IMG/VR virus record: IMGVR_UViG_2531839147_000004
Source: a virus
Taxonomy: Duplodnaviria > Heunggongvirae > Uroviricota > Caudoviricetes
Strand: one strand, 5' to 3'
DNA length: 16,877 bases
The notes under the pieces: model-generated
Seen by the model: the letters and a program-made list of their open reading frames with translations, nothing else
Told to the model about the DNA's origin: nothing
Databases searched by the model: none
Part shown: positions 1 through 16,877 of the stretch, piece by piece
How positions within the stretch are numbered: position 1 is the first letter of the stretch
Layout: each line of letters starts with the position of its first letter
Program-made: the position numbers and the translations under genes

Positions 1-88
1 ACATTTAGTACATTTTATGTGTAAAAAAATGAGATGGGATAAAGTGAAGCACAAACCCGGAGGAAGGCGCTACCGGATTTATGCTGGT

Positions 89-508
89 TTAAGAGGCTTT
101 TTGTTTTTTCTTTCGTGCTAACTCTTCGTAAATTGCATTGTACTTCTGTTTTTTCTCTTCAAGAGTTTTTAAAAGTTCATCTGTCTCACTGTCAGGGAGC
201 TCGTCCAGAAGGTCAATGATGATTTTTTGTCTTGGATTTAACTCCTGATAGAAACGTACCTGTCCACTTTCTTCTGTATCCTCTCCCAAAAGATAGGTTG
301 GTGTTGTTCCTATTAGTGTTGCTAATTCCCTTAATTTCTCCCGGCGAGGAATTGTTTCGCCATTAAACCATTTGCTAACCGCTTTTGGTGTTAATTTCAT
401 TCGACGGGCAATTTCTGCCTGCCTTCCATGTTGTTCATAACCAGCGTTTTCACAGGCTAGCGCAAGCCTACTGGCGAACTCTTTACGCGCTTTATCTTCA
501 TGAACCAT
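89..508 (-). CDS. XRE-family HTH transcriptional repressor, prophage immunity repressor of the RacR/DicA type (no LexA-like S24 domain)
   Basis: 139-aa ORF; N-terminal helix-turn-helix signature (QAEIARRMKLTPKAVSKWFNGETIPRREKLRELATLIG); acidic/coiled C-terminus; divergently arranged with a Cro-like gene across a 79-bp palindrome-bearing intergenic region. Confidence 0.8.
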   Translation of the reverse strand: MVHEDKARKEFASRLALACENAGYEQHGRQAEIARRMKLTPKAVSKWFNGETIPRREKLRELATLIGTTPTYLLGEDTEESGQVRFYQELNPRQKIIIDLLDELPDSETDELLKTLEEKKQKYNAIYEELARKKKQKAS

Positions 509-587
509 AAGTTCAATGATATTCGCTCTTGAATGTACTGTCAGTTCTGTTATAGCATGTACTCAAAGTTCACATTGTGAGGGTGAT
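509..587. promoter_or_regulatory. Divergent promoter/operator region between repressor and Cro-like gene
   Basis: Contains inverted repeat TTCAA(512-516)/TTGAA(529-533), direct repeat ATGTACT (533-539 and 557-563) and an 11-bp palindrome TCACATTGTGA (570-580) just upstream of the Cro-like SD. Promoter hexamers not assigned. Confidence 0.4.
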
Positions 588-842
588 ATGAACCAGAAAA
601 CACTTGAAGATGTAATCAAAACTGTTCGCGTTGCTGTTGTGGCCGACGTTTGTGGTGTCAGCCAAAGAGCAATCTATAAATGGATGGATAACGGAAAATT
701 GCCTCGCACAGAATATACCGGCGAAACAAATTACGCTGAAAAAATCGCTCTTGCATCAAACGGATTATTTTCTGCCGATGCAATTTTAACTATTGGCAGG
801 AATAAAACTACTACGAAAAAGCTGATGGGAGTTGATTCATGA
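588..842 (+). CDS. Cro-like HTH protein, YdaS-family (start taken at ATG 588, not the longer ORF-track start at 516)
   Basis: HTH core VADVCGVSQRAIYKWMDNGKLP; SD GAGGG 5-9 nt upstream of ATG 588; stop overlaps start of next gene (ATGA at 839-842). Confidence 0.7.
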   Translation: MNQKTLEDVIKTVRVAVVADVCGVSQRAIYKWMDNGKLPRTEYTGETNYAEKIALASNGLFSADAILTIGRNKTTTKKLMGVDS

Positions 843-1264
843 AAATCAAGCATGAACACATCCGCATGGCGATGAATGCCTGGGCGCATCCGGACGGCGA
901 AAAAGTACCGGCTGCGAAAATTACCAAAGCGTATTTCGAGCTGGGAATGACGTTCCCGGAACTGTATGACGACAGCCATCCGGAAGCCCTGGCTCGCAAT
1001 ACTCAGAAAATTTTCCGCTGGGTGGAGAAAGACACCCCTGATGCGGTTAAAAAAATTCAGGCGTTGTTACCAGCTATCGAAAAAGCAATGCCACCTCTGC
1101 TGGTGGCCCGAATGCGCAGTCATAGCTCAGCCTATTTTCGGGAACTAGTGGAGACGCGGGAACGACTGGTGAGAGACGCTGATGATTTTGTCGCAGTGGC
1201 GATCGCTGGTTTCAACCAGATGAATCGTGGTGGCCCTGCAGGAAATATTGTGGCTGTGCATTGA
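839..1264 (+). CDS. YdaT-like (CII-like regulatory / putative toxin YdaT family) protein
   Basis: 141 aa; N-terminus MKIKHEHI... characteristic of Rac-type YdaT as I recall it; translationally coupled to the Cro/YdaS-like gene; position equals cII in lambdoid early-right operons. Confidence 0.6.
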   Translation: MKIKHEHIRMAMNAWAHPDGEKVPAAKITKAYFELGMTFPELYDDSHPEALARNTQKIFRWVEKDTPDAVKKIQALLPAIEKAMPPLLVARMRSHSSAYFRELVETRERLVRDADDFVAVAIAGFNQMNRGGPAGNIVAVH

Positions 1265-1335
1265 CTCGCAATATTCATACCGGATCGCTTCCGGCAATTT
1301 GTGAGTAAAAAGATTCGGTATCAAAAGAGGTGAGT

Positions 1336-2406
1336 ATGGCTAACGCCTGGCTCAGATTATGGCATGACATGCCAAATGACCCTAAGTGGCGAACAATTGC
1401 CAGGGTGTCAGGGCAGCCAATTGCAACAGTGATGGCAGTGTATATCCACCTCCTGGTGAGCGCGTCACGAAATGTCACGCGAGGTCACATTGAGGTCACG
1501 ACAGAAGATTTGGCAAGTGCGCTCGACGTGACAGAAGAGGTAATTGATTCAATTTTGCAGACGATGCAGGGGCGGGTACTTGATGGTGATTTAATCACTG
1601 GATGGGAAAAACGCCAGGTGCTTAAAGAGGACAACGGCAATATTTCGCAAACCGCAAAATCTCCTGCAGAGCGCAAGAGGGCGCAGCGAGAGAGGGAAAG
1701 AAAGCGGGAACAAAATGGCGATTGTCACGGCGCGTCACGAAATGTCACGCATATGTCACGACGAGTCACGACAGATAAAGATACAGATAAAGATACAGAT
1801 CAAGAAGATCAAAACACTATGGTCCATGGCGTAAAAAACGCCACGAACCAGGCAGGGGATGTTCAGACCGTCAATCTTGGTCAGCCAGCAGGCACGACAC
1901 CGGAAGCCGATTCAGCGTATGCGCTGAAAGCCGATTCGGGCGCTGTGCAGCAGGTGATGACCGCAAGGCCGGAGCAATCACACCAACTGCAGCAGCCCGA
2001 AGCCGATTCCGCCATTCAGCGGGAAGCCGATCGGGTAGTCCCGGAAAACACCGGGCAGTCTGTGGGACGAGTGGATTATCCGGATGTGTTCGAACAGGTC
2101 TGGCGGGAGTACCCGTTGCGTGCTGGGGCAAACCCGAAGAAATCCGCTTTCAGTGCCTGGAAGGCCAGATTACGCGAGGGGGTGCCACCAGAGGCCATGC
2201 TGGATGGCGTGAGGCGTTACGCAAGATACTTGGCGGCTACCGGGAAAACGGGAACGGAATTTGTTCAGCGAGCGACGACGTTTTTTGGACCGGACCGGAA
2301 TTTTGAGAACCCCTGGTTGCTCCCGGTAAGCGGCACGAACAACCAGCGTTGTGTGAATCATATTTCTGAACCGGATAACGAAATTCCGCCGGGCTTCAGG
2401 GGGTAA
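1336..2406 (+). CDS. Phage replication initiation protein (O-like / YdaU-like replisome organizer) containing the presumptive origin
   Basis: ORF-track start 1330 is GTG; ATG 1336 has SD AAGAGG 6 nt upstream. N-terminal motif WLRLWHDMPNDPKWRTIARVSGQ and conserved C-terminal domain typical of prophage replication proteins; internal iterons (see repeat features). Confidence 0.65.
   Translation: MANAWLRLWHDMPNDPKWRTIARVSGQPIATVMAVYIHLLVSASRNVTRGHIEVTTEDLASALDVTEEVIDSILQTMQGRVLDGDLITGWEKRQVLKEDNGNISQTAKSPAERKRAQRERERKREQNGDCHGASRNVTHMSRRVTTDKDTDKDTDQEDQNTMVHGVKNATNQAGDVQTVNLGQPAGTTPEADSAYALKADSGAVQQVMTARPEQSHQLQQPEADSAIQREADRVVPENTGQSVGRVDYPDVFEQVWREYPLRAGANPKKSAFSAWKARLREGVPPEAMLDGVRRYARYLAATGKTGTEFVQRATTFFGPDRNFENPWLLPVSGTNNQRCVNHISEPDNEIPPGFRG
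1460..1500. repeat. Iteron cluster I: four GTCAC(G) repeats phased at 10-11 bp (starts 1464, 1474, 1484, 1495)
   Basis: Direct reading. 21-bp segment GCGCGTCACGAAATGTCACGC (1460-1480) is repeated exactly at 1730-1750. Confidence 0.75.
1720..1800. repeat. Iteron cluster II (five GTCAC repeats at 1724, 1734, 1744, 1755, 1765) followed by AT-rich 12-bp tandem repeat ACAGATAAAGAT x2.5 (1771-1800); candidate ori inside the initiator gene
   Basis: Direct reading; helical-turn phasing and adjacent AT-rich repeat resemble the ori-lambda arrangement inside gene O. Encodes TDKDTDKDTD in the protein. Confidence 0.6.
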
Positions 2407-2446
2407 GTGTTAATTTCTGGTCATGAGGTAATTTTCAGGAGGGCTT

Positions 2447-2869
2447 GTGGCAAAAGTTTTTACACAAGAAGAGCGGGAAAAAATTAAAGGGCAGGTTCTT
2501 GAACTCGTACGCCAGAGTGGGCGCGAGACGTTACGACAACTGGAAGCTAAAACTGGGGCAACAAGATATCTGATGAGCGTTCTGGCCAGAGAGCTGGTTG
2601 CCAGTGGCGATGTATACAATTCTGGCTACGGGTTATTCCCGTCTGAACAGGCTCGTAAAGACTGGCAAAATGCCCGCAAAAAATTATCGAGGGCAAAGCT
2701 GAAGAAACCGGTTGTGGTTGATCCGGACCTTATCTGGTCATTACCTGACGGAGAAATACGTCGCTACGACAGTCGCCTAAACATAATCTGTCGCGAGTGC
2801 CGGAAGAGCGAAGTTATGCAGCGCATATTGTCGTTTTATCAGGGGGATGTTCGGTATTTATTGAAGTGA
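2447..2869 (+). CDS. Hypothetical prophage protein (GTG start), possible winged-helix DNA-binding protein; last phage-type gene before the cargo block
   Basis: 140-aa ORF, SD CAGGAGGG 5 nt upstream of GTG 2447; basic C-terminus; no Walker A motif, so not a DnaC-type helicase loader. Confidence 0.45.
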   Translation: MAKVFTQEEREKIKGQVLELVRQSGRETLRQLEAKTGATRYLMSVLARELVASGDVYNSGYGLFPSEQARKDWQNARKKLSRAKLKKPVVVDPDLIWSLPDGEIRRYDSRLNIICRECRKSEVMQRILSFYQGDVRYLLK

Positions 2870-2937
2870 CGAGATTAAAGTGCATTAGTTCAGATGCAAA
2901 TTGACATTTTGTGGCACAGGGTAGAGCTAGCGTGGTT

Positions 2938-2961
2938 GTCCGCTTTGTGCCAAGAGCAGAC
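2938..2961. repeat. Dyad element copy A: GTCCGC-N12-GCAGAC
   Basis: GTCCGC TTTGTGCCAAGA GCAGAC, about 240 bp upstream of BCCT start; nearly identical spacer to copy B. Confidence 0.5.
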
Positions 2962-3203
2962 GCTGGTAATTCGTGCCTAATATACTTCACTTAACTTATA
3001 TCCCAGCTTTGATACAGATCATACAAATTAAATGCCCCAGTAATTGGCAGGCTGAGTAACTTAAAACTCCTTAGAATATAGGATGATTTGTATCGGCACT
3101 CATTCCACCATGCATTCCGATTAACCCCGCATAGCCAGTTGAACTTTGCTACTCTGTGAGAGGTAGTACCTTCTATCCAGTGCGGATTTAATTAATGGAA
3201 TAA

Positions 3204-5207
3204 ATGATTATGAGTGAAAATGATACAACCCCAAAGAAGTCTACAAGCCAGATTAACAAAGCGGTATTCTTTACATCTGCTTTGCTAATTTTCCTTCTTG
3301 TCGCCTTTGCCGCCGTATTCCCGGATGTCGCCGACAAAAATTTTAAACTACTTCAGCAACAAATCTTCACGAATGCCAGCTGGTTCTACATACTTGCTGT
3401 GGCCCTGATTTTACTGAGCGTCACGTTCCTTGGACTCTCACGTTACGGTGATATAAAGCTGGGCCCAGACCATGCGCAGCCTGATTTCAGCTACCACTCC
3501 TGGTTCGCGATGCTTTTTTCGGCAGGGATGGGGATCGGCCTGATGTTCTTTGGCGTTGCCGAACCTGTGATGCATTATCTTTCGCCACCTGTCGGCACTC
3601 CAGAGACCGTTGCGGCAGCGAAGGAAGCCATGCGCCTGACGTTCTTCCACTGGGGTCTGCACGCATGGGCAATTTATGCCATCGTGGCGCTGATTCTGGC
3701 CTTTTTCAGTTACCGTCACGGTCTGCCTTTAACGCTGCGTTCTGCGCTCTATCCCATTATCGGCGATCGCATTTACGGGCCTATAGGCCACGCGGTTGAT
3801 ATCTTCGCCGTGATAGGCACTGTCTTTGGCGTTGCAACATCGCTGGGTTACGGTGTATTGCAGGTGAATGCCGGTTTGAACCATCTTTTCGGCGTGCCCA
3901 TCAATGAAACGGTACAGGTCATTTTGATCGTGGTCATCACGGGGTTAGCGACGATTTCGGTGGTGTCCGGCCTGGACAAGGGAATACGCATCCTGTCTGA
4001 GCTTAATCTGGGCCTGGCGGTGTTGCTCCTGGCGCTGGTCTTGTGCCTGGGTCCCACTGTGCTTCTGCTGAAGTCATTTGTGGAAAATACGGGTGGTTAT
4101 CTGTCGGAACTGGTGAGTAAAACGTTCAACCTTTACGCGTATGAACCCAAGTCGAGCAACTGGCTGGGGGGCTGGACATTATTATACTGGGGATGGTGGC
4201 TTTCATGGTCGCCGTTTGTAGGTATGTTCATTGCACGCGTTTCCCGCGGCAGGACAATTCGTGAGTTCGTGACTGGCGTGTTGTTTGTTCCCGCCGGCTT
4301 TACGCTCATGTGGATGACGGTGTTTGGAAACAGCGCCATCTATCTCATCATGAACCAGGGCGCCACTGACCTCGCCAATACCGTTCAGCAGGATGTTGCG
4401 CTTGCCCTGTTTAATTTCCTGGAGCATTTCCCGTTCTCTTCCGTGCTGTCATTCATTGCAATGGCGATGGTCATCGTCTTCTTTGTAACGTCTGCTGATT
4501 CGGGGGCAATGGTTGTGGATACTCTGGCATCAGGTGGGGTGGCAAACACGCCCGTCTGGCAGCGAATTTTCTGGGCATCGCTCATGGGCGTTGTTGCTAT
4601 TGCCCTGCTGATCGCAGGGGGGCTGAGTGCGTTGCAAACCGTAACGATAGCGAGTGCATTGCCCTTCTCAGTTATCTTATTAATATCCATATACGGACTG
4701 TTAAAAGCCCTGCGTCGGGATTTGACCAAGCGTGAAAGCCTTAGCATGGCGACTATTGCTCCTACGGCTGCACGTAACCCAATTCCCTGGCAGAGAAGGT
4801 TACGCAATATCGCGTATTTGCCGAAGCGCTCTCTTGTGAAACGTTTTATGGACGACATTATCCAACCCGCCATGACGCTGGTTCAGGAGGAACTTAACAA
4901 GCAGGGAACGATAAGCCACATCAGTGACGCCGCCGAGGATCGTATTCGCCTTGAAGTCGATTTGGGCAACGAGCTGAATTATATATATGAAGTGAGGCTT
5001 CGCGGGTATAACTCACCGACCTTCGCGCTCGCTGCGCTGGATAATGATGAGCAGCAGAGTGAACAACATCGATATTATCGCGCTGAAGTCTATCTCAAAG
5101 AGGGCGGCCAAAATTATGATGTAATGGGCTGGAATCAGGAACAGCTGATTAATGACATACTGGACCAGTACGAAAAACACCTGCACTTCCTGCATCTGGT
5201 TCGTTAA
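3204..5207 (+). CDS. BCCT-family transporter, BetT-like (choline / glycine-betaine type) with long cytoplasmic C-terminal tail
   Basis: 667 aa; BCCT tryptophan signature GGWTLLYWGWWLSWSPF; overall layout and C-terminal tail (...DILDQYEKHLHFLHL) parallel E. coli BetT as I recall it. Confidence 0.9.
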   Translation: MIMSENDTTPKKSTSQINKAVFFTSALLIFLLVAFAAVFPDVADKNFKLLQQQIFTNASWFYILAVALILLSVTFLGLSRYGDIKLGPDHAQPDFSYHSWFAMLFSAGMGIGLMFFGVAEPVMHYLSPPVGTPETVAAAKEAMRLTFFHWGLHAWAIYAIVALILAFFSYRHGLPLTLRSALYPIIGDRIYGPIGHAVDIFAVIGTVFGVATSLGYGVLQVNAGLNHLFGVPINETVQVILIVVITGLATISVVSGLDKGIRILSELNLGLAVLLLALVLCLGPTVLLLKSFVENTGGYLSELVSKTFNLYAYEPKSSNWLGGWTLLYWGWWLSWSPFVGMFIARVSRGRTIREFVTGVLFVPAGFTLMWMTVFGNSAIYLIMNQGATDLANTVQQDVALALFNFLEHFPFSSVLSFIAMAMVIVFFVTSADSGAMVVDTLASGGVANTPVWQRIFWASLMGVVAIALLIAGGLSALQTVTIASALPFSVILLISIYGLLKALRRDLTKRESLSMATIAPTAARNPIPWQRRLRNIAYLPKRSLVKRFMDDIIQPAMTLVQEELNKQGTISHISDAAEDRIRLEVDLGNELNYIYEVRLRGYNSPTFALAALDNDEQQSEQHRYYRAEVYLKEGGQNYDVMGWNQEQLINDILDQYEKHLHFLHLVR

Positions 5208-5215
5208 CAGCAACA

Positions 5216-5243
5216 TGCCGCCACAGAGGCGGCATTTATTTAT
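5216..5243 (+). terminator. Rho-independent terminator after BCCT gene
   Basis: Stem TGCCGCC / GGCGGCA (7 bp), loop ACAGA, followed by TTTATTTAT. Confidence 0.55.
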
Positions 5244-5386
5244 CCCGGCTGCAATATGAGGGAATGCAGAATGATTTCACGCTGGAAATGGATGCTGAAG
5301 CAGACATTTAAAAACTATGGTTCAGGGCAACGTTATTCGCAATTGTCGCAATAATAACGGCCCTTTTATCAATTCTTTTTAAATCA

Positions 5387-6547
5387 ATGATACCTGAGTC
5401 GGTTTCCGTGAAGGTTGGTGCGGAAGCAGTCGATAACATTCTGAACATACTGGCATCGAGTATGCTGGCAGTGACCACATTTTCGCTGAGCATCATGGTC
5501 ACAGCCTACGGTTCAGCCACTACTAATGTGACTCCCAGAGCTACTCGTTTAGTTGTTGAAGACGTCACCACACAAAATGTACTGGCCACCTTCATCGGTT
5601 CTTTTCTCTTCAGTCTGGTAGGGATTATTGCCCTCAATATGGGAGCTTATGGAGAAAGGGGGAGAGTCATTTTATTCATTGTAACACTGGTTGTCATTGC
5701 CTTAATCCTCATCACATTGCTTCGCTGGATACAGCATTTGACCTCTCTGGGGAGGGTTGGTGAGACAACGGCAAAAGTAGAACAGGCGGCCATCGAAACA
5801 TTTATTGCGAGAGCAAGAAATCCCTGTCTCGGCGGATATCCATGGCTTGAGAACAATGAACAGCCGAAAGGAACGGTTGCAGTTTATCCGAAAAAGATTG
5901 GCTATGTTGAATATGTTGATATGGTGAAACTCAGCAAGCTGCTGACCAATGATCCCCGTCATGTATACCTCGTGGCGCAGCCGGGCAGTTTCATACATCC
6001 GTCCACGCCAGTTTTGTACCTGAGTCAGGGCCAGGAGTCATCAATCAGCACCGATTTACTTGAGACGATTATTGTCTCGGATGTACGTTCATTTGCTCAG
6101 GACCCCCGATTTTGTCTTAGCGTCATGGCCGAAATAGCCTGCCGAGCCCTTTCCCCCGCAGTGAACGATCCTGGAACCGCCATTGATGTCATTGGCAGAG
6201 GTGTACGTATACTTTCCGCTTACGCGCAGAATAAATCTGATGAAATAGAAGTGAAATATCCTTCTGTACATGTTGCACCACTTCAGAATAACGATCTACT
6301 TGAAGACTTTTTCTCACCTGTTGCGCGCGATGGTGCCAGTATGAGGGAAATTCAGATAAGGGTACTTAAAGGACTGTCGATGCTGAGTAAGGGTTGGCCT
6401 GGAATTTTTGCTGAAGCCGCACAAACCCTAGCATTTGAAACATTAGAGCATGCTACTCGTGCTGACCATATAGATTCTGACAGATATCTAATAAAATCAA
6501 TTTATTATAATTTATTTAGTGGCGAAGATTCTAATAAAAAACCATAG
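5387..6547 (+). CDS. Membrane protein of unknown function (DUF2254-like), N-terminus probably disrupted by a frameshift
   Basis: Three predicted TM helices then a soluble C-terminal domain. A well-placed SD+ATG at 5271 opens a 27-codon ORF in another frame; the main frame is open from 5312 and encodes a further TM helix before the first ATG. Confidence 0.55.
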   Translation: MIPESVSVKVGAEAVDNILNILASSMLAVTTFSLSIMVTAYGSATTNVTPRATRLVVEDVTTQNVLATFIGSFLFSLVGIIALNMGAYGERGRVILFIVTLVVIALILITLLRWIQHLTSLGRVGETTAKVEQAAIETFIARARNPCLGGYPWLENNEQPKGTVAVYPKKIGYVEYVDMVKLSKLLTNDPRHVYLVAQPGSFIHPSTPVLYLSQGQESSISTDLLETIIVSDVRSFAQDPRFCLSVMAEIACRALSPAVNDPGTAIDVIGRGVRILSAYAQNKSDEIEVKYPSVHVAPLQNNDLLEDFFSPVARDGASMREIQIRVLKGLSMLSKGWPGIFAEAAQTLAFETLEHATRADHIDSDRYLIKSIYYNLFSGEDSNKKP

Positions 6548-6609
6548 TTGCGGAGCAAGCGATACGGTTGTTGGCAAGTCAAGGGCAAAGCATTCGCGTG
6601 AGAGTGGGC

Positions 6610-6633
6610 GTCTGCTTTGTGCCAGAAGCGGAC
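6610..6633. repeat. Dyad element copy B: GTCTGC-N12-GCGGAC
   Basis: GTCTGC TTTGTGCCAGAA GCGGAC in the convergent intergenic region between the DUF2254-like gene and the LysR gene. Confidence 0.5.
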
Positions 6634-6677
6634 ATACGTAACTTATGATACGCATCGCCAATCATCCGTTTCAAACA

Positions 6678-7559
6678 TCAACGCGGAAACGTTTTAAGAA
6701 TGTAATCCCGAACATAGGCGGTTCGGCTGTTATTAGCCGTCCTTTTGTTCCAGACCAGATAAAGATGATTAGTCGGAGCGAGGTCTGCAGGTGTCACTGA
6801 AATCAGGCGACCACTTTTCAGGTCATTGTCACAGTGATAATCCGGCAGCACTGTCCACCCGTGGCCGTCACAGACCAAGTCGCGGATAATACGTAAATCC
6901 GGAATGGTGAATGTAGCCTGCATCTCAGGGGCTCTCTGAAACATGGAGGCCCAGAGCGCTCTAATCAGTGGCAACTCTTCGTCATAAGCAATCAGCGGTA
7001 ATGAGGCAAGCGTTTCAGCACCAGGTTCTGATCCGATGATCTCTGACATGGCGGGAGCATGAACAAGGAGCATGCGTTCAGTCAGTAGATGTGCATAGCC
7101 GTACAGACGGTCATCAGGCATAGATGCGGTAACAGCGAGATCGGCGCTCCCGTCATGCAAAAGGGAATAAATACGTTGCTTATTGCCGGTATGAAAGCGT
7201 AGGCGATACCCCTCCTTCATTAGTGGAGCCATTACTGTCCCAAGCCGGGAATGAATAAAATCTGGCGGTCCTGCCAGATTAATTGTTCCCCCACGTACAG
7301 AGCCTGACCGGAAAGAGGACAGCTTTTCTTCCAGACCATCAATGAAGGGTGAAACTGAGCGGGCAAGCTCATCCGCAGCTTCGGTTGCCGTCACGCCTCT
7401 GGCCTGCCTGATAAACAGACGCTTACCAACCAGAGTCTCAAGAGACTGGATATGCTGTGACGCCGCGGGCTGAGTGATGCCCAGTAGTTCTGCCGCCTTT
7501 GAAAAGGAGCCAGAGCGATAGGCCTCAAGAAACGTTCGCAGATGGCTCAGATGGCTCAT
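6678..7559 (-). CDS. LysR-family transcriptional regulator
   Basis: 293 aa; N-terminal LysR HTH (LRTFLEAYRSGSFSKAAELLGITQPAASQHIQSLE); start ATG overlaps the stop of the upstream ChaC-like gene (ATGA at 7556-7559). Confidence 0.9.
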   Translation of the reverse strand: MSHLSHLRTFLEAYRSGSFSKAAELLGITQPAASQHIQSLETLVGKRLFIRQARGVTATEAADELARSVSPFIDGLEEKLSSFRSGSVRGGTINLAGPPDFIHSRLGTVMAPLMKEGYRLRFHTGNKQRIYSLLHDGSADLAVTASMPDDRLYGYAHLLTERMLLVHAPAMSEIIGSEPGAETLASLPLIAYDEELPLIRALWASMFQRAPEMQATFTIPDLRIIRDLVCDGHGWTVLPDYHCDNDLKSGRLISVTPADLAPTNHLYLVWNKRTANNSRTAYVRDYILKTFPR

Positions 7560-8248
7560 AGTGAAGCGCCTCGCTGATGAAGTTTATCGTTACAGGGAGC
7601 CTCATGCAGAGCAAGGGCCAGTTCACTCACGTAATCATCCCGTATTCCCAACGCACCCAGAGTGGCCTGCAGTTTCCATACATAATCTGCATTCGTGCCA
7701 ATGTCTCCACGGGCAGATGCGATGCTCAACGCTACGGTCGCTGTAAGATTGTCCTGTTCATAATGCGGATGCAGTCTGTCTGATACGAAAGCCAGCGCCT
7801 GAATTTCCTTACCGTTTCCTAGCGAAACGTCTGCCCAGACCGGACGGTAAAGACCGGTTATCATCTCGCGCGTCCAGACAATTTCCAGCTCATTAATAAG
7901 AGTCGATTCCGGCAGTCTGAACGCAATACCTTCGGTAATTCCACCTTCGTCGAGCGATAACATCCTGCCGGGGACATCAGGAGTCGCTCGTCCGGATATC
8001 AAACGAATGCAGAAACTGCGCTGCCATCCTTTCAGACGGGCCCGTTGCATTTCTTCAATCGCCAGCACGGGATTCCACATCAATGACCCGTAGGCAAATA
8101 TCCAGACAGGAGCACCCGTCGGGCGCTCCTCCAGAGTAGAGTTCATTGATGCGCGTATTTTTTCAGCGTCCCAGAGCATATTCGCCGGGAGCAGCGCTTC
8201 ATGCACCCTGACAAATGTGCCATTAAGCATATTTTCACGGGTAAGCAT
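7556..8248 (-). CDS. ChaC-like gamma-glutamylcyclotransferase (glutathione-specific GGCT family)
   Basis: 230 aa; hallmark VWIFAYGSLMWNP motif and overall co-linearity with E. coli ChaC as I recall it; SD GGGAGG upstream. Confidence 0.85.
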   Translation of the reverse strand: MLTRENMLNGTFVRVHEALLPANMLWDAEKIRASMNSTLEERPTGAPVWIFAYGSLMWNPVLAIEEMQRARLKGWQRSFCIRLISGRATPDVPGRMLSLDEGGITEGIAFRLPESTLINELEIVWTREMITGLYRPVWADVSLGNGKEIQALAFVSDRLHPHYEQDNLTATVALSIASARGDIGTNADYVWKLQATLGALGIRDDYVSELALALHEAPCNDKLHQRGASL

Positions 8249-8259
8249 ATAACCTCCCT

Positions 8260-9459
8260 TTACTGGCCTACGATTTTAACCTGTTGAAATTTACGACTGT
8301 GGCTGCGACGGATTTGTGCAAGCAGCAACAGCAGGCCGAGCAGAGAAACAATCGCACCGCTGATACCGGTATACACGATACCGGCGTGGCTTATAGTAAT
8401 GCTGCCCAGTACTGATCCCAGCGCTATACCTGAGTTGAAGCCCGCAATATTCAGGCCGGCAGCAACACCATGCGCATGAGGAGCATGTTGCTCAGCGACA
8501 CCAATCAGACGGGCCTGCAGTGCCGGCACTGCGGCAAATGTCACCATACCCAGCAGCGCAACCAGAATGCCCATGCTCACCGGTGAGGATGACAGCAGCC
8601 ACATACCAAGCACGACAACAACAATGCCGCTAATGATGAGTATATTGGCACGATTAACCCCCATGCTGTCGGTAAGTTTCCCACCAAGAATATTACCTAC
8701 CGCAGCTGTAATACCGTAAACCAGCATAAACAGACTCACCGTTGCTCCGGTAACCCCTGTCACCTGCGTCAGAATAGGTGCGATAAAGGTGTAATCCGTA
8801 AACGAGCCTGCATACGCCAGCACCGTAACCAGCGCGCCGGCCAGCAACTTACGGTTAAACAGCATGCCGATATTCTGCATTGCTGAGTCACTATGTTCAC
8901 CGGGCACGCTGCGTACGGGATCTTTCATACCGAACAACAGTCCAAGGAATCCGAACGCGCCAAAAGCGGCAATAGCGCCGAGAACTGGACGCCATGAGAC
9001 CACCCCCCCCAACCATGTACTCAGCGGTACGCCGATTGCCATCGCCAGAGTAAAGCCACCAAATACCACAGCCACCGCTCTGCCTGCTTTACCCGGTCCA
9101 GCAAGACGAGCTGCGGTACTGGATGCCGCAGCCAGAAACAGGCCGTGTCCCAGACCAGCAATGAACCGCGCTAACAGGAGCTGAGGTAATGTGGCTGCAA
9201 ACGCGGCCGCCAGACTACCGGCAGTAAACACAACGGCAGTTGTAAGCATTACATTTTTCCGGCTCCAGCTTGCTGTCAGCGCAGACAGTACGGGTGCCGC
9301 GAACGTTGCCCCCAGTGCATAGGTTGTAACCGCTGCCCCGGTCTGCTCCACACCCACACACAACCCCTGAGCCATAACGTCTGTCAGCCCAATGGGGACA
9401 AATTCCGCGAGTCCGAGCGCAAAGGCACTGATAGTAAACACATAAATAACAAATGGCAT
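8260..9459 (-). CDS. MFS transporter (12-TM, YdhP / drug-sugar efflux-like)
   Basis: 399 aa, highly hydrophobic with repeated TM segments; N-terminal LGLAEFVPIGL motif typical of this MFS subgroup; SD CAGGAG before ATG; first gene of the MFS-ChaC-LysR operon. Confidence 0.85.
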   Translation of the reverse strand: MPFVIYVFTISAFALGLAEFVPIGLTDVMAQGLCVGVEQTGAAVTTYALGATFAAPVLSALTASWSRKNVMLTTAVVFTAGSLAAAFAATLPQLLLARFIAGLGHGLFLAAASSTAARLAGPGKAGRAVAVVFGGFTLAMAIGVPLSTWLGGVVSWRPVLGAIAAFGAFGFLGLLFGMKDPVRSVPGEHSDSAMQNIGMLFNRKLLAGALVTVLAYAGSFTDYTFIAPILTQVTGVTGATVSLFMLVYGITAAVGNILGGKLTDSMGVNRANILIISGIVVVVLGMWLLSSSPVSMGILVALLGMVTFAAVPALQARLIGVAEQHAPHAHGVAAGLNIAGFNSGIALGSVLGSITISHAGIVYTGISGAIVSLLGLLLLLAQIRRSHSRKFQQVKIVGQ

Positions 9460-9675
9460 GACTGGCTCCTGATTTAAGTAAGGAGTGCAGTCTGATTTAG
9501 AAAAACAGATAAATAAAATAATGTAAACTTCAGGCGGGATAAAATTATTTATATCTAAGGCAAAGATTCAATATTCCCACAGCACACAGAAGTTTTCTGT
9601 CTTCAGGGAGAGGAGCTTCGAAAGTTCAGACGAAAAATTCCTGCGGCCCCTTTAAGAGTCAGTTGGCCGGGTTTG

Positions 9676-9699
9676 GTCCGCTCCTCGCTCAAAGCGGAC
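9676..9699. repeat. Dyad element copy C: GTCCGC-N12-GCGGAC (perfect arms)
   Basis: GTCCGC TCCTCGCTCAAA GCGGAC about 220 bp upstream of the MFS operon start. Confidence 0.5.
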
Positions 9700-9878
9700 T
9701 AGAAGGTTAGCTTGCGTCGGACTTGGCGTATTTAAAGAAGTGCTGGTGGTGACTGGTTGTTGTGTTCCATTTCTACAGAACAAAATCACAGAAACTATAC
9801 CCAATAGTTATATTGAATCAATGATGAGACAGCCTCATATTTATCAGAACTGGTGTACGTCCAATACAGGAGGTTGTC

Positions 9879-9968
9879 GTGCTGGTTCTCAAATGTGCGC
9901 TAGCTATTGCGGCTGTAATGGCAATTTATTGTCTTGCTGTTGTTCTTATGGAGCGGCTTTCTGATTGA
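9879..9968 (+). CDS. Candidate small hydrophobic peptide (29 aa, MLVLKCALAIAAVMAIYCLAVVLMERLSD)
   Basis: Consensus SD AGGAGG (9868-9873) exactly 5 nt upstream of GTG 9879; single predicted TM helix. No recognised family; speculative. Confidence 0.3.
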   Translation: MLVLKCALAIAAVMAIYCLAVVLMERLSD

Positions 9969-10110
9969 TTACATACTGGCTAGAAAAAAGGTGTTACCTT
10001 GGTTTATCTTTGTCCGGCAAGGTGCGCTCATTAATCTTAAGTAAATTTATTGCTCAAGTATTCAGATTACTTCTTATGGTTGAAGTCTCCTGTCAATGTA
10101 GAACCAATAT

Positions 10111-10152
10111 ATTTACAAAAATGAGACCCGTCGGGGATAGCCCTGCCGGGTC
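10111..10152 (-). terminator. Rho-independent terminator of the YeaR-like gene
   Basis: 12-bp stem (10125-10136 / 10141-10152, one mismatch, loop ATAG); on the minus-strand transcript it is followed by UUUUU. Confidence 0.55.
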
Positions 10153-10182
10153 TGACTGTTAAAGCATTTTTAATATGATCAT

Positions 10183-10521
10183 CTATTTTTTGGTGCTATA
10201 GACTTTTTCGCCCGAGAAGTCTGGAGCGACCCAAAAGTTAATATTAAACTGAGCATCATCGCTTAGTTCAACACGGTGCCAGTATTGTGGTGGGCTTGTT
10301 GCAAAAGCGCCAGCATTAATGACTACTTTTATCTCCGGTTCAGTAGCATTCTCATCAGTAAAACCATAATATGTTACAGTGCCTTCCATTACGCACAACT
10401 GCCCAAAAACACCTGCTGCTGTATTATGATGTGTTAATAACGCTGAAGGTACGTTCTCTTTTGTGAAGAACGGAGTTGAGCGTTTGATTACCCAATCTTT
10501 AGGAATTCTCTTGTGTGTCAT
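10183..10521 (-). CDS. YeaR-like DUF1971 protein (nitrosative-stress regulon type)
   Basis: Motifs KRSTPFF and FATSPPQYWHRVE fit the YeaR/TehB-C-terminal cupin-like family. Start reassigned to the internal Met (ATG 10521, SD GAGGTGG) because the ORF-track start at 10545 lies inside the upstream operator palindrome. Confidence 0.7.
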   Translation of the reverse strand: MTHKRIPKDWVIKRSTPFFTKENVPSALLTHHNTAAGVFGQLCVMEGTVTYYGFTDENATEPEIKVVINAGAFATSPPQYWHRVELSDDAQFNINFWVAPDFSGEKVYSTKK

Positions 10522-10536
10522 AACCACCTCATCAAA

Positions 10537-10559
10537 AACATGCATTATAAATGCGTGTT
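10537..10559 (-). promoter_or_regulatory. NsrR-type operator (11-1-11 palindrome) overlapping a TATAAT -10 element
   Basis: AACATGCATTA T AAATGCGTGTT, 9 of 11 arm positions symmetric; resembles the E. coli NsrR consensus as I recall it. TATAAT on the gene strand sits at the palindrome centre (10545-10550). Confidence 0.5.
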
Positions 10560-11334
10560 TTTGAGGGTTATGTCAAGCTGTTATGAAACACATAATTGAT
10601 ATGTTGATTAGAGGAGAAGATATAATAAATATGGTTGTTTTTCGTATAACTATTTGTTTTACTTTTAGTTTATGCATTCTGTGTGTTAGGAATAAGTTAT
10701 TAAAGTTTAATCAAAAAATCTCGATGTAGTCCACATAGATTATTGTTACTGAACCTTATTGTGTGTATTAGTTGTGTTCTGAAATTTCAGCTTAATTATT
10801 TATGATGTATTTTTTAACGATAAATATTTTCCCAGGATACCTTTACTGTGTATATAAATAAATTATATACACATAAATAATGTAAAGGCGTCCTTTTAGA
10901 TATATCTTATCAAATGTTAATGACTTGAGTGGGAAATATGATTCCAGCAACTTATCATGTGGCTACTTTATAAAAATAATGCCCATATAAAACAACAAGC
11001 GAAAAGGATTACGGATAAAAAAGGAGCGAGATGTGCGAACTTGTTATTTTCCATGTTTAACCACCTTAAATAATTGATGATGACGGGATGATTGCATCTG
11101 TAATGCTTTTATTGAAATGTTATGATAAAAAAGAACTTTTGCATAACATTAAAATGTAATTTATCTAATCGTTTTTAATAATAAATGTCGTATTTCTATC
11201 CTTGTACCAGCTATTTGATATGTAGTGTTTGTTCATGCTATGTGGGGCTTTACACCATAGCCAGTTTATTTATACTTTATTCGTCAGCCTGAACAACTGG
11301 CATCTGCTGCGCTGCGCCATCGAGAGATTGAGAA

Positions 11335-11934
11335 ATGGCGCATATACAACTGGTCAAACAAACTTCTTCTGGTTTACTTCTCCCGGCGACGCCGGAGAGT
11401 TGCGATTTTCTGCATCAAATCAAAATAGGTGAGTGGATACACGCAGACTTTAAGCGTGTGCGTAACTACGCATTCCACAAGCGTTTTTTCAAACTCCTGC
11501 AACTGGGATTCGATTACTGGACTCCGGTCGGTGGGGCGATCACGCCTCGCGAACGAGAACTGCTGTCTGGTTTCGTTGATTACCTGTGCGAATCAGTTGG
11601 TCGGGAACACACGCCAGCCCTGAGTGATGCCGCAGAGCAATACCTTAACACCGTTGCGACTCGTAGAACCCGGGATACGGCGTTGCTAAAGTCGTTTGAG
11701 GCTTTCCGCGAGTGGGTAACCATTCAGGCCGGATTTTACACCGAGCATATTTATCCGGACGGTAGCCGTGGGCGTCGGGCAAAATCCATCGCTTTTGCGA
11801 ATATGGACGAAGTCGAGTTTCAGCAGGTTTATAAATCTGTACTGAATGTGCTGTGGAACTGGATTCTGTTTCGTAAATTCTCCTCTCAGGAGGAAGTTGA
11901 AAATGTGGCCGCACAACTACTGGAGTTTGCGTAA
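11335..11934 (+). CDS. Lambdoid nin-region protein (DUF1367-like), function unknown
   Basis: 199-aa ORF; stop overlaps next start (TAATG at 11932-11936); family assignment from memory only. Confidence 0.5.
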   Translation: MAHIQLVKQTSSGLLLPATPESCDFLHQIKIGEWIHADFKRVRNYAFHKRFFKLLQLGFDYWTPVGGAITPRERELLSGFVDYLCESVGREHTPALSDAAEQYLNTVATRRTRDTALLKSFEAFREWVTIQAGFYTEHIYPDGSRGRRAKSIAFANMDEVEFQQVYKSVLNVLWNWILFRKFSSQEEVENVAAQLLEFA

Positions 11935-12224
11935 TGGTGAATTTACGTAAAGCGGCTAAAGGCCAGATGTGCCAGATCAGAATCCCTGGCTACTGCAATC
12001 ACAATCCCGAAACCTCTGTGCTGGCGCATTACAGGCTGGCGGGGACGTGCGGAACAGCGACAAAACCACACGATATGCAGGCGGCGATAGCCTGTAGCTC
12101 ATGCCACGATCTAATCGACGGGCGGGTAAAAACCAGCGATTACACCAAAGAAGAATTGCGCCTGATGCATGCTGAAGGGGTTTTTCGCACACAAGAAATC
12201 TGGAGAAAGAAAGGTCATTTATGA
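11934..12224 (+). CDS. YbcO-like (DUF1364) Cys/His-rich putative nuclease of the lambdoid nin region
   Basis: 96 aa; Cys/His pattern CQIRIPGYC...H...C...CSSCHDLID matches the DLP12 YbcO family as I recall it; translationally coupled on both sides. Confidence 0.6.
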   Translation: MVNLRKAAKGQMCQIRIPGYCNHNPETSVLAHYRLAGTCGTATKPHDMQAAIACSSCHDLIDGRVKTSDYTKEELRLMHAEGVFRTQEIWRKKGHL

Positions 12225-12763
12225 TTTACCCAACGAATACAGGAAAAAGCGGAGAACACCTTCGCCTCACCACGCTGGAAAGTGTCTGGATTCAGGGAAA
12301 ACTACGTATGTGGGGGCGCTGGTCGTATATTGGCGGTGGCAGGTCAGGGAATATGTTCAATCAGTTGTTGGCATCCAAAAAACTGACGAAAACAGCCATT
12401 AATGAAGCCCTGCGTAGAATGAAAAAAGCGGGAATAGAGAAAGCTGAGCTGGAAGCGTTTTTGCGAGAGATGATCAACGGCAAGCAAAAGAGCTGGCTGG
12501 CGCATTGTACTGATGCAGAGGCGTTATGTATTGATCGAGTCATAAGTGAGGTGCTGGCAGAGCATCCAGGATTGATTTGCATTCTCCGGCAACGCTATGA
12601 AGGGCGGGGGATGACTAAGCGCAAAATGGCTGAATTGCTAAATGATGGACACCCAGAGTGGTGTTTTAGCACATGCGAAAAACGGATTGCTAATTGGTTA
12701 GCTGTTGCTGAGTATGCCCTATATATTCCCATGCGTGAATCATTTGCTGAGAAAATGGCTTGA
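12221..12763 (+). CDS. Putative late-gene antiterminator Q-like protein (DUF1133-type)
   Basis: 180 aa; last gene before a terminator-bearing spacer and the lysis cassette, the position of Q in lambdoid phages; ATGA overlap with the upstream gene. Confidence 0.5.
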   Translation: MIYPTNTGKSGEHLRLTTLESVWIQGKLRMWGRWSYIGGGRSGNMFNQLLASKKLTKTAINEALRRMKKAGIEKAELEAFLREMINGKQKSWLAHCTDAEALCIDRVISEVLAEHPGLICILRQRYEGRGMTKRKMAELLNDGHPEWCFSTCEKRIANWLAVAEYALYIPMRESFAEKMA

Positions 12764-12839
12764 TTTCTTACGTATAAACTGCTTCAATTTTGCTATGCTT
12801 CGCAAAGCTGTATCGCGAGGCGGATTGCAGACATGGACA

Positions 12840-12860
12840 TCGTAAAAAAACCGCTTAATG
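12840..12860 (+). terminator. Candidate tR'-like terminator downstream of the Q-like gene
   Basis: A7 - ACCGC TTAAT GCGGT - T7; short GC stem flanked by A and T runs. Confidence 0.4.
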
Positions 12861-13189
12861 CGGTTTTTTTACGTCAGGAAAGCAGGGGAGAATGCTGCTA
12901 GTTGGGCAACTGGTCTTTCTGCTCCAAATTATAACAGAGACCAGTTATAGTTTCGGTGCTGTGTTTTTTTACAATATTGTGATAACACATTGCTGGCGGG
13001 AGTTTTGATATTTCTTGGCAGGGGCTGATGATGCGTTATCCTGATGTCGTCAACTCATATAAAATGAGATGAGAGATCATTGCAGGGTGGTTTGTAATTC
13101 GCTGTTTAGCGGGACAATATGTTGTCTGATACAAGACACCCGACGCCTCAGATTACTATAATAAAGACGAAGCATCCTTTGTATTGACC

Positions 13190-13215
13190 AACCGCCTGTT
13201 TAGGCGGTTCTTTTT
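13190..13215 (+). terminator. Rho-independent terminator in the Q-to-lysis spacer
   Basis: Stem AACCGCCT / AGGCGGTT (8 bp), loop GTTT, followed by CTTTTT; TATAAT at 13157-13162 about 30 bp upstream. Confidence 0.5.
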
Positions 13216-13805
13216 GGACTGGTTTATTGTATGCCAAATGATTATTAAAAAGGTTGTGTTAATAACAAAATCCGAAATAATATGCCTGCATATTTTTATC
13301 TTGCTTATATTCTGCATATTGTGCATAGCAGGCTCATCCCTGCAATCAAAACTGTATGATGAGTTATTTTTTTTTCCTTTTTTCCAGTCATCTGATGATG
13401 ACCTGCTTCTTTTTAATCCGGATCGACATCAGTTTTTTAAGATAATTCCTGCGAGTTATATGCATAAATACCACAAACTCCGCATTTTATGTGGTTGGGA
13501 GTTGCCGGGCGCGCAGTGAGTTTGCTAAGAAAACTCCTGCATGGTGAATCCCCCTGTGCGGTGGGGTGATACCATTAACCTTTTCTGTCGCCGACAGGTA
13601 TCACGAACATTTTGTTCACCGGGAGGCACCCGGCACCATGCACTTCAATAGATTCTCTCCACATTATGGATATTCTTTCAGAATATCCCACGCAGACTTT
13701 GTGTAAATGTTAACAAATGTGCGTTTTATTTGATCTGATTCGCTGTTTGAGCGTCCAAAACAACGGTATATATAATCCTTTACTATATGACATATGTGAG
13801 GAAAA

Positions 13806-14234
13806 ATGGGTTTTCGTAGCGCATCAATTCTTACGTTGATTATTAGTGGGATTATTATCGGGTGCACTGATGCTGTATCGACAAATTATCATGACCGTAC
13901 ATCATATTACTCCGATAAAGCAATAGAGACACAGTATGTGAGTTCATCTGAACGTACTTCTGATGTTAGTGAGGATATCCGTCTGTATGCCCATCAAATC
14001 AAGAGCGCCATCGAAAAACAGTTCGGGGATGCGAGTAAGTATTCAGGAAAAGAGTGTACACTGAGAATGCATATGGCCCCGAATGGCCTTCTACTGGAGG
14101 TTAAAAGAGAAAGTGGAGACCTCGATTTATGTCGTGAAGCGATGAATGCGATAAAGAATGCTGATATACCTGCCCCCCCTTCGCCGGAAGTATATAAAGT
14201 ATTTCAAAATGGGGTGCTGGATTTTAAACCCTGA
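13806..14234 (+). CDS. Outer-membrane lipoprotein with TolA C-terminal (domain III)-like domain, paralog 1
   Basis: Signal peptide with lipobox IIGC then Thr; C-terminal ~85 aa align by eye to TolA domain III (QIKSAIE..., GKECTLRM, APNGLLL, GD..LC, IPAPPSPEVYKVF, ending VLDFKP); SD GAGGA before ATG; AT-rich. Confidence 0.7.
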   Translation: MGFRSASILTLIISGIIIGCTDAVSTNYHDRTSYYSDKAIETQYVSSSERTSDVSEDIRLYAHQIKSAIEKQFGDASKYSGKECTLRMHMAPNGLLLEVKRESGDLDLCREAMNAIKNADIPAPPSPEVYKVFQNGVLDFKP

Positions 14235-14384
14235 TATTTATTGTTTTGTAATAAACGGTTTCGGCTTAGGTTTGTTCTGACACAGCTACGGCACTGAGCT
14301 AAATTTAGCGGATAGTCAGCTCTGAGCCAGTGGCGGACGTAACAACTACTATTGCTGAGATTTTAATGGATTGAGGAGCAAGAA

Positions 14385-14780
14385 GTGGGATTAAAGAAAA
14401 TCGTTATGTTGACTTTTTGGGTCGGTTTTGTTGCGGGATGCACACCTTTACACCCTTCAGATTGCCACAAAACTACTGCTACAGGTAGTTGCAGTTCAGG
14501 ACGCTGGGATGATCAGGATGAATGGGGGGCGCAAGCGCGGGGAATCAGAGCTGCAATTAATGCCAAACTTGATGAGCCGCATAACTGGAAAGGGAAAAAA
14601 TGCAGGTTGCATATGGAATTCTCTCAGGATGGCACGGCGTTAAAAATATCTACCAGTAACGGTGATAAAGCCTATTGCGAAGCGATAAAGTCCGCAGCTC
14701 ATAAAGCCAAATTTCCGGCCTTCAACAATCCGGAAGTCTACAGAGATTTTCAGAAATCTGGCTTTGACATGCGAGGTTAG
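14385..14780 (+). CDS. Outer-membrane lipoprotein with TolA C-terminal-like domain, paralog 2 (GTG start)
   Basis: SD GAGGAG 6 nt upstream of GTG; lipobox VAGC then Thr; C-terminal domain shares the GK.C.L.M...DG...GD..C...P...PEVY..FQ...D pattern with paralog 1 (about one third identical by manual alignment). Confidence 0.7.
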   Translation: MGLKKIVMLTFWVGFVAGCTPLHPSDCHKTTATGSCSSGRWDDQDEWGAQARGIRAAINAKLDEPHNWKGKKCRLHMEFSQDGTALKISTSNGDKAYCEAIKSAAHKAKFPAFNNPEVYRDFQKSGFDMRG

Positions 14781-14915
14781 CTCTTCAATTACTATATCTC
14801 ATTCATAGCAAACTGACAGATTTGATGATGTTCTATATACGAAACCTGTGATGTCAAGTCTGAGCTAATACAAATAAACATAATATCAGAGAAATACATT
14901 TTATTAGCTCGCTAC

Positions 14916-14938
14916 GGCGAGCTTTTTATATTGCATCG
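14916..14938 (+). terminator. Rho-independent terminator closing the lipoprotein unit
   Basis: Perfect 7-bp stem AGCTCGC / GCGAGCT, loop TACG, followed by TTTTT. Confidence 0.6.
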
Positions 14939-15031
14939 TCTCCAGCATATATATCAATTAAGGCTCTGATTGATGTGTCTGAAAGCCTACACATAATAAC
15001 TATGCCATCCGTTCCGTGCGGAGGTGAGGCT

Positions 15032-15247
15032 ATGAAATCCATGGACAAAATTTCAACAGACATTGCCTACGGCACCTCCGCAGGCAGTGCTGGCTACTGG
15101 TTTTTACAGTTGCTCGATAGAGTAACTCCGTCACAGTGGGCTGCAATCGGTGTGCTGGGTAGTCTGGTATTTGGCCTGCTGACGTACCTGACAAACCTTT
15201 ATTTCAAGATTAAAGAAGATAAGCGCAAGGCTGCGAGAGGTGAATAA
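15032..15247 (+). CDS. S: Pinholin, phage 21 S-type, with dual-start motif (MKSM...)
   Basis: 71 aa, [71 protein letters not shown], near-identical in layout to S21 as I recall it; SD GGAGGTGA; stop overlaps the next ATG (TAATG). The ORF-track start at 14975 is an upstream in-frame extension. Confidence 0.9.
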
Positions 15248-16877
15248 TGCCTCCATCATTACGAAAAGTCGTTGCTGCTGCTATTGGTGGCGGAGCAATT
15301 GCTATAGCATCAGTGTTAATCACTGGCCCAAGTGGTAACGATGGTCTGGAAGGTGTCAGCTACATACCATACAAAGATATTGTTGGTGTATGGACTGTAT
15401 GTCACGGGCATAACGGGAAATACACCGCACAGGATGCAACGACAGCACAGAAAGGGATAATCCAGCTAAGCAGCGCGACCAACAGCACGTCTGAAACGCT
15501 GGCGGCAACGCCAAAGGCAGTAAAATCAGCCTATGACAATGCAGAGAAACGTCTGCAGAAAGACCAGAACGGCGCTGATATACCCGATAAGGGACGCTTC
15601 CTGAACAACATTAACGCGGTCAGTAAAACAGACTTTGCTGATAAGCGTGGTATGCGTTATGTGCGGGTTAACGCTCCTGCAGGTGCAACATCTGGAAAAT
15701 ATTACCCTGTTGTTGTTATGCGTTCTGCTGGCTCAGTAAGCGAACTGGCATCAAGGGTCATTATCACCACGGCAACGCGAACCGCAGGCGATCCGATGAA
15801 TAACTGCGAGTTTAACGGATTTGTTATGCCTGGTGGCTGGACTGACAGGGGGCGTTATGCTTATGGAATGTTCTGGCAATATCAAAACAATGAACGAGCC
15901 ATCCACTCAATAATGATGAGTAATAAGGGCGATGATTTGCGCTCTGTGTTCTATGTTGATGGCGCTGCTTTCCCTGTTTTTGCGTTTATCGAAGATGGCC
16001 TGTCAATATCCGCACCTGGTGCTGATCTCGTTGTTAATGATACGACCTATAAGTTTGGGGCAACAAATCCAGCGACTGAATGTATCGCGGCGGACGTTAT
16101 CCTTGATTTTAAGAGTGGGCGTGGTTTTTATGAGTCTCATTCGTTAATCGTTAACGATAACTTGTCGTGCAAAAAACTTTTTGCCACAGACGAAATTGTA
16201 GCGCGTGGTGGTAATCAGATTCGAATGATAGGTGGGGAGTATGGGGCATTATGGCGTAATGATGGCGCTAAAACTTACCTGCTGCTTACCAATCAAGGTG
16301 ATGTTTATGGTGGATGGAATACATTAAGACCGTTTGCTATTGATAACGCAACCGGCGAACTGGTTATTGGAACCAAGCTGTCTGCAAGTCTGAACGGTAA
16401 CGCATTGACAGCAACAAAGCTGCAAACGCCAAGACTGGTTTCTGGGGTTGAGTTTGATGGTTCAAAAGATATTACTTTAACCGCCGCGCATGTGGCTGCT
16501 TTTGCCAGAAGGGCAACGGATACATATGCCGATGCGGATGGTGGCGTTCCCTGGAATGCCGAATCAGGCGCTTACAATGTCACCCGCTCTGGCGACAGCT
16601 ATATTCTGGTTAACTTCTATACCGGAGTCGGAAGTTGCCGGACCCTGCAGATGAAGGCGCATTACAGAAATGGTGGTCTGTTCTACCGTTCTTCAAGAGA
16701 CGGTTATGGTTTTGAGGAAGACTGGGCAGAAGTTTATACCTCGAAAAATCTTCCACCAGAAAGCTACCCAGTCGGCGCACCAATCCCGTGGCCATCAGAT
16801 ACCGTTCCGTCTGGTTATGCCCTGATGCAGGGGCAGACTTTTGACAAATCTGCTTACCCGAAACTTGCAGCCGCTTA
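15247..16877 (+). CDS. Chimeric ORF: SAR-endolysin N-terminus (phage 21 R-like, ~54 codons) fused in frame to lambdoid side-tail-fibre sequence; 3' end beyond the window
   Basis: Begins [55 protein letters not shown] (SAR helix plus start of lysozyme domain), then continues [15 protein letters not shown]... through ...[29 protein letters not shown], typical of Stf-type fibres. I translated the frame by hand and found no stop to the window end. Not in the ORF track because it is open-ended. Confidence 0.7.

Follow-up and report, generated by a model that had tools for sequence, protein, structure and literature searches.

A putative two-cluster iteron origin of vegetative replication embedded in the initiator gene of a Rac-type lambdoid prophage

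It is a textbook principle that a replication origin can lie inside the gene of its own initiator. In phage lambda, ori-lambda is situated in the middle of gene O, where an A/T-rich unwinding tract comes after the initiator-binding repeats when the gene is read in its direction of transcription (PMC7466680). In phage SPP1, oriL lies within gene 38, consists of direct repeats and an A/T-rich unwinding element, and is bound by the organizer G38P (PMC6316719). The origins predicted in gene 18 of the Salmonella phages P22 and L consist of short, one-per-turn iterons in a lambdoid initiator gene. The repeat there is TGTCCAACGGA, a single cluster has been described, and gene 18 is paired with gene 12, which encodes a DnaB-type helicase. 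Among plasmids, P1 (incC/incA), F and R6K have two iteron clusters in the same orientation tied to the rep gene, one of which adjoins the unwinding element while the other could be regulatory. A search of the literature on GTCACG iterons or on replisome-organizer origins in Escherichia coli prophages found nothing specific.

The DNA analysed here is a stretch of 16,877 nucleotides (IMG/VR record IMGVR_UViG_2531839147_000004), hereafter referred to as the window. It carries a defective Rac prophage at ttcA, with the initiator gene located downstream of the immunity region. The analysis of this sequence and its relatives indicates that positions 1460-1815, inside the coding sequence of their own initiator, very probably form the origin from which this Rac-type lambdoid prophage replicates vegetatively. 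As the prophage in the window is defective, the origin may be idle here. The features of the region are listed in Table 1.

Table 1. Features of the putative origin, its initiator gene and the flanking early region (positions in the window)
Feature	Position	Strand	Basis and remarks
HTH repressor gene	89-508	-	upstream immunity/early region (89..1264)
cro-like HTH gene	516/588-842	+	upstream immunity/early region
YdaT/cII-like gene	839-1264	+	upstream immunity/early region, immediately 5' of the initiator gene
Initiator gene, 356 aa	1336..2406	+	PHROG 3729 'replication initiation protein', E = 2e-257
Folded N-terminal helical (winged-helix-like) domain, aa 1-97	1336..1626	+	AlphaFold2, pLDDT mostly >85
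21-bp exact duplication GCGCGTCACGAAATGTCACGC, copy 1	1460..1480	+	repeat search
Iteron cluster I, four GTCAC(G)	1464..1500	+	motif search; codes aa 43-55, end of helix 3 and next loop of N-terminal domain
Inverted tenth iteron copy	1527..1532	-	reads CGTGAC on +; overlaps codons D64-V65-T66
Predicted basic helix, aa 110-126, AERKRAQRERERKREQ	1663..1713	+	AlphaFold2; between N-terminal domain and linker
Iteron cluster II, five GTCACG	1724..1770	+	motif search; codes aa 130-145, disordered linker
21-bp exact duplication GCGCGTCACGAAATGTCACGC, copy 2	1730..1750	+	repeat search
A/T- and purine-rich tract, candidate DNA-unwinding element	1771..1815	+	ACAGATAAAGAT x2.9 at 1771-1805
Imperfect palindrome, 13-bp arms, 5-nt spacer	1820..1850		just downstream of A/T tract; flagged in promoter/terminator scan
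C-terminal domain (aa 245-332) and tail (aa 345-356, EPDNEIPPGFRG)	2068..2403	+	AlphaFold2 model
DUF977/Ren-like gene	2447..2869	+	directly after initiator gene

A preliminary description of this DNA had reported nine GTCAC(G) motifs in two clusters of four and five, phased at 10-11 bp, and the motif search reproduced all of these positions. On the + strand, GTCAC starts at 1464, 1474, 1484 and 1495 in cluster I (steps of 10, 10 and 11 bp) and at 1724, 1734, 1744, 1755 and 1765 in cluster II (steps of 10, 10, 11 and 10 bp), so that the steps in both clusters approximate one helical turn. The full core GTCACG is present in eight of the nine direct copies, the copy at 1484 being GTCACA. The iterons are asymmetric units of about 10.3 bp (10-11 bp) with a 6-bp core, and the distance between the clusters is set by the protein-coding sequence that separates them. 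The inverted tenth copy had been missed in the preliminary description, which had correctly identified the 21-bp block duplicated exactly between the clusters, the tandem A/T-rich repeat after cluster II (given there as x2.5 units) and the translation of the repeats as ASRNVT twice and then TDKDTDKDTD. A second exact duplication, GTCACGACAGA, makes 1495-1505 identical to 1765-1775. The window contains 14 matches to GTCACG against 5.4 +/- 2.3 expected, and at least 14 were found in none of 200 shuffles. In Markov-1 simulations of the window (n = 300), a five-copy run of any 5-mer at 9-12 bp spacing never arose and a four-copy run arose once; in the window, one 5-mer, GTCAC, forms both a four-copy and a five-copy run, 260 bp apart. 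The iteron repeats thus far exceed chance.

The least stable 40-mer of the initiator gene, 1775-1814, begins 5 bp past the last iteron (-43.4 kcal/mol versus a gene mean of -57.4, sd 3.8). At every GTCAC locus, cluster II is succeeded by a (GATAAA)n-type tract, and in 48 of 48 loci the 60 nt 3' of cluster II exceeded the gene in A+T content, by 17 points on average. Within the tract of the window, GATC occurs twice (at 1798 and at 1807), and several relatives have short palindromes of differing sequence 20-60 bp past it. The promoter/terminator scan returned no more sites than were found in shuffles and no significant promoter signal in the origin region, and the DnaA-box consensus was not enriched, with no box inside the origin core. 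Rfam showed no RNA family in the region and tRNAs were absent from it, and an RNA-level explanation was therefore dropped.

The two-cluster layout recurs widely among relatives. Of 67 homologous loci, drawn from many genera, 48 passed the two-cluster test, whereas none of 335 codon-shuffled controls did. In a few relatives cluster II is the only cluster, and its copy number in relatives ranges from three to five. In Pseudomonas and Aeromonas phages whose N-terminal domains are 73% identical, a 4 + 3-5 layout was found in which the cores are invariant and the spacers variable. Distant homologs have two clusters with other cores, such as GCAACG (Ralstonia phage Firinga) and GAACGC (MW202785), and GTAAC, (CG)AACGC and GACGC were found elsewhere. 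The repeat core follows the relatedness of the N-terminal domain, the core sequence shifting as the domain shifts. A first homolog search with the N-terminal domain yielded mainly short contig-end fragments. This domain is the only protein segment common to all 26 GTCAC loci, where the other proteins were rare (YdaT-like in 3, repressor in 3, cro-like in 1, the C-terminal domain in 2 and DUF977 in 1 of the 26). In the complete 46-kb genome of phage Tritos, the initiator homolog is the sole annotated replication protein, and phased GTCAC runs occur only at these two clusters. About 1,646 of 5,426 complete E. coli genomes have at least 80% of the 1.3-kb region.

As the repeats are translated and their copy number differs between alleles, they could be a by-product of protein repeats, low-complexity coding or slippage, with no function as DNA. 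This explanation is strongly disfavoured, and its probability is minimal. With an iteron period of 10-11 bp, the motif occurs in each of the three codon phases (as xxG TCA CGx, GTC ACG and xGT CAC), and a peptide repeat therefore cannot explain the repeats. Moreover, synonymous sites are frozen inside the cores only. Codon entropy at conserved residues whose third position falls in a cluster-I core was 0.125 bit among 24 homologs from different genera, compared with a mean of 1.43 bit for 40 other conserved degenerate codons (Mann-Whitney p = 1e-4, two of the eight frozen codons having also served as selection criteria in this test). The spacer codon R49 is represented by four codons among the 24 homologs, and Val65 in the inverted copy is encoded by GTG in all 20 homologs that have Val there. 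Because cluster I coincides with a conserved segment of the protein, part of its conservation is at the protein level. The helix-3/loop segment that it encodes tolerates 7-aa (21-bp) insertions, and in-frame 21-bp indels (two iterons, seven codons) as well as differences in the TDKD repeats distinguish natural E. coli alleles. The cores are identical across hosts of 32-58% A+T, and codon shuffling never reproduced the layout. These sequence comparisons indicate that the repeats are under selection at the DNA level.

The phased sites might be bound by another early protein, for example a cII/YdaT-like activator driving an antisense or internal promoter. Lambda cII recognises direct repeats 10 bp apart, the gene immediately upstream of the initiator gene is YdaT/cII-like, and a weak sigma-70-like match is present on the minus strand at 1748-1721. 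However, YdaT-like, repressor and cro-like proteins are each missing from 23-25 of the 26 GTCAC loci whereas the initiator N-terminal domain is always there, the core changes along with the sequence of that domain, and the promoter scan yielded fewer sites than its shuffles did. The cII/YdaT-like activator was rejected as the repeat binder on this co-occurrence, and the explanation as a whole is very improbable. It is also conceivable, although unlikely, that the iterons are initiator-binding sites without being the origin; they would then serve as a transcriptional roadblock in the initiator gene or, in the manner of P1 incA, in autoregulation, titration or 'handcuffing', and the origin would be elsewhere. 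Cluster I is situated in the 5' part of the gene, separated from the A/T tract by about 270 bp, a few relatives have cluster II alone, and a second iteron cluster with a regulatory role is common among plasmid replicons. Against this, cluster II adjoins the conserved low-stability tract at every one of the 48 loci, the Tritos genome offers no other phased GTCAC run, and lambda and SPP1, whose in-gene origins have been proven by experiment, show the same placement. A regulatory cluster I would itself fit the origin explanation and does not compete with it.

The initiator gene is preceded by a Shine-Dalgarno sequence, GAGGTGA, before its ATG, and its product is named 'phage replisome organizer' by NCBI and 'hypothetical protein' in RefSeq (WP_001262393.1). 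The N-terminal part was assigned no domain in Pfam searches with the full-length protein, each of its halves and 40 relatives, and it has no significant match in Pfam or the PDB; a Foldseek comparison of the AlphaFold2 model with the PDB gave only winged-helix regulators, all non-significant (E > 0.6). The N-terminal domain is presumed to bind the iterons, because of its association with the repeats and its winged-helix-like model. Cluster II and the A/T tract lie in the coding region of a linker that AlphaFold2 predicts to be disordered, between the folded N- and C-terminal domains. The tail (aa 333-356) resembles the C-terminus of DnaT (6aep, E = 0.0027; NF002770, E = 7e-4). The DnaT domain PF17948 has no match in the initiator itself but matches 3 of 40 relatives and an Aeromonas phage protein. 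PHROGs 1701 and 270 match the C-terminal part, and the C-terminal segment has been swapped independently of the N-terminal domain among loci. The C-terminal domain and its DnaT-like tail are presumed to be a module for recruiting the host helicase/primosome. No helicase or helicase-loader gene follows the initiator gene, and the window has no loader gene.

The preliminary description had proposed an initiator-gene-embedded origin like ori-lambda, and the sequence-level predictions of this proposal (selection, layout, co-variation, A/T tract and domain layout) all held. Three features of the class are present, namely same-orientation repeats in the gene, an adjoining A/T element and co-variation of the core with the N-terminal domain. 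As in lambda and the Stx phages, the putative origin lies mid-gene with repeats followed by an A/T tract; like lambda O, the initiator has an N-terminal DNA-binding part (here presumed), a linker and a C-terminal partner-recruiting part (also presumed). Iteron copy number varies among ori-lambda relatives (four versus six), as it does in the present family. However, ori-lambda has a single cluster of four iterons of about 19 bp with dyad symmetry, whereas the present locus has two clusters of the shorter asymmetric units and an inverted copy; a P-like loader gene is missing here, and the C-terminus resembles DnaT instead. The lambda O families of Pfam gave no match at E <= 0.01 with the whole protein or its halves, and membership of the lambda O family, or of ori-lambda in the strict sense, was rejected on this result and on the iteron architecture.

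SPP1 oriL shares with the present locus repeats and an A/T element inside the organizer's own gene, but SPP1 possesses another origin, 13 kb distant, as well as loader and helicase genes of its own. The initiator scored 12.8 bits against PF09681 (Phage_rep_org_N; cut-off 23.3) and 14.1 against TIGR01714 (cut-off 49.8), and none of 40 relatives matched either at E <= 0.01; these sub-threshold alignments span the full models, and remote homology is therefore possible. The P22 and L origins share the one-per-turn iterons and differ from the present locus in repeat sequence, in cluster number and in the helicase gene. In P1, F and R6K the clusters flank the rep gene and the initiators are unrelated, whereas both clusters here are inside the coding sequence.

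A comparison with Rac origin regions had also been suggested. The locus is the same as that of oriJ in K-12 Rac (ttcA-intR ... pinR-ydfK), with the same map position downstream of the repressor, cro and ydaT genes. K-12 ydaU contains a near-identical AATAAAGATACAGATAAAGATC tract, preceded by GATGTTCAA-type repeats, and the K-12 YdaU tail ends in ...IPPGFRG, as does the initiator here. However, K-12 Rac has a different module, consisting of the initiator YdaU (DUF1376) and the DnaC-like YdaV, and has no GTCAC repeats. Because K-12 Rac carries ydaU/ydaV, of different family and sequence, the identification of the present origin as oriJ was rejected, and the module is regarded as an alternative allele.

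From these data we infer how binding, melting, helicase recruitment and replication might proceed. The early region would drive rightward transcription through the origin, by which the initiator would be made. Its N-terminal helical domain would bind the asymmetric GTCACG cores, and as these are 10-11 bp apart, the protomers are proposed to be aligned on one face of the helix. Oligomers on cluster II would strain and melt the adjoining (GATAAA)n A/T-rich tract, and this oligomerisation would probably be reinforced by the inverted copy and cluster I, located about 230-300 bp upstream. The C-terminal domain with its DnaT-like tail would recruit DnaB-DnaC from the host, since neither a helicase nor a loader is encoded by the module, and bidirectional replication would then start.

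The two-cluster version of the initiator-gene-embedded origin has not previously been characterised, and it is distinguished by short, asymmetric, one-per-turn iterons, by a cluster within the coding sequence of the DNA-binding domain itself and by the lack of a phage-encoded helicase loader. We tentatively suggest, as a possibility rather than an expectation, that it represents a distinct and widespread class of bipartite phage origin. In such a class, cluster I would lie in the codons of the initiator's DNA-binding domain and cluster II in the linker by the unwinding element, the clusters might be bridged by initiator oligomers that loop or wrap about 260 bp and thereby trigger or restrain the origin, and the DnaT-like tail might engage host DnaB-DnaC without a phage loader.

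The module is very common in E. coli, and its gene is still labelled 'hypothetical protein' in RefSeq. The origin located here would provide a concrete replicon for Rac-type prophages other than that of K-12 oriJ. It would also offer a clean example of overlapping protein and DNA codes, with frozen synonymous sites and indel units of 21 bp (seven codons, two turns). Two phased clusters with 5-6-bp cores followed by a (GATAAA)n-like tract may serve as a rule by which origins, and the specificity of each, can be predicted in this initiator family of Proteobacteria.

The best-supported reading of the repeats inside the gene for the 356-aa initiator is a lambda-like origin of replication embedded in that gene. 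The GTCAC positions and the 10–11 bp spacing given in the preliminary description were matched exactly by the sequence, the spacings being 10/10/11 bp in cluster I and 10/10/11/10 bp in cluster II, and its exact 21-bp duplication between the clusters and the repeat tract 3′ of cluster II were also recovered, together with an inverted copy that it had not listed. Eight of the nine direct copies have the form GTCACG, beyond which the extended consensus is weak. Iteron spacing counts were 113 for 10 bp, 32 for 11 bp and one for 9 bp. GTCACG matches numbered 14, compared with 5.4 ± 2.3 expected, and 14 was reached in none of 200 shuffles. In 300 Markov-1 simulated windows, runs of five copies of any 5-mer at 9–12 bp spacing never occurred and a run of four occurred once. 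A chance origin of the repeats is excluded by these shuffles and simulations and by codon-shuffled controls.

Features of the window and of the initiator protein
Feature	Position	Strand	Remark
HTH repressor	89–508	−	
cro-like HTH	up to 842		
YdaT/cII-like protein	839–1264		
356-aa initiator ORF	1336–2406	+	
Cluster I, GTCAC	1464/1474/1484/1495	+	motif search
Cluster II, GTCAC	1724/1734/1744/1755/1765	+	motif search
GCGCGTCACGAAATGTCACGC	1460–1480 and 1730–1750		exact duplicate
GTCACGACAGA	1495–1505 and 1765–1775		exact duplicate
Inverted GTCACG copy	1527–1532	−	
ACAGATAAAGAT x2.9	1771–1805		
Imperfect palindrome, TGGTCCATGGCGT aaaaa ACGCCACGAACCA	1820–1850		13-bp arms; directly 3′ of A/T tract
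DUF977/Ren-like protein	2447–2869		
Non-phage cargo island	3204–10545		between replication module and Q-like late regulators
Island: BCCT transporter	3204–5207		
Island: DUF2254	5387–6547		
Island: LysR regulator	6678–7559	−	
Island: ChaC-like gamma-glutamylcyclotransferase	7556–8248	−	
Island: MFS transporter	8260–9459	−	
Island: DUF1971	10183–10545	−	
Q-like late regulators, holin, tail-fibre gene			3′ of cargo island
Helical folded N-domain with wing-like hairpin	aa 1–97		AlphaFold2 model
Basic helix	aa 110–126		AlphaFold2 model
Disordered linker	aa 128–243		AlphaFold2 model
C-domain, then C-terminal tail	aa 245–332		AlphaFold2 model

The view that the repeats are a by-product of protein repeats is rejected, as all three codon phases are used and the synonymous sites in the cores are frozen. 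Because the period is 10–11 bp, the core falls in every phase (GCG TCA CGA, GTC ACG, GGT CAC and GTC ACG in cluster I), and the encoded peptide is therefore not periodic. The N-domain (the folded N-terminal part of the initiator) has 73% identical homologs in Pseudomonas phage phita81A and Aeromonas phage pAEv1818. In both, the four copies of cluster I occupy the codons that they occupy in the window, and cluster II has four or three copies; no core base differs, while spacers and neighbouring synonymous positions do. Synonymous sites were compared among 24 GTCAC-type homologs (from Rahnella, Serratia, Bordetella, Pseudomonas, Acidovorax, Stenotrophomonas, Chromobacterium, Gilvimarinus and others), a set selected in part for having GTC at Val47 and Val54. 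Where the third codon position of a conserved residue falls in a core, codon entropy averaged 0.125 bit; the mean for 40 further conserved, degenerate codons in this domain was 1.43 bit (Mann–Whitney p = 1e-4). Core codons were nearly fixed (Ala43 GCG, 22/24; Ser44 TCA, 23/24; Gly50 GGT, 24/24; His51 CAC, 23/23), as were Thr48 (ACG, 24/24) and Thr55 (ACG, 23/24), both of which supply the sixth base of GTCACG; Arg49, in a spacer, used four different codons among the 24. In the inverted copy, Val65 is GTG in 20/20 sequences having Val there. Judged from these comparisons, the repeats are selected as DNA.

In distant homologs two phased clusters are kept at the same gene positions and the core differs, being GCAACG in Ralstonia phage Firinga (37% identity; cluster I has four copies and cluster II four to five), GAACGC in uncultured phage MW202785 (48% identity; 3 + 4 copies) and (CG)AACGC, GTAAC or GACGC in many bacterial prophages. 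Loci were scored for a single 5-mer present in phase at least twice in zone I and at least three times in zone II; 48 of 67 loci qualified, compared with 0 of 335 codon-shuffled controls. GTCAC loci encode N-domains at least 63% identical to that of the window, except the GTCAC-like L112 (58%) and L122 (50%); non-GTCAC cores belong to more distant proteins. A search for window proteins in the 2.5 kb on either side of 26 GTCAC loci found only the N-domain at all of them (26/26); the repressor was found at three, the initiator C-domain at two, and the cro-like and DUF977 proteins at one each. The replication gene that accompanies the initiator differs between genomes: the Pseudomonas phage has a Toprim-DnaB primase-helicase, the Aeromonas phage a DnaC-like loader and Firinga a DnaB helicase, and none was found in this window. 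Because the N-domain alone is present at all 26 loci and the partner genes differ, these data indicate that N-domain, iterons and A/T tract move as one module, the C-terminal and helper modules being interchangeable. Megablast matches in Stx phages cover window 1928–2406 only, which is the same break point. Among short metagenomic N-domain homologs (P0042, P0060, P0061, P0070, P0098, P0100 and P0103), some carry an HNH endonuclease domain (PF01844, PF14279), apparently an unexpected fusion or a merge of adjacent genes.

Directly 3′ of the last iteron, every GTCAC locus has (A)GATAAAGATAAAGA..., with an A+T content of 50–77% in the tract versus 32–58% in the gene. The 60 nt 3′ of cluster II exceeded the gene in A+T in each of the 48 two-cluster loci, by a mean of 17 points. 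The least stable 40-mer of the window's gene is 1775–1814 (−43.4 kcal/mol; mean for the gene −57.4, sd 3.8), equal to the least stable site of the whole early region 1–2900, and the tract contains two GATC sites. Several relatives have a palindrome with 7-bp arms and another sequence at a comparable distance past the tract, possibly by chance. The possibility that the repeats are regulatory initiator sites, with the origin elsewhere, is disfavoured, since the A/T tract invariably lies 3′ of cluster II and the genome of phage Tritos has no other phased GTCAC run. That they are sites for the cII/YdaT-like protein is rejected, since a YdaT-like protein occurs at only 3 of the 26 GTCAC loci. The earlier interpretation as an origin inside the initiator gene stands, with selected repeats, a conserved two-cluster layout and an adjacent A/T tract all pointing to it.

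The initiator matches PHROG 3729 'replication initiation protein' (E = 2e-257) and is named 'phage replisome organizer' at NCBI and 'hypothetical protein' in the RefSeq records examined; a Pfam search gave no family for the N-domain. In an AlphaFold2 model built from 40 sequences (mean pLDDT 65.8, high within domains), cluster I is predicted to encode aa 43–55, where helix 3 ends and a loop leads into a helix-turn-helix-like pair, and cluster II with the A/T tract to encode aa 130–157, within the disordered linker. In-frame indels of natural alleles fall exactly at the iteron clusters or the TDKD repeat, whose units are gained and lost. E. coli alleles P0123 and P0142 have 7 additional aa (21 bp, two iterons) in the cluster-I loop and extra cluster II units, and E. 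albertii has 6 + 5 copies; a two-iteron unit of 21 bp spans seven codons and two helical turns and so keeps both the reading frame and the helical phase. An in-frame deletion in the 302-aa allele P0139 removes cluster II and the A/T tract, and this allele is probably origin-dead. A 36-nt direct repeat (1900–1935 and 1996–2031; 75% identity, 96 bp or 32 codons start to start) encodes PEADS...-type segments of the linker, and the common 324-aa alleles of E. coli are shorter by exactly one 32-aa unit. The final 12 residues, EPDNEIPPGFRG (aa 345–356, window 2368–2403), are near-identical to the C-terminal tail of E. coli DnaT, and the K-12 Rac initiator YdaU (locus L003, 4945–4977) likewise ends ...SAIPPGFRG; the sharing of this short tail by unrelated phage initiators suggests a common host-docking motif.

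The Rac locus order in E. coli is ttcA-intR-xisR-ralR-recT-recE-racC-kilR-sieB, window, tfaR-pinR-ydfK. This Rac variant lacks the lysis and head genes and most of the tail genes and is therefore defective, although the initiator and origin region are intact. The late region has an Rfam match to the sRNA STnc100 (13509–13695, +; RF02076, 86.6 bits, E = 1e-17) and, upstream of the holin, two neighbouring ORFs with TolA C-terminal domains (13806–14234 and 14385–14780, +); the holin (15932–16147 onward) is directly followed by the tail-fibre gene in the matching genome L157 (28295–30717). The replication module is widespread: at least 80% of the 1.3-kb query taken from it was present in 1,646 of 5,426 complete E. 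coli genomes. The module also occurs at 96–99% identity in isolated phages (Tritos, Evi and the vB_Eco-...R series), and in the complete 46-kb Tritos genome its protein is the only annotated replication protein. A circular 50.9-kb P. aeruginosa 'plasmid' (CP137943.1; locus L158, 3129–3418), for which PLSDB gives no replicon type, has the same N-domain, 4 + 4 GTCAC iterons and a primase-helicase gene, and CP124671.1 (50.9 kb) has the same N-domain match. These circular records are probably episomal phage genomes, and the presence of the module there is consistent with autonomous replication.

In the proposed mechanism, the N-domain would bind GTCACG once per helical turn, the resulting nucleoprotein complex would melt the adjoining A/T tract, and the C-terminal module would bring host DnaB–DnaC for replication in theta mode. 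Cluster I may act together with cluster II through looping or wrapping, or it may have a regulatory role. An origin inside an initiator gene is already a textbook principle, proven in lambda, where iterons and an A/T-rich tract lie mid-O (PMC7466680). In SPP1, gp38 binds the oriL direct repeats, which lie inside gene 38 and adjoin an A/T-rich unwinding element (PMC6316719), and gene 18 of phage L has six 11-bp repeats as a predicted origin (PMC8022706). The window shares with all three the repeats inside the initiator gene, but differs from ori-lambda in its iteron type, in having two clusters, one within the coding sequence of the presumed DNA-binding domain, and in having no loader gene. A literature search found no published description of the window's proposed origin or of GTCACG iterons, and no sequence-level mapping of oriJ was found in the open-access literature. 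At the same position K-12 Rac, where oriJ resides, carries another replication module, ydaU (DUF1376) with ydaV (DnaC-like). In ydaU (L003 4472–4632) GATGTTCAA-type repeats are likewise followed by AATAAAGATACAGATAAAGATC, nearly the window's A/T tract. This likeness suggests that oriJ is built like the candidate origin described here and, because the layout of ydaU is that of the window, probably lies inside ydaU.

What the first reader, a model, noticed from the sequence alone, without database searches (positions are those of the whole stretch)
2870..11334. Chromosome-like cargo block between the prophage replication module and the nin/Q module
The replication genes end at 2869 and the nin-like genes begin at 11335. 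Between them lie the BetT-like transporter, DUF2254-like protein, MFS-ChaC-LysR operon and YeaR-like gene, with no phage functions, flanked on the right by a 770-bp AT-rich ORF-poor stretch (10560-11334). Either this is moron cargo in a single prophage, or two prophage remnants flank a chromosomal segment. No integrase or att site is visible in the window to decide.
Basis: inference. Interest (0 to 1): 0.45.

Follow-up and report, generated by a model that had tools for sequence, protein, structure and literature searches.

The report
Cargo cassettes in a Rac prophage hotspot
The transporter and enzyme genes are passenger cargo inside one defective E. coli prophage (Rac), sitting in a gene-swapping slot whose edges are marked by a 24-base recombination motif already known from phage P2, so the cargo itself is ordinary but the slot's exchange mechanism is worth testing.

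Summary
The window is the middle of a Rac-type cryptic prophage integrated in ttcA. The integrase and both 26-bp att repeats lie just outside it, and 2,486 of 5,426 complete E. coli genomes show the exact empty site. So this is one prophage with internal cargo, not two remnants around chromosome.

The true variable insert is 2962-9675. The YeaR-like (DUF1971) gene and the AT-rich stretch (9984-11334) are shared with related Rac-type phages.

The insert has two modules: BetT-like BCCT plus DUF2254, then LysR-ChaC-MFS. Every module junction coincides with a 24-nt dyad motif, GTCYGCTTT-GWGCSA-ARNAGCRGAC, at 2938, 6610 and 9676 (the last inverted).

The same motif brackets the Z/fun cassette of phage P2, where GenBank annotates it as inverted repeats (Nilsson 2004). 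It also brackets about 60 different cassettes in viral contigs, many of them anti-phage defence genes, and flxA in K-12 Qin.

Sites come in two centre types, T and A, arranged T> cassette A<. Homology breakpoints fall at the 6-bp centre. A 200-aa tyrosine recombinase sits between sites in some arrays.

Most likely mechanism: site-specific cassette exchange. This is inferred, and the enzyme is unproven. The cargo function (choline uptake, gamma-glutamyl metabolism) is predicted only.

The parts
2447..2869 (+). DUF977 (LygF-like) gene, the last conserved gene of the early/replication module; left backbone of the slot
   Evidence: Pfam PF06163, 2e-28. Homology to the cargo-less prophages L003 and L004 runs through it to 2961.
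2938..2961 (+). Site 1, T-type (GTCCGCTTT-GTGCCA-AGAGCAGAC), pointing into the slot; left boundary of the variable region
   Evidence: Exact match to the motif. PWM score 42.3 bits against a maximum of 4.6 in shuffles. Homology to L003 and L004 stops at 2961.
2962..6609 (+). Module A: BetT-like BCCT transporter (3204-5207) and DUF2254 membrane protein (5271-6547, frameshifted here at the A-run 5310-5314)
   Evidence: The core 3101-6629 is also in a chromosomal island next to an IS3-family transposase gene, the shf-capU-virK-lpxM cluster and acuR, at 94% and 99.8% identity. It is on 1,532 plasmid records. It is followed by at least 5 different cassettes in other loci.
6610..6633 (+). Site 2, T-type (GTCTGCTTT-GTGCCA-GAAGCGGAC), a direct copy of site 1, at the module A/B junction
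   Evidence: 40.8 bits. Homology to L088, which has the same module A but a different downstream cassette, ends at 6635. A degenerate copy follows DUF2254 in the island and in Klebsiella plasmids.
6634..9675 (-). Module B: LysR regulator (6678-7559), ChaC-like gamma-glutamylcyclotransferase (7556-8248) and MFS transporter (8260-9459), one co-directional gene set
   Evidence: Pfam. ChaC-like matches human ChaC2 structures at 2e-8 and keeps the YGSLMW motif. MFS is nearest to the Cmx/CmrA, sugar-efflux and AraJ models but below their cut-offs. Present in 311 of 5,426 genomes, 310 of them at 99% or more; no plasmid in the PLSDB search carries it.
9676..9699 (-). Site 3, A-type (GTCCGCTTT-GAGCGA-GGAGCGGAC on the minus strand), inverted relative to sites 1 and 2; right boundary of the variable region
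   Evidence: 39.8 bits. Homology to L003 resumes at 9676 and to L004 at 9685.
9700..9983 (+). Conserved right flank shared by Rac-type and Qin-type prophages; holds an unannotated 29-aa hydrophobic ORF (9879-9968) with an AGGAGG Shine-Dalgarno sequence
   Evidence: 97% identical in L004 and 93.8% in L088. The ORF is intact with conservative changes in 51 loci.
9984..11334 (-). Lineage-specific accessory segment, not part of the insert: DUF1971 (YeaR/TehB-N-like) gene 10183-10545 and the AT-rich stretch 10560-11334
   Evidence: 99% identical in Rac of strain G12 (L003). From 10186 onward, 90-92% identical in phage vB_EcoS-666R9. GC 0.28-0.29.
11335..12763 (+). nin/Q-like module (DUF1367, DUF1364, DUF1133/Q-like); right backbone
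   Evidence: Pfam and RefSeq annotation.
14315..14338 (+). Fourth, diverged copy of the motif (GTCAGCTCTGAGCCAGTGGCGGAC) between two TolA-like ORFs downstream of the Q-like gene
   Evidence: 3 mismatches. PWM score 31.3 bits against a maximum of 4.6 in shuffles. Also present in L087.

Best explanation
The block is accessory cargo inside a single Rac-type cryptic prophage of E. coli.

The prophage sits in ttcA. Its attL lies about 7.8 kb left of the window and its attR about 3.1 kb right of the window's end. It has lost its lysis, head and tail genes.

The cargo occupies a cassette slot between the DUF977 gene and the nin genes. The slot is delimited by 24-bp dyad sites made of two 9-bp arms around a 6-bp centre. 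There are two classes of site: T-type with centre GTGCCA and A-type with centre GAGCGA. The standard unit is T> cassette A<, and adjacent units are separated by about 18 nt.

In the window the arrangement is T> [BCCT-DUF2254] T> [LysR-ChaC-MFS] A<.

I infer that cassettes are swapped by recombination inside the sites. The most likely mechanism is site-specific exchange by a tyrosine recombinase acting on two heterospecific site classes, a natural analogue of recombinase-mediated cassette exchange. Module A acts as a resident piece carrying its own T half-site, and different cassettes have been swapped in behind it.

Once assembled, the 6.7-kb composite spread between lambdoid prophages together with its homologous flanks, and it is now inherited vertically in a defective Rac.

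The predicted benefit to the host is choline or betaine uptake plus a LysR-controlled gamma-glutamyl (glutathione-type) degradation and transport unit.

Shown here: prophage identity and limits, the empty site, the junctions, the site architecture, cross-family cassette sharing and the breakpoint positions. Inferred: that a recombinase acts on the sites, which enzyme it is, and the cargo's physiological role.
For: One prophage:
- intR and xisR lie next to ttcA, followed by the Rac genes recET, kilR and sieB, with pinR at the far end.
- A 26-bp direct repeat lies at both ends.
- Rac is known to integrate in ttcA (PMC4632033).
- The exact empty site is present in 2,486 of 5,426 genomes.

Slot:
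- Homology to cargo-less relatives breaks at 2961 and at 9676/9685.
- Other occupants of the same slot are AbiH plus a partner gene, an FRG-domain protein, a ParA set and a single 269-aa protein.

Sites:
- There are three exact copies at the three junctions, with 0 expected by chance.
- More than 119 viral contigs hold the motif.
- Of 83 cassette-flanking site pairs, 61 are T>...A<. Ten of 14 short separators are A< then T> (or its reverse complement), and ten of 14 have exactly 18 nt between the sites.
- There are 60 distinct sequence clusters among 82 inter-site units. They carry AbiH, DarTG, ThsB, reverse transcriptases, PD-T7-1 and PD-T7-5, SIR2, GNAT, LysE and others.
- Phage P2's Z/fun cassette and the two-cassette Z region of P2-EC46 are bracketed by T> and A< sites in the same way, and GenBank annotates the latter's flanks as left and right inverted repeats.
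- K-12 flxA is bracketed by a T> site and a degenerate inverted copy of undetermined centre type.

Recombination at the sites:
- A 984-bp cassette is 99.7% identical between a lambdoid prophage and a P2-like contig. The homology runs exactly from site to site (1,033 bp), and the outer site positions stay with each backbone.
- Motif positions 3, 7, 10 and 13 track the outside context (z 6-14). Positions 15, 16 and 20 track the cassette (z 3-4).
- The two centre positions are perfectly linked, AG in 64 sites and TC in 51.

Candidate enzyme:
- A 200-aa Phage_integrase-domain protein sits between an A< and a T> site in an IncY plasmid, a Qin-like prophage and a third contig, and next to such sites in a Nissle 1917 island (its A< there fell below the scan threshold). 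The unit is present in 888 of 5,426 genomes.
- Its homology to other copies starts and ends exactly at the 6-bp centres.
Against: - No recombinase gene of this kind lies in the window or in the Rac element of TH9F11. The small recombinase is in only 3 of about 125 fetched motif loci and 16% of genomes, so it could itself be cargo.
- Because the centre is constant within a class, breakpoints at the centre are also what short-homology recombination between 24-bp repeats would leave.
- The predicted simple event, module A absent in front of module B, was not found in any of 5,426 genomes.
- Transfer between the Rac-type and Qin-type prophages involved the homologous flanks, 2401-9983 contiguous at 99.8%, so ordinary homologous recombination suffices for that step.
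- The hairpins are not unusually stable (z about -0.5).
- Stem pair 3/20 shows no compensatory change: CG 61, TG 28, CA 21, TA 2.
- The cargo's function rests on family assignment only, and DUF2254 is frameshifted in this window.
Confidence: 0.6

Rival explanations
1. The 24-bp motif is conserved for some other reason, such as a protein-binding or insulating hairpin at gene-set boundaries. Cassettes are then exchanged by ordinary or phage-encoded (Red/RecET-type) homologous recombination, using the motif merely as short shared homology. No dedicated recombinase is involved.
For: Rac itself encodes RecE and RecT. Rac-to-Qin-type transfer of the whole composite used long homologous flanks. Most motif-bearing loci carry no small recombinase. 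Breakpoints within a constant centre cannot separate the two models.
Against: Exchange between a lambdoid and a P2-like phage had only about 24 bp of imperfect identity at each end, yet it left clean site-to-site homology at 99.7%. The two strictly linked centre types and the regular T>...A< polarity with 18-nt spacers have no obvious role in plain homology. The sites are not terminator-like, having no T-run. Gene orientation inside cassettes is random, 38 against 40.
Confidence: 0.3
2. Two separate prophage remnants flank a piece of ordinary chromosome.
For: The cargo genes look like housekeeping-type transporters and enzymes, with GC 0.51-0.57, close to that of the neighbouring phage early genes.
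Against: There is one integrase and one pair of att repeats, and the exact empty site is present in 2,486 genomes. Relatives have other cassettes between the same two flanks. The same block sits in a second prophage at another chromosomal site.
Confidence: 0.02
3. The block was brought in by insertion sequences, as a composite transposon or by IS-mediated capture from a plasmid or island.
For: Module A lies next to IS3-family and IS1 transposase genes in the chromosomal island and in Klebsiella plasmids. In some strains IS3 and IS100 are inserted near the left junction. In L088 the window bases 2938-2940 and 3042-3047 appear on both sides of those insertions, which I read as target-site duplications.
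Against: The window has no IS, no IS end and no target duplication at 2961/2962, 6633/6634 or 9675/9676. All three junctions coincide with the motif instead. Module B has no IS-linked copy anywhere in the collections searched.
Confidence: 0.06

Closest known systems
Inverted-repeat-flanked Z/fun region cassettes of P2-like coliphages (Nilsson, Karlsson and Haggard-Ljungquist 2004, Mol Biol Evol 21:1). GenBank AJ512680 annotates 'left/right inverted repeat'. Summarised in PMC8987985.
   Same: Same 24-nt core motif. The same T> cassette A< arrangement brackets Z/fun in P2, and P2-EC46 holds two cassettes with an internal separator. One cassette is shared at 99.7% between a P2-like contig and a Rac-type prophage. 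Site-specific recombination was already proposed for these repeats.
   Different: Here the slot is in lambdoid (Rac and Qin-type) prophages, between the replication and nin genes, not between the tail genes G and FI. The occupant is a 6.7-kb two-module transport/metabolic block with an extra direct T site. I could not read the 2004 paper, so I cannot say whether the two centre classes, the 18-nt separators or the small recombinase were described there.
Known Rac prophage cargo such as trkG in E. coli K-12 (own knowledge), and morons in general (PMC3594210, listed, abstract only)
   Same: Non-phage transporter genes carried inside Rac, dispensable for the phage and variable between strains. Some strains carry both trkG and this block (hits H18-H20).
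   Different: trkG lies elsewhere in Rac, after the lysis genes. This block lies in the site-bounded slot after DUF977.
Integron gene cassettes
   Same: Arrays of short gene cassettes delimited by imperfect palindromic recombination sites. A tyrosine recombinase is sometimes embedded. Defence genes are common cargo.
   Different: There is no IntI next to the array. The sites do not have the attC layout or the GTTRRRY core. Each cassette has two inverted sites of different class rather than one attC. Genes face either way, 38 against 40.
pdif (XerC/D) modules of Acinetobacter plasmids, and engineered recombinase-mediated cassette exchange with heterospecific lox or FRT sites (own knowledge, not tested here)
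   Same: Gene modules bracketed by inverted arm-centre-arm sites with a 6-bp centre. The use of two non-cross-reacting site classes would fix the orientation of a swapped cassette.
   Different: The sequence is unrelated to dif. There are two sites with an 18-nt spacer between neighbouring cassettes rather than one shared site. No enzyme has been shown to act on these sites.

Membership tests
Rac prophage (lambdoid cryptic prophage integrated in ttcA) | Integrase and excisionase next to ttcA, and characteristic early genes (recET, racC, kilR, sieB) | tested here: met
   RefSeq annotation of the identical region in strain TH9F11. Integration in ttcA with intR/xisR is described in PMC4632033.
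Rac prophage (lambdoid cryptic prophage integrated in ttcA) | att direct repeats at both ends and an empty site in other strains | tested here: met
   The 26-bp repeat TTGTTCAGGTTGTATTGTTCTTTCTT lies at L001 8245 and 36002. The synthetic empty site is contiguous in 2,486 of 5,426 genomes.
Moron / lysogenic-conversion cargo | Dispensable DNA, absent from close relatives at the same position | tested here: met
   L003, L004 and L088 carry other DNA between the same flanks. No phage record among 50,697 carries the block.
Moron / lysogenic-conversion cargo | Own promoter and terminator, expressed from the prophage | tested here: inconclusive
   Promoter-like sites are no more frequent than chance, 14 against 14.4. 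One terminator-like hairpin follows the BCCT gene at 5215-5235. There are no expression data.
Inverted-repeat-flanked cassettes of the P2 Z/fun type | Variable DNA bracketed by an inverted pair of the conserved repeat | tested here: met
   T> at 2938 and A< at 9676. The same core lies in P2 at 15423 and 17021, and in AJ512680 under the annotated inverted repeats.
Inverted-repeat-flanked cassettes of the P2 Z/fun type | Homology breakpoints fall at the repeats | tested here: met
   Breaks fall at 2961, 6633-6635 and 9676. Site-to-site homology links lambdoid and P2-like loci. Breaks fall at the 6-bp centre around the recombinase unit.
Inverted-repeat-flanked cassettes of the P2 Z/fun type | A site-specific recombinase acts on the repeats | not testable with these tools
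   There is only a candidate, a 200-aa Phage_integrase-domain protein placed between sites in some arrays.
Integron | IntI integrase with attI next to the cassette array | tested here: not met
   No such gene in the 27.8-kb element. The only tyrosine recombinase is the lambda-type IntR at the prophage end.
Integron | One attC per cassette, with cassettes co-oriented | tested here: not met
   Each cassette has two inverted sites of different class. Gene orientation is 38 plus against 40 minus.
Composite transposon / IS-mediated insertion | IS copies or IS ends and target duplications at the junctions | tested here: not met
   None at the three junctions in the window. The IS elements seen in other strains are secondary insertions.
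Anti-phage defence system | Match to known or candidate defence protein models | tested here: not met
   No PADLOC hit for any of the six cargo proteins or for the 74-aa ORF 9740-9964 scanned with them, although many other cassettes in the same kind of slot do match.

The most novel reading that the evidence does not exclude
The T-type and A-type 24-bp sites would form a dedicated, heterospecific cassette-exchange system. It would be shared by lambdoid prophages, P2-like phages, an IncY (P1-type, own knowledge) plasmid and chromosomal islands of Enterobacteriaceae, and driven by a small array-embedded tyrosine recombinase acting in trans. This would be a natural form of recombinase-mediated cassette exchange that moves defence and metabolic genes between unrelated mobile elements. 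It would be testable in E. coli K-12 (the flxA cassette of Qin) and in Nissle 1917.
Probability: 0.3. Interest if true: 0.75.

Novelty: new member of a known kind. Interest (0 to 1): 0.45.

Why it matters

The junctions matter more. A recent study of P2 and P4 hotspots states that how defence and accessory cassettes move between unrelated phages, satellites and plasmids remains unclear (PMC13586616).

Here a defined 24-bp site pair marks cassette borders in both lambdoid and P2-like phages. One cassette was exchanged between the two families with breakpoints inside the sites. A candidate recombinase sits in the arrays. Examples also exist in laboratory strains, which makes the mechanism directly testable.

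Tried and rejected
- **Rfam.** A scan of the whole window at E up to 1 gave no family on the motif. It found only STnc100 and a weak isrK-like hit.
- **Hairpin stability.** Folding the sites as single strands gave stabilities no better than shuffles. Counting stem pairs gave no compensatory covariation. I therefore dropped a structured-RNA or terminator reading. The sites also have no T-run, and cassette genes face either way.
- **Donor of the LysR-ChaC-MFS set.** The best ChaC relatives outside E. coli are 61% identical (Serratia, Erwinia) and have no MFS or LysR neighbours at E below 1e-10. No donor was identified.
- **Literature.** A search for the motif string returned only unrelated papers. 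Searches for lambdoid boundary sequences or cassette exchange found nothing specific. Nilsson 2004 and Odegrip 2006 could not be read.
- **Module A excision test.** I tested the prediction that module A can be absent in front of module B. The junction was found in 0 of 5,426 genomes.
- **REP/BIME-like genome-wide repeat.** Rejected, because there are only 1-6 copies per genome, all outside annotated genes or in prophage regions in the rows inspected.
- **Transposon-type terminal repeats.** Rejected, because the outer half of each site stays with the backbone.

Full report
**Where the window comes from.** The whole 16,877-bp window matches many complete E. coli chromosomes at 99.9-100% identity. 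In strain TH9F11 it is collinear except for a few differences.

In that strain the window sits inside a 27.8-kb element. The element begins with intR and xisR next to ttcA and continues with rcbA, ralR, recT, recE, racC, kilR and sieB. Then come the window's genes, and the element ends with tfaR, pinR and ydfK before uspF. That is the Rac prophage, which is known to integrate in ttcA and to use IntR and XisR (PMC4632033).

A 26-bp direct repeat, TTGTTCAGGTTGTATTGTTCTTTCTT, lies at both ends. One copy is in the ttcA end and the other is just before uspF.

I built the predicted empty site from the ttcA side, one repeat and the uspF side. It is present as one contiguous stretch in 2,486 of 5,426 complete genomes, at 100% identity in the records listed.

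The prophage is defective. Matches to whole lambdoid phages stop at 15248, right after a holin gene. Matches to side tail fibre genes start at 15431. RefSeq calls a tail fibre ORF that starts at the holin stop. The lysis, head and tail genes have therefore been deleted.

- DUF977 ends at 2869.
- The BetT-subfamily BCCT transporter is at 3204-5207.
- DUF2254 is at 5271-6547.
- LysR, ChaC-like and MFS lie on the minus strand at 6678-9459.
- DUF1971 is at 10183-10545.
- DUF1367 starts at 11335.
- GC drops to 0.28-0.29 at 10.5-11.25 kb.
- None of the cargo proteins matches a defence model.

One detail differs. In this window DUF2254 carries a 1-nt deletion in an A-run at 5310-5314. That shifts the frame after codon 14, whereas TH9F11 has the intact 425-aa gene.

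**The real limits of the insert.** I compared the window with three relatives that lack the block: a Rac prophage (strain G12, L003), a Qin-like prophage (L004) and phage vB_EcoS-666R9 (L002), whose record is a complete 38.7-kb phage genome.

- Homology to L003 and L004 stops at 2961. It resumes at 9676 in L003 and at 9685 in L004.
- L002 matches only inside the DUF977 gene (2448-2852) on the left and again from 10186 on the right.
- The 9676-9983 segment is common to Rac-type and Qin-type prophages.
- The DUF1971 gene and the AT-rich stretch are 99% identical in L003. From 10186 onward they are 90-92% identical in the phage.

So the variable insert is 2962-9675, about 6.7 kb.

In the same slot other prophages carry AbiH plus a partner gene, an FRG-domain protein, a ParA-containing gene set or a single 269-aa protein. 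The slot is therefore a hotspot for accessory genes.

**Two modules with different histories.**

*Module A (BCCT plus DUF2254).*

- It occurs at 94% identity, and in some strains at 99.8%, in a chromosomal island. There it lies next to an IS3-family transposase gene, the shf-capU-virK-lpxM cluster and acuR.
- It occurs on 1,532 plasmid records, mostly conjugative Klebsiella plasmids. In the one inspected it lies near the sil genes.
- It occurs on the IncY plasmid pPO125 at 99.9% identity.

*Module B (LysR-ChaC-MFS).*

- It is found in only 311 E. coli genomes, 310 of them at 99% identity or more. No record of the plasmid collection searched carries it.
- The best ChaC-like relatives among 185,579 species representatives are 61% identical. 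None has a neighbour detectably related to the cargo's MFS or LysR proteins.

The complete composite also sits at the same slot in an apparently complete lambdoid prophage next to rspB. That prophage has terminase and lysis genes. The homology, 2401-9983 at 99.8%, includes the flanks. About 226-282 genomes carry the Rac version.

**The junction motif.** A repeat search found a shared sequence at all three junctions.

- 2938-2961 ends exactly at the left junction.
- 6610-6633 ends at the module A/B junction.
- 9676-9699, inverted, starts at the right junction.

The pattern GTCYGCTTTGWGCSARNAGCRGAC has these three exact matches in the window, with none expected by chance. A position-weight scan scores them at 42, 41 and 40 bits, against a maximum of 4.6 in shuffled sequence. 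A fourth, diverged copy at 14315 scores 31 bits.

The motif reads as two 9-nt inverted arms around a 6-nt centre. It is not a genome-wide repeat. A 33-nt query spanning site 1 finds 1-6 places per genome in 3,461 of 5,426 genomes.

**The motif elsewhere.** Four regularities emerge from those loci.

1. Sequence on the 5' side of a site falls into a few conserved contexts, while the 3' side is hypervariable.
2. The two variable centre positions are strictly linked, which gives a T-type centre (GTGCCA) and an A-type centre (GAGCGA).
3. Sixty-one of 83 cassette-flanking pairs are T> ... A<.
   - Neighbouring units are separated by a short spacer between an A< and a T> site.
   - The spacer is exactly 18 nt in ten of 14 such separators.
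   - Arrays reach up to four units.
4. The 82 units fall into 60 sequence clusters of 0.2-5.6 kb, mostly 0.3-3.5 kb. Genes face either way, 38 against 40.

The proteins in these cassettes include AbiH, DarT/DarG, ThsB, defence reverse transcriptases, PD-T7-1 and PD-T7-5, SIR2, HEPN and a restriction enzyme. They also include GNAT, LysE, NUDIX, HAD and glyoxalase-type proteins. The window's cargo is an unusually large and purely transport/metabolic occupant.

**Prior art.** The same site query hits phage P2 and P2-like phages.

- In P2 a T> site at 15423 and an A< site at 17021 bracket the cassette between the tail genes G and FI. From my own knowledge this is the Z/fun-orf30 cassette.
- In GenBank AJ512680 (P2-EC46 Z region) the sites lie under features annotated as left and right inverted repeat. 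That region holds two cassettes with an internal separator.

These records belong to Nilsson et al. 2004, which I could not read. [quoted passage not shown]

So the motif and the idea of site-specific exchange are not new. I cannot tell whether the lambdoid slot, the two site classes, the separators or the recombinase candidate described below were reported there. Recent hotspot papers that I could read do not mention the repeats.

**Evidence that recombination happens in the sites.**

- A 984-bp cassette encoding WP_000161640.1 is 99.7% identical between the Rac prophage of strain G12 and a P2-like contig.
  - The alignment runs exactly from the first base of the T> site to within one base of the end of the A< site, 1,033 bp in all. 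There is nothing alignable outside it.
  - The outer positions of each site keep the backbone's variant.
- Across 118 distinct site instances, positions 3, 7, 10 and 13 are linked to the outside context (z 6-14). Positions 15, 16 and 20 are linked to the cassette side (z 3-4).
- Module A behaves as an outside piece. Its T site keeps a constant 5' half, and its 3' arm changes with whichever cassette follows. At least five different cassettes follow it.

**A candidate enzyme.** In the IncY plasmid pPO125, in a Qin-like prophage (strain WCHEC035125 and an equivalent viral contig) and in contig L191, a 200-aa protein with only a Phage_integrase catalytic domain is encoded just after an A< site. 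In pPO125 and L191 a T> site follows it directly, so it occupies the place of the 18-nt spacer. In a Nissle 1917 island the same unit lies within a site-bounded array, though its A< copy fell below the scan threshold.

The unit is present in 888 of 5,426 genomes. Aligned copies begin exactly at the centre TCGCTC of the left site and end exactly after the centre GTGCCA of the right site. The 9-nt cassette-side arms differ with each neighbour.

Arms that segregate independently around a constant 6-bp centre are what a tyrosine recombinase core site would leave. Two centre classes would make the two ends of a cassette non-interchangeable, as in engineered cassette exchange. This remains an inference.

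- The enzyme is absent from this Rac element and from most fetched loci.
- It may itself be cargo.
- Short-homology recombination would leave the same pattern. Rac encodes RecET.
- A direct prediction, module A absent in front of module B, was not met in any genome. That fits a single assembly of the composite followed by clonal and flank-mediated spread.

**How the cargo probably works.**

- The BCCT protein passes the BetT subfamily threshold, so choline or betaine uptake for osmoprotection is the best guess.
- DUF2254 has no known function.
- The ChaC-like protein aligns to human ChaC2, a glutathione-specific gamma-glutamylcyclotransferase, and keeps the YGSLMW motif.
- With the adjacent DHA1-like MFS transporter and a LysR regulator, it looks like a regulated unit for breaking down and transporting a gamma-glutamyl compound.

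All of this rests on family membership only.

- The block is a new occupant of a known kind of phage cassette slot.
- Interest is moderate. The cargo is ordinary.
- The site architecture, the sharing across phage families and the embedded recombinase give a concrete and testable handle on how phage hotspots exchange genes.

Noticed in passing
window 5310-5314: The DUF2254 gene has an A5 run where strain TH9F11 has A6. This shifts the frame after codon 14. It is either a real inactivating slip in a homopolymer or a sequencing error.
   Followed up: partly
window 9879-9968 (+): An unannotated 29-aa hydrophobic ORF (VLVLKCALAIAAVMAIYCLAVVLMERLSD) has an AGGAGG Shine-Dalgarno sequence 5 nt upstream. 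It lies in the conserved 300-bp flank next to the A-type site. It is intact, with conservative substitutions, in 51 fetched loci. It may be a small membrane peptide or a type I toxin-like gene. In Qin-type prophages hokD follows it.
   Followed up: partly
window 13509-13695 (+) and 12797-12870 (+): Rfam finds the sRNA STnc100 at 86.6 bits (gathering score 47) downstream of the Q-like gene. It also finds a weak isrK-like match at 21.6 bits, below that family's gathering score.
   Followed up: no
window 14315-14338 (+): A fourth, diverged copy of the junction motif, with the hybrid centre GAGCCA, lies between two TolA-like ORFs in the late region. It is also present in the rspB-side prophage. 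It may mark a second cassette slot downstream of Q.
   Followed up: partly
window 15248-15431: Deletion joint of the prophage. Matches to complete lambdoid phages end at the holin stop (15248), and side tail fibre homology starts at 15431. RefSeq calls a chimeric tail fibre ORF from 15248.
   Followed up: partly
L208 7002-8016 (E. coli K-12 J53, Qin prophage): In K-12 a T-type site at 7002 and a degenerate inverted copy at 7993 bracket flxA. The annotated ydfV ORF overlaps the T site, and relBE and hokD lie immediately outside it. K-12 therefore has a ready-made test case.
   Followed up: partly
L211 (IncY plasmid pPO125, 52296-67970): An IncY plasmid (P1-type, own knowledge) carries a stretch of the lambdoid hotspot next to qnrS1 and IS26. 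The stretch runs relB, T> module A T>, a 476-aa gene, A<, the small recombinase, T>, the 269-aa cassette, A<.
   Followed up: partly
L213 5489-9780 (E. coli Nissle 1917 chromosome): A site-bounded array that includes the 200-aa recombinase lies in a region with no phage genes annotated in the stretch fetched. It is beside dynamin-like, RdcB-family and patatin-like genes and a TonB-dependent receptor.
   Followed up: partly
L088 6072-9392 (ETEC strain L5_E1779): IS3 is inserted at the first three bases of site 1 (window 2938-2940 are present on both sides of it) and IS100 at 3042-3047. Several of the best-matching genomes also carry IS3 or other IS elements in the matched stretch.
   Followed up: no
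L005/L006 10695-11352: In the chromosomal island the BCCT-DUF2254 pair is followed by acuR, an acrylate-utilisation regulator. This hints that the transporter's natural substrate might be a DMSP- or betaine-type compound rather than choline.
   Followed up: no

Follow-up and report, generated by a model that had tools for sequence, protein, structure and literature searches.

The window, by which we mean the whole stretch of 16,877 nt that was analysed, represents an E. coli prophage, lambdoid and of Rac type, and recE is encoded in this host prophage. Its cargo block consists of two groups of genes, and the intergenic regions of the block contain copies of a short dyad, GTCYGC-N12-GCRGAC, called here A, B, and C (Table 1). 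The first-pass annotation, made from the letters alone, had reported these three copies, and their sequences and coordinates proved to be as it gave them: the pattern matches exactly three times in the window against 0.01 matches expected, the latter being the mean of 200 dinucleotide-preserving shuffles, in which a count of three was never reached. All three are intergenic both in the list of ORFs and in the annotation that RefSeq gives for an E. coli locus of identical sequence.

Table 1. Dyads, flanking arms, and cargo cassettes of the window.
Feature	Position (nt)	Strand	Content	Basis or remark
DUF977/Ren-like gene	2447-2869	+	Left anchor gene of the lambdoid hotspot	Pfam DUF977, PHROG 142
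Backbone-side left arm of A	2890-2937	+	TTGACA at 2901-2906; TGGCACAGGG	
Dyad A	2938-2961	+	GTCCGCTTTGTGCCAAGAGCAGAC; core class V, centre GTGCCA	Exact pattern match
Cassette 1	2962-6609	.	BCCT transporter (3204-5207), DUF2254 membrane protein (5271-6547)	Pfam, RefSeq
Dyad B	6610-6633	+	GTCTGCTTTGTGCCAGAAGCGGAC; core class V	Exact pattern match
Cassette 2	6634-9675	.	LysR regulator, ChaC-like gamma-glutamylcyclotransferase, MFS transporter, all on the minus strand	Pfam
Dyad C	9676-9699	-	GTCCGCTCCTCGCTCAAAGCGGAC; core class E, centre GAGCGA on the minus strand	Exact pattern match
Backbone-side arm of C and conserved 305-bp backbone piece	9700-9980	-		
Left arm of D	14270-14314	+	Promoter-like CTGACA-17-TAAATT at 14277-14305	Promoter scan
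Dyad D	14315-14338	+	GTCAGCTCTGAGCCAGTGGCGGAC; degenerate V copy, centre GAGCCA, arm GTCAGC	

The annotation had missed a fourth, degenerate copy (D), the inversion of C, and the second core class to which C belongs. C is an inverted copy of the A/B repeat (its reverse complement is GTCCGCTTTGAGCGAGGAGCGGAC), and thus the 12 bp described as a spacer are conserved in all three copies, and the unit is better read as two 9-bp arms (GTCYGCTYT) flanking a 6-bp asymmetric centre. This centre occurs in two classes, for which we coined the names V (GTGCCA; dyads A, B, and D) and E (GAGCGA; dyad C). A and B do share spacer and flanking bases, with 26 of 33 positions identical when the upstream flank is included. 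With its surroundings, the dyad reads (A)AT-GTCYGC..GCRGAC-AT(T), a core of 24 bp, or 28 bp with the usual AT flanks. In the left arm of A, TGGCACAGGG is an inverted copy of the left-centre of the dyad. Dyad A forms the junction between backbone and cassette 1, and B that between cassettes 1 and 2, whereas C faces into the cargo from the right, so that 6.7 kb of cargo are bracketed by A (V+) and C (E-).

Comparison with other phage loci (numbered with the prefix L) revealed that homology to the window ends at the dyads. At A, it stops at position 2961 for phage 204576, L100, L004, and L041 and at 2952 for L020, and homology to the P2-like locus L031, in which the end of cassette 1 is attached to a P2-type backbone, begins at 2938. 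At B, it stops at 6633 for L059 and at 6635 for L018. At C, homology resumes at 9676 for L100, L020, and L059, at 9675 for L041, and at 9685 for L004. The flanks themselves were found in many combinations: that of the left arm of A is joined to at least seven different right flanks, the B end of cassette 1 to three, and the backbone flank of C to at least nine different cargo-side flanks. The 305-bp backbone piece beside C is present in six other loci, with 87-98% identity, joined to different cargo. In L059, a different cassette of 2.2 kb replaces cassette 2 between the same B-left and C-left flanks. In addition, the BCCT-DUF2254 module recurs in other loci with the same A-B spacing of 3672-3673 nt and has three different downstream neighbours, which agrees with the earlier view that A and B bracket this module. 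The BCCT/DUF2254 and LysR/ChaC/MFS genes are in this way explained as two acquired cassettes in a Rac hotspot.

Variation within the dyad follows the same division. The base at position 4 is predicted by the left-flank cluster (entropy falling from 0.88 to 0.14), as is that at position 8 (0.82 to 0.17), while the right-flank cluster, and not the left one, predicts positions 16-18 and 21 (e.g., 1.89 to 0.46); each cassette end keeps to a single core class (conditional entropy 0). Left-half variants therefore track the backbone and right-half variants the cargo, which places the crossovers in the central ~7 bp, with a resolution bounded by the available markers to positions 8-16 of the dyad. The annotation had described A and B as reciprocal half-swaps and offered recombination between sites as one explanation; both ideas gained support, as each half of the dyad moves with the flank on its own side. 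However, the longest uninterrupted identity of partner sites also falls at positions 8-16, so recombination through short homology would look similar.

Exchange was also apparent between phage types. The lambdoid L100 and the P2-like L101, the latter carrying sheath, tail-fibre assembly, and tail-fibre genes, have in common a cassette of 1,033 bp that is 99.6% identical and whose two limits coincide exactly with the outer ends of V and E. Judged by such shared segments, the same cassettes pass between the two phage types by way of the dyad element.

The motif was detected in at least 119 viral stretches and in more than 200 loci overall, but these hits come from a search pattern in which most positions were fixed, and common descent links many of the phage loci. 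Among adjacent dyad pairs in more than 100 phage loci, 59 were arranged as V+..E- at 0.56-4.7 kb, nine as V+..V+, and 12 as E-..V+, eight of the last being doublets 24-73 nt apart between consecutive cassettes; V and E in direct orientation were absent from the pairs tallied. A V+..E- bracket also surrounds flxA in the Qin prophage of K-12, and another one is located on a plasmid. In 24 loci, a V dyad follows the DUF977/Ren-like gene at a median distance of 69 nt, mostly on the same strand (24 placements, three convergent). At the cassette junctions examined, the dyad is thus a defined cis element of 24-28 bp with two classes and a fixed inverted arrangement.

About 40 distinct cassettes were recognised, with cargo including CBASS, reverse transcriptases, PD-T7-1, and TIR and HEPN genes. 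No recurrent recombinase was present in the cargo of these cassettes, and an integrase domain was detected in only one of 51 cargo proteins from dyad-bracketed cassettes. This survey also bears on the suggestion that the neighbouring LysR-type regulator, or another dimeric transcription factor of the cargo, uses the dyads as operators. Their dyad symmetry, their intergenic position, and the presence of one copy at each end of the LysR cassette would suit an operator, but they also border about 40 unrelated cassettes, only one other of which carries a LysR gene; B lies downstream of the stop codon of the LysR gene, between convergent genes; and P2-like phages, plasmids, and distant bacteria that lack this regulator contain the motif too. 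Given a motif in more than 200 loci and LysR as one of the 51 cargo proteins, we find this proposal hardly credible and have abandoned it.

A role as RNA or single-stranded DNA hairpins, whether as stabilisers of 3' ends, as terminators insulating the cargo, or as folded substrates similar to attC, was examined as well. The phage gene that precedes a V copy is 62-69 nt upstream of it and mostly has the same orientation, stems of 9-11 bp can form in B (-17.1 kcal/mol) and C (-24.1 kcal/mol), and in the fold of A the left-centre of the dyad can pair with TGGCACAG(R)G, a segment located upstream. Against this, no U-tract follows any dyad (the downstream bases are GCTGGTAA, ATACGTAA, and TAGAAGGT), none of 27 terminator-like sites falls at a dyad, and Rfam gave no match at the dyads. 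The fold z-scores range from -2.9 to +0.7, the hairpin of A is not its minimum-energy fold, and the full element of 124 nt folds no better than its shuffles. Stem positions 4 and 21 showed no covariation in phages (odds ratio 0.92, p = 1), and in genomes the double variant is depleted (odds ratio 0.30, p = 0.03); pairs 4/21, 8/17, and 9/16 are no commoner than the make-up of the columns predicts. Moreover, it is the sequence of the stem, beyond mere pairing, that is conserved across classes of Proteobacteria. The hairpin alternative of the annotation was consequently not upheld in the form of a selected RNA structure, and we consider it improbable that the dyads act mainly as hairpins.

A precedent was found in the Z-region of phage P2-EC58 (AJ512683), where the arm and dyad of A are homologous to the annotated "left inverted repeat" (positions 39-122) and the reverse complement of C aligns with the annotated "right inverted repeat". 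These inverted repeats of the Z/fun region are reportedly those described by Nilsson, Karlsson and Haggard-Ljungquist in 2004 (Mol Biol Evol 21:1-13). The left arm of D aligns with the arm of A and with the left repeat of P2-EC58, and across six aligned elements there are 16 invariant columns, the arms sharing TGACA..GGCACAG.G. On these alignments, A, B, and C are members of a repeat family first annotated beside the variable region (Z/fun) of P2-like phages, in line with the small palindromic repeat family that the annotation had put forward. In both cases, variable genes of horizontal origin sit inside an inverted pair, immediately behind a conserved phage gene. Site-specific exchange of cargo has been proposed for the P2-like Z-region (PMC8987985), and the same role would apply to the window, where the breakpoints at dyad positions 8-16 are compatible with it. 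In contrast to the P2-like case, the hotspot of the window belongs to a Rac-type lambdoid prophage, in which the DUF977/Ren-like gene borders it on one side and the nin/Q region on the other. Two cassettes follow one another in this hotspot, a third site (B) is present as a direct repeat, and the cargo is of transport and metabolic rather than anti-phage type.

On balance, we lean towards reading the dyads as conserved repeat cores that mark the ends of exchangeable cargo cassettes in hotspots of temperate phages and would serve as protein-recognised exchange sites for a putative recombinase. A hotspot is bracketed by an inward-facing V site on one side and an inward-facing E site on the other, and replacement of a cassette would take two crossovers, one within each site. 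With each crossover inside the central ~7 bp, the outer half-site would stay with the backbone and the inner one would move with the cargo; since the V and E centres differ, a cassette end would always keep its own class. In the Rac-type prophage, the BCCT-DUF2254 and LysR-ChaC-MFS cassettes lie in series between A and C, with B as their junction. Our comparisons show directly that the dyads belong to the repeat family, how they bracket cargo, where the breakpoints fall, and that lambdoid and P2-like phages share cassettes. We infer that a dimeric site-specific recombinase, which recognises double-stranded DNA and is not encoded by the cassettes, carries out the exchange, and the 11-6-11 geometry of the site suggests a tyrosine recombinase as the candidate.

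Several known systems resemble this arrangement in part. Cores of the Xer/dif type have two inverted arms of ~11 bp and an exchange centre of 6-8 bp, and the dyad, with its AT flanks included, is likewise 11-6-11, with crossovers at positions 8-16. The inner arm bases of dif, cer, and psi are ATAA/TTAT; those of the dyad, CTTT/AAAG, differ from these XerC/XerD arms in a comparison made by eye only. The pdif modules of Acinetobacter plasmids, acted on by XerC/XerD, and engineered exchange between heterospecific lox or FRT sites also share with the dyads a 28-bp 11-6-11 site, inverted boundary sites, exchange in a central region, and two non-cross-reacting centres that keep the ends distinct. 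However, adjacent cassettes are separated here by a doublet of sites and not, as in pdif, by a single shared one. Arrays of cassettes of one to three genes lacking their own recombinase, with imperfect palindromes between them (L039, L045), recall integrons, but the R''/R' boxes of attC (RYYYAAC/GTTRRRY) are absent, no intI, attI, or Pc is linked, and no integrase was found in the window by searches that included Pfam. Unlike in integrons, the flanking sites are inverted and of two classes, and the covariation test gave no sign of recognition as a folded single strand. Finally, the 7-bp core of the sfx sites of IncI shufflons, GTGCCAA, on which the tyrosine recombinase Rci acts (PMC4176322), appears unchanged in the centre of A and in that of many V copies (B has GTGCCAG), and inverted sites surround DNA segments in both systems. 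The conserved right arm TCCGGTNNNTGG of the sfx sequences in the same source has no counterpart at the dyads, and no rci-like gene is present in the window; the match to the sfx core may be due to chance.

Outside phages, the same 24-mer is a dense, multi-copy intergenic repeat in Alpha-, Beta-, and other Gammaproteobacteria, adjoining housekeeping genes such as those for a Na:alanine symporter, AspRS, MutY, and ABC substrate-binding proteins. In MAGs of Xanthobacteraceae type, it forms ordered triplet arrays with a period of 45-46 nt, and about 20 copies lie within 8 kb in L155. In E. coli, near-identical V copies are located in prophages and plasmids, with a median of one and a maximum of six per genome. 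Dense palindromes between housekeeping genes would be hazardous as active recombination sites and look more like elements of REP type.

The dyad could accordingly be a REP-like extragenic palindrome with another role, such as binding a protein of nucleoid or topoisomerase type or insulating transcripts, and swapping would then be a by-product of annealing by RecET of Rac or lambda Red, or of illegitimate recombination, at the sole short homology available. We regard this as possible, although rather unlikely. Its multi-copy, intergenic occurrence beside ordinary genes in distant Proteobacteria, the triplet arrays, sub-types that alternate in orientation as in the BIMEs of E. coli, and the recE gene of the host prophage would fit it. 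So would the absence from 5,426 complete E. coli genomes of the A-left/B-right junction, the product of a precise V x V excision of cassette 1, an absence that speaks against exchange sites, as does the lack of any gene common to the lambdoid, P2-like, and plasmid contexts of the dyads. That Rad52-like phage recombinases generate mosaicism through relaxed homologous recombination has experimental support (PMC3945230). On the other hand, more than 40 different cassettes use the same central window, and neither the strict inversion of V and E nor the class fidelity of cassette ends is predicted by homology alone. Partner sites share only ~7-16 bp of uninterrupted identity, a short stretch for RecA and a poor one for Red. 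Unlike a chromosomal REP family, the element has a low copy number in E. coli and is borne there by mobile elements.

REP/BIME elements and the dyad are both imperfect palindromes of 20-40 bp, intergenic, near gene ends, with alternating sub-types and dense in some genomes, and REPs are also known as join-points of recombination. They differ in that the high copy number of REPs on the host chromosome is seen in distant taxa only, and not in E. coli, in that the dyad lacks the 5' GTAG conserved in REPs, and in its being common to several bacterial classes, whereas REP families are usually species-specific. In addition, no transposase family recurs within 1.5 kb of the dyads, and no RAYT (Y1) transposase, the kind associated with REPs, was seen there. 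Returning to exchange sites, a broader and clearly tentative proposal is that V and E might be heterospecific core sites of a putative recombinase supplied by the host or a helper, exchanging defence and metabolic cargo among P2-like phages, lambdoid phages, and plasmids in an integron-like manner without a linked integrase, and that these sites might descend from, or still spread as, REP-like palindromes across Alpha-, Beta-, and Gammaproteobacteria.

Searches for anti-phage defence systems now target the variable hotspots of P2-like and lambdoid prophages, and two papers on such hotspots (PMC9122126, PMC13586616), searched by term, contain no mention of palindromes, hairpins, or inverted repeats. 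The dyads offer a practical handle to delimit cargo cassettes in prophage annotation, and they turn the swapping of cargo into testable questions, namely which protein recognises GTCYGCTYT-N6-RRAGCRGAC and whether the 6-bp centre sets compatibility.

As for dyad D, which has one mismatch to the pattern and sits between two TolA C-terminal-domain genes, its sequence recurs in 20 phage hits whose right flank is always the same, and it is probably a relic rather than a variable junction.

Re-reading of the sequence located the three GTCYGC-N12-GCRGAC dyads described in the first-pass annotation (A, B, and C) where they had been placed, and all of them lay, as proposed, in intergenic positions, both between ORFs and between the annotated genes of the identical RefSeq locus. 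The pattern occurs three times in 16.9 kb, far above chance, versus a mean of 0.01 in 200 dinucleotide-preserving shuffles of the window, none of which (0/200) reached three matches. Two points had been overlooked: a fourth copy, D, appeared in a pattern search with one mismatch allowed, and C is an inverted copy, which lines up with A and B at every base once it is read as its reverse complement, GTCCGCTTTGAGCGAGGAGCGGAC. With C read in this orientation, the former "12-bp spacer" is conserved sequence in the dyads, and the unit consists of a 6-bp asymmetric centre with a 9-bp arm on each side, GTCYGCTYT on one and the complementary RRAGCRGAC on the other. A and B have GTGCCA as their centre (class V), C has GAGCGA (class E), and D, a degenerate V, has GAGCCA. 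At the centre of A, GTGCCAA also equals the 7-bp core found in the sfx sites of the R64 shufflon, on which the Rci tyrosine recombinase acts (PMC4176322); comparison with these sites showed an identical core but unrelated arms, so that the core match may be a coincidence, and identity with sfx was rejected.

Positions of the dyads and of other features in the window, and of dyad-related features in other loci
Sequence	Positions	Strand	Feature
Window	1460–1480; 1730–1750		Exact 21-nt direct repeat (GCGCGTCACGAAATGTCACGC)
Window	1900–1935; 1996–2031		36-nt repeat, 75% identity
Window	2938–2961	+	Dyad A
Window	2947–2953		GTGCCAA in the centre of A
Window	5215–5235		Perfect 8-bp-stem hairpin, T-runs on both strands
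Window	6610–6633	+	Dyad B
Window	9676–9699	−	Dyad C
Window	9821–9964	+	47-codon ORF, nine cysteines (MMRQPHIYQNWCTSNTGGCRAGSQMCASYCGCNGNLLSCCCSYGAAF)
Window	9981–11334		Further variable piece
Window	10183–10545	−	DUF1971 gene
Window	12797–12870	+	Weak isrK-like Rfam match, 21.6 bits
Window	13509–13695	+	Rfam STnc100 sRNA match, 86.6 bits, above gathering score
Window	13806–14234		First TolA-C gene
Window	14315–14338	+	Dyad D
Window	14385–14780		Second TolA-C gene
Window	14975–16877		Holin gene followed directly by a tail-fibre gene
L131	2869–2983		Triple-hairpin array
L155	5258–5372		Triple-hairpin array
L176	2464–2578		Triple-hairpin array
L243 (K-12 Qin)	5002–5025		Degenerate V dyad
L243 (K-12 Qin)	5993–6016		Degenerate E dyad

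A scan of viral contigs with the pattern GTCNGCTYTGWGCSANNNGCRGAC matched at least 119 stretches, many of the phage loci being related by descent, so that their counts do not represent independent events; the pattern holds most dyad positions constant, and information thus resides only in the degenerate ones. Comparison of the loci in related phages, as the first-pass annotation had suggested, revealed homology breaks at all three dyads. Homology between the window and phage 204576 extends to the final base of A, 2961; this phage carries its own dyad copy, GTCCGCTTTGTGCCAACAGCGGAC, followed by unrelated DNA. In BLAST comparisons of single loci with the window, homology stopped around A at 2961 (L100, L004, and L041) or 2952 (L020), and around B at 6633 (L059) or 6635 (L018), resuming in these loci at 9675–9685, at C; that of L031 started at 2938.

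To locate the exchange within the dyad, 99 distinct dyad contexts were clustered by flank, and the entropy of each dyad position was calculated given the flank. The left flank predicted positions 4 (entropy falling from 0.88 to 0.14) and 8 (0.82 to 0.17) but, across the 99 contexts, none of positions 16, 17, 18, and 21, for which the right flank was predictive instead (1.35 to 0.34, 1.89 to 0.46, 1.41 to 0.34, and 0.96 to 0.21, respectively). This linkage places the exchange between dyad positions 8 and 16, the resolution of the breakpoint being limited by the marker positions to hand. In the same contexts, the core class was constant for each cargo end, and seven cargo ends were found on lambdoid-type as well as P2-type backbones. 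Most clearly, L100, a lambdoid locus (replication initiator, DUF977), and L101, a P2-like one (tail sheath, tail-fibre assembly, tail fibre), have 1,033 bp in common at 99.6% identity. This segment begins precisely where V begins and stops precisely where E stops, and the two loci are dissimilar beyond it. Likewise, the end of cassette 1 of the window (BCCT and DUF2254, between A and B) sits on a P2-type backbone in L031. The earlier suspicion that A and B are reciprocal half-swaps matches these data, as left halves go with the left flank and right halves with the right flank: A combines a left half from the phage with a right half from cassette 1, B a left half from cassette 1 with the next right half, and C one half from the backbone with one from cassette 2 (LysR, ChaC, and MFS, between B and C). 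A chimeric A-left/B-right query, corresponding to the A/B excision product, was matched over its full length in none of 5,426 E. coli genomes.

Phage and E. coli loci were then scanned for V and E with up to two mismatches, and adjacent pairs were sorted by class and orientation. The inward-facing arrangement, V+ then E−, was found in 59 adjacent pairs, 0.56–4.7 kb apart. E− was followed by V+ in 12 pairs, eight of them doublets 24–73 nt apart between consecutive cassettes, and V+ by V+, as in A and B, in nine, six of these with a spacing of 3672–3673 nt; no adjacent pair in the scanned loci had V and E in direct orientation. About 40 distinct bracketed cassettes of one to three genes were recovered, with two loci carrying two cassettes in series, and their products matched CBASS, several defence reverse transcriptases, PD-T7-1, PDC candidates, and TIR and HEPN proteins. 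No recurrent recombinase was found among the products of these cassettes, nor any dyad-linked one when every ORF up to 1.5 kb from a dyad was clustered; these clusters contained backbone genes only, plus ABC substrate-binding proteins in Alphaproteobacteria. The V/E bracket was also present around a 3.4-kb plasmid segment and around flxA in the K-12 Qin prophage, where both dyads are degenerate and lie near relBE and hokD. The Qin V dyad is overlapped by the annotated "ydfV" ORF, which may be spurious.

In P2-like phages, the dyad flanks a cassette behind the tail-fibre-assembly gene (L007), and a search with this region matched AJ512683, "Bacteriophage P2-EC58 proviral Z-region", a record from the 2004 study by Nilsson, Karlsson and Haggard-Ljungquist. 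As deposited, it carries annotations of a "left inverted repeat" (3–115) and a "right inverted repeat" (1743–1833), which contain GTCCGCTCTGTGCCATGAGCGGAC and GTCTGTTTTTCGCTCAAAGCAGAC, each with an arm, and these arms align with window elements A, D, and C. Judged by this alignment, the window element belongs to the family annotated in 2004 and represents it in a prophage of the Rac type, where two cassettes follow one another. Literature text searches with the dyad sequence strings gave nothing but noise or no match. Breakpoints, flank linkage, and the AJ512683 match together bear out two of the earlier readings, recombination between sites and a repeat family.

The operator and RNA readings found no such support. 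An operator for the LysR protein is contradicted by the distribution of the motif across loci. As to an RNA hairpin, stem positions 4 and 21 showed no covariation (odds ratio 0.92 for phage loci, 0.30 for genome loci), and the doubly variant site was depleted in genome loci, as expected if each arm is recognised on its own and a site requires one good arm. Pairing at 8/17 and 9/16 was no more frequent than chance, and the predicted hairpins were not more stable than shuffles, except for a modest z = −2.9 on the plus strand of C. There was no U-tract and no terminator scan call at any dyad, and Rfam, scanned by E-value over the entire window, gave no match at any of them. On these covariation, fold, terminator, and Rfam results, the favoured reading is that the dyad would be recognised as duplex DNA by a dimeric protein. 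Folding of the full element of ~115 bp into a long hairpin or cruciform (z = +0.74) was rejected, as were a sigma-54 promoter (TGGCAC), whose spacing to GC was off by one by eye, and a promoter in the left arm, since the scan passed only the arm of D (CTGACA-17-TAAATT) and the −10 of A was poor. Counted together with the AT flanks it usually has, the site reads 11-6-11, a geometry shared with Xer-type tyrosine-recombinase cores. Its arms, compared by eye, are unlike dif; the resolvase res motif TGTCYNNTA resembles TGTCCGCTT, and neither this nor the possible resemblances to Xer/dif, Hin/Gin invertase sites, and FimB/E repeats were convincing.

Beyond phages, at least 120 stretches with the dyad were found when each species was represented by a single genome. 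Enterobacterales, in which E−..V+ doublets are common, made up about one-fifth of the matches listed, most of which came from Alphaproteobacteria (Pseudolabrys, Xanthobacteraceae, Hyphomicrobiales, Methyloceanibacter), Nitrosomonadaceae, and other Gammaproteobacteria, with the consensus AT-GTCCGCTTTGTGCCAAWAGCGGAC-AT. Non-enterobacterial dyads were situated between ordinary genes and were dense, with ~20 copies in 8 kb in L155. Alphaproteobacterial MAGs showed ordered triplets with a period of 45–46 nt and the same stem, GTCCGCTTT..AAAGCGGAC, whose loops are GGGTCA, ACCCCCG, and GTGCCA, the dyad being the third member. Such an array often follows a gene for an ABC substrate-binding protein, and the array strings had no match in the literature text searched. 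In E. coli, the dyad is borne by mobile elements, 193 places being on plasmids, and is low-copy, at a median of 1 and no more than 6 per genome.

With the dyads confirmed as real, the evidence is divided between two mechanisms. The cassettes may be exchanged site-specifically by a putative recombinase acting at the dyads, for which speak the fixed inverted bracket of two classes, the position of the breakpoints at the centre, the shortness of the identity on offer, and the statistics favouring a duplex site. Alternatively, the exchange may be the consequence of short-homology recombination at a REP-like palindrome, to which point the wide distribution of the dyad in genomes, the lack of an enzyme among cassettes or dyad-adjacent ORFs, and the failure of the simple A/B excision product to appear in any of the 5,426 genomes. 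The REP-like behaviour of the dyad in genomes is the main reason against confidence in the dyads as dedicated recombinase targets.

The window is 100% identical to a Rac-type prophage in many E. coli genomes, with 226 of the 5,426 carrying at least 80% of it. It starts with repressor, Cro-like, YdaT, replication-initiator, and DUF977/Ren-like genes, followed by BCCT and DUF2254 and, on the opposite strand, LysR, ChaC, and MFS; then come DUF1971, DUF1367, YbcO, and a DUF1133 Q-type antiterminator, and finally two TolA-C genes, the holin, and, directly after it, the tail fibre. By this order, the cargo occupies the classic lambdoid slot from the replication region to the nin/Q region, and the holin–tail fibre adjacency shows that the endolysin, head, and most tail genes have been deleted. 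Both repeats within the replication-initiator gene look like origin iterons. In cassette 1, the hairpin in the BCCT–DUF2254 gap forms a bidirectional terminator-like site. The isrK-like match lies immediately after Q and that to STnc100 further downstream of it, and the tandem genes with TolA C-terminal domains flank D between antiterminator and holin, the same pair being found around D in 18 phage loci. Adjoining C, a conserved backbone piece of 305 bp contains the cysteine-rich ORF, whose peptide is nearly identical to one encoded at the equivalent position in L004. At 9980, homology to other Rac-type loci ends again, with no dyad at that point, and the following variable 1.35 kb, including the DUF1971 gene and a 30%-GC stretch, is matched in a few phages only.

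Follow-up and report, generated by a model that had tools for sequence, protein, structure and literature searches.

An uncharacterized MFS-ChaC-LysR locus conserved among prophage, plasmid, and chromosomal contexts

The window (the whole stretch of 16,877 nucleotides of Caudoviricetes DNA analyzed here, IMG/VR record IMGVR_UViG_2531839147_000004) harbors three adjacent genes encoding an MFS transporter, a ChaC-like enzyme, and a LysR-type regulator (Table 1). This locus is real, widely conserved, uncharacterized, and made of ordinary parts. It is explained here, with somewhat less than even confidence, as a LysR-activated module for efflux and glutathione turnover under thiol or electrophile stress, which travels as prophage or plasmid cargo and does not serve nutrient uptake. 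What ChaC enzymes do physiologically in bacteria is still open, as a 2026 preprint on E. coli chaC states (bioRxiv 10.64898/2026.05.15.725350). The locus offers a ChaC subfamily that is apparently inducible, linked to a transporter, and mobile; a regulator and an operator are predicted for it, and electrophiles, thiols, and gamma-glutamyl compounds are candidate inducers. No published description of an MFS-ChaC-LysR locus was found in the literature, which gave analogies only, in agreement with a first-pass annotation of this DNA that did not recognize the arrangement as a described one. Since each component derives from a well-known family, the advance would be incremental rather than conceptual.

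Table 1. Features of the MFS-ChaC-LysR locus and its surroundings in the window.
Feature	Position	Strand	Remarks
LysR-type transcriptional regulator	6678-7559	-	293 aa; last gene of the operon-like unit
Accessory-subfamily ChaC-like gamma-glutamylcyclotransferase	7556-8248	-	230 aa; middle gene
MFS/ChaC spacer, 11 nt	8249-8259	-	contains the ChaC Shine-Dalgarno GGGAGG, 8258-8253 (sequence)
MFS transporter	8260-9459	-	399 aa; AraJ/SotB/Cmx-like DHA1 type; first gene
Candidate -10 hexamer TAAATC	9494-9499	-	proposed from upstream alignments
Operator site 2, putative activation site, ATTATTTTATTTAT	9509-9522	-	63 nt upstream of the MFS ATG; overlaps a weak -35
Operator site 1, putative LysR recognition site, ATAAATAATTTTAT (ATAAA-N4-TTTAT)	9539-9552	-	93 nt upstream of the MFS ATG
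Horizontally transferred triad segment	6609-9700	.	blastn vs. Klebsiella plasmid L002, 92%
Variable prophage cargo cassette (BCCT, DUF2254, LysR-ChaC-MFS)	2962-9684	.	flank comparison with E. coli 162.2

Layout, conservation, and mobility

ORF calls on the window reproduce exactly the gene coordinates of the first-pass annotation, and the tight packing of the three minus-strand genes described there, with its 11-nt gap and ATGA overlap, is confirmed in the sequence. The MFS gene ends with a TAA at 8262-8260 and the ChaC-like gene starts with an ATG at 8248, while the ATGA at 7559-7556 combines the stop of the latter with the start of the LysR gene in a 4-nt overlap. One detail had to be corrected: the ChaC Shine-Dalgarno (SD) sequence, formerly placed inside the 3' end of the MFS gene, lies in the spacer and abuts the MFS stop. 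SD-like sequences occupy the same place in the MFS/ChaC junctions of L083, L084, L086, and L088. A homology and synteny search for such triads, as the earlier annotation had suggested, found the unit again with unrelated flanks; the order MFS-ChaC-LysR recurs across unrelated genomic contexts and is therefore beyond chance, and the 4-nt overlap is kept in close relatives. In distant copies, identities of 70-71% (MFS), 59-65% (LysR), and 56-59% (ChaC) indicate that all three proteins co-diverge. The DNA block conserved in blastn comparisons with independent loci spans exactly the region from the operator to the LysR stop. Sequence evidence of this kind supports one conserved, co-inherited, operon-like unit. 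In a scan of the DNA, promoter- and terminator-like sites were no commoner than chance (13 vs. 10.7 and 9 vs. 5.4 expected), no intrinsic terminator was found 3' of the LysR gene, and an Rfam search gave no match within or near the triad.

The triad is carried by 319 of 5426 E. coli genomes (~6%) at no less than 99% identity, where it occupies a cargo slot of Rac-type prophages. Further copies were found on an IncF plasmid of Klebsiella, in the chromosomes of Enterobacter and Citrobacter, and in metagenome contexts; the Enterobacter, Citrobacter, and metagenome copies show unrelated flanks with IS elements nearby. The unit is transferred whole, as 2.9 kb that begin at the conserved operator and end with the LysR stop, with blastn matches to the window at 6675-9572 (Enterobacter L083) and 6678-9552 (metagenome contig L084). 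If the cassette alters electrophile or oxidant tolerance, or lets its carriers exploit host glutathione, then ~6% of sequenced E. coli, and Klebsiella plasmids too, would carry a determinant of fitness. A ChaC-keyed genome scan, dominated by housekeeping ChaC loci, had confined the triad to a tight clade, a picture corrected by an MFS-keyed metagenome scan.

The flanks of the cargo cassette (1-2961 and 9685-9983) share 97% identity with E. coli 162.2, whose prophage slot is occupied by a hypothetical gene and the abortive-infection gene AbiH instead. The slot thus holds Abi defence genes in some strains, and transport and stress cargo in others. Because AbiH resides in the slot of other strains, an anti-phage or superinfection function of the prophage, e.g. 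abortive infection through glutathione depletion, was considered and is judged very improbable. It was set aside as no PADLOC model matched any of the six cargo proteins at E <= 0.01. The triad also found no match in a collection of 50,697 phage records (megablast), and hence does not represent a typical phage gene set. It occurs in non-prophage chromosomal and plasmid contexts as well, and the slot accommodates plainly metabolic cargo (BCCT).

Transporter, regulator, and operator

The MFS protein (Pfam MFS_1, 2.8e-42) finds its best NCBIfam models among exporters, namely Cmx/CmrA (3.8e-61) and SotB-type (2.3e-46), and also AraJ and NepI. It stays below the curated cut-off of every one of these named equivalogs (Cmx/CmrA 207.2 vs. 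400, SotB-type 158.5 vs. 401, AraJ 139.3 vs. 499, NepI 109.8 vs. 584), and since all scores are far under the cut-offs, no substrate is transferable. The closest solved structure is the E. coli sugar efflux pump SotB (6KKI, 1.4e-26), residues 7-384 aligning with SotB 44-412 in a full-length 12-helix MFS match. NCBIfam importer models are far weaker (1e-18 or weaker vs. 1e-61 for the best exporter model). The protein thus resembles the DHA1 efflux pumps SotB, AraJ, NepI, and Cmx/CmrA most closely in sequence and structure; a ChaC partner is not described for any of them. Outward transport is suggested by the exporter nature of the best-matching families; membership of an MFS family does not reveal the direction of transport. 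The dedicated importer assumed in the first-pass annotation finds no support in that form, as the best family models and the nearest structure are all efflux pumps. In source records, orthologues of the MFS protein are labelled 'arabinose efflux permease' or 'DHA1 family'.

The regulator shows the Pfam domains HTH_1 (4.4e-21, residues 4-62) and LysR_substrate (3.6e-26, residues 89-290). Its best NCBIfam model, ArgP/LysG, scores 88.5 bits and thus under the cut-off of 197, so that the protein is not assigned to this subfamily. In the comparison with solved structures, CrgA (3HHG) alone matched and was uninformative. The palindrome of operator site 1 occurs once in the window (0.06 matches expected), and every triad locus has it at the equivalent place. 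Allowing up to one mismatch, it is found upstream of the MFS gene in 17 of 25 MFS lineages, compared with 0.72 expected from shuffles, and DNA homology to independent loci stops at or just beyond it (9552 and 9572). Operator site 2 follows 30 bp downstream, its position being conserved in triad loci; most lineages carry a core (A/T)T(A/G)ATT at +30/31, counted from where site 1 starts. Upstream alignments reveal a TAnnnT hexamer (TAAATC, TACGAT, TAGAGT or TAAAGT) that recurs ~17 nt past the site-2 region. A sigma-70-like pair, TTGAAT/AATAAT at 9571-9544, was not adopted as a promoter because it is not conserved beyond L083.

The geometry of the two sites suggests that LysR activates rather than represses. 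In this respect, the locus resembles LysG-LysE, ArgP-ArgO, and MexT/MexEF-OprN, where a cytoplasmic compound is sensed by an LTTR, which acts via a two-site operator to activate an exporter gene, an arrangement that is predicted here; MexT is described as an LTTR controlling an efflux system (PMC2794183). The locus differs from these pairs in that its pump is of the MFS and not of the LysE or RND type, its regulator gene is distal in the operon-like unit of the window and not divergent, and its operator sequence ATAAA-N4-TTTAT is specific to this MFS-LysR family. The distal, co-transcribed LysR gene emphasized by the first-pass annotation holds for the gene order in the window, but represents one of two arrangements, as the orthologous LysR gene is divergent from the MFS gene in eight lineages.

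The ChaC-like enzyme and its genomic neighbors

The assignment of the middle gene to the ChaC family stands. Its product matches Pfam ChaC (PF04752; 2.6e-35, 122.5 bits vs. a cut-off of 21) over profile positions 1-171 of 176, and YGSL (53-56), R87, and R127-E128-M129, with E128 as catalytic Glu, are invariant in alignments of 18 and 54 sequences. YGSL, R87, and E128 correspond to active-site residues listed for CHAC1, i.e. YGSL38-41, R72, and E115 (PMC12756093). For the AF2 model (pLDDT 90.8), human ChaC2 (6KY1, 1.7e-15, TM 0.85 on the target) and the yeast glutathione-specific GGCT (5HWI) are the top Foldseek matches, both ahead of GGCT and GGACT. Family match, motifs, and predicted fold together support the view that this enzyme truly has the ChaC fold and that its catalytic motifs are intact.

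An NCBIfam search with the protein matched no model, and hence there is no name to transfer. By sequence identity (~44% to Escherichia housekeeping ChaC) and its position in an NJ tree, in a clade apart from housekeeping ChaC, the gene is an additional accessory paralogue and not an orthologue of housekeeping chaC, which is present separately in 5420 of the 5426 E. coli genomes. Both proteins share the Pfam family, the fold, the bacterial N-terminal extension, and the invariant YGSL, R87, E128, and F154, and the accessory enzyme probably performs the same chemistry, converting glutathione to 5-oxoproline and Cys-Gly. Unlike the housekeeping gene (chaB-chaC by chaA), the accessory one is linked to a LysR regulator and a transporter. 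Approximately seven positions discriminate the two groups, of which only L/F133 and A52 are near catalytic motifs; residue 133, beside the catalytic motif, is L or F in the accessory clade vs. C, A or S in housekeeping ChaC. These discriminating residues are too few to predict a new substrate.

A census keyed on the MFS gene comprises 26 non-redundant lineages. The constant core is an adjacent LysR orthologue, found in 18 of the 26 with 55-96% identity, whereas a ChaC gene is adjacent in ten, usually directly after the MFS gene, and absent in 16; Pseudomonas, for instance, shows the MFS gene (72%) followed by LysR (61%) and no ChaC. Census and upstream alignments together show that the conserved core across Proteobacteria consists of MFS, orthologous LysR, and the putative two-site operator, with ChaC as an optional third gene. 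As many lineages have the orthologous MFS-LysR pair but lack ChaC, ChaC is not the center of the module, contrary to the emphasis of the first-pass annotation.

This optional character bears on the possibility that no pathway is shared: the MFS-LysR pair would be a regulated pump of the ordinary kind, and the ChaC paralogue a passenger inserted between the two that contributes independently to basal glutathione turnover. Apart from its absence in 16 lineages, ChaC evolves faster than its MFS and LysR neighbors, and some paralogues of the same clade are located away from any such MFS gene. On the other hand, two distinct arrangements of the regulator have ChaC immediately 3' of the MFS gene, at MFS identities of 61-100%, the ChaCs linked to the MFS gene group in a single clade whose divergence parallels that of MFS, and the 11-nt gap with its SD sequence makes for translationally tight spacing. 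An inserted passenger is accordingly considered improbable.

The neighborhood of the MFS gene is informative in addition. NemA-like OYE genes are adjacent in seven of the 26 MFS lineages vs. none of 68 control ChaC neighborhoods (Fisher p = 6e-5), and TIGR03571 LLM oxidoreductase genes occur in five vs. none (Fisher p = 1e-3), the controls being mostly syntenic housekeeping loci and thus incompletely independent. Genes for DsbA-like proteins, GST, Grx2, and glyoxalase are also located near some loci. The recurrent NemA-like reductases, LLM oxidoreductases, and thiol-transferase-like genes point to detoxification rather than nutrient catabolism; recurrent peptidase or 5-oxoprolinase neighbors were not found among the lineages. 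This context is borrowed from distant lineages, as OYE and LLM genes are missing next to the triad in E. coli, Klebsiella, and Enterobacter.

Uptake, efflux, and related systems

The first-pass annotation had proposed an uptake-and-degradation module, in which the MFS protein would import glutathione or another gamma-glutamyl peptide, ChaC would cleave it to 5-oxoproline and Cys-Gly, and the substrate would induce the genes via LysR; the host would thereby gain cysteine, sulfur or glutamate from gamma-glutamyl compounds of the gut or the host. The operon-like unit and the intact active site of ChaC agree with this proposal, as do the tight linkage and co-divergence of transporter and enzyme and the gut-associated E. 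coli and Klebsiella carriers. Precedents for import by MFS proteins exist: yeast Seo1p is reported to import gamma-Glu-Met, and Francisella NgtA imports intact glutathione, acting with cytoplasmic Cgc1 in addition to Ggt and ChaC, the latter taking part in glutathione catabolism (bioRxiv 10.1101/2023.02.02.526638). In Francisella, as presumably in the locus of the window, an MFS protein is functionally tied to intracellular glutathione breakdown. However, the partner of NgtA is Cgc1 and not ChaC, and no three-gene LysR operon is described there. NgtA is placed by its paper in the Pht subfamily, whose members occur only in intracellular pathogens (bioRxiv 10.1101/2023.02.02.526638), and family assignment sets it apart from the AraJ/SotB/Cmx-like profile of the MFS protein studied here. 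The efflux-dominated family of the latter, the retention of the MFS-LysR pair without ChaC, the detoxification-type neighbors, and a sister ChaC paralogue located behind an RND exporter gene all argue against uptake, which is regarded as rather unlikely, though a serious contender.

The preferred explanation, an efflux and glutathione-turnover module for thiol or electrophile stress, would operate as a self-contained mobile operon transcribed from a single promoter upstream of the MFS gene. LysR would bind the two operator sites and, on sensing a cytoplasmic ligand, activate the promoter. In the arrangement of the window, where the distal LysR gene is translationally coupled, activation would also raise LysR synthesis and form a positive feedback. 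The cytoplasmic ChaC paralogue would cleave the gamma-glutamyl bond of glutathione or a derivative, e.g. an S-conjugate, yielding 5-oxoproline and Cys-Gly or its adduct, and the MFS pump would export the offending compound or the cleavage product. The operon-like unit, mobility, conserved operator, intact ChaC motifs, efflux-type MFS, and detoxification neighbors count for this explanation, and the sister paralogue behind the RND pump gene counts for its efflux component. A transporter, a cytoplasmic hydrolase, and a LysR activator are the classic layout of a catabolic operon too, which counts against it, together with family scores well under the cut-offs and a transport direction not readable from MFS membership. 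It also has to be reconciled with the specificity of characterized ChaC members for reduced glutathione (PMC12756093).

In a more specific and distinctly speculative version, divergence has made glutathione S-conjugates the substrates of the accessory ChaC clade, or their clearance is the purpose of its co-induction. Together with the MFS exporter under LysR control, this ChaC would then constitute a bacterial cytoplasmic 'mercapturate-like' disposal of electrophile adducts, spread in Enterobacteriaceae by prophages and plasmids, and would provide the first defined physiological role for bacterial ChaC enzymes. To our knowledge, no ChaC enzyme acts on glutathione conjugates.

Stress protection may also be replaced by resistance, in that the locus would be a mobile cassette directed at a toxic compound that bears a gamma-glutamyl group, e.g. 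an antimetabolite or natural product; the pump would expel it, the ChaC-like enzyme would inactivate it by taking this group off, and LysR would sense it. No candidate toxin is known, the differences between accessory and housekeeping ChaC are few and conservative, and ChaC is optional in the cassette, which renders this alternative improbable as well. In its favor, many resistance cassettes likewise combine an efflux-type pump, a modifying enzyme, and a regulator, the MFS protein finds its best model in a chloramphenicol-efflux family, L/F133 distinguishes the accessory clade beside the catalytic motif, and the cassette has spread via prophage, plasmid, and IS-flanked contexts.

Gene order and recurrence of the triad

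Three neighbouring minus-strand ORFs, encoding an MFS transporter, a ChaC-like protein and a LysR-type regulator, are called in the window at coordinates identical to those of the first-pass annotation (see table). Reading of the sequence bears out their tight packing: the TAA stop of the MFS gene (8262-8260) is followed by an 11-nt spacer and the ATG of the ChaC-like gene (8248), and an ATGA at 7559-7556 is common to the ChaC stop and the LysR start. The ChaC Shine-Dalgarno sequence, previously placed inside the MFS gene, has to be relocated, as GGGAGG (8258-8253) is part of the spacer and directly adjoins the MFS stop. In a consensus scan of 5200-11400, neither promoter-like (13 vs 10.7) nor terminator-like sites (9 vs 5.4) exceeded shuffles, and no terminator was found 3' of LysR.

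Features of the window (-, minus strand; +, plus strand)
Feature	Position	Strand	Product	Match, sequence or remark
MFS	8260-9459	-	399 aa	Pfam MFS_1, 2.8e-42
ChaC-like	7556-8248	-	230 aa	Pfam ChaC, 2.6e-35
LysR	6678-7559	-	293 aa	Pfam HTH_1 and LysR_substrate
Putative operator site 1	9539-9552			ATAAATAATTTTAT; at -93 upstream of MFS
Putative operator site 2	9509-9522			ATTATTTTATTTAT; at -63 upstream of MFS, 30 bp from site 1
BCCT-DUF2254 pair	3204-6547			~94% copy of a chromosomal pair in many E. coli
DUF1971 gene	10183-10545	-		like TehB N-terminal domain
AT-rich stretch	10400-11400			GC 0.30-0.34
STnc100	13509-13695	+		Rfam, 86.6 bits (gathering score 47)

The triad is a conserved, mobile, operon-like unit. 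Synteny comparison found it again, co-directional, in several unrelated contexts with unrelated flanks: Enterobacter sp. BIGb0383 (MFS 96%, ChaC 89%, LysR 91% identity), a soil metagenome contig (88/82/90%), IS-flanked Logan contigs (70/59/65%), Citrobacter sp. wls619 (71/56/59%), and, with a truncated LysR, Klebsiella variicola-type contigs. The ATGA overlap is restricted to close relatives; L086 has a 35-nt overlap and L088 a 160-nt gap. Since independent loci share DNA homology with the window from the LysR stop (6675-6678) up to 9552-9572, the conserved unit consists of the operator/promoter and the three genes. The first-pass view that the arrangement is undescribed holds, as neither a ChaC-MFS-LysR locus nor a GGCT in the Rac prophage turned up in full-text literature searches.

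The MFS-LysR core and its putative operator

An earlier scan keyed on ChaC yielded 80 loci, mostly housekeeping, none of which contained the triad MFS. A metagenome scan with the MFS alignment returned 75 loci; pooled with the earlier loci, they yielded 75 MFS orthologues (60% identity or higher), and clustering at 90% identity left 26 clusters. In 18 of these the MFS gene has an orthologous LysR (55-100% identity) as its neighbour, on the same strand downstream in ten and divergent upstream in eight, and ChaC is adjacent in 10/26, directly 3' of MFS in eight and separated from it by a beta-propeller (MRJP/SGL-like) gene in two. Four lineages show the MFS-ChaC-LysR order of the window and four combine MFS-ChaC with a divergent LysR. 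ChaC-less MFS-LysR pairs are common, e.g. in a lineage with 82% (MFS) and 80% (LysR) identity to the window and in Pseudomonas (72% and 61%). From these adjacency counts it follows that MFS and LysR form the constant core, ChaC being a frequent, position-specific, optional addition. That ChaC is a passenger sharing no pathway with MFS-LysR is considered improbable.

An AT-rich block upstream of MFS is common to all six triad loci examined first, while the remaining intergenic DNA does not align. The palindrome ATAAA-N4-TTTAT matches once in the window (0.06 expected) and occurs, with at most one mismatch and at most 200 nt upstream of MFS, in 17/25 lineages, including lineages with divergent LysR, vs 0.72 expected from shuffles. 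Most palindrome-bearing lineages show a second element, (A/T)T(A/G)ATT, at +30/31; further downstream comes a TAnnnT hexamer whose spacing is compatible with a candidate -10. LTTR geometry comprises a recognition site and an activation site overlapping a weak -35. The two-site layout resembles the geometry expected of such sites, with binding and transcription start being predictions, and the putative operator is conserved and travels with the orthologous LysR. Ligand-bound LysR would activate the MFS promoter and, in the window's gene order, would thereby also amplify its own synthesis. By profile scores, this regulator is a member of the LysR superfamily that falls below every named equivalog/subfamily cut-off.

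In Burkholderiales (Cupriavidus, Variovorax; loci L008, L011, L036, L048), a divergent LysR with 23-30% identity to that of the window lies immediately upstream of ChaC; LysR control of ChaC may therefore extend beyond the triad cassette.

An accessory ChaC with an efflux-type transporter

Among solved structures, the ChaC-like protein is closest in sequence to human ChaC2 (2.4e-08) and the yeast glutathione-specific GGCT, which are also the best structural matches of its AlphaFold2 model (pLDDT 90.8; E = 1.7e-15, TM 0.85 on target), ahead of generic GGCT/GGACT. YGSL 53-56, R87 and R127-E128-M129 are unvarying across two alignments (18 and 54 sequences); YGSL, R87 and E128 correspond to the CHAC1 active-site residues YGSL, R72 and E115 (PMC12756093). 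Sequence and modelled fold thus place the protein in the ChaC family, with an intact active site. Its N-terminus lacks a signal-peptide-like sequence, and the enzyme is therefore taken as cytoplasmic.

Compared with the housekeeping ChaC of Escherichia, whose gene (annotated chaC) is present in 5420/5426 E. coli genomes, it is 44% identical and a paralogue, not an orthologue; Erwinia aeris harbors both kinds (L004, L022). In a neighbour-joining tree, indicative only as it has no support values, all MFS-linked ChaCs and a few relocated paralogues form one clade apart from housekeeping enterobacterial ChaC. Few positions discriminate this accessory clade, most conspicuously 133, adjoining the catalytic motif, which is L/F here and C, A or S in housekeeping enzymes. 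A 2026 preprint states that what E. coli ChaC does physiologically has yet to be clarified (bioRxiv 10.64898/2026.05.15.725350). The cassette provides a clean and testable way into the function of bacterial ChaC.

Among NCBIfam models, the MFS protein scores best against Cmx/CmrA (3.8e-61) and SotB-type sugar efflux (2.3e-46), followed by AraJ, CmlV and NepI, with importer models at 1e-18 or weaker and every score below the curated cut-off. Of the solved structures, only E. coli SotB entries are related to it (1.4e-26, aligned over the full length), and orthologues are named 'arabinose efflux permease' or 'DHA1 family' in their sources. The protein is accordingly an efflux-family MFS member, assigned at superfamily level and outside the named equivalogs.

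Within about 3 kb, NemA-like OYE reductases occur in 7/26 MFS lineages (0/68 housekeeping-ChaC control neighbourhoods; Fisher p = 6e-5), and the TIGR03571 LLM subfamily, above cut-off, lies near MFS in 5/26 (0/68; p = 1e-3); both values are optimistic because the control loci are largely syntenic. DsbA-like, GST, Grx2, FMN-reductase and glyoxalase genes are also found near MFS lineages. At L085, a sister paralogue locus, an RND pump gene precedes ChaC, with frmR/ADH/GFA-like genes near.

We read the locus as a LysR-regulated pump cassette, hitherto uncharacterised, in which an accessory ChaC subfamily is embedded. Our favoured, still tentative interpretation is a LysR-activated efflux/stress operon, in which ChaC would cleave glutathione or one of its derivatives in the cytoplasm, yielding 5-oxoproline and Cys-Gly (or its adduct), and MFS would export the stressor or a product. 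Uptake and subsequent degradation of a gamma-glutamyl compound, as first proposed, is less probable: the layout has the logic of a catabolic operon, and MFS importers such as NgtA for glutathione (bioRxiv 10.1101/2023.02.02.526638) and Seo1p for gamma-Glu-Met are known, but the efflux-type homology, the ChaC-less cassettes and the detoxification-type neighbours are left unexplained. Resistance against a gamma-glutamyl toxin is unlikely to be the cassette's role. Anti-phage defence, for which PADLOC gave no matches, is very improbable.

The TIGR03571 luciferase-like oxidoreductase repeatedly adjoins accessory-clade ChaC, with or without MFS (loci L004, L085, L103/L104, L135, L146, L166), a second linkage that may be a clue to the actual class of substrate.

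Prophage cargo and mobility

The window belongs to an E. coli prophage of the Rac-type lambdoid kind. In strain 165, the same DNA is bordered on one side by recET/kilR/sieB/ydaT/DUF977; across from these lie DUF1367/DUF1364/DUF1133 together with genes for holin and tail fibres. The cargo edges are sharp: E. coli 162.2 shares 97% identity with the window over 1-2961 and 9685-9983, and carries a hypothetical gene and AbiH (abortive infection) in place of 2962-9684. In the window, this variable slot, directly past the DUF977 gene, is occupied by BCCT, DUF2254 and the triad. The BCCT transporter is BetT-like (NCBIfam BetT, 752 bits, above cut-off) and its DUF2254 partner a membrane protein. As this pair matches a chromosomal pair and the triad portion (6609-9700) a Klebsiella plasmid, the cargo has been assembled from two or more imported segments.

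The triad is accessory in E. coli, being present at ≥99% identity in 319 of 5426 complete genomes; it was not found among 50,697 phage records. Its one plasmid occurrence is on a Klebsiella pneumoniae IncFIB/IncFII plasmid (92.5% identity), which has solely the triad in common with the window. The cassette thus represents a mobile accessory trait of E. coli and Klebsiella made of familiar parts. In some strains (E. coli MS 119-7, YZB902 and HE302; H1-H3), IS100 splits the ChaC-like gene, with IS3 nearby, which shows that these hosts can do without the enzyme.

The ~300 bp at 9685-9983 contain no annotated feature and no Rfam match, are 90-97% conserved in many E. coli genomes, and have their counterpart directly upstream of hokD in E. 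coli 162.2. Because this AbiH-carrying strain has hokD there, the region 10183-11400, with the DUF1971 gene followed by the unusually AT-rich stretch, looks like a second variable slot. The late prophage region encodes a match to STnc100, a gammaproteobacterial sRNA.

Follow-up and report, generated by a model that had tools for sequence, protein, structure and literature searches.

A prophage-borne DUF1971 gene of Escherichia coli with a predicted NsrR operator over its core promoter

The window, i.e., the whole stretch of DNA that we analysed (16,877 nucleotides; IMG/VR record IMGVR_UViG_2531839147_000004), comes from a Rac-type lambdoid prophage of E. coli/Shigella and is 100% identical to sequences of E. 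coli strain 165 (NZ_CP020509) and Shigella flexneri. The features of this prophage comprise sieB, ydaF, a cI/cro-like pair, ydaT and DUF977 and, further along, DUF1367-DUF1364-DUF1133, a holin, a tail fibre, tfaR and pinR; beyond pinR lie ydfK and ynaM, followed by the host genes uspF and ompN. Divergent from the DUF1367-DUF1364-DUF1133 genes, a small gene coding for a DUF1971 protein is found, and the features of this gene and its surroundings are as follows (window positions).

10116..10153, minus strand: intrinsic-terminator-like hairpin AGACCCG...CGGGTCT followed by CATTTTTG, starting 30 nt past the stop codon
10183..10521, minus strand: DUF1971 coding sequence, 112 aa plus stop, identical to RefSeq WP_000149055.1
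10522..11334, no strand: spacer of 813 bp and 30% GC between the DUF1971 gene and the divergent DUF1367-DUF1364-DUF1133 (nin/Q-like) genes
10524..10530, minus strand: Shine-Dalgarno sequence GAGGTGG, its GAGG core 5 nt before the ATG at 10521
10532..10564, no strand: longer quasi-palindrome around the operator, with 15-nt arms (14/15 complementary) and a 3-nt centre
10537..10559, no strand: predicted NsrR-type operator, an 11-1-11 inverted repeat, based on a position weight matrix (PWM) score of 20.7 bits and positional conservation
10543..10545, minus strand: upstream in-frame ATG, that of the AATGCAT core in the right NsrR half-site, overlapping the -10 region
10544..10553, minus strand: putative -10 region inside the operator, with CATTTA at 10553-10548 and TATAAT at 10549-10544
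10571..10576, minus strand: consensus -35 hexamer TTGACA, 11 nt upstream of the operator

In Rac-type prophages the DUF1971 gene, the spacer and DUF1367 form a fixed unit, in which the two genes are always divergent and separated by this AT-rich stretch; on its other side the DUF1971 gene has variable neighbours, namely a BCCT/DUF2254/LysR/GGCT/MFS block in the window, or else KilA-N plus hok, or QueH. Both the coding sequence (41% GC) and the spacer lie below their surroundings in GC content. No Pfam match was obtained for the ORFs that separate the MFS and DUF1971 genes or for the ORF at 11229-11432, and a search of Rfam returned nothing in the gene or spacer region. Downstream of the DUF1971 gene there is no annotated gene for 720 bp. 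The terminator was placed there by folding (10105-10182, minus strand: -19.4 kcal/mol, z = -2.1); a simple scan missed it because of its internal loop. The gene is carried by three sequenced E. coli phages, 34 IMG/VR contigs and 453 of 5426 complete E. coli genomes (8%), and it is present in the induced phages vB_EcoS-666R9, -673R7 and -613R10. A sensitive blastn search found it in no other E. coli genome, with all matches at least 95% identical, and in K-12, which has no chromosomal copy, umuC directly follows dsbB; hence, in E. coli the gene is restricted to prophages. The plasmid collection that we searched held no match to it. The gene lies inside a prophage between conserved modules and occurs in phages, and with a predicted promoter, Shine-Dalgarno sequence and terminator of its own it is a self-contained cargo gene (a 'moron'), which the initial annotation had not recognised.

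The RefSeq coding sequence for the DUF1971 protein has 339 nt, and the protein matches Pfam PF09313 over the full domain (profile positions 1-80/80; E = 2.6e-26; 91.9 bits vs. a cutoff of 23.1). It is about 80% identical over its full length to the Vibrio fischeri protein of PDB 3DL3, up to 82% identical to a Kluyvera orthologue and 77% identical, over 112 aa without gaps and at equal length, to the product of the Salmonella arizonae gene located after dsbB (the gene order at a Salmonella locus of our set is nhaB-dsbB-DUF1971). Its identity to E. coli YeaR (b1797) is 41%, and in a neighbour-joining tree without bootstrap YeaR forms a long-branch outgroup, with the E. coli alleles sister to the Kluyvera/Leclercia group. 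The initial annotation had called the gene YeaR-like, which is correct at the level of the Pfam family, but does not extend to YeaR itself (41% vs. 77-82% to the Salmonella/Kluyvera/Vibrio clade). We rejected the reading as a YeaR orthologue on this identity, on the outgroup position in the tree and on the lack of a DUF1869 gene (yoaG) downstream. Judged by sequence comparison, the window gene is a yeaR paralogue, not yeaR itself, and a member of the DUF1971 subfamily that includes the dsbB-adjacent gene of Salmonella and V. fischeri 3DL3. A reading as a TehB methyltransferase was also rejected: the sole NCBIfam match of the window protein is to the N-terminal third of the TehB model (positions 11-106/289; 48.8 bits vs. 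a cutoff of 303), and there is no methyltransferase domain. The RefSeq label 'TehB family protein', used in some genomes, is misleading.

The window protein possesses His32 (in THHNT) and His82 (in WHRVE; 112-aa numbering), which align with YeaR and H. influenzae TehB and are conserved across the family. From the gene order in LT2, we take the Salmonella gene after dsbB to be STM1808. In work by Karlinsey et al. from 2012, STM1808 was reportedly found to be regulated by NsrR, to bind zinc via His32 and His82 and to be needed under nitrosative stress. The DUF1971 protein is a small metal-binding beta-barrel, and by analogy with STM1808 and with the norW-linked Vibrionaceae orthologues described below, it may aid growth under nitrosative stress.

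The longest ORF at the locus (10183..10545, minus strand) has 120 codons, and the internal ATG at 10521 gives the 112-aa form. On the gene strand, the order of elements is TTGACA, 11 nt, AACACGCATTTATAATGCATGTT, TTTGAT, GAGGTGG, TT and the ATG at 10521. The initial annotation had observed that the longest-ORF start at 10545 falls inside the palindrome and had moved the start to the Met at 10521, which it described as having a proper Shine-Dalgarno sequence (GAGGTGG; 10530-10524); the coordinates bear out both observations. The N-terminal alignment with orthologues, which it had proposed as a check, supports 10521 and not the upstream start: all 80 orthologues begin at the equivalent Met, as M-[S/T]-H-x-R-I-P, and in 53 of them, reading upstream in frame meets a stop codon before any ATG, GTG or TTG. 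Moreover, the orthologues carry a Shine-Dalgarno sequence (GGAGG or AAGGAG) at the same position, residue 1 of PDB 3DL3 aligns with residue 1 of the 112-aa form, and WP_000149055.1 agrees with the reassigned start. No Shine-Dalgarno sequence is found ahead of the ATG at 10545. This ATG is present in every prophage allele because it is part of the conserved AATGCAT core of the NsrR half-site, and on the comparison with orthologues we conclude that it is not a start codon. The start at 10521 is RefSeq's existing call; the long, 120-aa form is annotated in the GenBank phage record ON470614.

The palindrome AACACGCATTTATAATGCATGTT (10559..10537 on the gene strand; AACATGCATTATAAATGCGTGTT on the plus strand) is made up of the halves AACACGCATTT-A-TAATGCATGTT, with 9 of 11 arm positions complementary, and all elements of the 23-bp 11-1-11 repeat that the initial annotation had described at 10537-10559 are in place. 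Taken alone, a 9/11 palindrome of this type is non-significant, being found in 27% of shuffles of the 813-bp, 30% GC spacer, and the whole window holds 10 such palindromes. The strict consensus AAGATGCATTTNAAATGCATCTT is unmatched at up to three mismatches, the site having four over the 22 specified positions. Set against AAGATGCATTT-N-AAATGCATCTT, the operator agrees at 18 of 22 consensus positions, with a score typical of validated sites. We scored it with a palindromised NsrR PWM derived from the E. coli CFT073 sites of Mehta et al. 2015 (PMC5320621 Table 4), i.e., 27 sites representing 26 distinct sequences, which had themselves been picked with a PWM. At 20.7 bits the operator beats 20 of the 26 training sites (leave-one-out; training median 18.1 bits), and the runner-up on either strand of the 16.9-kb window reaches 12.0 bits, 8.7 bits lower. 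In the shuffled spacer, 5 of 1.58 million positions scored at least 20.7 bits, which corresponds to about 0.003 expected per spacer. PWM scoring, which the initial annotation had put forward as a check, gave a value that is high rather than low, and the resemblance to NsrR operators claimed there is sustained by this score together with the conserved box upstream of the orthologues. The CFT073 ChIP-seq table (Table 4 in PMC5320621) does not include this gene.

The two halves of the operator differ in strength. With 12.1 bits, the right half (AACATGCATTA when read on the other strand) is at the 75th percentile of published half-sites, and the left half (AACACGCATTT) reaches 8.4 bits, weakened by the C at its position 5, where published half-sites have T in 42 of 52 cases and C in none (0/52). 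One half of the validated hmp site is weaker still (5.0 bits), and a single 11-bp half-site was reported to be enough for NsrR binding, according to Partridge 2009 as cited in PMC5320621. Another NsrR-like site (10617-10639, 12 bits) was rejected and treated as AT-rich noise; it coincides with the best match to a Fur box, which is weak (12/19), and the window has no Fur box of the kind present in the Kluyvera-type orthologues.

We located the promoter by comparison with the orthologues; a consensus promoter scan (16-18 bp spacers) reported no promoter here. The box contains two candidate -10 hexamers. TATAAT (10549-10544) is a perfect hexamer, but lies 21 bp from TTGACA, while CATTTA (10553-10548) lies 17 bp from it and is a poor -10 hexamer. 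The position of CATTTA is homologous to that of TATTTT and CATATT in the orthologues, whose conserved geometry puts the -10 at box positions 7-12, and CATTTA may, by this homology, be the working -10. Since TATAAT is 21 bp off and CATTTA is poor, the strength of the promoter and its start site are uncertain. Either hexamer predicts initiation of transcription at about 10541-10537, past the ATG at 10545. The initial annotation had the palindrome centred on the -10 element: the -10 does fall inside the box either way, but the perfect TATAAT is 21 bp from the -35 hexamer. Hence the operator lies over the predicted core promoter, both -10 candidates being inside the box, and this placement is consistent with repression.

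The same arrangement is conserved far beyond the prophage. A scan of orthologues, one genome per species, yielded 80 loci at 75-100% identity, 53 of them enterobacterial, and an NsrR box of 20-30 bits stands 38-50 nt before the ATG in 52 of these 53; the exception (locus L008) has a 1-nt deletion in the box. The genera with the box are Kluyvera, Leclercia, Enterobacter, Pantoea, Pseudescherichia, Silvania, Buttiauxella, Citrobacter, Klebsiella, Raoultella, Salmonella, Yokenella, Phytobacter and Shigella. Additionally, one Photobacterium locus has a box of at least 20 bits located 66 nt before the ATG. Within 632 kb of orthologue-flanking DNA, 58 sites reach at least 20 bits, and 53 of them are directly upstream of a DUF1971 gene; the remaining five belong to Neptunomonas and Parendozoicomonas loci, beside DUF1971-containing operons or a gene for an Rrf2 regulator. 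The orthologues share the layout of a -35 hexamer, 11-12 nt and the box, with TTTACA as the -35 in the Kluyvera group, TTGACG/TTGACC in Klebsiella/Raoultella and TTGCCT in Citrobacter, and the window has the same layout with the consensus TTGACA. Their box positions 7-12 (TATTTT, CATATT, TATATT) lie 17-18 bp from the -35. The conserved box thus represents a strong phylogenetic footprint, in which the predicted site covers the -10 hexamer and the start point.

The genomic context in other bacteria also suggests a link to nitric oxide (NO). In 20 marine gammaproteobacterial loci norW, encoding NADH:flavorubredoxin reductase (NCBIfam equivalog, 533 bits vs. a cutoff of 392), lies upstream of the orthologue, its end being within about 130 nt of the orthologue in most of the 20; the distance is about 830 nt in Aliivibrio, and two loci have a SAM-methyltransferase gene in between. 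No NsrR box of at least 16 bits was found within the fetched flanks of the norW-linked loci, and these genes are probably controlled via the nor operon, not by NsrR. As judged from gene order, the linkage to norW suggests, independently of the boxes, an NO-related role of the subfamily. Rodionov et al. 2005 (PMC1274295) predicted a 'tehB homologue' in the NsrR regulon of all enterobacteria and of Photobacterium profundum, and a passage in PMC7527575 (citing Karlinsey 2012) lists STM1808 as part of the NsrR regulon and as linked to virulence. Gilberthorpe et al. 2007 (PMC2884951) observed no effect of NsrR on tehB, located just downstream of tehA; we suspect that the tehB tested there is a different gene from the homologue that Rodionov et al. 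predicted.

All E. coli prophage alleles keep the NsrR-like box (17.7-28.6 bits), the TTGACA and the spacing. The flanks, the -35 and the spacing are invariant, and it is box positions 3-5 that vary: CAC, the window allele, scores 20.7 bits, GGT 26.6 and GAT 27.8-28.6. Sequence between the box and the Shine-Dalgarno element also varies among the prophage alleles. With the other common E. coli alleles at 25.7-28.6 bits and most enterobacterial orthologues at 24-30, the operator of the window allele is at the weak end of the enterobacterial copies. CAC is nevertheless the commonest allele, seen in 17 of 35 viral contigs, and 287 of 458 genomes have a gene at least 99% identical to that of the window.

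The inverted repeat is longer than the 23-bp operator. The 15-nt arms (10532-10546 and 10550-10564) were matched by none of 1000 shuffles and, if one C.T mismatch is allowed, the repeat runs on to a CCCTC (10566-10562) that pairs with the GAGG of the Shine-Dalgarno sequence; the extended hairpin folds at -15.9 kcal/mol (z = -5.1). In some alleles paired substitutions restore complementarity at outer positions, and the Citrobacter repeat is extended independently by 8-11 nt. A covariation analysis confined to 12 E. coli alleles found three pairs that change on both sides and a weak covariation score, which 34 of 500 shuffles reach. The hairpin cannot form in the gene's own mRNA, because its left arm lies upstream of the predicted transcription start. 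Candidate explanations for the long palindrome are template-switch perfection, which would be neutral, insulation from read-through translation, and a cruciform.

NsrR is an Rrf2-family iron-sulfur protein that senses nitric oxide. Given the score of the site, its conserved position and its placement over the promoter, we consider it likely that promoter occlusion by NsrR, relieved by NO, drives the prophage-borne DUF1971 gene of the STM1808 type, and the initial annotation's suggestion of a nitric-oxide-responsive gene is thus supported. The palindrome at 10537-10559 would be the operator for this host repressor; NsrR bound there would cover the -10 hexamer and the transcription start and exclude RNA polymerase. 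Damage of its cluster by NO would cause the repressor to leave, and transcription from about 10541-10537 would then yield an mRNA with a short leader, translated from the ATG at 10521.

The strength of the window allele bears on a different reading, in which the inherited box has decayed, so that the CAC allele binds NsrR poorly and the gene is leaky or constitutive in lysogens instead of being under tight NO control. The gap between 20.7 bits and the values of the other common alleles (25.7-28.6) and of most orthologues (24-30) speaks for it, as does a C at position 5 that is seen in 0/52 published half-sites. However, at 20.7 bits the box still outscores 20 of the 26 sites in the published set, its right half ranks high (75th percentile), and in the bona fide hmp site one half is much weaker (5.0 bits). 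The report that a single 11-bp half-site suffices (Partridge 2009, as cited in PMC5320621) points the same way, and so does the abundance of this version of the locus, i.e., the commonest allele (17/35 viral contigs) and a gene type present in 287/458 genomes. We regard decay of the operator, the main rival reading, as unlikely.

Still less probable, in our view, is that the palindrome mainly serves something other than NsrR, be it a phage or LysR regulator, a cruciform or a hairpin that hides the Shine-Dalgarno sequence from read-through transcripts. The repeat does exceed the 23 bp that NsrR needs, with 15-nt arms reaching to the CCCTC/GAGG pairing (-15.9 kcal/mol, z = -5.1), and other alleles and the Citrobacter orthologues keep extended arms, in some cases with double changes. 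But the core fits the NsrR matrix and is conserved at chromosomal, non-phage orthologues in many genera, and the extensions, by contrast, vary among the orthologues or do not exist there at all. Most prophages with the DUF1971 gene lack the LysR gene, and the box is conserved even where genes for the neighbouring LysR regulator or a phage repressor are lacking; both were therefore rejected as binding proteins. As for a hairpin in RNA, the left arm lies between -35 and -10, outside the mRNA of this promoter, and the covariation is weak (34/500 shuffles reach the score). Extended arms can, furthermore, arise neutrally, as a matter of general knowledge, by template-switch mutation in quasi-palindromes. 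The last reading has it that an AT-rich promoter contains an AT-rich palindrome by chance and that translation in fact starts at 10545; it draws on the frequency of 9/11 11-1-11 palindromes (27% of shuffled spacers) and on the long ORF annotated in GenBank phage ON470614. It is at odds with the PWM score, the 15-nt arms and the conservation across genera, with the downstream start of 80/80 orthologues and of 3DL3 (53/80 lacking an upstream alternative), and with a start at 10545 that has no Shine-Dalgarno sequence and sits in the -10. On the PWM score and the orthologue comparison we find this reading hardly credible and effectively refuted.

The link between NsrR and DUF1971 is known, having been predicted in 2005 (PMC1274295). 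Three aspects, namely that the window gene lies in a prophage, that only about 8% of E. coli genomes have it and that its operator occurs as several alleles, appear to be undescribed in the searchable literature; a full-text search for DUF1971 with NsrR, or NsrR with prophage, returned nothing on this locus. Experimental evidence of the link in Salmonella reportedly came from Karlinsey et al. in 2012. If NsrR acts as proposed, about 8% of E. coli strains, along with Shigella, would have one more NO-inducible gene in their NsrR regulon, one that is invisible to studies of K-12 and CFT073 and is delivered by a prophage still inducible as phage. The gene would be a clean example of phage cargo plugged into a host stress regulon, and its natural alleles would offer operators of graded strength for studying the specificity of NsrR. 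A more speculative reading, which we consider rather unlikely, is that the Rac-type prophage re-supplies E. coli with the STM1808-type gene that its own chromosome lacks, already wired to NsrR, as a form of lysogenic conversion for fitness under nitrosative stress; that the operator polymorphism (CAC/GGT/GAT, 20.7-28.6 bits) could adaptively tune basal expression; and that the CCCTC-Shine-Dalgarno pairing could be an insulator by which only transcripts from the NsrR promoter are translated. For annotation, the start codon is fixed against the long form in GenBank phage records, and caution is warranted with the labels 'TehB family' and 'YeaR'. Moreover, the NsrR boxes in enterics and the norW linkage in Vibrionaceae add context evidence for a role of the subfamily in NO stress.

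Among known systems, the STM1808-type gene of Salmonella is of the same subfamily (77% identity, His32 and His82) and likewise has the box directly upstream, overlapping the -10. It is, however, a core chromosomal gene beside dsbB, whereas the window gene is prophage cargo; the distance from box to ATG is 50 nt in Salmonella and 38 nt in the window, and the sequence of the window box is more diverged. The E. coli yeaR-yoaG operon, regulated by NsrR and NarL, shares the Pfam family and, in yeaR, an NsrR 11-1-11 box (AAATGGTATTTAAAATGCAAATT) over an AT-rich, -10-like hexamer. Unlike yeaR, the window gene (41% identical) occupies another locus and has no yoaG partner, being followed by a terminator instead, and its consensus -35 makes it unnecessary to postulate an activator such as NarL.

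The V. fischeri 'TehB' (3DL3) and the norW-linked Vibrionaceae orthologues resemble the window protein in identity (about 80%), in the same start and in a context of NO detoxification, but these genes lie downstream of norW and show no NsrR box of at least 16 bits in the fetched flanks. TehB, the tellurite-resistance methyltransferase of the Haemophilus influenzae type (PDB 3M70), has DUF1971 as its N-terminal domain, and three of the orthologue loci (L062, L066 and L078) have a distinct methyltransferase gene ahead of the DUF1971 gene; the window protein, in contrast, lacks the methyltransferase domain. Finally, like other lambdoid morons, the window gene has its own promoter and terminator, low GC content, a fixed place beside the nin/Q module and variable neighbours, but differs from them in being wired, as predicted here, to the host stress repressor NsrR and not to phage regulators.

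Within the E. coli prophages, the predicted NsrR operator of the DUF1971 gene is polymorphic at box positions 3-5 (window 10553-10559; equivalent positions in the prophage and phage copies L082-L084 and L086-L118); the -35 element, spacing and flanks do not vary. Scored on a matrix of 26 published E. coli CFT073 NsrR sites, the alleles with CAC, GGT and GAT at these positions reach 20.7, 26.6 and 27.8-28.6 bits, respectively, and the window carries the weakest of the common alleles. We also found longer quasi-palindromes enclosing this gene's NsrR boxes (window 10526-10570; the Citrobacter loci in the range L024-L049; L069), with outer arms that vary from lineage to lineage: CCCTCAAA/TTTGAGGG in the E. 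coli prophages, GGCATTTAT/ATAAATGCC in Citrobacter and GACAGATCAA/TTTATCTGTC in Raoultella. Outer-arm substitutions are two-sided in some cases, with weak covariation statistics. Start calls for the gene conflict between records: the phage record ON470614 (GenBank; L082 6997-7362) carries the long form, with its start inside the operator, versus 11284-11622 in the RefSeq-annotated L081. PGAP calls the 112-113 aa form, under product names varying between 'DUF1971 domain-containing protein' and 'TehB family protein'.

Elsewhere in the window, the following features surround the gene:

3204-9459, cargo block between DUF977 and the DUF1971 gene: BCCT transporter, DUF2254, LysR regulator, gamma-glutamylcyclotransferase, MFS transporter
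9460-10182, unannotated 720-bp stretch between the MFS and DUF1971 genes
10847-10873, inverted repeat with perfectly matching 11-nt arms, TGTGTATATAA-TTTAT-TTATATACACA, within the AT-rich spacer and about 330 nt 5' of the DUF1971 start
12841-12873, 15-3-15 palindrome CGTAAAAAAACCGCTTAATGCGGTTTTTTTACG, 78 nt past the DUF1133 (Q-like) gene
13509-13695, plus strand, STnc100 (gammaproteobacterial sRNA), Rfam match of 86.6 bits (gathering score 47)

Of the cargo, at least the MFS gene is confined to 5 of 34 related viral contigs. The ORFs of the unannotated stretch gave no match in Pfam; copies of a part of approximately 300 bp (9676-9983) are dispersed across 1735 of 5426 E. coli genomes and bear no annotation among the records listed. 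The palindrome at 12841-12873 looks like a bidirectional intrinsic terminator, and the STnc100 match lies 3' of both this element and the DUF1133 gene, ending about 110 nt short of the TolA-like ORF at 13806.

Upstream of 20 orthologues (in the range L002-L023, also L054 and L072), we identified a Fur-box-like element, GATAATGAGATTTATTATC, matched at 14-17 of 19 positions and carried by Kluyvera, Leclercia, Pantoea, Enterobacter, Silvania, Buttiauxella and two Photobacterium loci. It is fixed in place at the 18 enterobacterial loci, just 5' of the -35 element and ~84 nt before the ATG; at the two Photobacterium loci the distance to the ATG is 94-100 nt. Matches of such quality number 73 in 1.4 M positions, including these 20. 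The element is absent from the E. coli prophage copy (best match, 12/19).

In Vibrionaceae, Shewanella, Agarivorans and one Oceanospirillales genome, the orthologue lies downstream of norW, which encodes the NO reductase partner, at a gap of no more than ~130 nt in most loci (L029, L034, L038, L042, L046, L048, L052, L056, L057, L060, L062-L064, L067, L068, L071, L075, L077, L078 and L080). This arrangement gives the family a second tie to NO detoxification, independent of NsrR. Boxes of the form AATATGCAT...ATGCATATT, scoring 18-24 bits (L073 2966, 5034 and 5069; L065 1962 and 1997), occur in Neptunomonas on both sides of a gene for an Rrf2-family regulator (minus strand, L073 4469-4906, divergent from sufB), and a box also precedes the gene for an Fe-S protein, behind which comes the DUF1971 gene.

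Directly 5' of the DUF1971 gene, three loci carry a SAM-methyltransferase gene (L062 3410-3979; L066 3402-3977; L078 about 3360-3896), and in L066 the pair is preceded by two tandem NsrR-like boxes, at 3315 (21.8 bits) and 3339 (21.5 bits). This pair is a split version of the H. influenzae-type TehB: the latter is a fused protein, whereas in these three loci the methyltransferase and DUF1971 are encoded by separate, adjacent genes.

Follow-up and report, generated by a model that had tools for sequence, protein, structure and literature searches.

What are two short genes for TolA-like lipoproteins doing between the antiterminator and the holin of a prophage? The question is raised by a 16,877-nucleotide stretch of viral DNA (the window, meaning here the whole stretch that was analysed). 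The element is a defective Rac-type prophage, and the two genes, named P1 and P2, are bounded by a Q-like antiterminator upstream and a holin downstream. A first-pass annotation had described their products as lipoproteins with TolA-like C-termini that might act as decoys or modulate Tol-Pal. We examined what the proteins are, where related genes occur, and which function best fits both.

P1 and P2 as predicted outer membrane lipoproteins

Both open reading frames were found on the + strand where they had been annotated. P1 (13806..14234) starts with ATG behind the Shine-Dalgarno sequence GAGGA and encodes a predicted outer membrane lipoprotein of 142 amino acids. P2 (14385..14780) starts with GTG behind GAGGAG and encodes a predicted outer membrane lipoprotein of 131 amino acids. 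The GTG start at 14385 provides P2 with a basic n-region (MGLKK), which is missing from the product of the ATG start chosen by PGAP (~14407).

The signal peptides (residues 1-19 in P1 and 1-18 in P2) have basic n-regions and hydrophobic cores of 11-12 residues. They lead into lipoboxes that fit the pattern [LVI][ASTVI][GAS]C, namely IIGC in P1 and VAGC in P2, with Cys20 and Cys19 as the predicted lipidated residues and threonine next in each case, exactly as the first-pass annotation had read them. Asp at position +2, which we used as the inner membrane retention signal, is therefore absent from both proteins. The cysteines are followed by linkers (about residues 21-54 in P1; residues 20-43 in P2, including Cys27 and Cys36), which were modelled at low confidence; that of P1 is probably flexible. 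The TolA domain III occupies the remainder (residues 55-142 of P1 and 44-131 of P2).

The lipobox is kept in 154 of 166 close homologues. Of 75 short representatives of clusters at 50% identity, 59 have it, none of them with Asp at +2, and so does every plasmid and cross-genus copy examined. Judged by these signatures, the lipid anchor is a trait of the family. We infer that P1 and P2 are lipoproteins of the outer membrane, the processing following from the lipobox and the sorting from the missing aspartate at +2.

TolA domain III identity and binding edges

The resemblance to the TolA C-terminal domain, initially noticed by eye, is far above chance. Pfam PF06519 (TolA, gathering cut-off 25) matches P1 with 82.6 bits (E = 2.4e-23) and P2 with 54.6 bits (E = 1.3e-14). 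In the control comparison with TonB that had been suggested together with the claim, TolA wins, as the TonB_2 profile matches P1 only marginally (23.6 versus a cut-off of 22) and P2 not at all. Searches against the TolA sequences in the PDB gave E = 5e-28 for P1 and E = 5e-9 for P2. Residues 55-142 of P1 align without a gap to residues 334-421 of E. coli TolA at 59% identity (31% for P2), and the translation of P1 does end in ...VLDFKP.

In AF2 models, the domain reaches a pLDDT of about 90 in both proteins, and the best Foldseek matches are the TolA III complexes 3QDP, 2X9A and 1TOL. The superposition on TolA domain III that had likewise been proposed yields an rmsd of 0.6 Å and a TM score of 0.94 for P1 (versus 2X9A_B), and an rmsd of 1.1 Å and a TM score of 0.92 for P2 (versus 3QDP). 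TonB C-terminal domains, used as fold control, only reach best E-values of about 0.009-0.4 and TM scores of 0.4-0.5. Profile and fold controls rule out a TonB C-terminal domain in place of TolA. Cys84 and Cys109 of P1, and Cys73 and Cys98 of P2, align to Cys363 and Cys388 of TolA. Equivalents of this pair are present in 56-57 of 59 short family representatives, and a disulfide is predicted from the alignment.

Only this part of TolA is represented. The NCBIfam TolA models span 362-387 positions, of which P1 and P2 match the last 80 to 98; the inner membrane helix (domain I) and the long domain II that spans the periplasm, sought with the same models, are absent. Both proteins score below the cut-off of 213 for the equivalog NF007065 (107.8 bits for P1, 53.7 bits for P2). 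For TIGR02794 (cut-off 59.45), P1 scores 75.6 through its C-terminal match alone and P2 stays below with 47.2. These scores and the location of the pair mark the names "TolA protein" and "tolA pseudogene" in databases as over-annotation. A truncated or pseudogenised tolA, the label that PGAP gives to P1, is ruled out by the complete reading frame, the signal of its own, the conservation and the purifying selection. Profiles and models confirm the domain and its fold, and present P1 and P2 as copies of TolA domain III alone, predicted to be anchored by lipid.

P1 and P2 therefore share the fold, the cysteine pair and the C-terminal end point with E. coli TolA domain III (1TOL, 1S62, 2X9A, 3QDP/3QDR), but, unlike TolA, they lack the transmembrane helix, the SHLS motif and the helical domain II, and coupling to TolQR or to the proton-motive force is therefore not expected. 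Their N-termini consist of a lipoprotein signal and a linker instead, and their genes are located in a prophage and not in the tol-pal operon.

The likeness extends to the edges at which TolA is bound by its ligands. The beta3 strand of TolA (415-APLDFK-420) is the site used by g3p, ColN and TolB (PMC4339652). Its equivalents are GVLDFK in P1, SGFDMR in P2, and APLDFR or AALDFR in plasmid copies; the short lipoproteins as a group keep L417, D418, F419 and K420, and the strand-addition edge is retained in both P1 and P2. This retention is not proof that ligand binding is selected, because the interface is mainly made of backbone and several of the residues are also structural. The strand contacted by colicin A and the lysines engaged in cation-pi interactions have been described for TolA (PMC3365938). 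P1 has kept the strand (LLEVKR versus LLDIKP) and two of the three lysines, whereas the site is lost in P2 and in the plasmid copies.

The slot between Q and holin

The flanking genes confirm the Q-to-holin location. The upstream boundary of the slot is a Q-like late antiterminator of the DUF1133 family (12221..12763, + strand; PHROG 753 "anti-termination protein Q-like", E = 6e-79; DUF1133 according to PGAP), whose equivalent in the prophage L110, which has P1 only, is recorded with PF06576. The downstream boundary is a class II holin (15032..15247, + strand), identified by PHROG 9876, PHROG 20 "holin" and the PGAP annotation of an identical locus. In the window, the holin directly abuts a tail-fibre gene because lysis and morphogenesis genes have been deleted.

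Related phages with the same Q and holin flanks have stx2 or tRNA genes in the slot, in line with the earlier comparison to stx. P1-P2 is an insert between conserved late genes that is missing from sister phages, as expected of a moron. The homology block shared by most related loci extends from ~13600 to ~15250, and a 1,355-bp segment that varies among strains has been reported (PMC6854850).

Among the moron traits of the pair, the terminator, which had also been predicted, is well supported. It lies on the + strand at 14906..14931, 5' of the holin, with a 7-bp GC-rich stem, a 4-nt loop and a U-run (folding energy -13 kcal/mol, z = -2.15), and is repeated without any change in 71 of 80 related loci. 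The promoter is a 10/12 consensus match only: a sigma-70-like site (TTGAGC-18-TATAAT, 13747..13776, + strand), the last base of which is 30 bp 5' of the P1 start. It is a candidate for expression of P1-P2 in the lysogen. An exact copy is found in 73 of 80 viral-contig loci, and the -10 hexamer of L110 reads TGTAAT. As to composition, the reported AT-richness is real but modest, with a GC content of 0.39-0.455 for P1-P2 versus 0.47-0.52 for the flanks, i.e., about 5-10 points lower.

Further upstream on the + strand, a consensus scan picked up a candidate late promoter (AAGACA-18-TATAAT, 13133-13162) and hairpin folding a terminator-like structure behind it (13190-13209). Together (13133..13209) they are possibly a pR'/tR' pair, and blastn conservation with L110 begins at 13134. 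The extra unit, promoter-like site, terminator, deviant composition and late-region position are shared with the lambdoid morons located between Q and S (stx1/stx2) and with lambda bor and lom. The cargo differs, being a mimic of a host envelope protein and not a toxin or a protein of the Bor/Lom type.

Two lineages on many mobile elements

P1 and P2 had been described as tandem paralogs, about one third identical. Two adjacent genes of one family are indeed present, and the identity is roughly as stated, though somewhat lower when measured (28%), but they are not local paralogs: they represent separate lineages, each of which is also found alone. In a blastn comparison of L110 with the window, the P1 module covers 13429..14235 (+ strand, 94% identity with P1-only prophages) and stops exactly at the P1 stop codon. 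The P2 module (14350..14782, + strand), delimited by blastn matches to pO157, IncK2/Z plasmids and Enterobacter and Citrobacter chromosomes, comprises the open reading frame and about 30 bp with the ribosome-binding site. From these boundaries, P2 appears to have been inserted beside P1 as a bare reading frame with its ribosome-binding site, joining two separate lineages. Local tandem duplication is ruled out by the 28% identity, the solo occurrence of each type and the junction at the P1 stop codon.

Distribution was counted in prophages within genomes and in IMG/VR. A word-indexed profile search reached little past the P2 clade, and the breadth of the family was revealed by an exhaustive search with representatives. 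Other lambdoid prophages, such as L110, have a P1-type gene without P2, and all members of this lineage that were seen lie in the late regions of prophages. The survey of the Q-S slot that the first-pass annotation had called for found P1 followed by the holin in 76 of 80 loci, but also a far wider family that includes plasmid and chromosomal sites. Genes of the family are found in lambdoid prophages with two different Q types. The P1-P2 pair itself is present in 775 of 5,426 complete E. coli genomes, its carriers being common among commensal, environmental and animal isolates; within the sequenced-phage collection it is present in a single record, mEp460_ev081.

Genes of the P2 type were detected on 607 plasmids (259 of them conjugative). 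They occur alone on pO157 (near toxB), on IncK2/Z plasmids (directly 3' of the relaxase gene) and in the Enterobacter chromosome at a non-phage site; IncF plasmids are also among the carriers of TolA-III lipoproteins. The Enterobacter site is conserved, does not look mobile and adjoins a glutathione-peroxidase-like gene (23 similar places). A glutathione-peroxidase-like reading frame is also a neighbor at the Kluyvera locus and at a third cross-genus locus. Chromosomal contexts at the cross-genus loci are otherwise mixed, and inspection by eye showed no recurrent phage or bacteriocin neighbors there. The TolA-III lipoprotein family is widespread on phages and plasmids, where databases name it just "TolA".

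P1 and P2, including the copies on mobile elements, are under purifying selection, with dN/dS values of 0.07-0.12 for P2 (0.06-0.12 for the P2 clade across genera); those of the P1 domain range over 0.09-0.34. The P2 clade has also kept its linker motif with the cysteines, which suggests that this linker does more than tether the domain passively.

The conserved Enterobacter site is compatible with a housekeeping role. On this account, the P2-type protein would be an ordinary envelope or stress lipoprotein of Enterobacter, Klebsiella and Citrobacter with a periplasmic partner (for example, a modulator of Tol-Pal or of peptidoglycan remodelling, analogous to CpoB), and the mobile copies would be passengers. 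The recurrent glutathione-peroxidase-like neighbor, the very strong selection on the P2 clade across genera and the linker motif all agree with it. We nevertheless regard it as quite unlikely, as similar genes were captured repeatedly and independently by lambdoid prophages with either Q type and by IncK2/Z, IncF, pO157 and ColRNAI plasmids, the mobile copies are themselves under purifying selection, and the P1 lineage is confined to prophage late regions among the copies seen. The pairing with a secreted TonB domain, described below, would also be hard to account for.

The slot and some of its neighbors could also point to virulence. A moron of the Bor/Lom type would act in serum resistance, adhesion or host survival, the TolA fold being incidental. 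The slot is used by stx and other virulence morons, a copy lies near toxB on the virulence plasmid pO157, and P1-only prophages have other conversion genes in the same region (a PmrD homologue and a nanS-like esterase). However, ordinary Lol-sorted lipoproteins face the periplasm and not the cell surface, the gapless alignment preserves the disulfide pair, the core and the C-terminal strand of TolA, and carriers are found alike in commensal, environmental and animal isolates. We consider this explanation highly improbable.

Bacteriocin plasmids of Klebsiella

TolA-III lipoproteins are also encoded by about 380 plasmids, mostly cloacin-type ColRNAI plasmids of 10-12 kb from Klebsiella. The stop codon of the lipoprotein gene overlaps the start of a gene for a stand-alone TonB C-terminal domain with a signal peptide. 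This operon adjoins bacteriocin, immunity and lysis genes; it and the operon for bacteriocin and lysis are divergently transcribed. The presence of a TolA-III domain and a secreted TonB domain in one operon favors a decoy that blocks import, since the Tol and Ton systems share exploitation by colicins and phages for import.

In both partners, the hub domain of an energy transducer is exported without the part that couples it to the motor. The secreted partner is a TonB and not a TolA domain, has a plain Sec signal instead of a lipobox, and is absent from the window. Laboratory periplasmic TonB fragments inhibit TonB-dependent transport. CloDF13 was considered as a carrier of the same genes with old phenotype data, but its proteins K and L, which fill the slot, are unrelated, so no knowledge can be transferred from them.

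Possible functions

Sequence, structure models and gene context lead us to a reading to which we give about even chances, namely that P1 and P2 are decoys that block colicins and filamentous phages. Circumstantial support comes from the TonB-domain operon on bacteriocin plasmids and from the retained beta3 edge. Sec export and lipoprotein processing are predicted from the lipobox, and the Lol pathway would then carry the proteins to the inner face of the outer membrane, there being no Asp at +2. Hanging from this membrane by a linker of about 25-35 residues, the TolA-III domain would present the strand-addition edges that group A colicins, cloacin-type bacteriocins and the N1 domain of g3p need. 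An invader would be caught just beneath the outer membrane, ahead of the real TolA, and the carrier cell would gain colicin tolerance and filamentous-phage exclusion. Since P1 closely resembles E. coli TolA while P2 has diverged from it, the two together would probably broaden the range of trapped ligands. The pair would form one transcription unit, with lysogen expression predicted from its own candidate promoter; upon induction, late transcription that depends on Q would pass through it as well.

Several known systems come close to such decoys. Levengood-Freyermuth, Click and Webster are said to have obtained colicin tolerance with exported TolA III in 1993. Cor (phi80, N15, HK022, mEp167) and Llp (T5) are small outer membrane lipoproteins of phages that exclude phages and some colicins by inactivating the outer membrane receptor FhuA. 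P1 and P2 would differ in mimicking a periplasmic co-receptor instead, and we found no sequence relation to Cor or Llp: PHROG matches were confined to families in the function-unknown class, family 5772 being the only significant one. A known defence system was rejected as well, as nothing in the PADLOC defence library matched P1, P2 or the TolA-III lipoprotein of the plasmids. In the full-text literature, we found no functional study of the family but only passing mentions at the level of annotation, in agreement with the initial impression that no such system had been characterised.

TolA domain III exported in the laboratory is also the basis for a different view of the pair. Targeted to the periplasm, it perturbs the wild-type envelope, and more periplasmic protein is released (PMC6195910); Wan & Baneyx (1998) likewise reportedly link an exported construct (rbp-TolAIII) to periplasmic protein release. 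Such constructs, which act as dominant-negatives in a tolA+ cell, resemble P1 and P2 in placing a TolA III domain by itself in the periplasm, but they are engineered, soluble and over-expressed, whereas P1 and P2 are natural, predicted to be lipid-anchored, diverged, selected and mobile. Free TolA III binds TolB and makes cells leaky, so a decoy would be costly, and leakiness itself could be the selected effect.

P1 and P2 would then be antagonists of Tol-Pal. The anchored domain would titrate away the TolB N-terminus, and perhaps also CpoB, so that TolA could not pull TolB off Pal; the local tol-like state, with a weak link to the wall, vesiculation and leakage, would loosen the outer membrane. 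Phages would benefit in lysis or in the release of progeny once the late operon is switched on, and colicinogenic plasmids in bacteriocin release. It fits that the genes lie directly 5' of the holin in a Q-dependent late unit (with the same order in the 76 P1 loci), that the Klebsiella copies neighbor a bacteriocin operon with a lysis gene, that TolB uses the same beta3 edge that the family retains, and that a gene of prophage CP-933O, TolA by annotation only, was 32-fold up with ciprofloxacin in one paper.

Other observations speak against Tol-Pal antagonism. The plasmid partner is a TonB C-terminal domain, and TonB has no known role in outer membrane integrity, its system being exploited for colicin and phage import. 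The plasmid operon diverges from the bacteriocin and lysis operon, no lysis or release is at stake for copies behind a relaxase gene, on pO157 or in the Enterobacter chromosome, and the pair persists in prophages without lysis genes (in the window and in many E. coli genomes). Moreover, its own terminator precedes the holin. On balance, we find antagonism of Tol-Pal rather unlikely.

Implications

Colicin tolerance and filamentous-phage resistance are usually ascribed to cognate immunity proteins, receptor changes or crippling tol or ton mutations. If the decoy reading is true, a transferable mimic of the hijacked hub domain would open another, inexpensive route to tolerance. The route would also be common, given 775 of 5,426 complete E. 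coli genomes, 607 plasmids with the P2 type and hundreds of Klebsiella plasmids. Tentatively, and with chances that we place a little short of even, we propose that mobile elements of Enterobacterales widely carry motor-less secreted TolA-III decoys (and, on bacteriocin plasmids, TonB C-terminal decoys) as an unrecognised layer of broad-spectrum immunity. The elements covered would be lambdoid prophages, small bacteriocin plasmids, and conjugative or virulence plasmids of the I-complex and the F-type; the targets would be Tol- or Ton-dependent bacteriocins and pilus-specific filamentous phages. This layer would differ from cognate immunity proteins, from the loss of receptors and from lipoproteins that block them.

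For P1/P2-type genes, the analysis corrects a systematic annotation error ("TolA", "tolA pseudogene"). If the decoy reading holds, it would also explain the gene on conjugative plasmids, whose pili are exposed to filamentous phages, provide a natural set of diverged TolA-III variants with which the demands of each colicin or phage on TolA could be mapped, and have a bearing on bacteriocin- and phage-based antimicrobials against clinical E. coli and Klebsiella.

TolA Domain III Identity of the Two Lipoproteins

Both + strand genes that had been proposed at 13806-14780 are confirmed as ORFs. P1 (13806..14234) encodes 142 aa, and P2 (14385..14780), which has a GTG start with GAGGAG ahead of it, encodes 131 aa. 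Each protein begins with a short basic n-region and an 11-12-residue hydrophobic core, followed by the lipobox reported by the first-pass annotation (IIGC with Cys20 in P1, VAGC with Cys19 in P2), and the +2 residue is Thr in both cases.

Both proteins belong to the family of TolA C-terminal domains (TolA III). The Pfam model of this family scored 82.6 bits for P1 and 54.6 bits for P2 (gathering cut-off 25), while TonB_2 was marginal for P1 and did not match P2. Full-length TolA models of NCBIfam matched solely by their last 80 to 98 positions. Among PDB sequences, P1 55-142 aligned without gaps to E. coli TolA 334-421 (59% identity, E = 5e-28), and P2 44-131 to the same residues with 31% identity (matched core 51-129, E = 5e-9), so that the C-terminal ends of both proteins coincide with that of TolA. 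In the AlphaFold2 models, pLDDT was about 90 within the domain but stayed under 50 over the initial 52 residues of P1 and 39 of P2. TolA III structures ranked first in Foldseek for both models (P1 versus 2X9A_B, rmsd 0.6 Å, TM 0.94; P2 versus 3QDP, rmsd 1.1 Å, TM 0.92). The suggested profile and structure comparison with TonB as control thus strongly favoured TolA III, TonB C-terminal domains being far behind in Foldseek. The Cys363-Cys388 pair of TolA is kept in both proteins. Their mutual similarity holds, at 28% identity rather than the one third estimated by eye, and the AT-richness is present but modest (GC 0.39-0.455 versus 0.47-0.52 in the flanks).

P1 and P2 were also considered as TolA proper. 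This was rejected because the membrane anchor, domain II and operon context that define TolA were tested and all found absent.

The linker of the P2 clade (14442-14513, P2 residues 20-43) carries the motif C-[AT]-PLHPS-x-C-HKTTATG-x-C-SSGRWDDQDEWG, which is strongly conserved in the homologues of this clade and includes two extra cysteines. AlphaFold confidence is low here; the segment may be a small disulfide loop or binding element and not a plain tether.

The Q-to-Holin Interval of a Deleted Prophage

A Rac-type prophage, at ttcA in a non-K-12 E. coli, makes up the window; strain TH9F11 has an identical locus. In order, this locus contains intR, recET, sieB, the repressor region and an inserted cargo island, then NinB-like, HNH/YbcO-like and DUF1133 genes, the P1-P2 pair, a class II holin and a tail-fibre gene. 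The non-phage island (3204-9459) separates the NinB-like gene from the replication region and encodes a BCCT-family transporter, DUF2254, a LysR regulator, a gamma-glutamylcyclotransferase and an MFS transporter.

PHROG identifies the DUF1133 protein as a Q-like antiterminator (E = 6e-79). About 80 bp past its gene is a strong hairpin with A-/T-run flanks (about 12841-12873, -19.7 kcal/mol). Further downstream of Q, at 13133-13209, come a promoter-like site and, no more than about 30 bp beyond it, a terminator-like hairpin; together they could form the pR'/tR' pair for this little-studied type of Q. A putative promoter, matched by sequence (TTGAGC-18-TATAAT, 13747-13776), ends 30 bp before P1. 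The gap between P2 and the holin contains the terminator that had been attributed to the pair, a clean intrinsic one at 14906-14923 plus U-run (-13 kcal/mol). The description of this interval as a moron slot is correct, because phages with the same Q and holin flanks have stx2 or tRNA genes there.

The holin gene (+ strand, 15032..15247, PHROG) directly abuts the tail-fibre gene; endolysin, spanin, terminase and head genes are all missing between the two (15032-15248 to the window end). Lysis and morphogenesis genes have therefore been deleted; the prophage has a large internal deletion yet retains the P1-P2 unit. This bears on the idea that TolA-III lipoproteins titrate TolB and loosen the outer membrane, and so aid lysis or bacteriocin release. 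The genes adjoin the holin and exported TolAIII makes cells leaky, but the terminator separates P2 from the holin and the pair persists in a lysis-defective prophage; we consider this explanation somewhat unlikely.

Distribution and Composite Origin

Of 5,426 complete E. coli genomes, 775 carry the pair at 100% identity, and 151 IMG/VR viral contigs contain it as well. A survey of slot occupancy in the best 80 of these contigs, as had been recommended, showed a dominant P1-P2-holin order (P1 then P2 in 77/80, then holin in 76/80). Two different Q types lie upstream in the IMG/VR loci, many of which run on into endolysin and Rz/Rz1. Among sequenced phages, only Escherichia phage mEp460_ev081 (LR597641.1; 1/50,697) has the pair, at 6107-7081 with 99.9% identity. 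Its '_ev081' suffix suggests a laboratory-evolved recombinant, and the module may come from a host prophage. The holin in this record is mis-annotated 'Phage tail fiber protein'.

Complete lambdoid prophages carry P1 variants (91% and 66% identity) with no P2 present, and again these lie between Q and holin. One of them is just upstream of nanS-like esterase, DUF1378 and DUF826 genes, an arrangement typical of Stx-phage late regions. The same interval of P1-only prophages holds further conversion-type genes (L109:4551-4877, L111:4550-4876, L106-L108:3636-5539), among them one for a homologue of PmrD, the polymyxin-resistance connector, which is on the opposite strand, and genes for a TfpB-like protein and an AraC-family regulator.

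Homology to P1-only prophages covers 13429-14235 and ends exactly at the P1 stop codon, and homology to single-copy P2-type genes covers about 14350-14782 alone, that is, the ORF and its ribosome-binding site. By these boundaries, P2 was inserted as a bare ORF between P1 and the shared terminator. The proposed tandem pair is thus confirmed as adjacent, but it is a composite of two gene types, each found alone elsewhere. The simplest reading of P1-P2 is a single operon.

P2-type genes also stand alone, in three settings. One is pO157, where the gene is near toxB. The second is plasmids more widely, with 607 carriers in total, 259 of them conjugative; the gene directly follows the relaxase gene of IncK2/Z plasmids, and in these I-complex conjugative plasmids (L113:4964-5395, L114:4958-5389) it lies about 67 bp past the nikB-like gene in the same orientation and may be co-transcribed with relaxosome genes. 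As the third setting, Enterobacter has a lone P2-type gene at a conserved non-phage chromosomal site, and others are found in Kluyvera, Leclercia, Lelliottia, Buttiauxella, Klebsiella, Raoultella, Pantoea and Citrobacter. In Lelliottia wanjuensis (L095, about 6830-7680), a P2-clade gene is beside yciA, about 0.5 kb upstream of chromosomal tonB; this position stands out in view of how TolA and TonB domains are paired on plasmids, but is probably a coincidence of insertion site.

Purifying selection acts on both lineages: omega was 0.07-0.12 for P2, while for P1 it was 0.09-0.34 within the TolA domain but 0.4-0.8 over the N-terminal part made up of signal and linker. The conserved Enterobacter locus and Cys-containing linker would suit a P2 clade of housekeeping envelope lipoproteins taken up by mobile elements. 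Mobile elements have captured the gene repeatedly and independently, however, and the mobile copies are themselves under selection, which makes such an origin quite unlikely.

When 1.84 billion cluster representatives were searched exhaustively with a profile, 596 matched. Of the top 150, 75 were short (100-175 aa), and 59 of these had a lipobox, with Asp at +2 in none of the 59; a few short representatives had a plain Sec signal instead. Close homologues had a lipobox in 154 of 166 cases.

Annotation of the Family

Databases name these proteins 'TolA protein' or 'cell envelope integrity TolA C-terminal domain-containing protein'. RefSeq/PGAP treats P1 as a tolA pseudogene ('incomplete; missing N-terminus') with a start inside the ORF (13806-14234; L002:21975-22235), and its P2 model opens with an internal ATG (about 14407), so that the basic n-region of the signal peptide is lost. 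Both calls look like artefacts of naming from a full-length TolA equivalog model. The matching family PHROG 5772 is labelled 'unknown function', and PADLOC had no match for these TolA-III lipoproteins.

Only passing, annotation-level mentions, and no functional study, were found in the literature. A cloacin plasmid is mentioned as having 'TolA and TolB family proteins' (PMC10269471), a strain-variable phage segment of 1,355 bp as 'TolA protein, hypothetical protein' (PMC6854850), and a CP-933O gene of 'TolA' type, named by annotation and only putatively linked to P1/P2, as induced by ciprofloxacin (PMC11125564). The words 'plasmid', 'standalone' and 'decoy' do not occur in a 2025 survey of TolA/TonB evolution (PMC12204202). 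The family is known from annotation and its function is uncharacterised; the decoy hypothesis is specific and readily testable.

Binding Edges and the TolA-III/TonB Operon

TolB, Ff/IF1 g3p and colicin N bind TolA III by strand addition to beta3 (A415-K420), and colicin A binds the opposite edge, beta2 (375-LLDIKP-380) with Lys368, Lys379 and Lys396 (PMC7391070, PMC3365938, PMC4339652). The beta3 equivalents are GVLDFK in P1, SGFDMR in P2 and APLDFR or AALDFR in Klebsiella plasmid proteins. Those of beta2 are LLEVKR in P1 (two of three lysines retained), ALKIST in P2 and LNSAIA or VNSATA in the plasmid proteins. L417, D418, F419 and K420 are conserved in 59 diverse short lipoproteins, and the beta2 site is variable. 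Such a pattern would be expected if the whole family needs the beta3 edge, but it is weak evidence, because strand addition is largely via the backbone and some residues are structural.

The plasmid association is more discriminating. A TolA-III lipoprotein (123 aa, lipobox LTAC) is encoded on about 380 plasmids. Most of these are mobilizable Klebsiella ColRNAI plasmids of 10-12 kb, on which a cloacin-like tRNase bacteriocin is accompanied by immunity and lysis genes. The stop codon of the lipoprotein gene overlaps the start codon of a second gene, for a 121-aa protein with a Sec signal and a TonB C-terminal domain (Pfam TonB_C, E = 9e-11; E. coli TonB in PDB, E = 1e-15). In Klebsiella pneumoniae plasmid p1_020030, this operon is at L003:4908-5641. 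On the ColRNAI plasmids it is divergent from the bacteriocin, immunity and lysis operon. Tol and Ton have distinct cellular jobs, and what they share is exploitation by colicins and phages for import. Where one operon exports the hub domains of both systems without their motors, the simplest reading is a block on import. The TonB partner and the divergent orientation, together with the occurrence of the family in non-lytic contexts, also argue against a role in lysis or release.

In classic CloDF13, unrelated proteins K and L occupy the slot of this operon. On Klebsiella IncFIB/FII plasmid pCuAs (L005:4229-5258), a gene for a secreted thioredoxin-fold DsbA/TraF-like protein with a CxxC motif is immediately upstream of the TolA-III lipoprotein gene in the same orientation, which may be no coincidence because the TolA domain depends on a disulfide.

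A Proposed Decoy Function

We give roughly even chances to the hypothesis that TolA-III lipoproteins are decoys blocking colicin or filamentous-phage import. A predicted outer-membrane anchor and a linker of 25-35 residues would put the decoy where colicin T-domains and g3p first emerge. Pili of conjugative plasmids attract filamentous phages, and 2X9A, the structure matched by P1, is a complex of IF1 g3p with TolA III; there is thus a rationale for the conjugative-plasmid copies, which would counter phages drawn to pili. The nearest functional likeness is to exported TolA III fragments made in the laboratory, which reportedly gave colicin tolerance in a 1993 paper from the Webster laboratory. 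Periplasm-targeted TolAIII perturbs wild-type cells (PMC6195910). The phage exclusion lipoproteins Cor and Llp are similar by analogy, but they block an outer-membrane receptor, whereas P1 and P2 would imitate a periplasmic one. A Bor/Lom-like host-interaction role seems very improbable. The decoy hypothesis, which infers function, is strengthened by the operon with a TonB C-terminal domain and by the breadth of carriage on mobile elements.

Follow-up and report, generated by a model that had tools for sequence, protein, structure and literature searches.

A chimera of rrrD and stf in a Rac-type cryptic prophage of Escherichia coli: probable scar of a deletion of about 26 kb at a recurrently used breakpoint in the endolysin gene

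How does a reading frame come to begin as an endolysin and to continue as a tail fibre, and could its product serve any function? The question is raised by a stretch of Caudoviricetes DNA of 16,877 nt (IMG/VR record IMGVR_UViG_2531839147_000004), which is referred to here as the window. Comparison with both parental genes and with related prophages indicates that the chimera is likely a decay scar of a Rac-type cryptic prophage, in which the loss of about 26 kb fused codon 55 of rrrD to codon 497 of stf at a TA dinucleotide. The features of the window that bear on this reading are the following.

12221-12763, plus strand: Q-like late antiterminator (DUF1133; PF06576 over its full length; PHROG 'anti-termination protein Q-like', E 6e-79)
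14906-14930, plus strand: terminator-like hairpin and T-run between the TolA-like genes and the holin gene (consensus scan only)
15032-15247, plus strand: phage 21-type class II holin (pinholin) of 71 aa with an MKSM dual-start motif (PF04971 'Bacteriophage P21 holin S', E 2.2e-34; PHROG holin families)
15236-15242, plus strand: Shine-Dalgarno-like AGAGGTG, read from the sequence, 5 nt 5' of the chimera ATG and within the 3' end of the holin gene
15247-15412, plus strand: rrrD-derived segment, codons 1-55 (amino acid identity to PK8241 RrrD; DNA 99.7% identical to L009 through 15420)
15411-15412, no strand: crossover TA common to both parents, at rrrD nt 165-166 and stf codon 496/497 (three-way DNA alignment)
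15411-16877, plus strand: stf-derived segment, Stf residues 497 to about 984 of 1176 (amino acid identity to L3_E36 Stf; DNA 99.7% identical to L005)
15439-15561, plus strand: phage tail fibre repeat PF03406, chimera aa 65-105 (Pfam)
16042-16341, plus strand: T4 gp34-like trimerisation domain of the fibre shaft, aa 266-365 (PF21446, E 2e-27; PDB 4UXE, 5NXF)
16534-16877, plus strand: gp37_C domain (aa 430-499) and the start of the collar / T4 gp37-like receptor-binding tip (PF12604, PF07484)

The chimera ATG (15247-15249) overlaps the holin stop TAA (15245-15247) within the string TAATG (15245-15249), and the holin matches PF04971, as expected from the original prediction that the frame begins at the stop codon of a pinholin gene; RefSeq annotates the holin as class II holin/EssD. 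Intact essD-rrrD pairs have the Shine-Dalgarno sequence placed in the same way. They share the 1-nt stop/start overlap as well, so the coupling was inherited and not made by the fusion. The frame is open from 15247 to the window end at 16877 (543 codons), and in 17 complete E. coli genomes it encodes 735 aa before its stop, which bears out the prediction of a stop-free fusion; tfaR and pinR follow, the latter 1.3 kb 3' of the chimera. In RefSeq the chimera is labelled 'tail fiber protein'.

Over its first 55 residues, the chimera agrees at every position with the RrrD of a near-intact sister prophage in strain PK8241 (55/55) and at all but one with phage 21 R (3HDE; 54/55). These identities confirm the proposed N-terminus of a phage 21-type SAR endolysin, with 55 residues in place of 'about 54'. 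The PDB entries 3HDE (phage 21 lysozyme) and 4ZPU (RrrD) match residues 1-61 with an E-value of ~1e-30. The SAR anchor is kept as a weakly hydrophobic, Gly/Ala-rich N-terminal domain (residues 8-26, 19 letters), and the catalytic-triad positions E35, D44, and T50 are present. PF00959 covers aa 34-156 of intact RrrD with 155 bits, while the chimera scores 24.7 bits and its genuine lysozyme sequence is limited to residues 34-55, that is, to about 22 of the approximately 123 residues of the GH24 domain. The chimera is therefore like phage 21 R and RrrD (3HDE, 3HDF, 4ZPU) in its SAR anchor, triad positions, and pinholin overlap, but it has fibre sequence in place of about 110 GH24 residues and is not classifiable as an endolysin. 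Loss of most of the GH24 fold predicts the absence of the muralytic activity that membrane depolarisation releases in SAR endolysins and, judged from its sequence, the chimera is not expected to act as a lysozyme.

From residue 56 to its end at 735, the chimera matches residues 497-1176 of the intact 1176-aa Stf of ETEC L3_E36 without a single difference (680/680), in agreement with the earlier assignment of this part to a lambdoid side tail fibre, and at the DNA level the fibre part has 98% identity to K-12 stfR. The segment is still open at the window end, and 192 further codons follow in the complete genomes. In intact Stf, the breakpoint lies between two tandem PF03406 copies; the fibre-repeat region of the chimera is also matched by phage Mu S residues 110-172. 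The T4 gp37 tip structure 2XGF matches chimera aa 505-735 (E 2e-84), the seven HxH motifs of the tip lie downstream of the window end, and tfaR (PF02413), likewise outside the window, begins at the chimera stop in the complete genomes. The fibre repeat, gp34-like domain, collar, HxH needle tip, and downstream tfaR are thus common to the chimera and lambdoid Stf/StfR. On the other hand, the chimera lacks 496 shaft residues as well as the N-terminal tail-attachment domain PF08400 (aa 1-134 of intact Stf), and its prophage has no tail. With this domain content, it cannot serve as a virion fibre.

In the three-way alignment, the DNA is identical to rrrD through 15412 and to stf from 15411. The crossover thus falls at 15411-15412, where the in-frame switch had been placed near 15410 (CHGH/NGKY; here and below, a slash marks the point of the break). 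The PK8241 sister prophage, which shares the cargo island, the Q-like gene, the TolA-like genes, and the holin gene, is 99.7% identical to the window up to the junction. After the holin gene, its order is rrrD-rzoD-trkG-ynaK-terminase-portal-capsid-tail-J-lom-stf-tfaR, and about 26 kb separate rrrD nt 165 from the corresponding position in stf. By this comparison, the rest of rrrD, Rz/Rz1, trkG, the terminase, the head and tail genes, J, lom, and the first 1.5 kb of stf have been lost; PK8241 holds exactly the genes whose deletion had been predicted. J, tape-measure, tube, and head genes are all absent between the holin gene and pinR in the carrier prophage. With the endolysin catalytic body and the morphogenesis genes deleted, the prophage is unable to lyse enzymatically or to build virions. 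Its designation as a cryptic prophage also stands, the element being a Rac-type one at ttcA/uspF without Rz/Rz1, terminase, head, or tail genes.

The join itself was probably an illegitimate (non-homologous) event steered by the 2 bp of perfect microhomology, and an interrupted microhomology, GTATG..GGC.TA.CGGGAAA, may also have guided it. The deletion would have begun at a site in rrrD that is recurrently broken or recombined. The final junction is a single event; prior deletions between rrrD and stf could have come first.

A junction with a 2-bp overlap is of the type worth checking as an assembly or sequencing chimera, and nothing else was found in favour of such an artefact. The same junction recurs in 17 genomes that were finished independently and come from several countries and hosts, and 73 contigs in NCBI, ENA, and Logan data encode exactly this protein. 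We therefore rejected this explanation, the probability of which is practically negligible. The 17 genomes were found among 5426 complete ones and are 100% identical over 2.2 kb, and the carriers MS6192 and MS6193 belong to ST101 (10.1101/860726). The spread of the chimera is accordingly narrow and clonal-looking. In the literature searched, we found neither this chimera nor a hotspot in rrrD described.

The left breakpoint at rrrD nt 165-166 (...GGGCATA/C) is common to at least nine other rearrangements with differing partners, a recurrence that the original prediction did not mention. The crossover of these has TA in all seven readable partners, or in eight of eight when the window's own is included. 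Altogether, ten event types were counted at rrrD nt 165-167, one of which (P0018) was read from the protein sequence alone, and A166 is retained in nine of the ten junctions. The site acts as either left or right endpoint, with deletions running both ways. Two further recurrent rrrD sites, at nt 198-201 and at nt 282, also read ATA/C; among their three readable junctions, two end in TA (L007, L143) and the third crosses within ATACC (L144). Independent deletions from lysis to fibre genes are found in other prophages, too, namely L002, L003, the RrrD(1-66)::J fusion, and a gpA::Stf chimera. Of the further events at the breakpoint of the chimera, several were each seen once, in draft or read-archive assemblies, and do not occur in the complete genomes; the junction types L013, L014, and L017, which were looked for in the complete genomes and not found there, are known from single draft or Logan contigs.

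The protein survey of SAR N-terminal fusions was limited to proteins of less than about 1.75 query lengths. Long fusions were therefore missed, and the list may favour breaks close to where the query ends, for which a second query, ending at aa 85, provided a control. No events were found in IMG/VR at the ATAC sites at rrrD nt 118 and 123. The junction scans at the control TA sites 143 and 152 gave only chance matches in unrelated contigs and so added little. Taken with due caution, the breakpoint may mark a sequence-specific fragile or recombinogenic site of the endolysin gene, with three ATA/C positions and TA partners up to tens of kb away, on which an unrecognised enzymatic process acts; we regard this as a tentative proposal, somewhat short of an even chance. 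If it is true, a staggered-cutting nuclease or recombinase or a site-preferring IS-excision pathway would be the candidates, and the process would disarm lambdoid prophages at the lysis gene and thereby help to make harmless cryptic elements.

One way in which such a cut might be made is by a sequence-specific nuclease or recombinase that cuts rrrD at ATA/C with a 2-nt stagger, the ends then joining TA sites (a serine recombinase or a GIY-YIG-type enzyme acting on pseudo-sites). The nucleotide-exact endpoints at the three ATA/C sites, the partner TA at every readable nt 165-166 crossover and at the end of two of the three readable junctions elsewhere, and the use of one site as left or right endpoint are consistent with this. 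However, no candidate enzyme was found, no signatures of Din-invertase, Xer, RusA, IS5, or gyrase were seen at the sites by inspection, the ATAC sequences at nt 118 and 123 are without events in IMG/VR, and the partners are alike only in TA and in a loose G-richness, so that we consider it unlikely. Another way would be an IS at rrrD nt 165-166 that was excised together with the 26 kb flank by its transposase and the IS-excision enhancer (IEE), a PrimPol-type end-joining polymerase; repeated excisions from one insertion site would explain the shared endpoint. As summarised in PMC9943667, which cites Kusumoto 2011, IEE-dependent excision leaves no IS behind and deletes adjacent DNA from a few nt to >40 kb by microhomology-mediated end joining, and the enzyme is present in >30% of E. 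coli assemblies (PMC9943667). The present deletions resemble that summary in their fixed endpoint, absence of an IS, short microhomology, and large size, which in IEE-dependent excision can exceed 40 kb. Moreover, IS2 sits after rrrD nt 165 in the same Rac-type prophage of one draft genome, IS2 and IS629-like insertions occur at more than 15 positions in the 5' part of rrrD, and the site yields deletions in both directions. Against IEE, IS2 inserts throughout rrrD while the deletions are concentrated at three sites, the observed IS2 abuts T165 whereas nine of the ten junctions keep A166, and the 5-bp duplication made by IS2 does not fit TA junctions. Apart from that IS2, no IS was seen at the site, and none that duplicates TA or ATA was found there in about 200 IMG/VR contigs. 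We consider this origin unlikely.

Several other sources of the breakpoint were tried and rejected. Quasi-site recombination by Pin/Din enzymes (Pin/Gin/Hin/Cin) was dismissed because no AAACC-NN-GGTTT half-sites were seen on inspection of either parental site. For XerCD, the GCATA at the site resembles a XerC arm and one partner has the sequence GGTGCAAATAA; no XerD arm accompanies them, however, and the likeness was judged coincidental. RusA (which cuts 5' of CC), RuvC, the IS5 target YTAR, and the gyrase consensus were compared with the sites by inspection only, and none fits across them. The potential hairpin TGTATG-N7-CATACA at nt 150-168 is not common to the three sites, and as single-stranded DNA they fold no better than shuffled sequence (z -1.6, -1.6, and +1.1). 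A simple 'ATAC' rule fails on the two eventless IMG/VR positions mentioned above. Rpn nucleases were set aside as the cutters, having been reported to be non-specific (PMC5350276).

What the chimera could produce depends on late transcription. The Q-like gene, which also gives a weak Phage_antitermQ match in Pfam, is intact, so transcription toward the holin gene and the chimera is conceivable. The consensus scan that gave the hairpin at 14906-14930 also predicts a promoter-like site at 14970-14997; neither prediction speaks for a function. With the translation signals and the SAR anchor intact, a membrane-tethered fibre fragment might be made. If late transcription arrives, the Shine-Dalgarno sequence, the overlap, and the SAR domain would tether a fibre fragment of 680 residues to the inner membrane on its periplasmic side. 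Parted from the cytoplasmic Tfa chaperone, the tethered fragment would most likely be misfolded or degraded, and the chimera is probably a by-product without a selected function.

The competing explanation is that the chimera has been domesticated, its SAR anchor bringing a trimeric receptor-binding fibre to the envelope to block or sense a receptor. The outcome would be superinfection exclusion against OmpC- or LPS-binding phages or modulation of pinholin-triggered events. The start codon, Shine-Dalgarno sequence, overlap, SAR domain, complete tip with its seven HxH motifs, and tfaR are indeed all intact, and a second in-frame chimera, RrrD(1-66)::J, occurs on at least 1000 contigs. In addition, the SAR domain of phage 21 exports PhoA, and the fusion is mostly membrane-tethered and uncleaved (PMC8385771). 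The same SAR domain carries a foreign passenger in this engineered SAR(R21)-PhoA and in the chimera, but PhoA is a monomeric periplasmic enzyme, whereas the passenger here is a 680-residue trimeric fibre that is Tfa-assisted and normally folds in the cytoplasm. That cytoplasmic, Tfa-dependent folding speaks against a functional periplasmic passenger. Furthermore, a random join gives an in-frame result with a one-in-three chance, and out-of-frame rrrD truncations are many, e.g., a 74-aa form in 493 sequence-index blocks. The 735-codon frame is unbroken in every carrier, yet the carriers are too similar for this to carry meaning; being essentially identical, they give no signal of purifying selection, the absence of which also counts against domestication. 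The chimera lies in the late operon behind terminators and beside a lethal pinholin, and in two of the 17 carriers IS2 separates the holin gene and the chimera from all upstream DNA, cutting off transcription from there. For these reasons, domestication appears very improbable.

We conclude that the chimera is probably an ordinary decay scar and that the recurrence of its breakpoint is the weightier point. If deletions favour a few exact nucleotides of an endolysin gene, prophage domestication would be partly directed and not random. The chimera records in exact detail the disarming of a Rac-type phage in a lineage associated with ST101, and for annotation it means that an entry named 'tail fiber protein' really combines an endolysin signal-anchor with a fibre fragment and belongs to a dead prophage. 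The K-12 cryptic prophages contain similar gene remnants (Rac rzpR', DLP12 aaaD/tfaD, Qin stfQ'), where large internal deletions took out the morphogenetic genes and spared the right-end stf'/tfa/pin module. The chimera differs from them in being joined in frame to an N-terminus that is translated and competent for export, so that the chimeric ORF persists at full length and not as an annotated pseudogene. RrrD(1-66)::J (WP_001556898.1), found in DLP12-type prophages, arose independently, with the same SAR N-terminus joined in frame to a tail protein. Here, too, the crossover is a TA within ATA/C, at rrrD nt 198-199, and the fusion differs from the present chimera in its partner, a nearly full-length J, and in its abundance (at least 1000 contigs versus 73).

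The window matched the recE-uspF region of 17 finished E. coli genomes, strain 165 among them, with 99.96% identity across its full 16,877 bases, and the element is a Rac-type prophage at the ttcA/uspF locus. The following features were recognized:

3204-9459: cargo island between the replication and nin regions (BCCT transporter, DUF2254, LysR regulator, gamma-glutamylcyclotransferase, MFS transporter)
13509-13695, + strand: match to the sRNA STnc100 (RF02076; Rfam score 86.6 bits, gathering score 47), upstream of the first of the TolA-like genes
13806-14234 and 14385-14780: two paralogous TolA C-terminal-domain genes (PF06519; both PHROG 5772), between the Q-like gene and the holin
15032-15247, + strand: phage 21-type class II holin of 71 codons, starting MKSMDK (PF04971, E 2e-34)
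15247-16877: chimeric ORF, open past the window end

As the original prediction had proposed, the chimeric ORF starts at the pinholin stop (TAATG), the holin TAA and the ATG at 15247 sharing one A, and its frame is free of stops for the 543 codons up to the window end. In complete genomes it reaches a stop after 735 codons, with tfaR and pinR next. RefSeq labels the product 'tail fiber protein' (WP_370613481.1).

In a search of solved structures, residues 1-61 of the chimera matched phage 21 lysozyme (3HDE) and E. coli RrrD (4ZPU) with E-values of about 1e-30, residues 62-124 and 416-510 the phage Mu fibre protein S, residues 309-380 T4 gp34, and residues 505-735 the receptor-binding tip of T4 gp37 (2XGF, E 2e-84). 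The Pfam matches agreed. Strain PK8241 carries a near-intact form of the prophage, in which the cargo island, the DUF1367-YbcO-Q-like genes, the two TolA-like genes and the holin are likewise present, and which is 99.7% identical to window positions 11965-15420. After the holin, its gene order is rrrD (the SAR endolysin gene), rzoD, trkG, ynaK, terminase, portal, capsid, tail, J, lom, stf, and tfaR. Residues 1-55 of the chimera are identical to PK8241 RrrD (55/55) and residues 56-735 to residues 497-1176 of the 1176-residue intact Stf of ETEC isolate L3_E36 (680/680), so both predicted parents, a phage 21-type SAR endolysin and a lambdoid side tail fibre, were recovered. In the Rac-type prophage of L3_E36, the stretch directly upstream of J is occupied by a Mu-like prophage that has an invertible fibre segment (L008 10265-47000, NZ_LR882997.1), and Rac-type head genes resume beyond it.

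A three-way alignment showed that the window follows rrrD up to 15412 and stf from 15411, so the crossover is the dinucleotide TA, in frame and at the switch that had been placed near nt 15410 (CHGH/NGKYTAQ in the protein). Looser similarity flanks it (rrrD GTATGTCACGGGCATACAGGAAAA, stf GTATGACCTGGCTAACGGGAAAT). In the intact Stf, the breakpoint separates two tandem PF03406 fibre repeats. Measured on PK8241, ~26 kb was lost, in one step or in several: 0.33 kb belonged to rrrD, 24.7 kb to the genes in between and 1.5 kb to stf. Between rrrD and stf, PK8241 holds the genes predicted to have been deleted together with the endolysin remainder and the 5' part of stf, i.e., Rz/Rz1, terminase, head and tail genes, and these are absent from the prophage of the window. 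Both the observation and its structural interpretation were correct.

The chimera breakpoint is one of a small set of endolysin-gene nucleotides reused recurrently by independent deletions, and this recurrence is the sole aspect of the chimera that merits further study. With the 55 N-terminal residues as a protein query, numerous truncated variants of RrrD came up, and several of these diverge exactly past H55. In their DNA, rrrD ends at one same nucleotide, directly after ...TGTCACGGGCATA, and the partner is different each time. The partners at rrrD nt 165-166 were:

upstream of Rz: 338-bp internal deletion (finished genomes; listed in 493 sequence-index blocks)
a position within J, in frame
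the end of J, immediately before lom
a head-protease gene
ybcY, at the right end of DLP12
a position upstream of ylcI/nu1 (a single finished genome)
a site in the chromosome

Ten event types were counted at rrrD nt 165-167, the Stf junction of the window included; the absolute event numbers are small, and the query behind the first protein list ended at the breakpoint itself. The protein P0018 (9 contigs) is read as a J fusion with TAC microhomology, its junction being derived from the protein sequence only. In one contig, lambda P codon 36 is joined to rrrD starting at the TA of nt 165-166; thus, this position acts as a right-hand endpoint too. The partner had TA at the crossover in all eight nt 165-166 events with recoverable native partner sequence, that of the window among them.

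A second, less biased sample of about 200 loci was drawn from IMG/VR with rrrD nt 146-165 and nt 109-125 as anchors. Its seven distinct deletion junctions all lay at three places, each ATA/C: nt 165-166 (2 types), nt 198-199 (3) and nt 282 (2). Two further junctions were found at nt 200 and 201; the latter (L144) is readable and has its crossover within ATACC rather than TA. The junction loci were:

rrrD nt 165-166: L012, L013, L014, L015, L016, L017, L031, L146, and window 15411-15412
rrrD nt 198-201: L007, L052, L191, L144, L145
rrrD nt 282: L143, L119

No junctions occurred in IMG/VR at the ATAC sites nt 118 and 123, so ATAC alone is insufficient. Scans of control TA sites (nt 143, 152) gave chance matches in unrelated contigs only and carry little weight. 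Four partners at nt 166 were each seen once, in a draft or read-archive assembly; three of these junctions (L013, L014 and L017) were sought in the finished genomes, and none was present. Draft contigs of different isolates (L148, L149, L150) end exactly at rrrD nt 165 or 166, which is consistent with an assembly-graph fork in genomes with both an intact and a broken rrrD copy.

As for the cause of this reuse, local hairpins were not significant, and inspection of the breakpoint sites revealed no Din-invertase, Xer, RusA, IS5 or gyrase signatures. One possibility is IEE-promoted IS excision, a known process with fixed endpoints that leaves no element behind; it deletes from a few nt to >40 kb via microhomology-mediated joining, and >30% of E. 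coli carry IEE (PMC9943667). The rrrD gene is an IS magnet: the first 100 rrrD codons carry IS2 in both orientations at >15 positions and IS629-like elements at codons 36, 42, 47, and 50 (proteins P0001-P0227; L147 5166-5240). One IS2 even lies after rrrD nt 165 in the prophage type of the window, but neither its position nor its 5-bp duplication fits the TA junctions. A staggered, TA-centred cut by a putative nuclease or recombinase is also possible and fits the geometry equally well.

The lysozyme domain spans residues 34-156 of intact RrrD, and the chimera retains only 34-55. The retained part includes E35, D44, and T50, but the fold around them is gone, so muralytic activity would not be expected. 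The tail-attachment domain PF08400 (residues 1-134 of intact Stf) is also missing, and no tail genes are left in the prophage. With these and most of the lysozyme domain lost, the chimera belongs to neither parent family. The Shine-Dalgarno AGAGGTG, the coupled start, the SAR anchor and the whole fibre tip with seven HxH motifs are retained, and a phage 21 SAR domain::PhoA fusion is exported and mostly stays an uncleaved membrane-tethered precursor (PMC8385771). Therefore, a membrane-anchored, periplasm-facing fibre fragment would be mechanistically possible, provided that late transcription occurs. The Q-like antiterminator gene is intact, and promoter-like and terminator-like sites upstream of the chimera were seen in a consensus scan only.

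Could the chimera have a selected role? An in-frame join is expected by chance in 1 of 3 cases, the carriers, of which at least two belong to ST101, are 100% identical across the 2.2 kb queried around the junction, and Tfa, the fibre chaperone, acts in the cytoplasm. In addition, in 2/17 carriers (L010 1751-2979, NZ_AP038228.1; NZ_CM188248.1) an inserted IS2 separates the second TolA-like gene from the holin, which cuts off holin and chimera from upstream late transcription. All of this argues against selection. The chimera is an example of a well-known kind, a chimeric ORF produced by prophage decay, and most likely has no function.

Similar scars are found elsewhere. In a Qin-type prophage rrrQ precedes a truncated stf, and in a prophage adjoining ssrA a partial lysozyme gene precedes a truncated tail protein. 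In DLP12-type prophages, RrrD(1-66) is in frame with nearly the whole of J, giving a product of 1196 aa annotated as 'host specificity protein J' alone, the exact sequence of which occurs in at least 1000 contigs. The same DLP12-type elements also contain a terminase-A::fibre chimera. The representative loci are:

L007 5001-8591 (NZ_CP116191.1): RrrD 1-66 :: lambda-like J residues 3-1132; also L030, L032, L051, L095, L139-L142
L012 6404-7450 (CP062889.1): 348-aa ORF of a DLP12-type prophage with terminase gpA N-terminal and fibre collar/repeat matches, tfa next

The 348-aa ORF is a further deletion chimera ending in the tail fibre gene. K-12 Rac, DLP12 and Qin have reached the same end state as the prophage of the window. 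In two decayed DLP12-type prophages, a McrBC-like / AAA_5-nSTAND defence gene pair lies directly downstream of the truncated tfa end (L015 5436-8288, L144 2826-3381).

Stx phages carry their toxin genes at the position held here by the TolA-like genes. The two TolA-like proteins might hinder colicins or phages that enter the cell in a Tol-dependent way.
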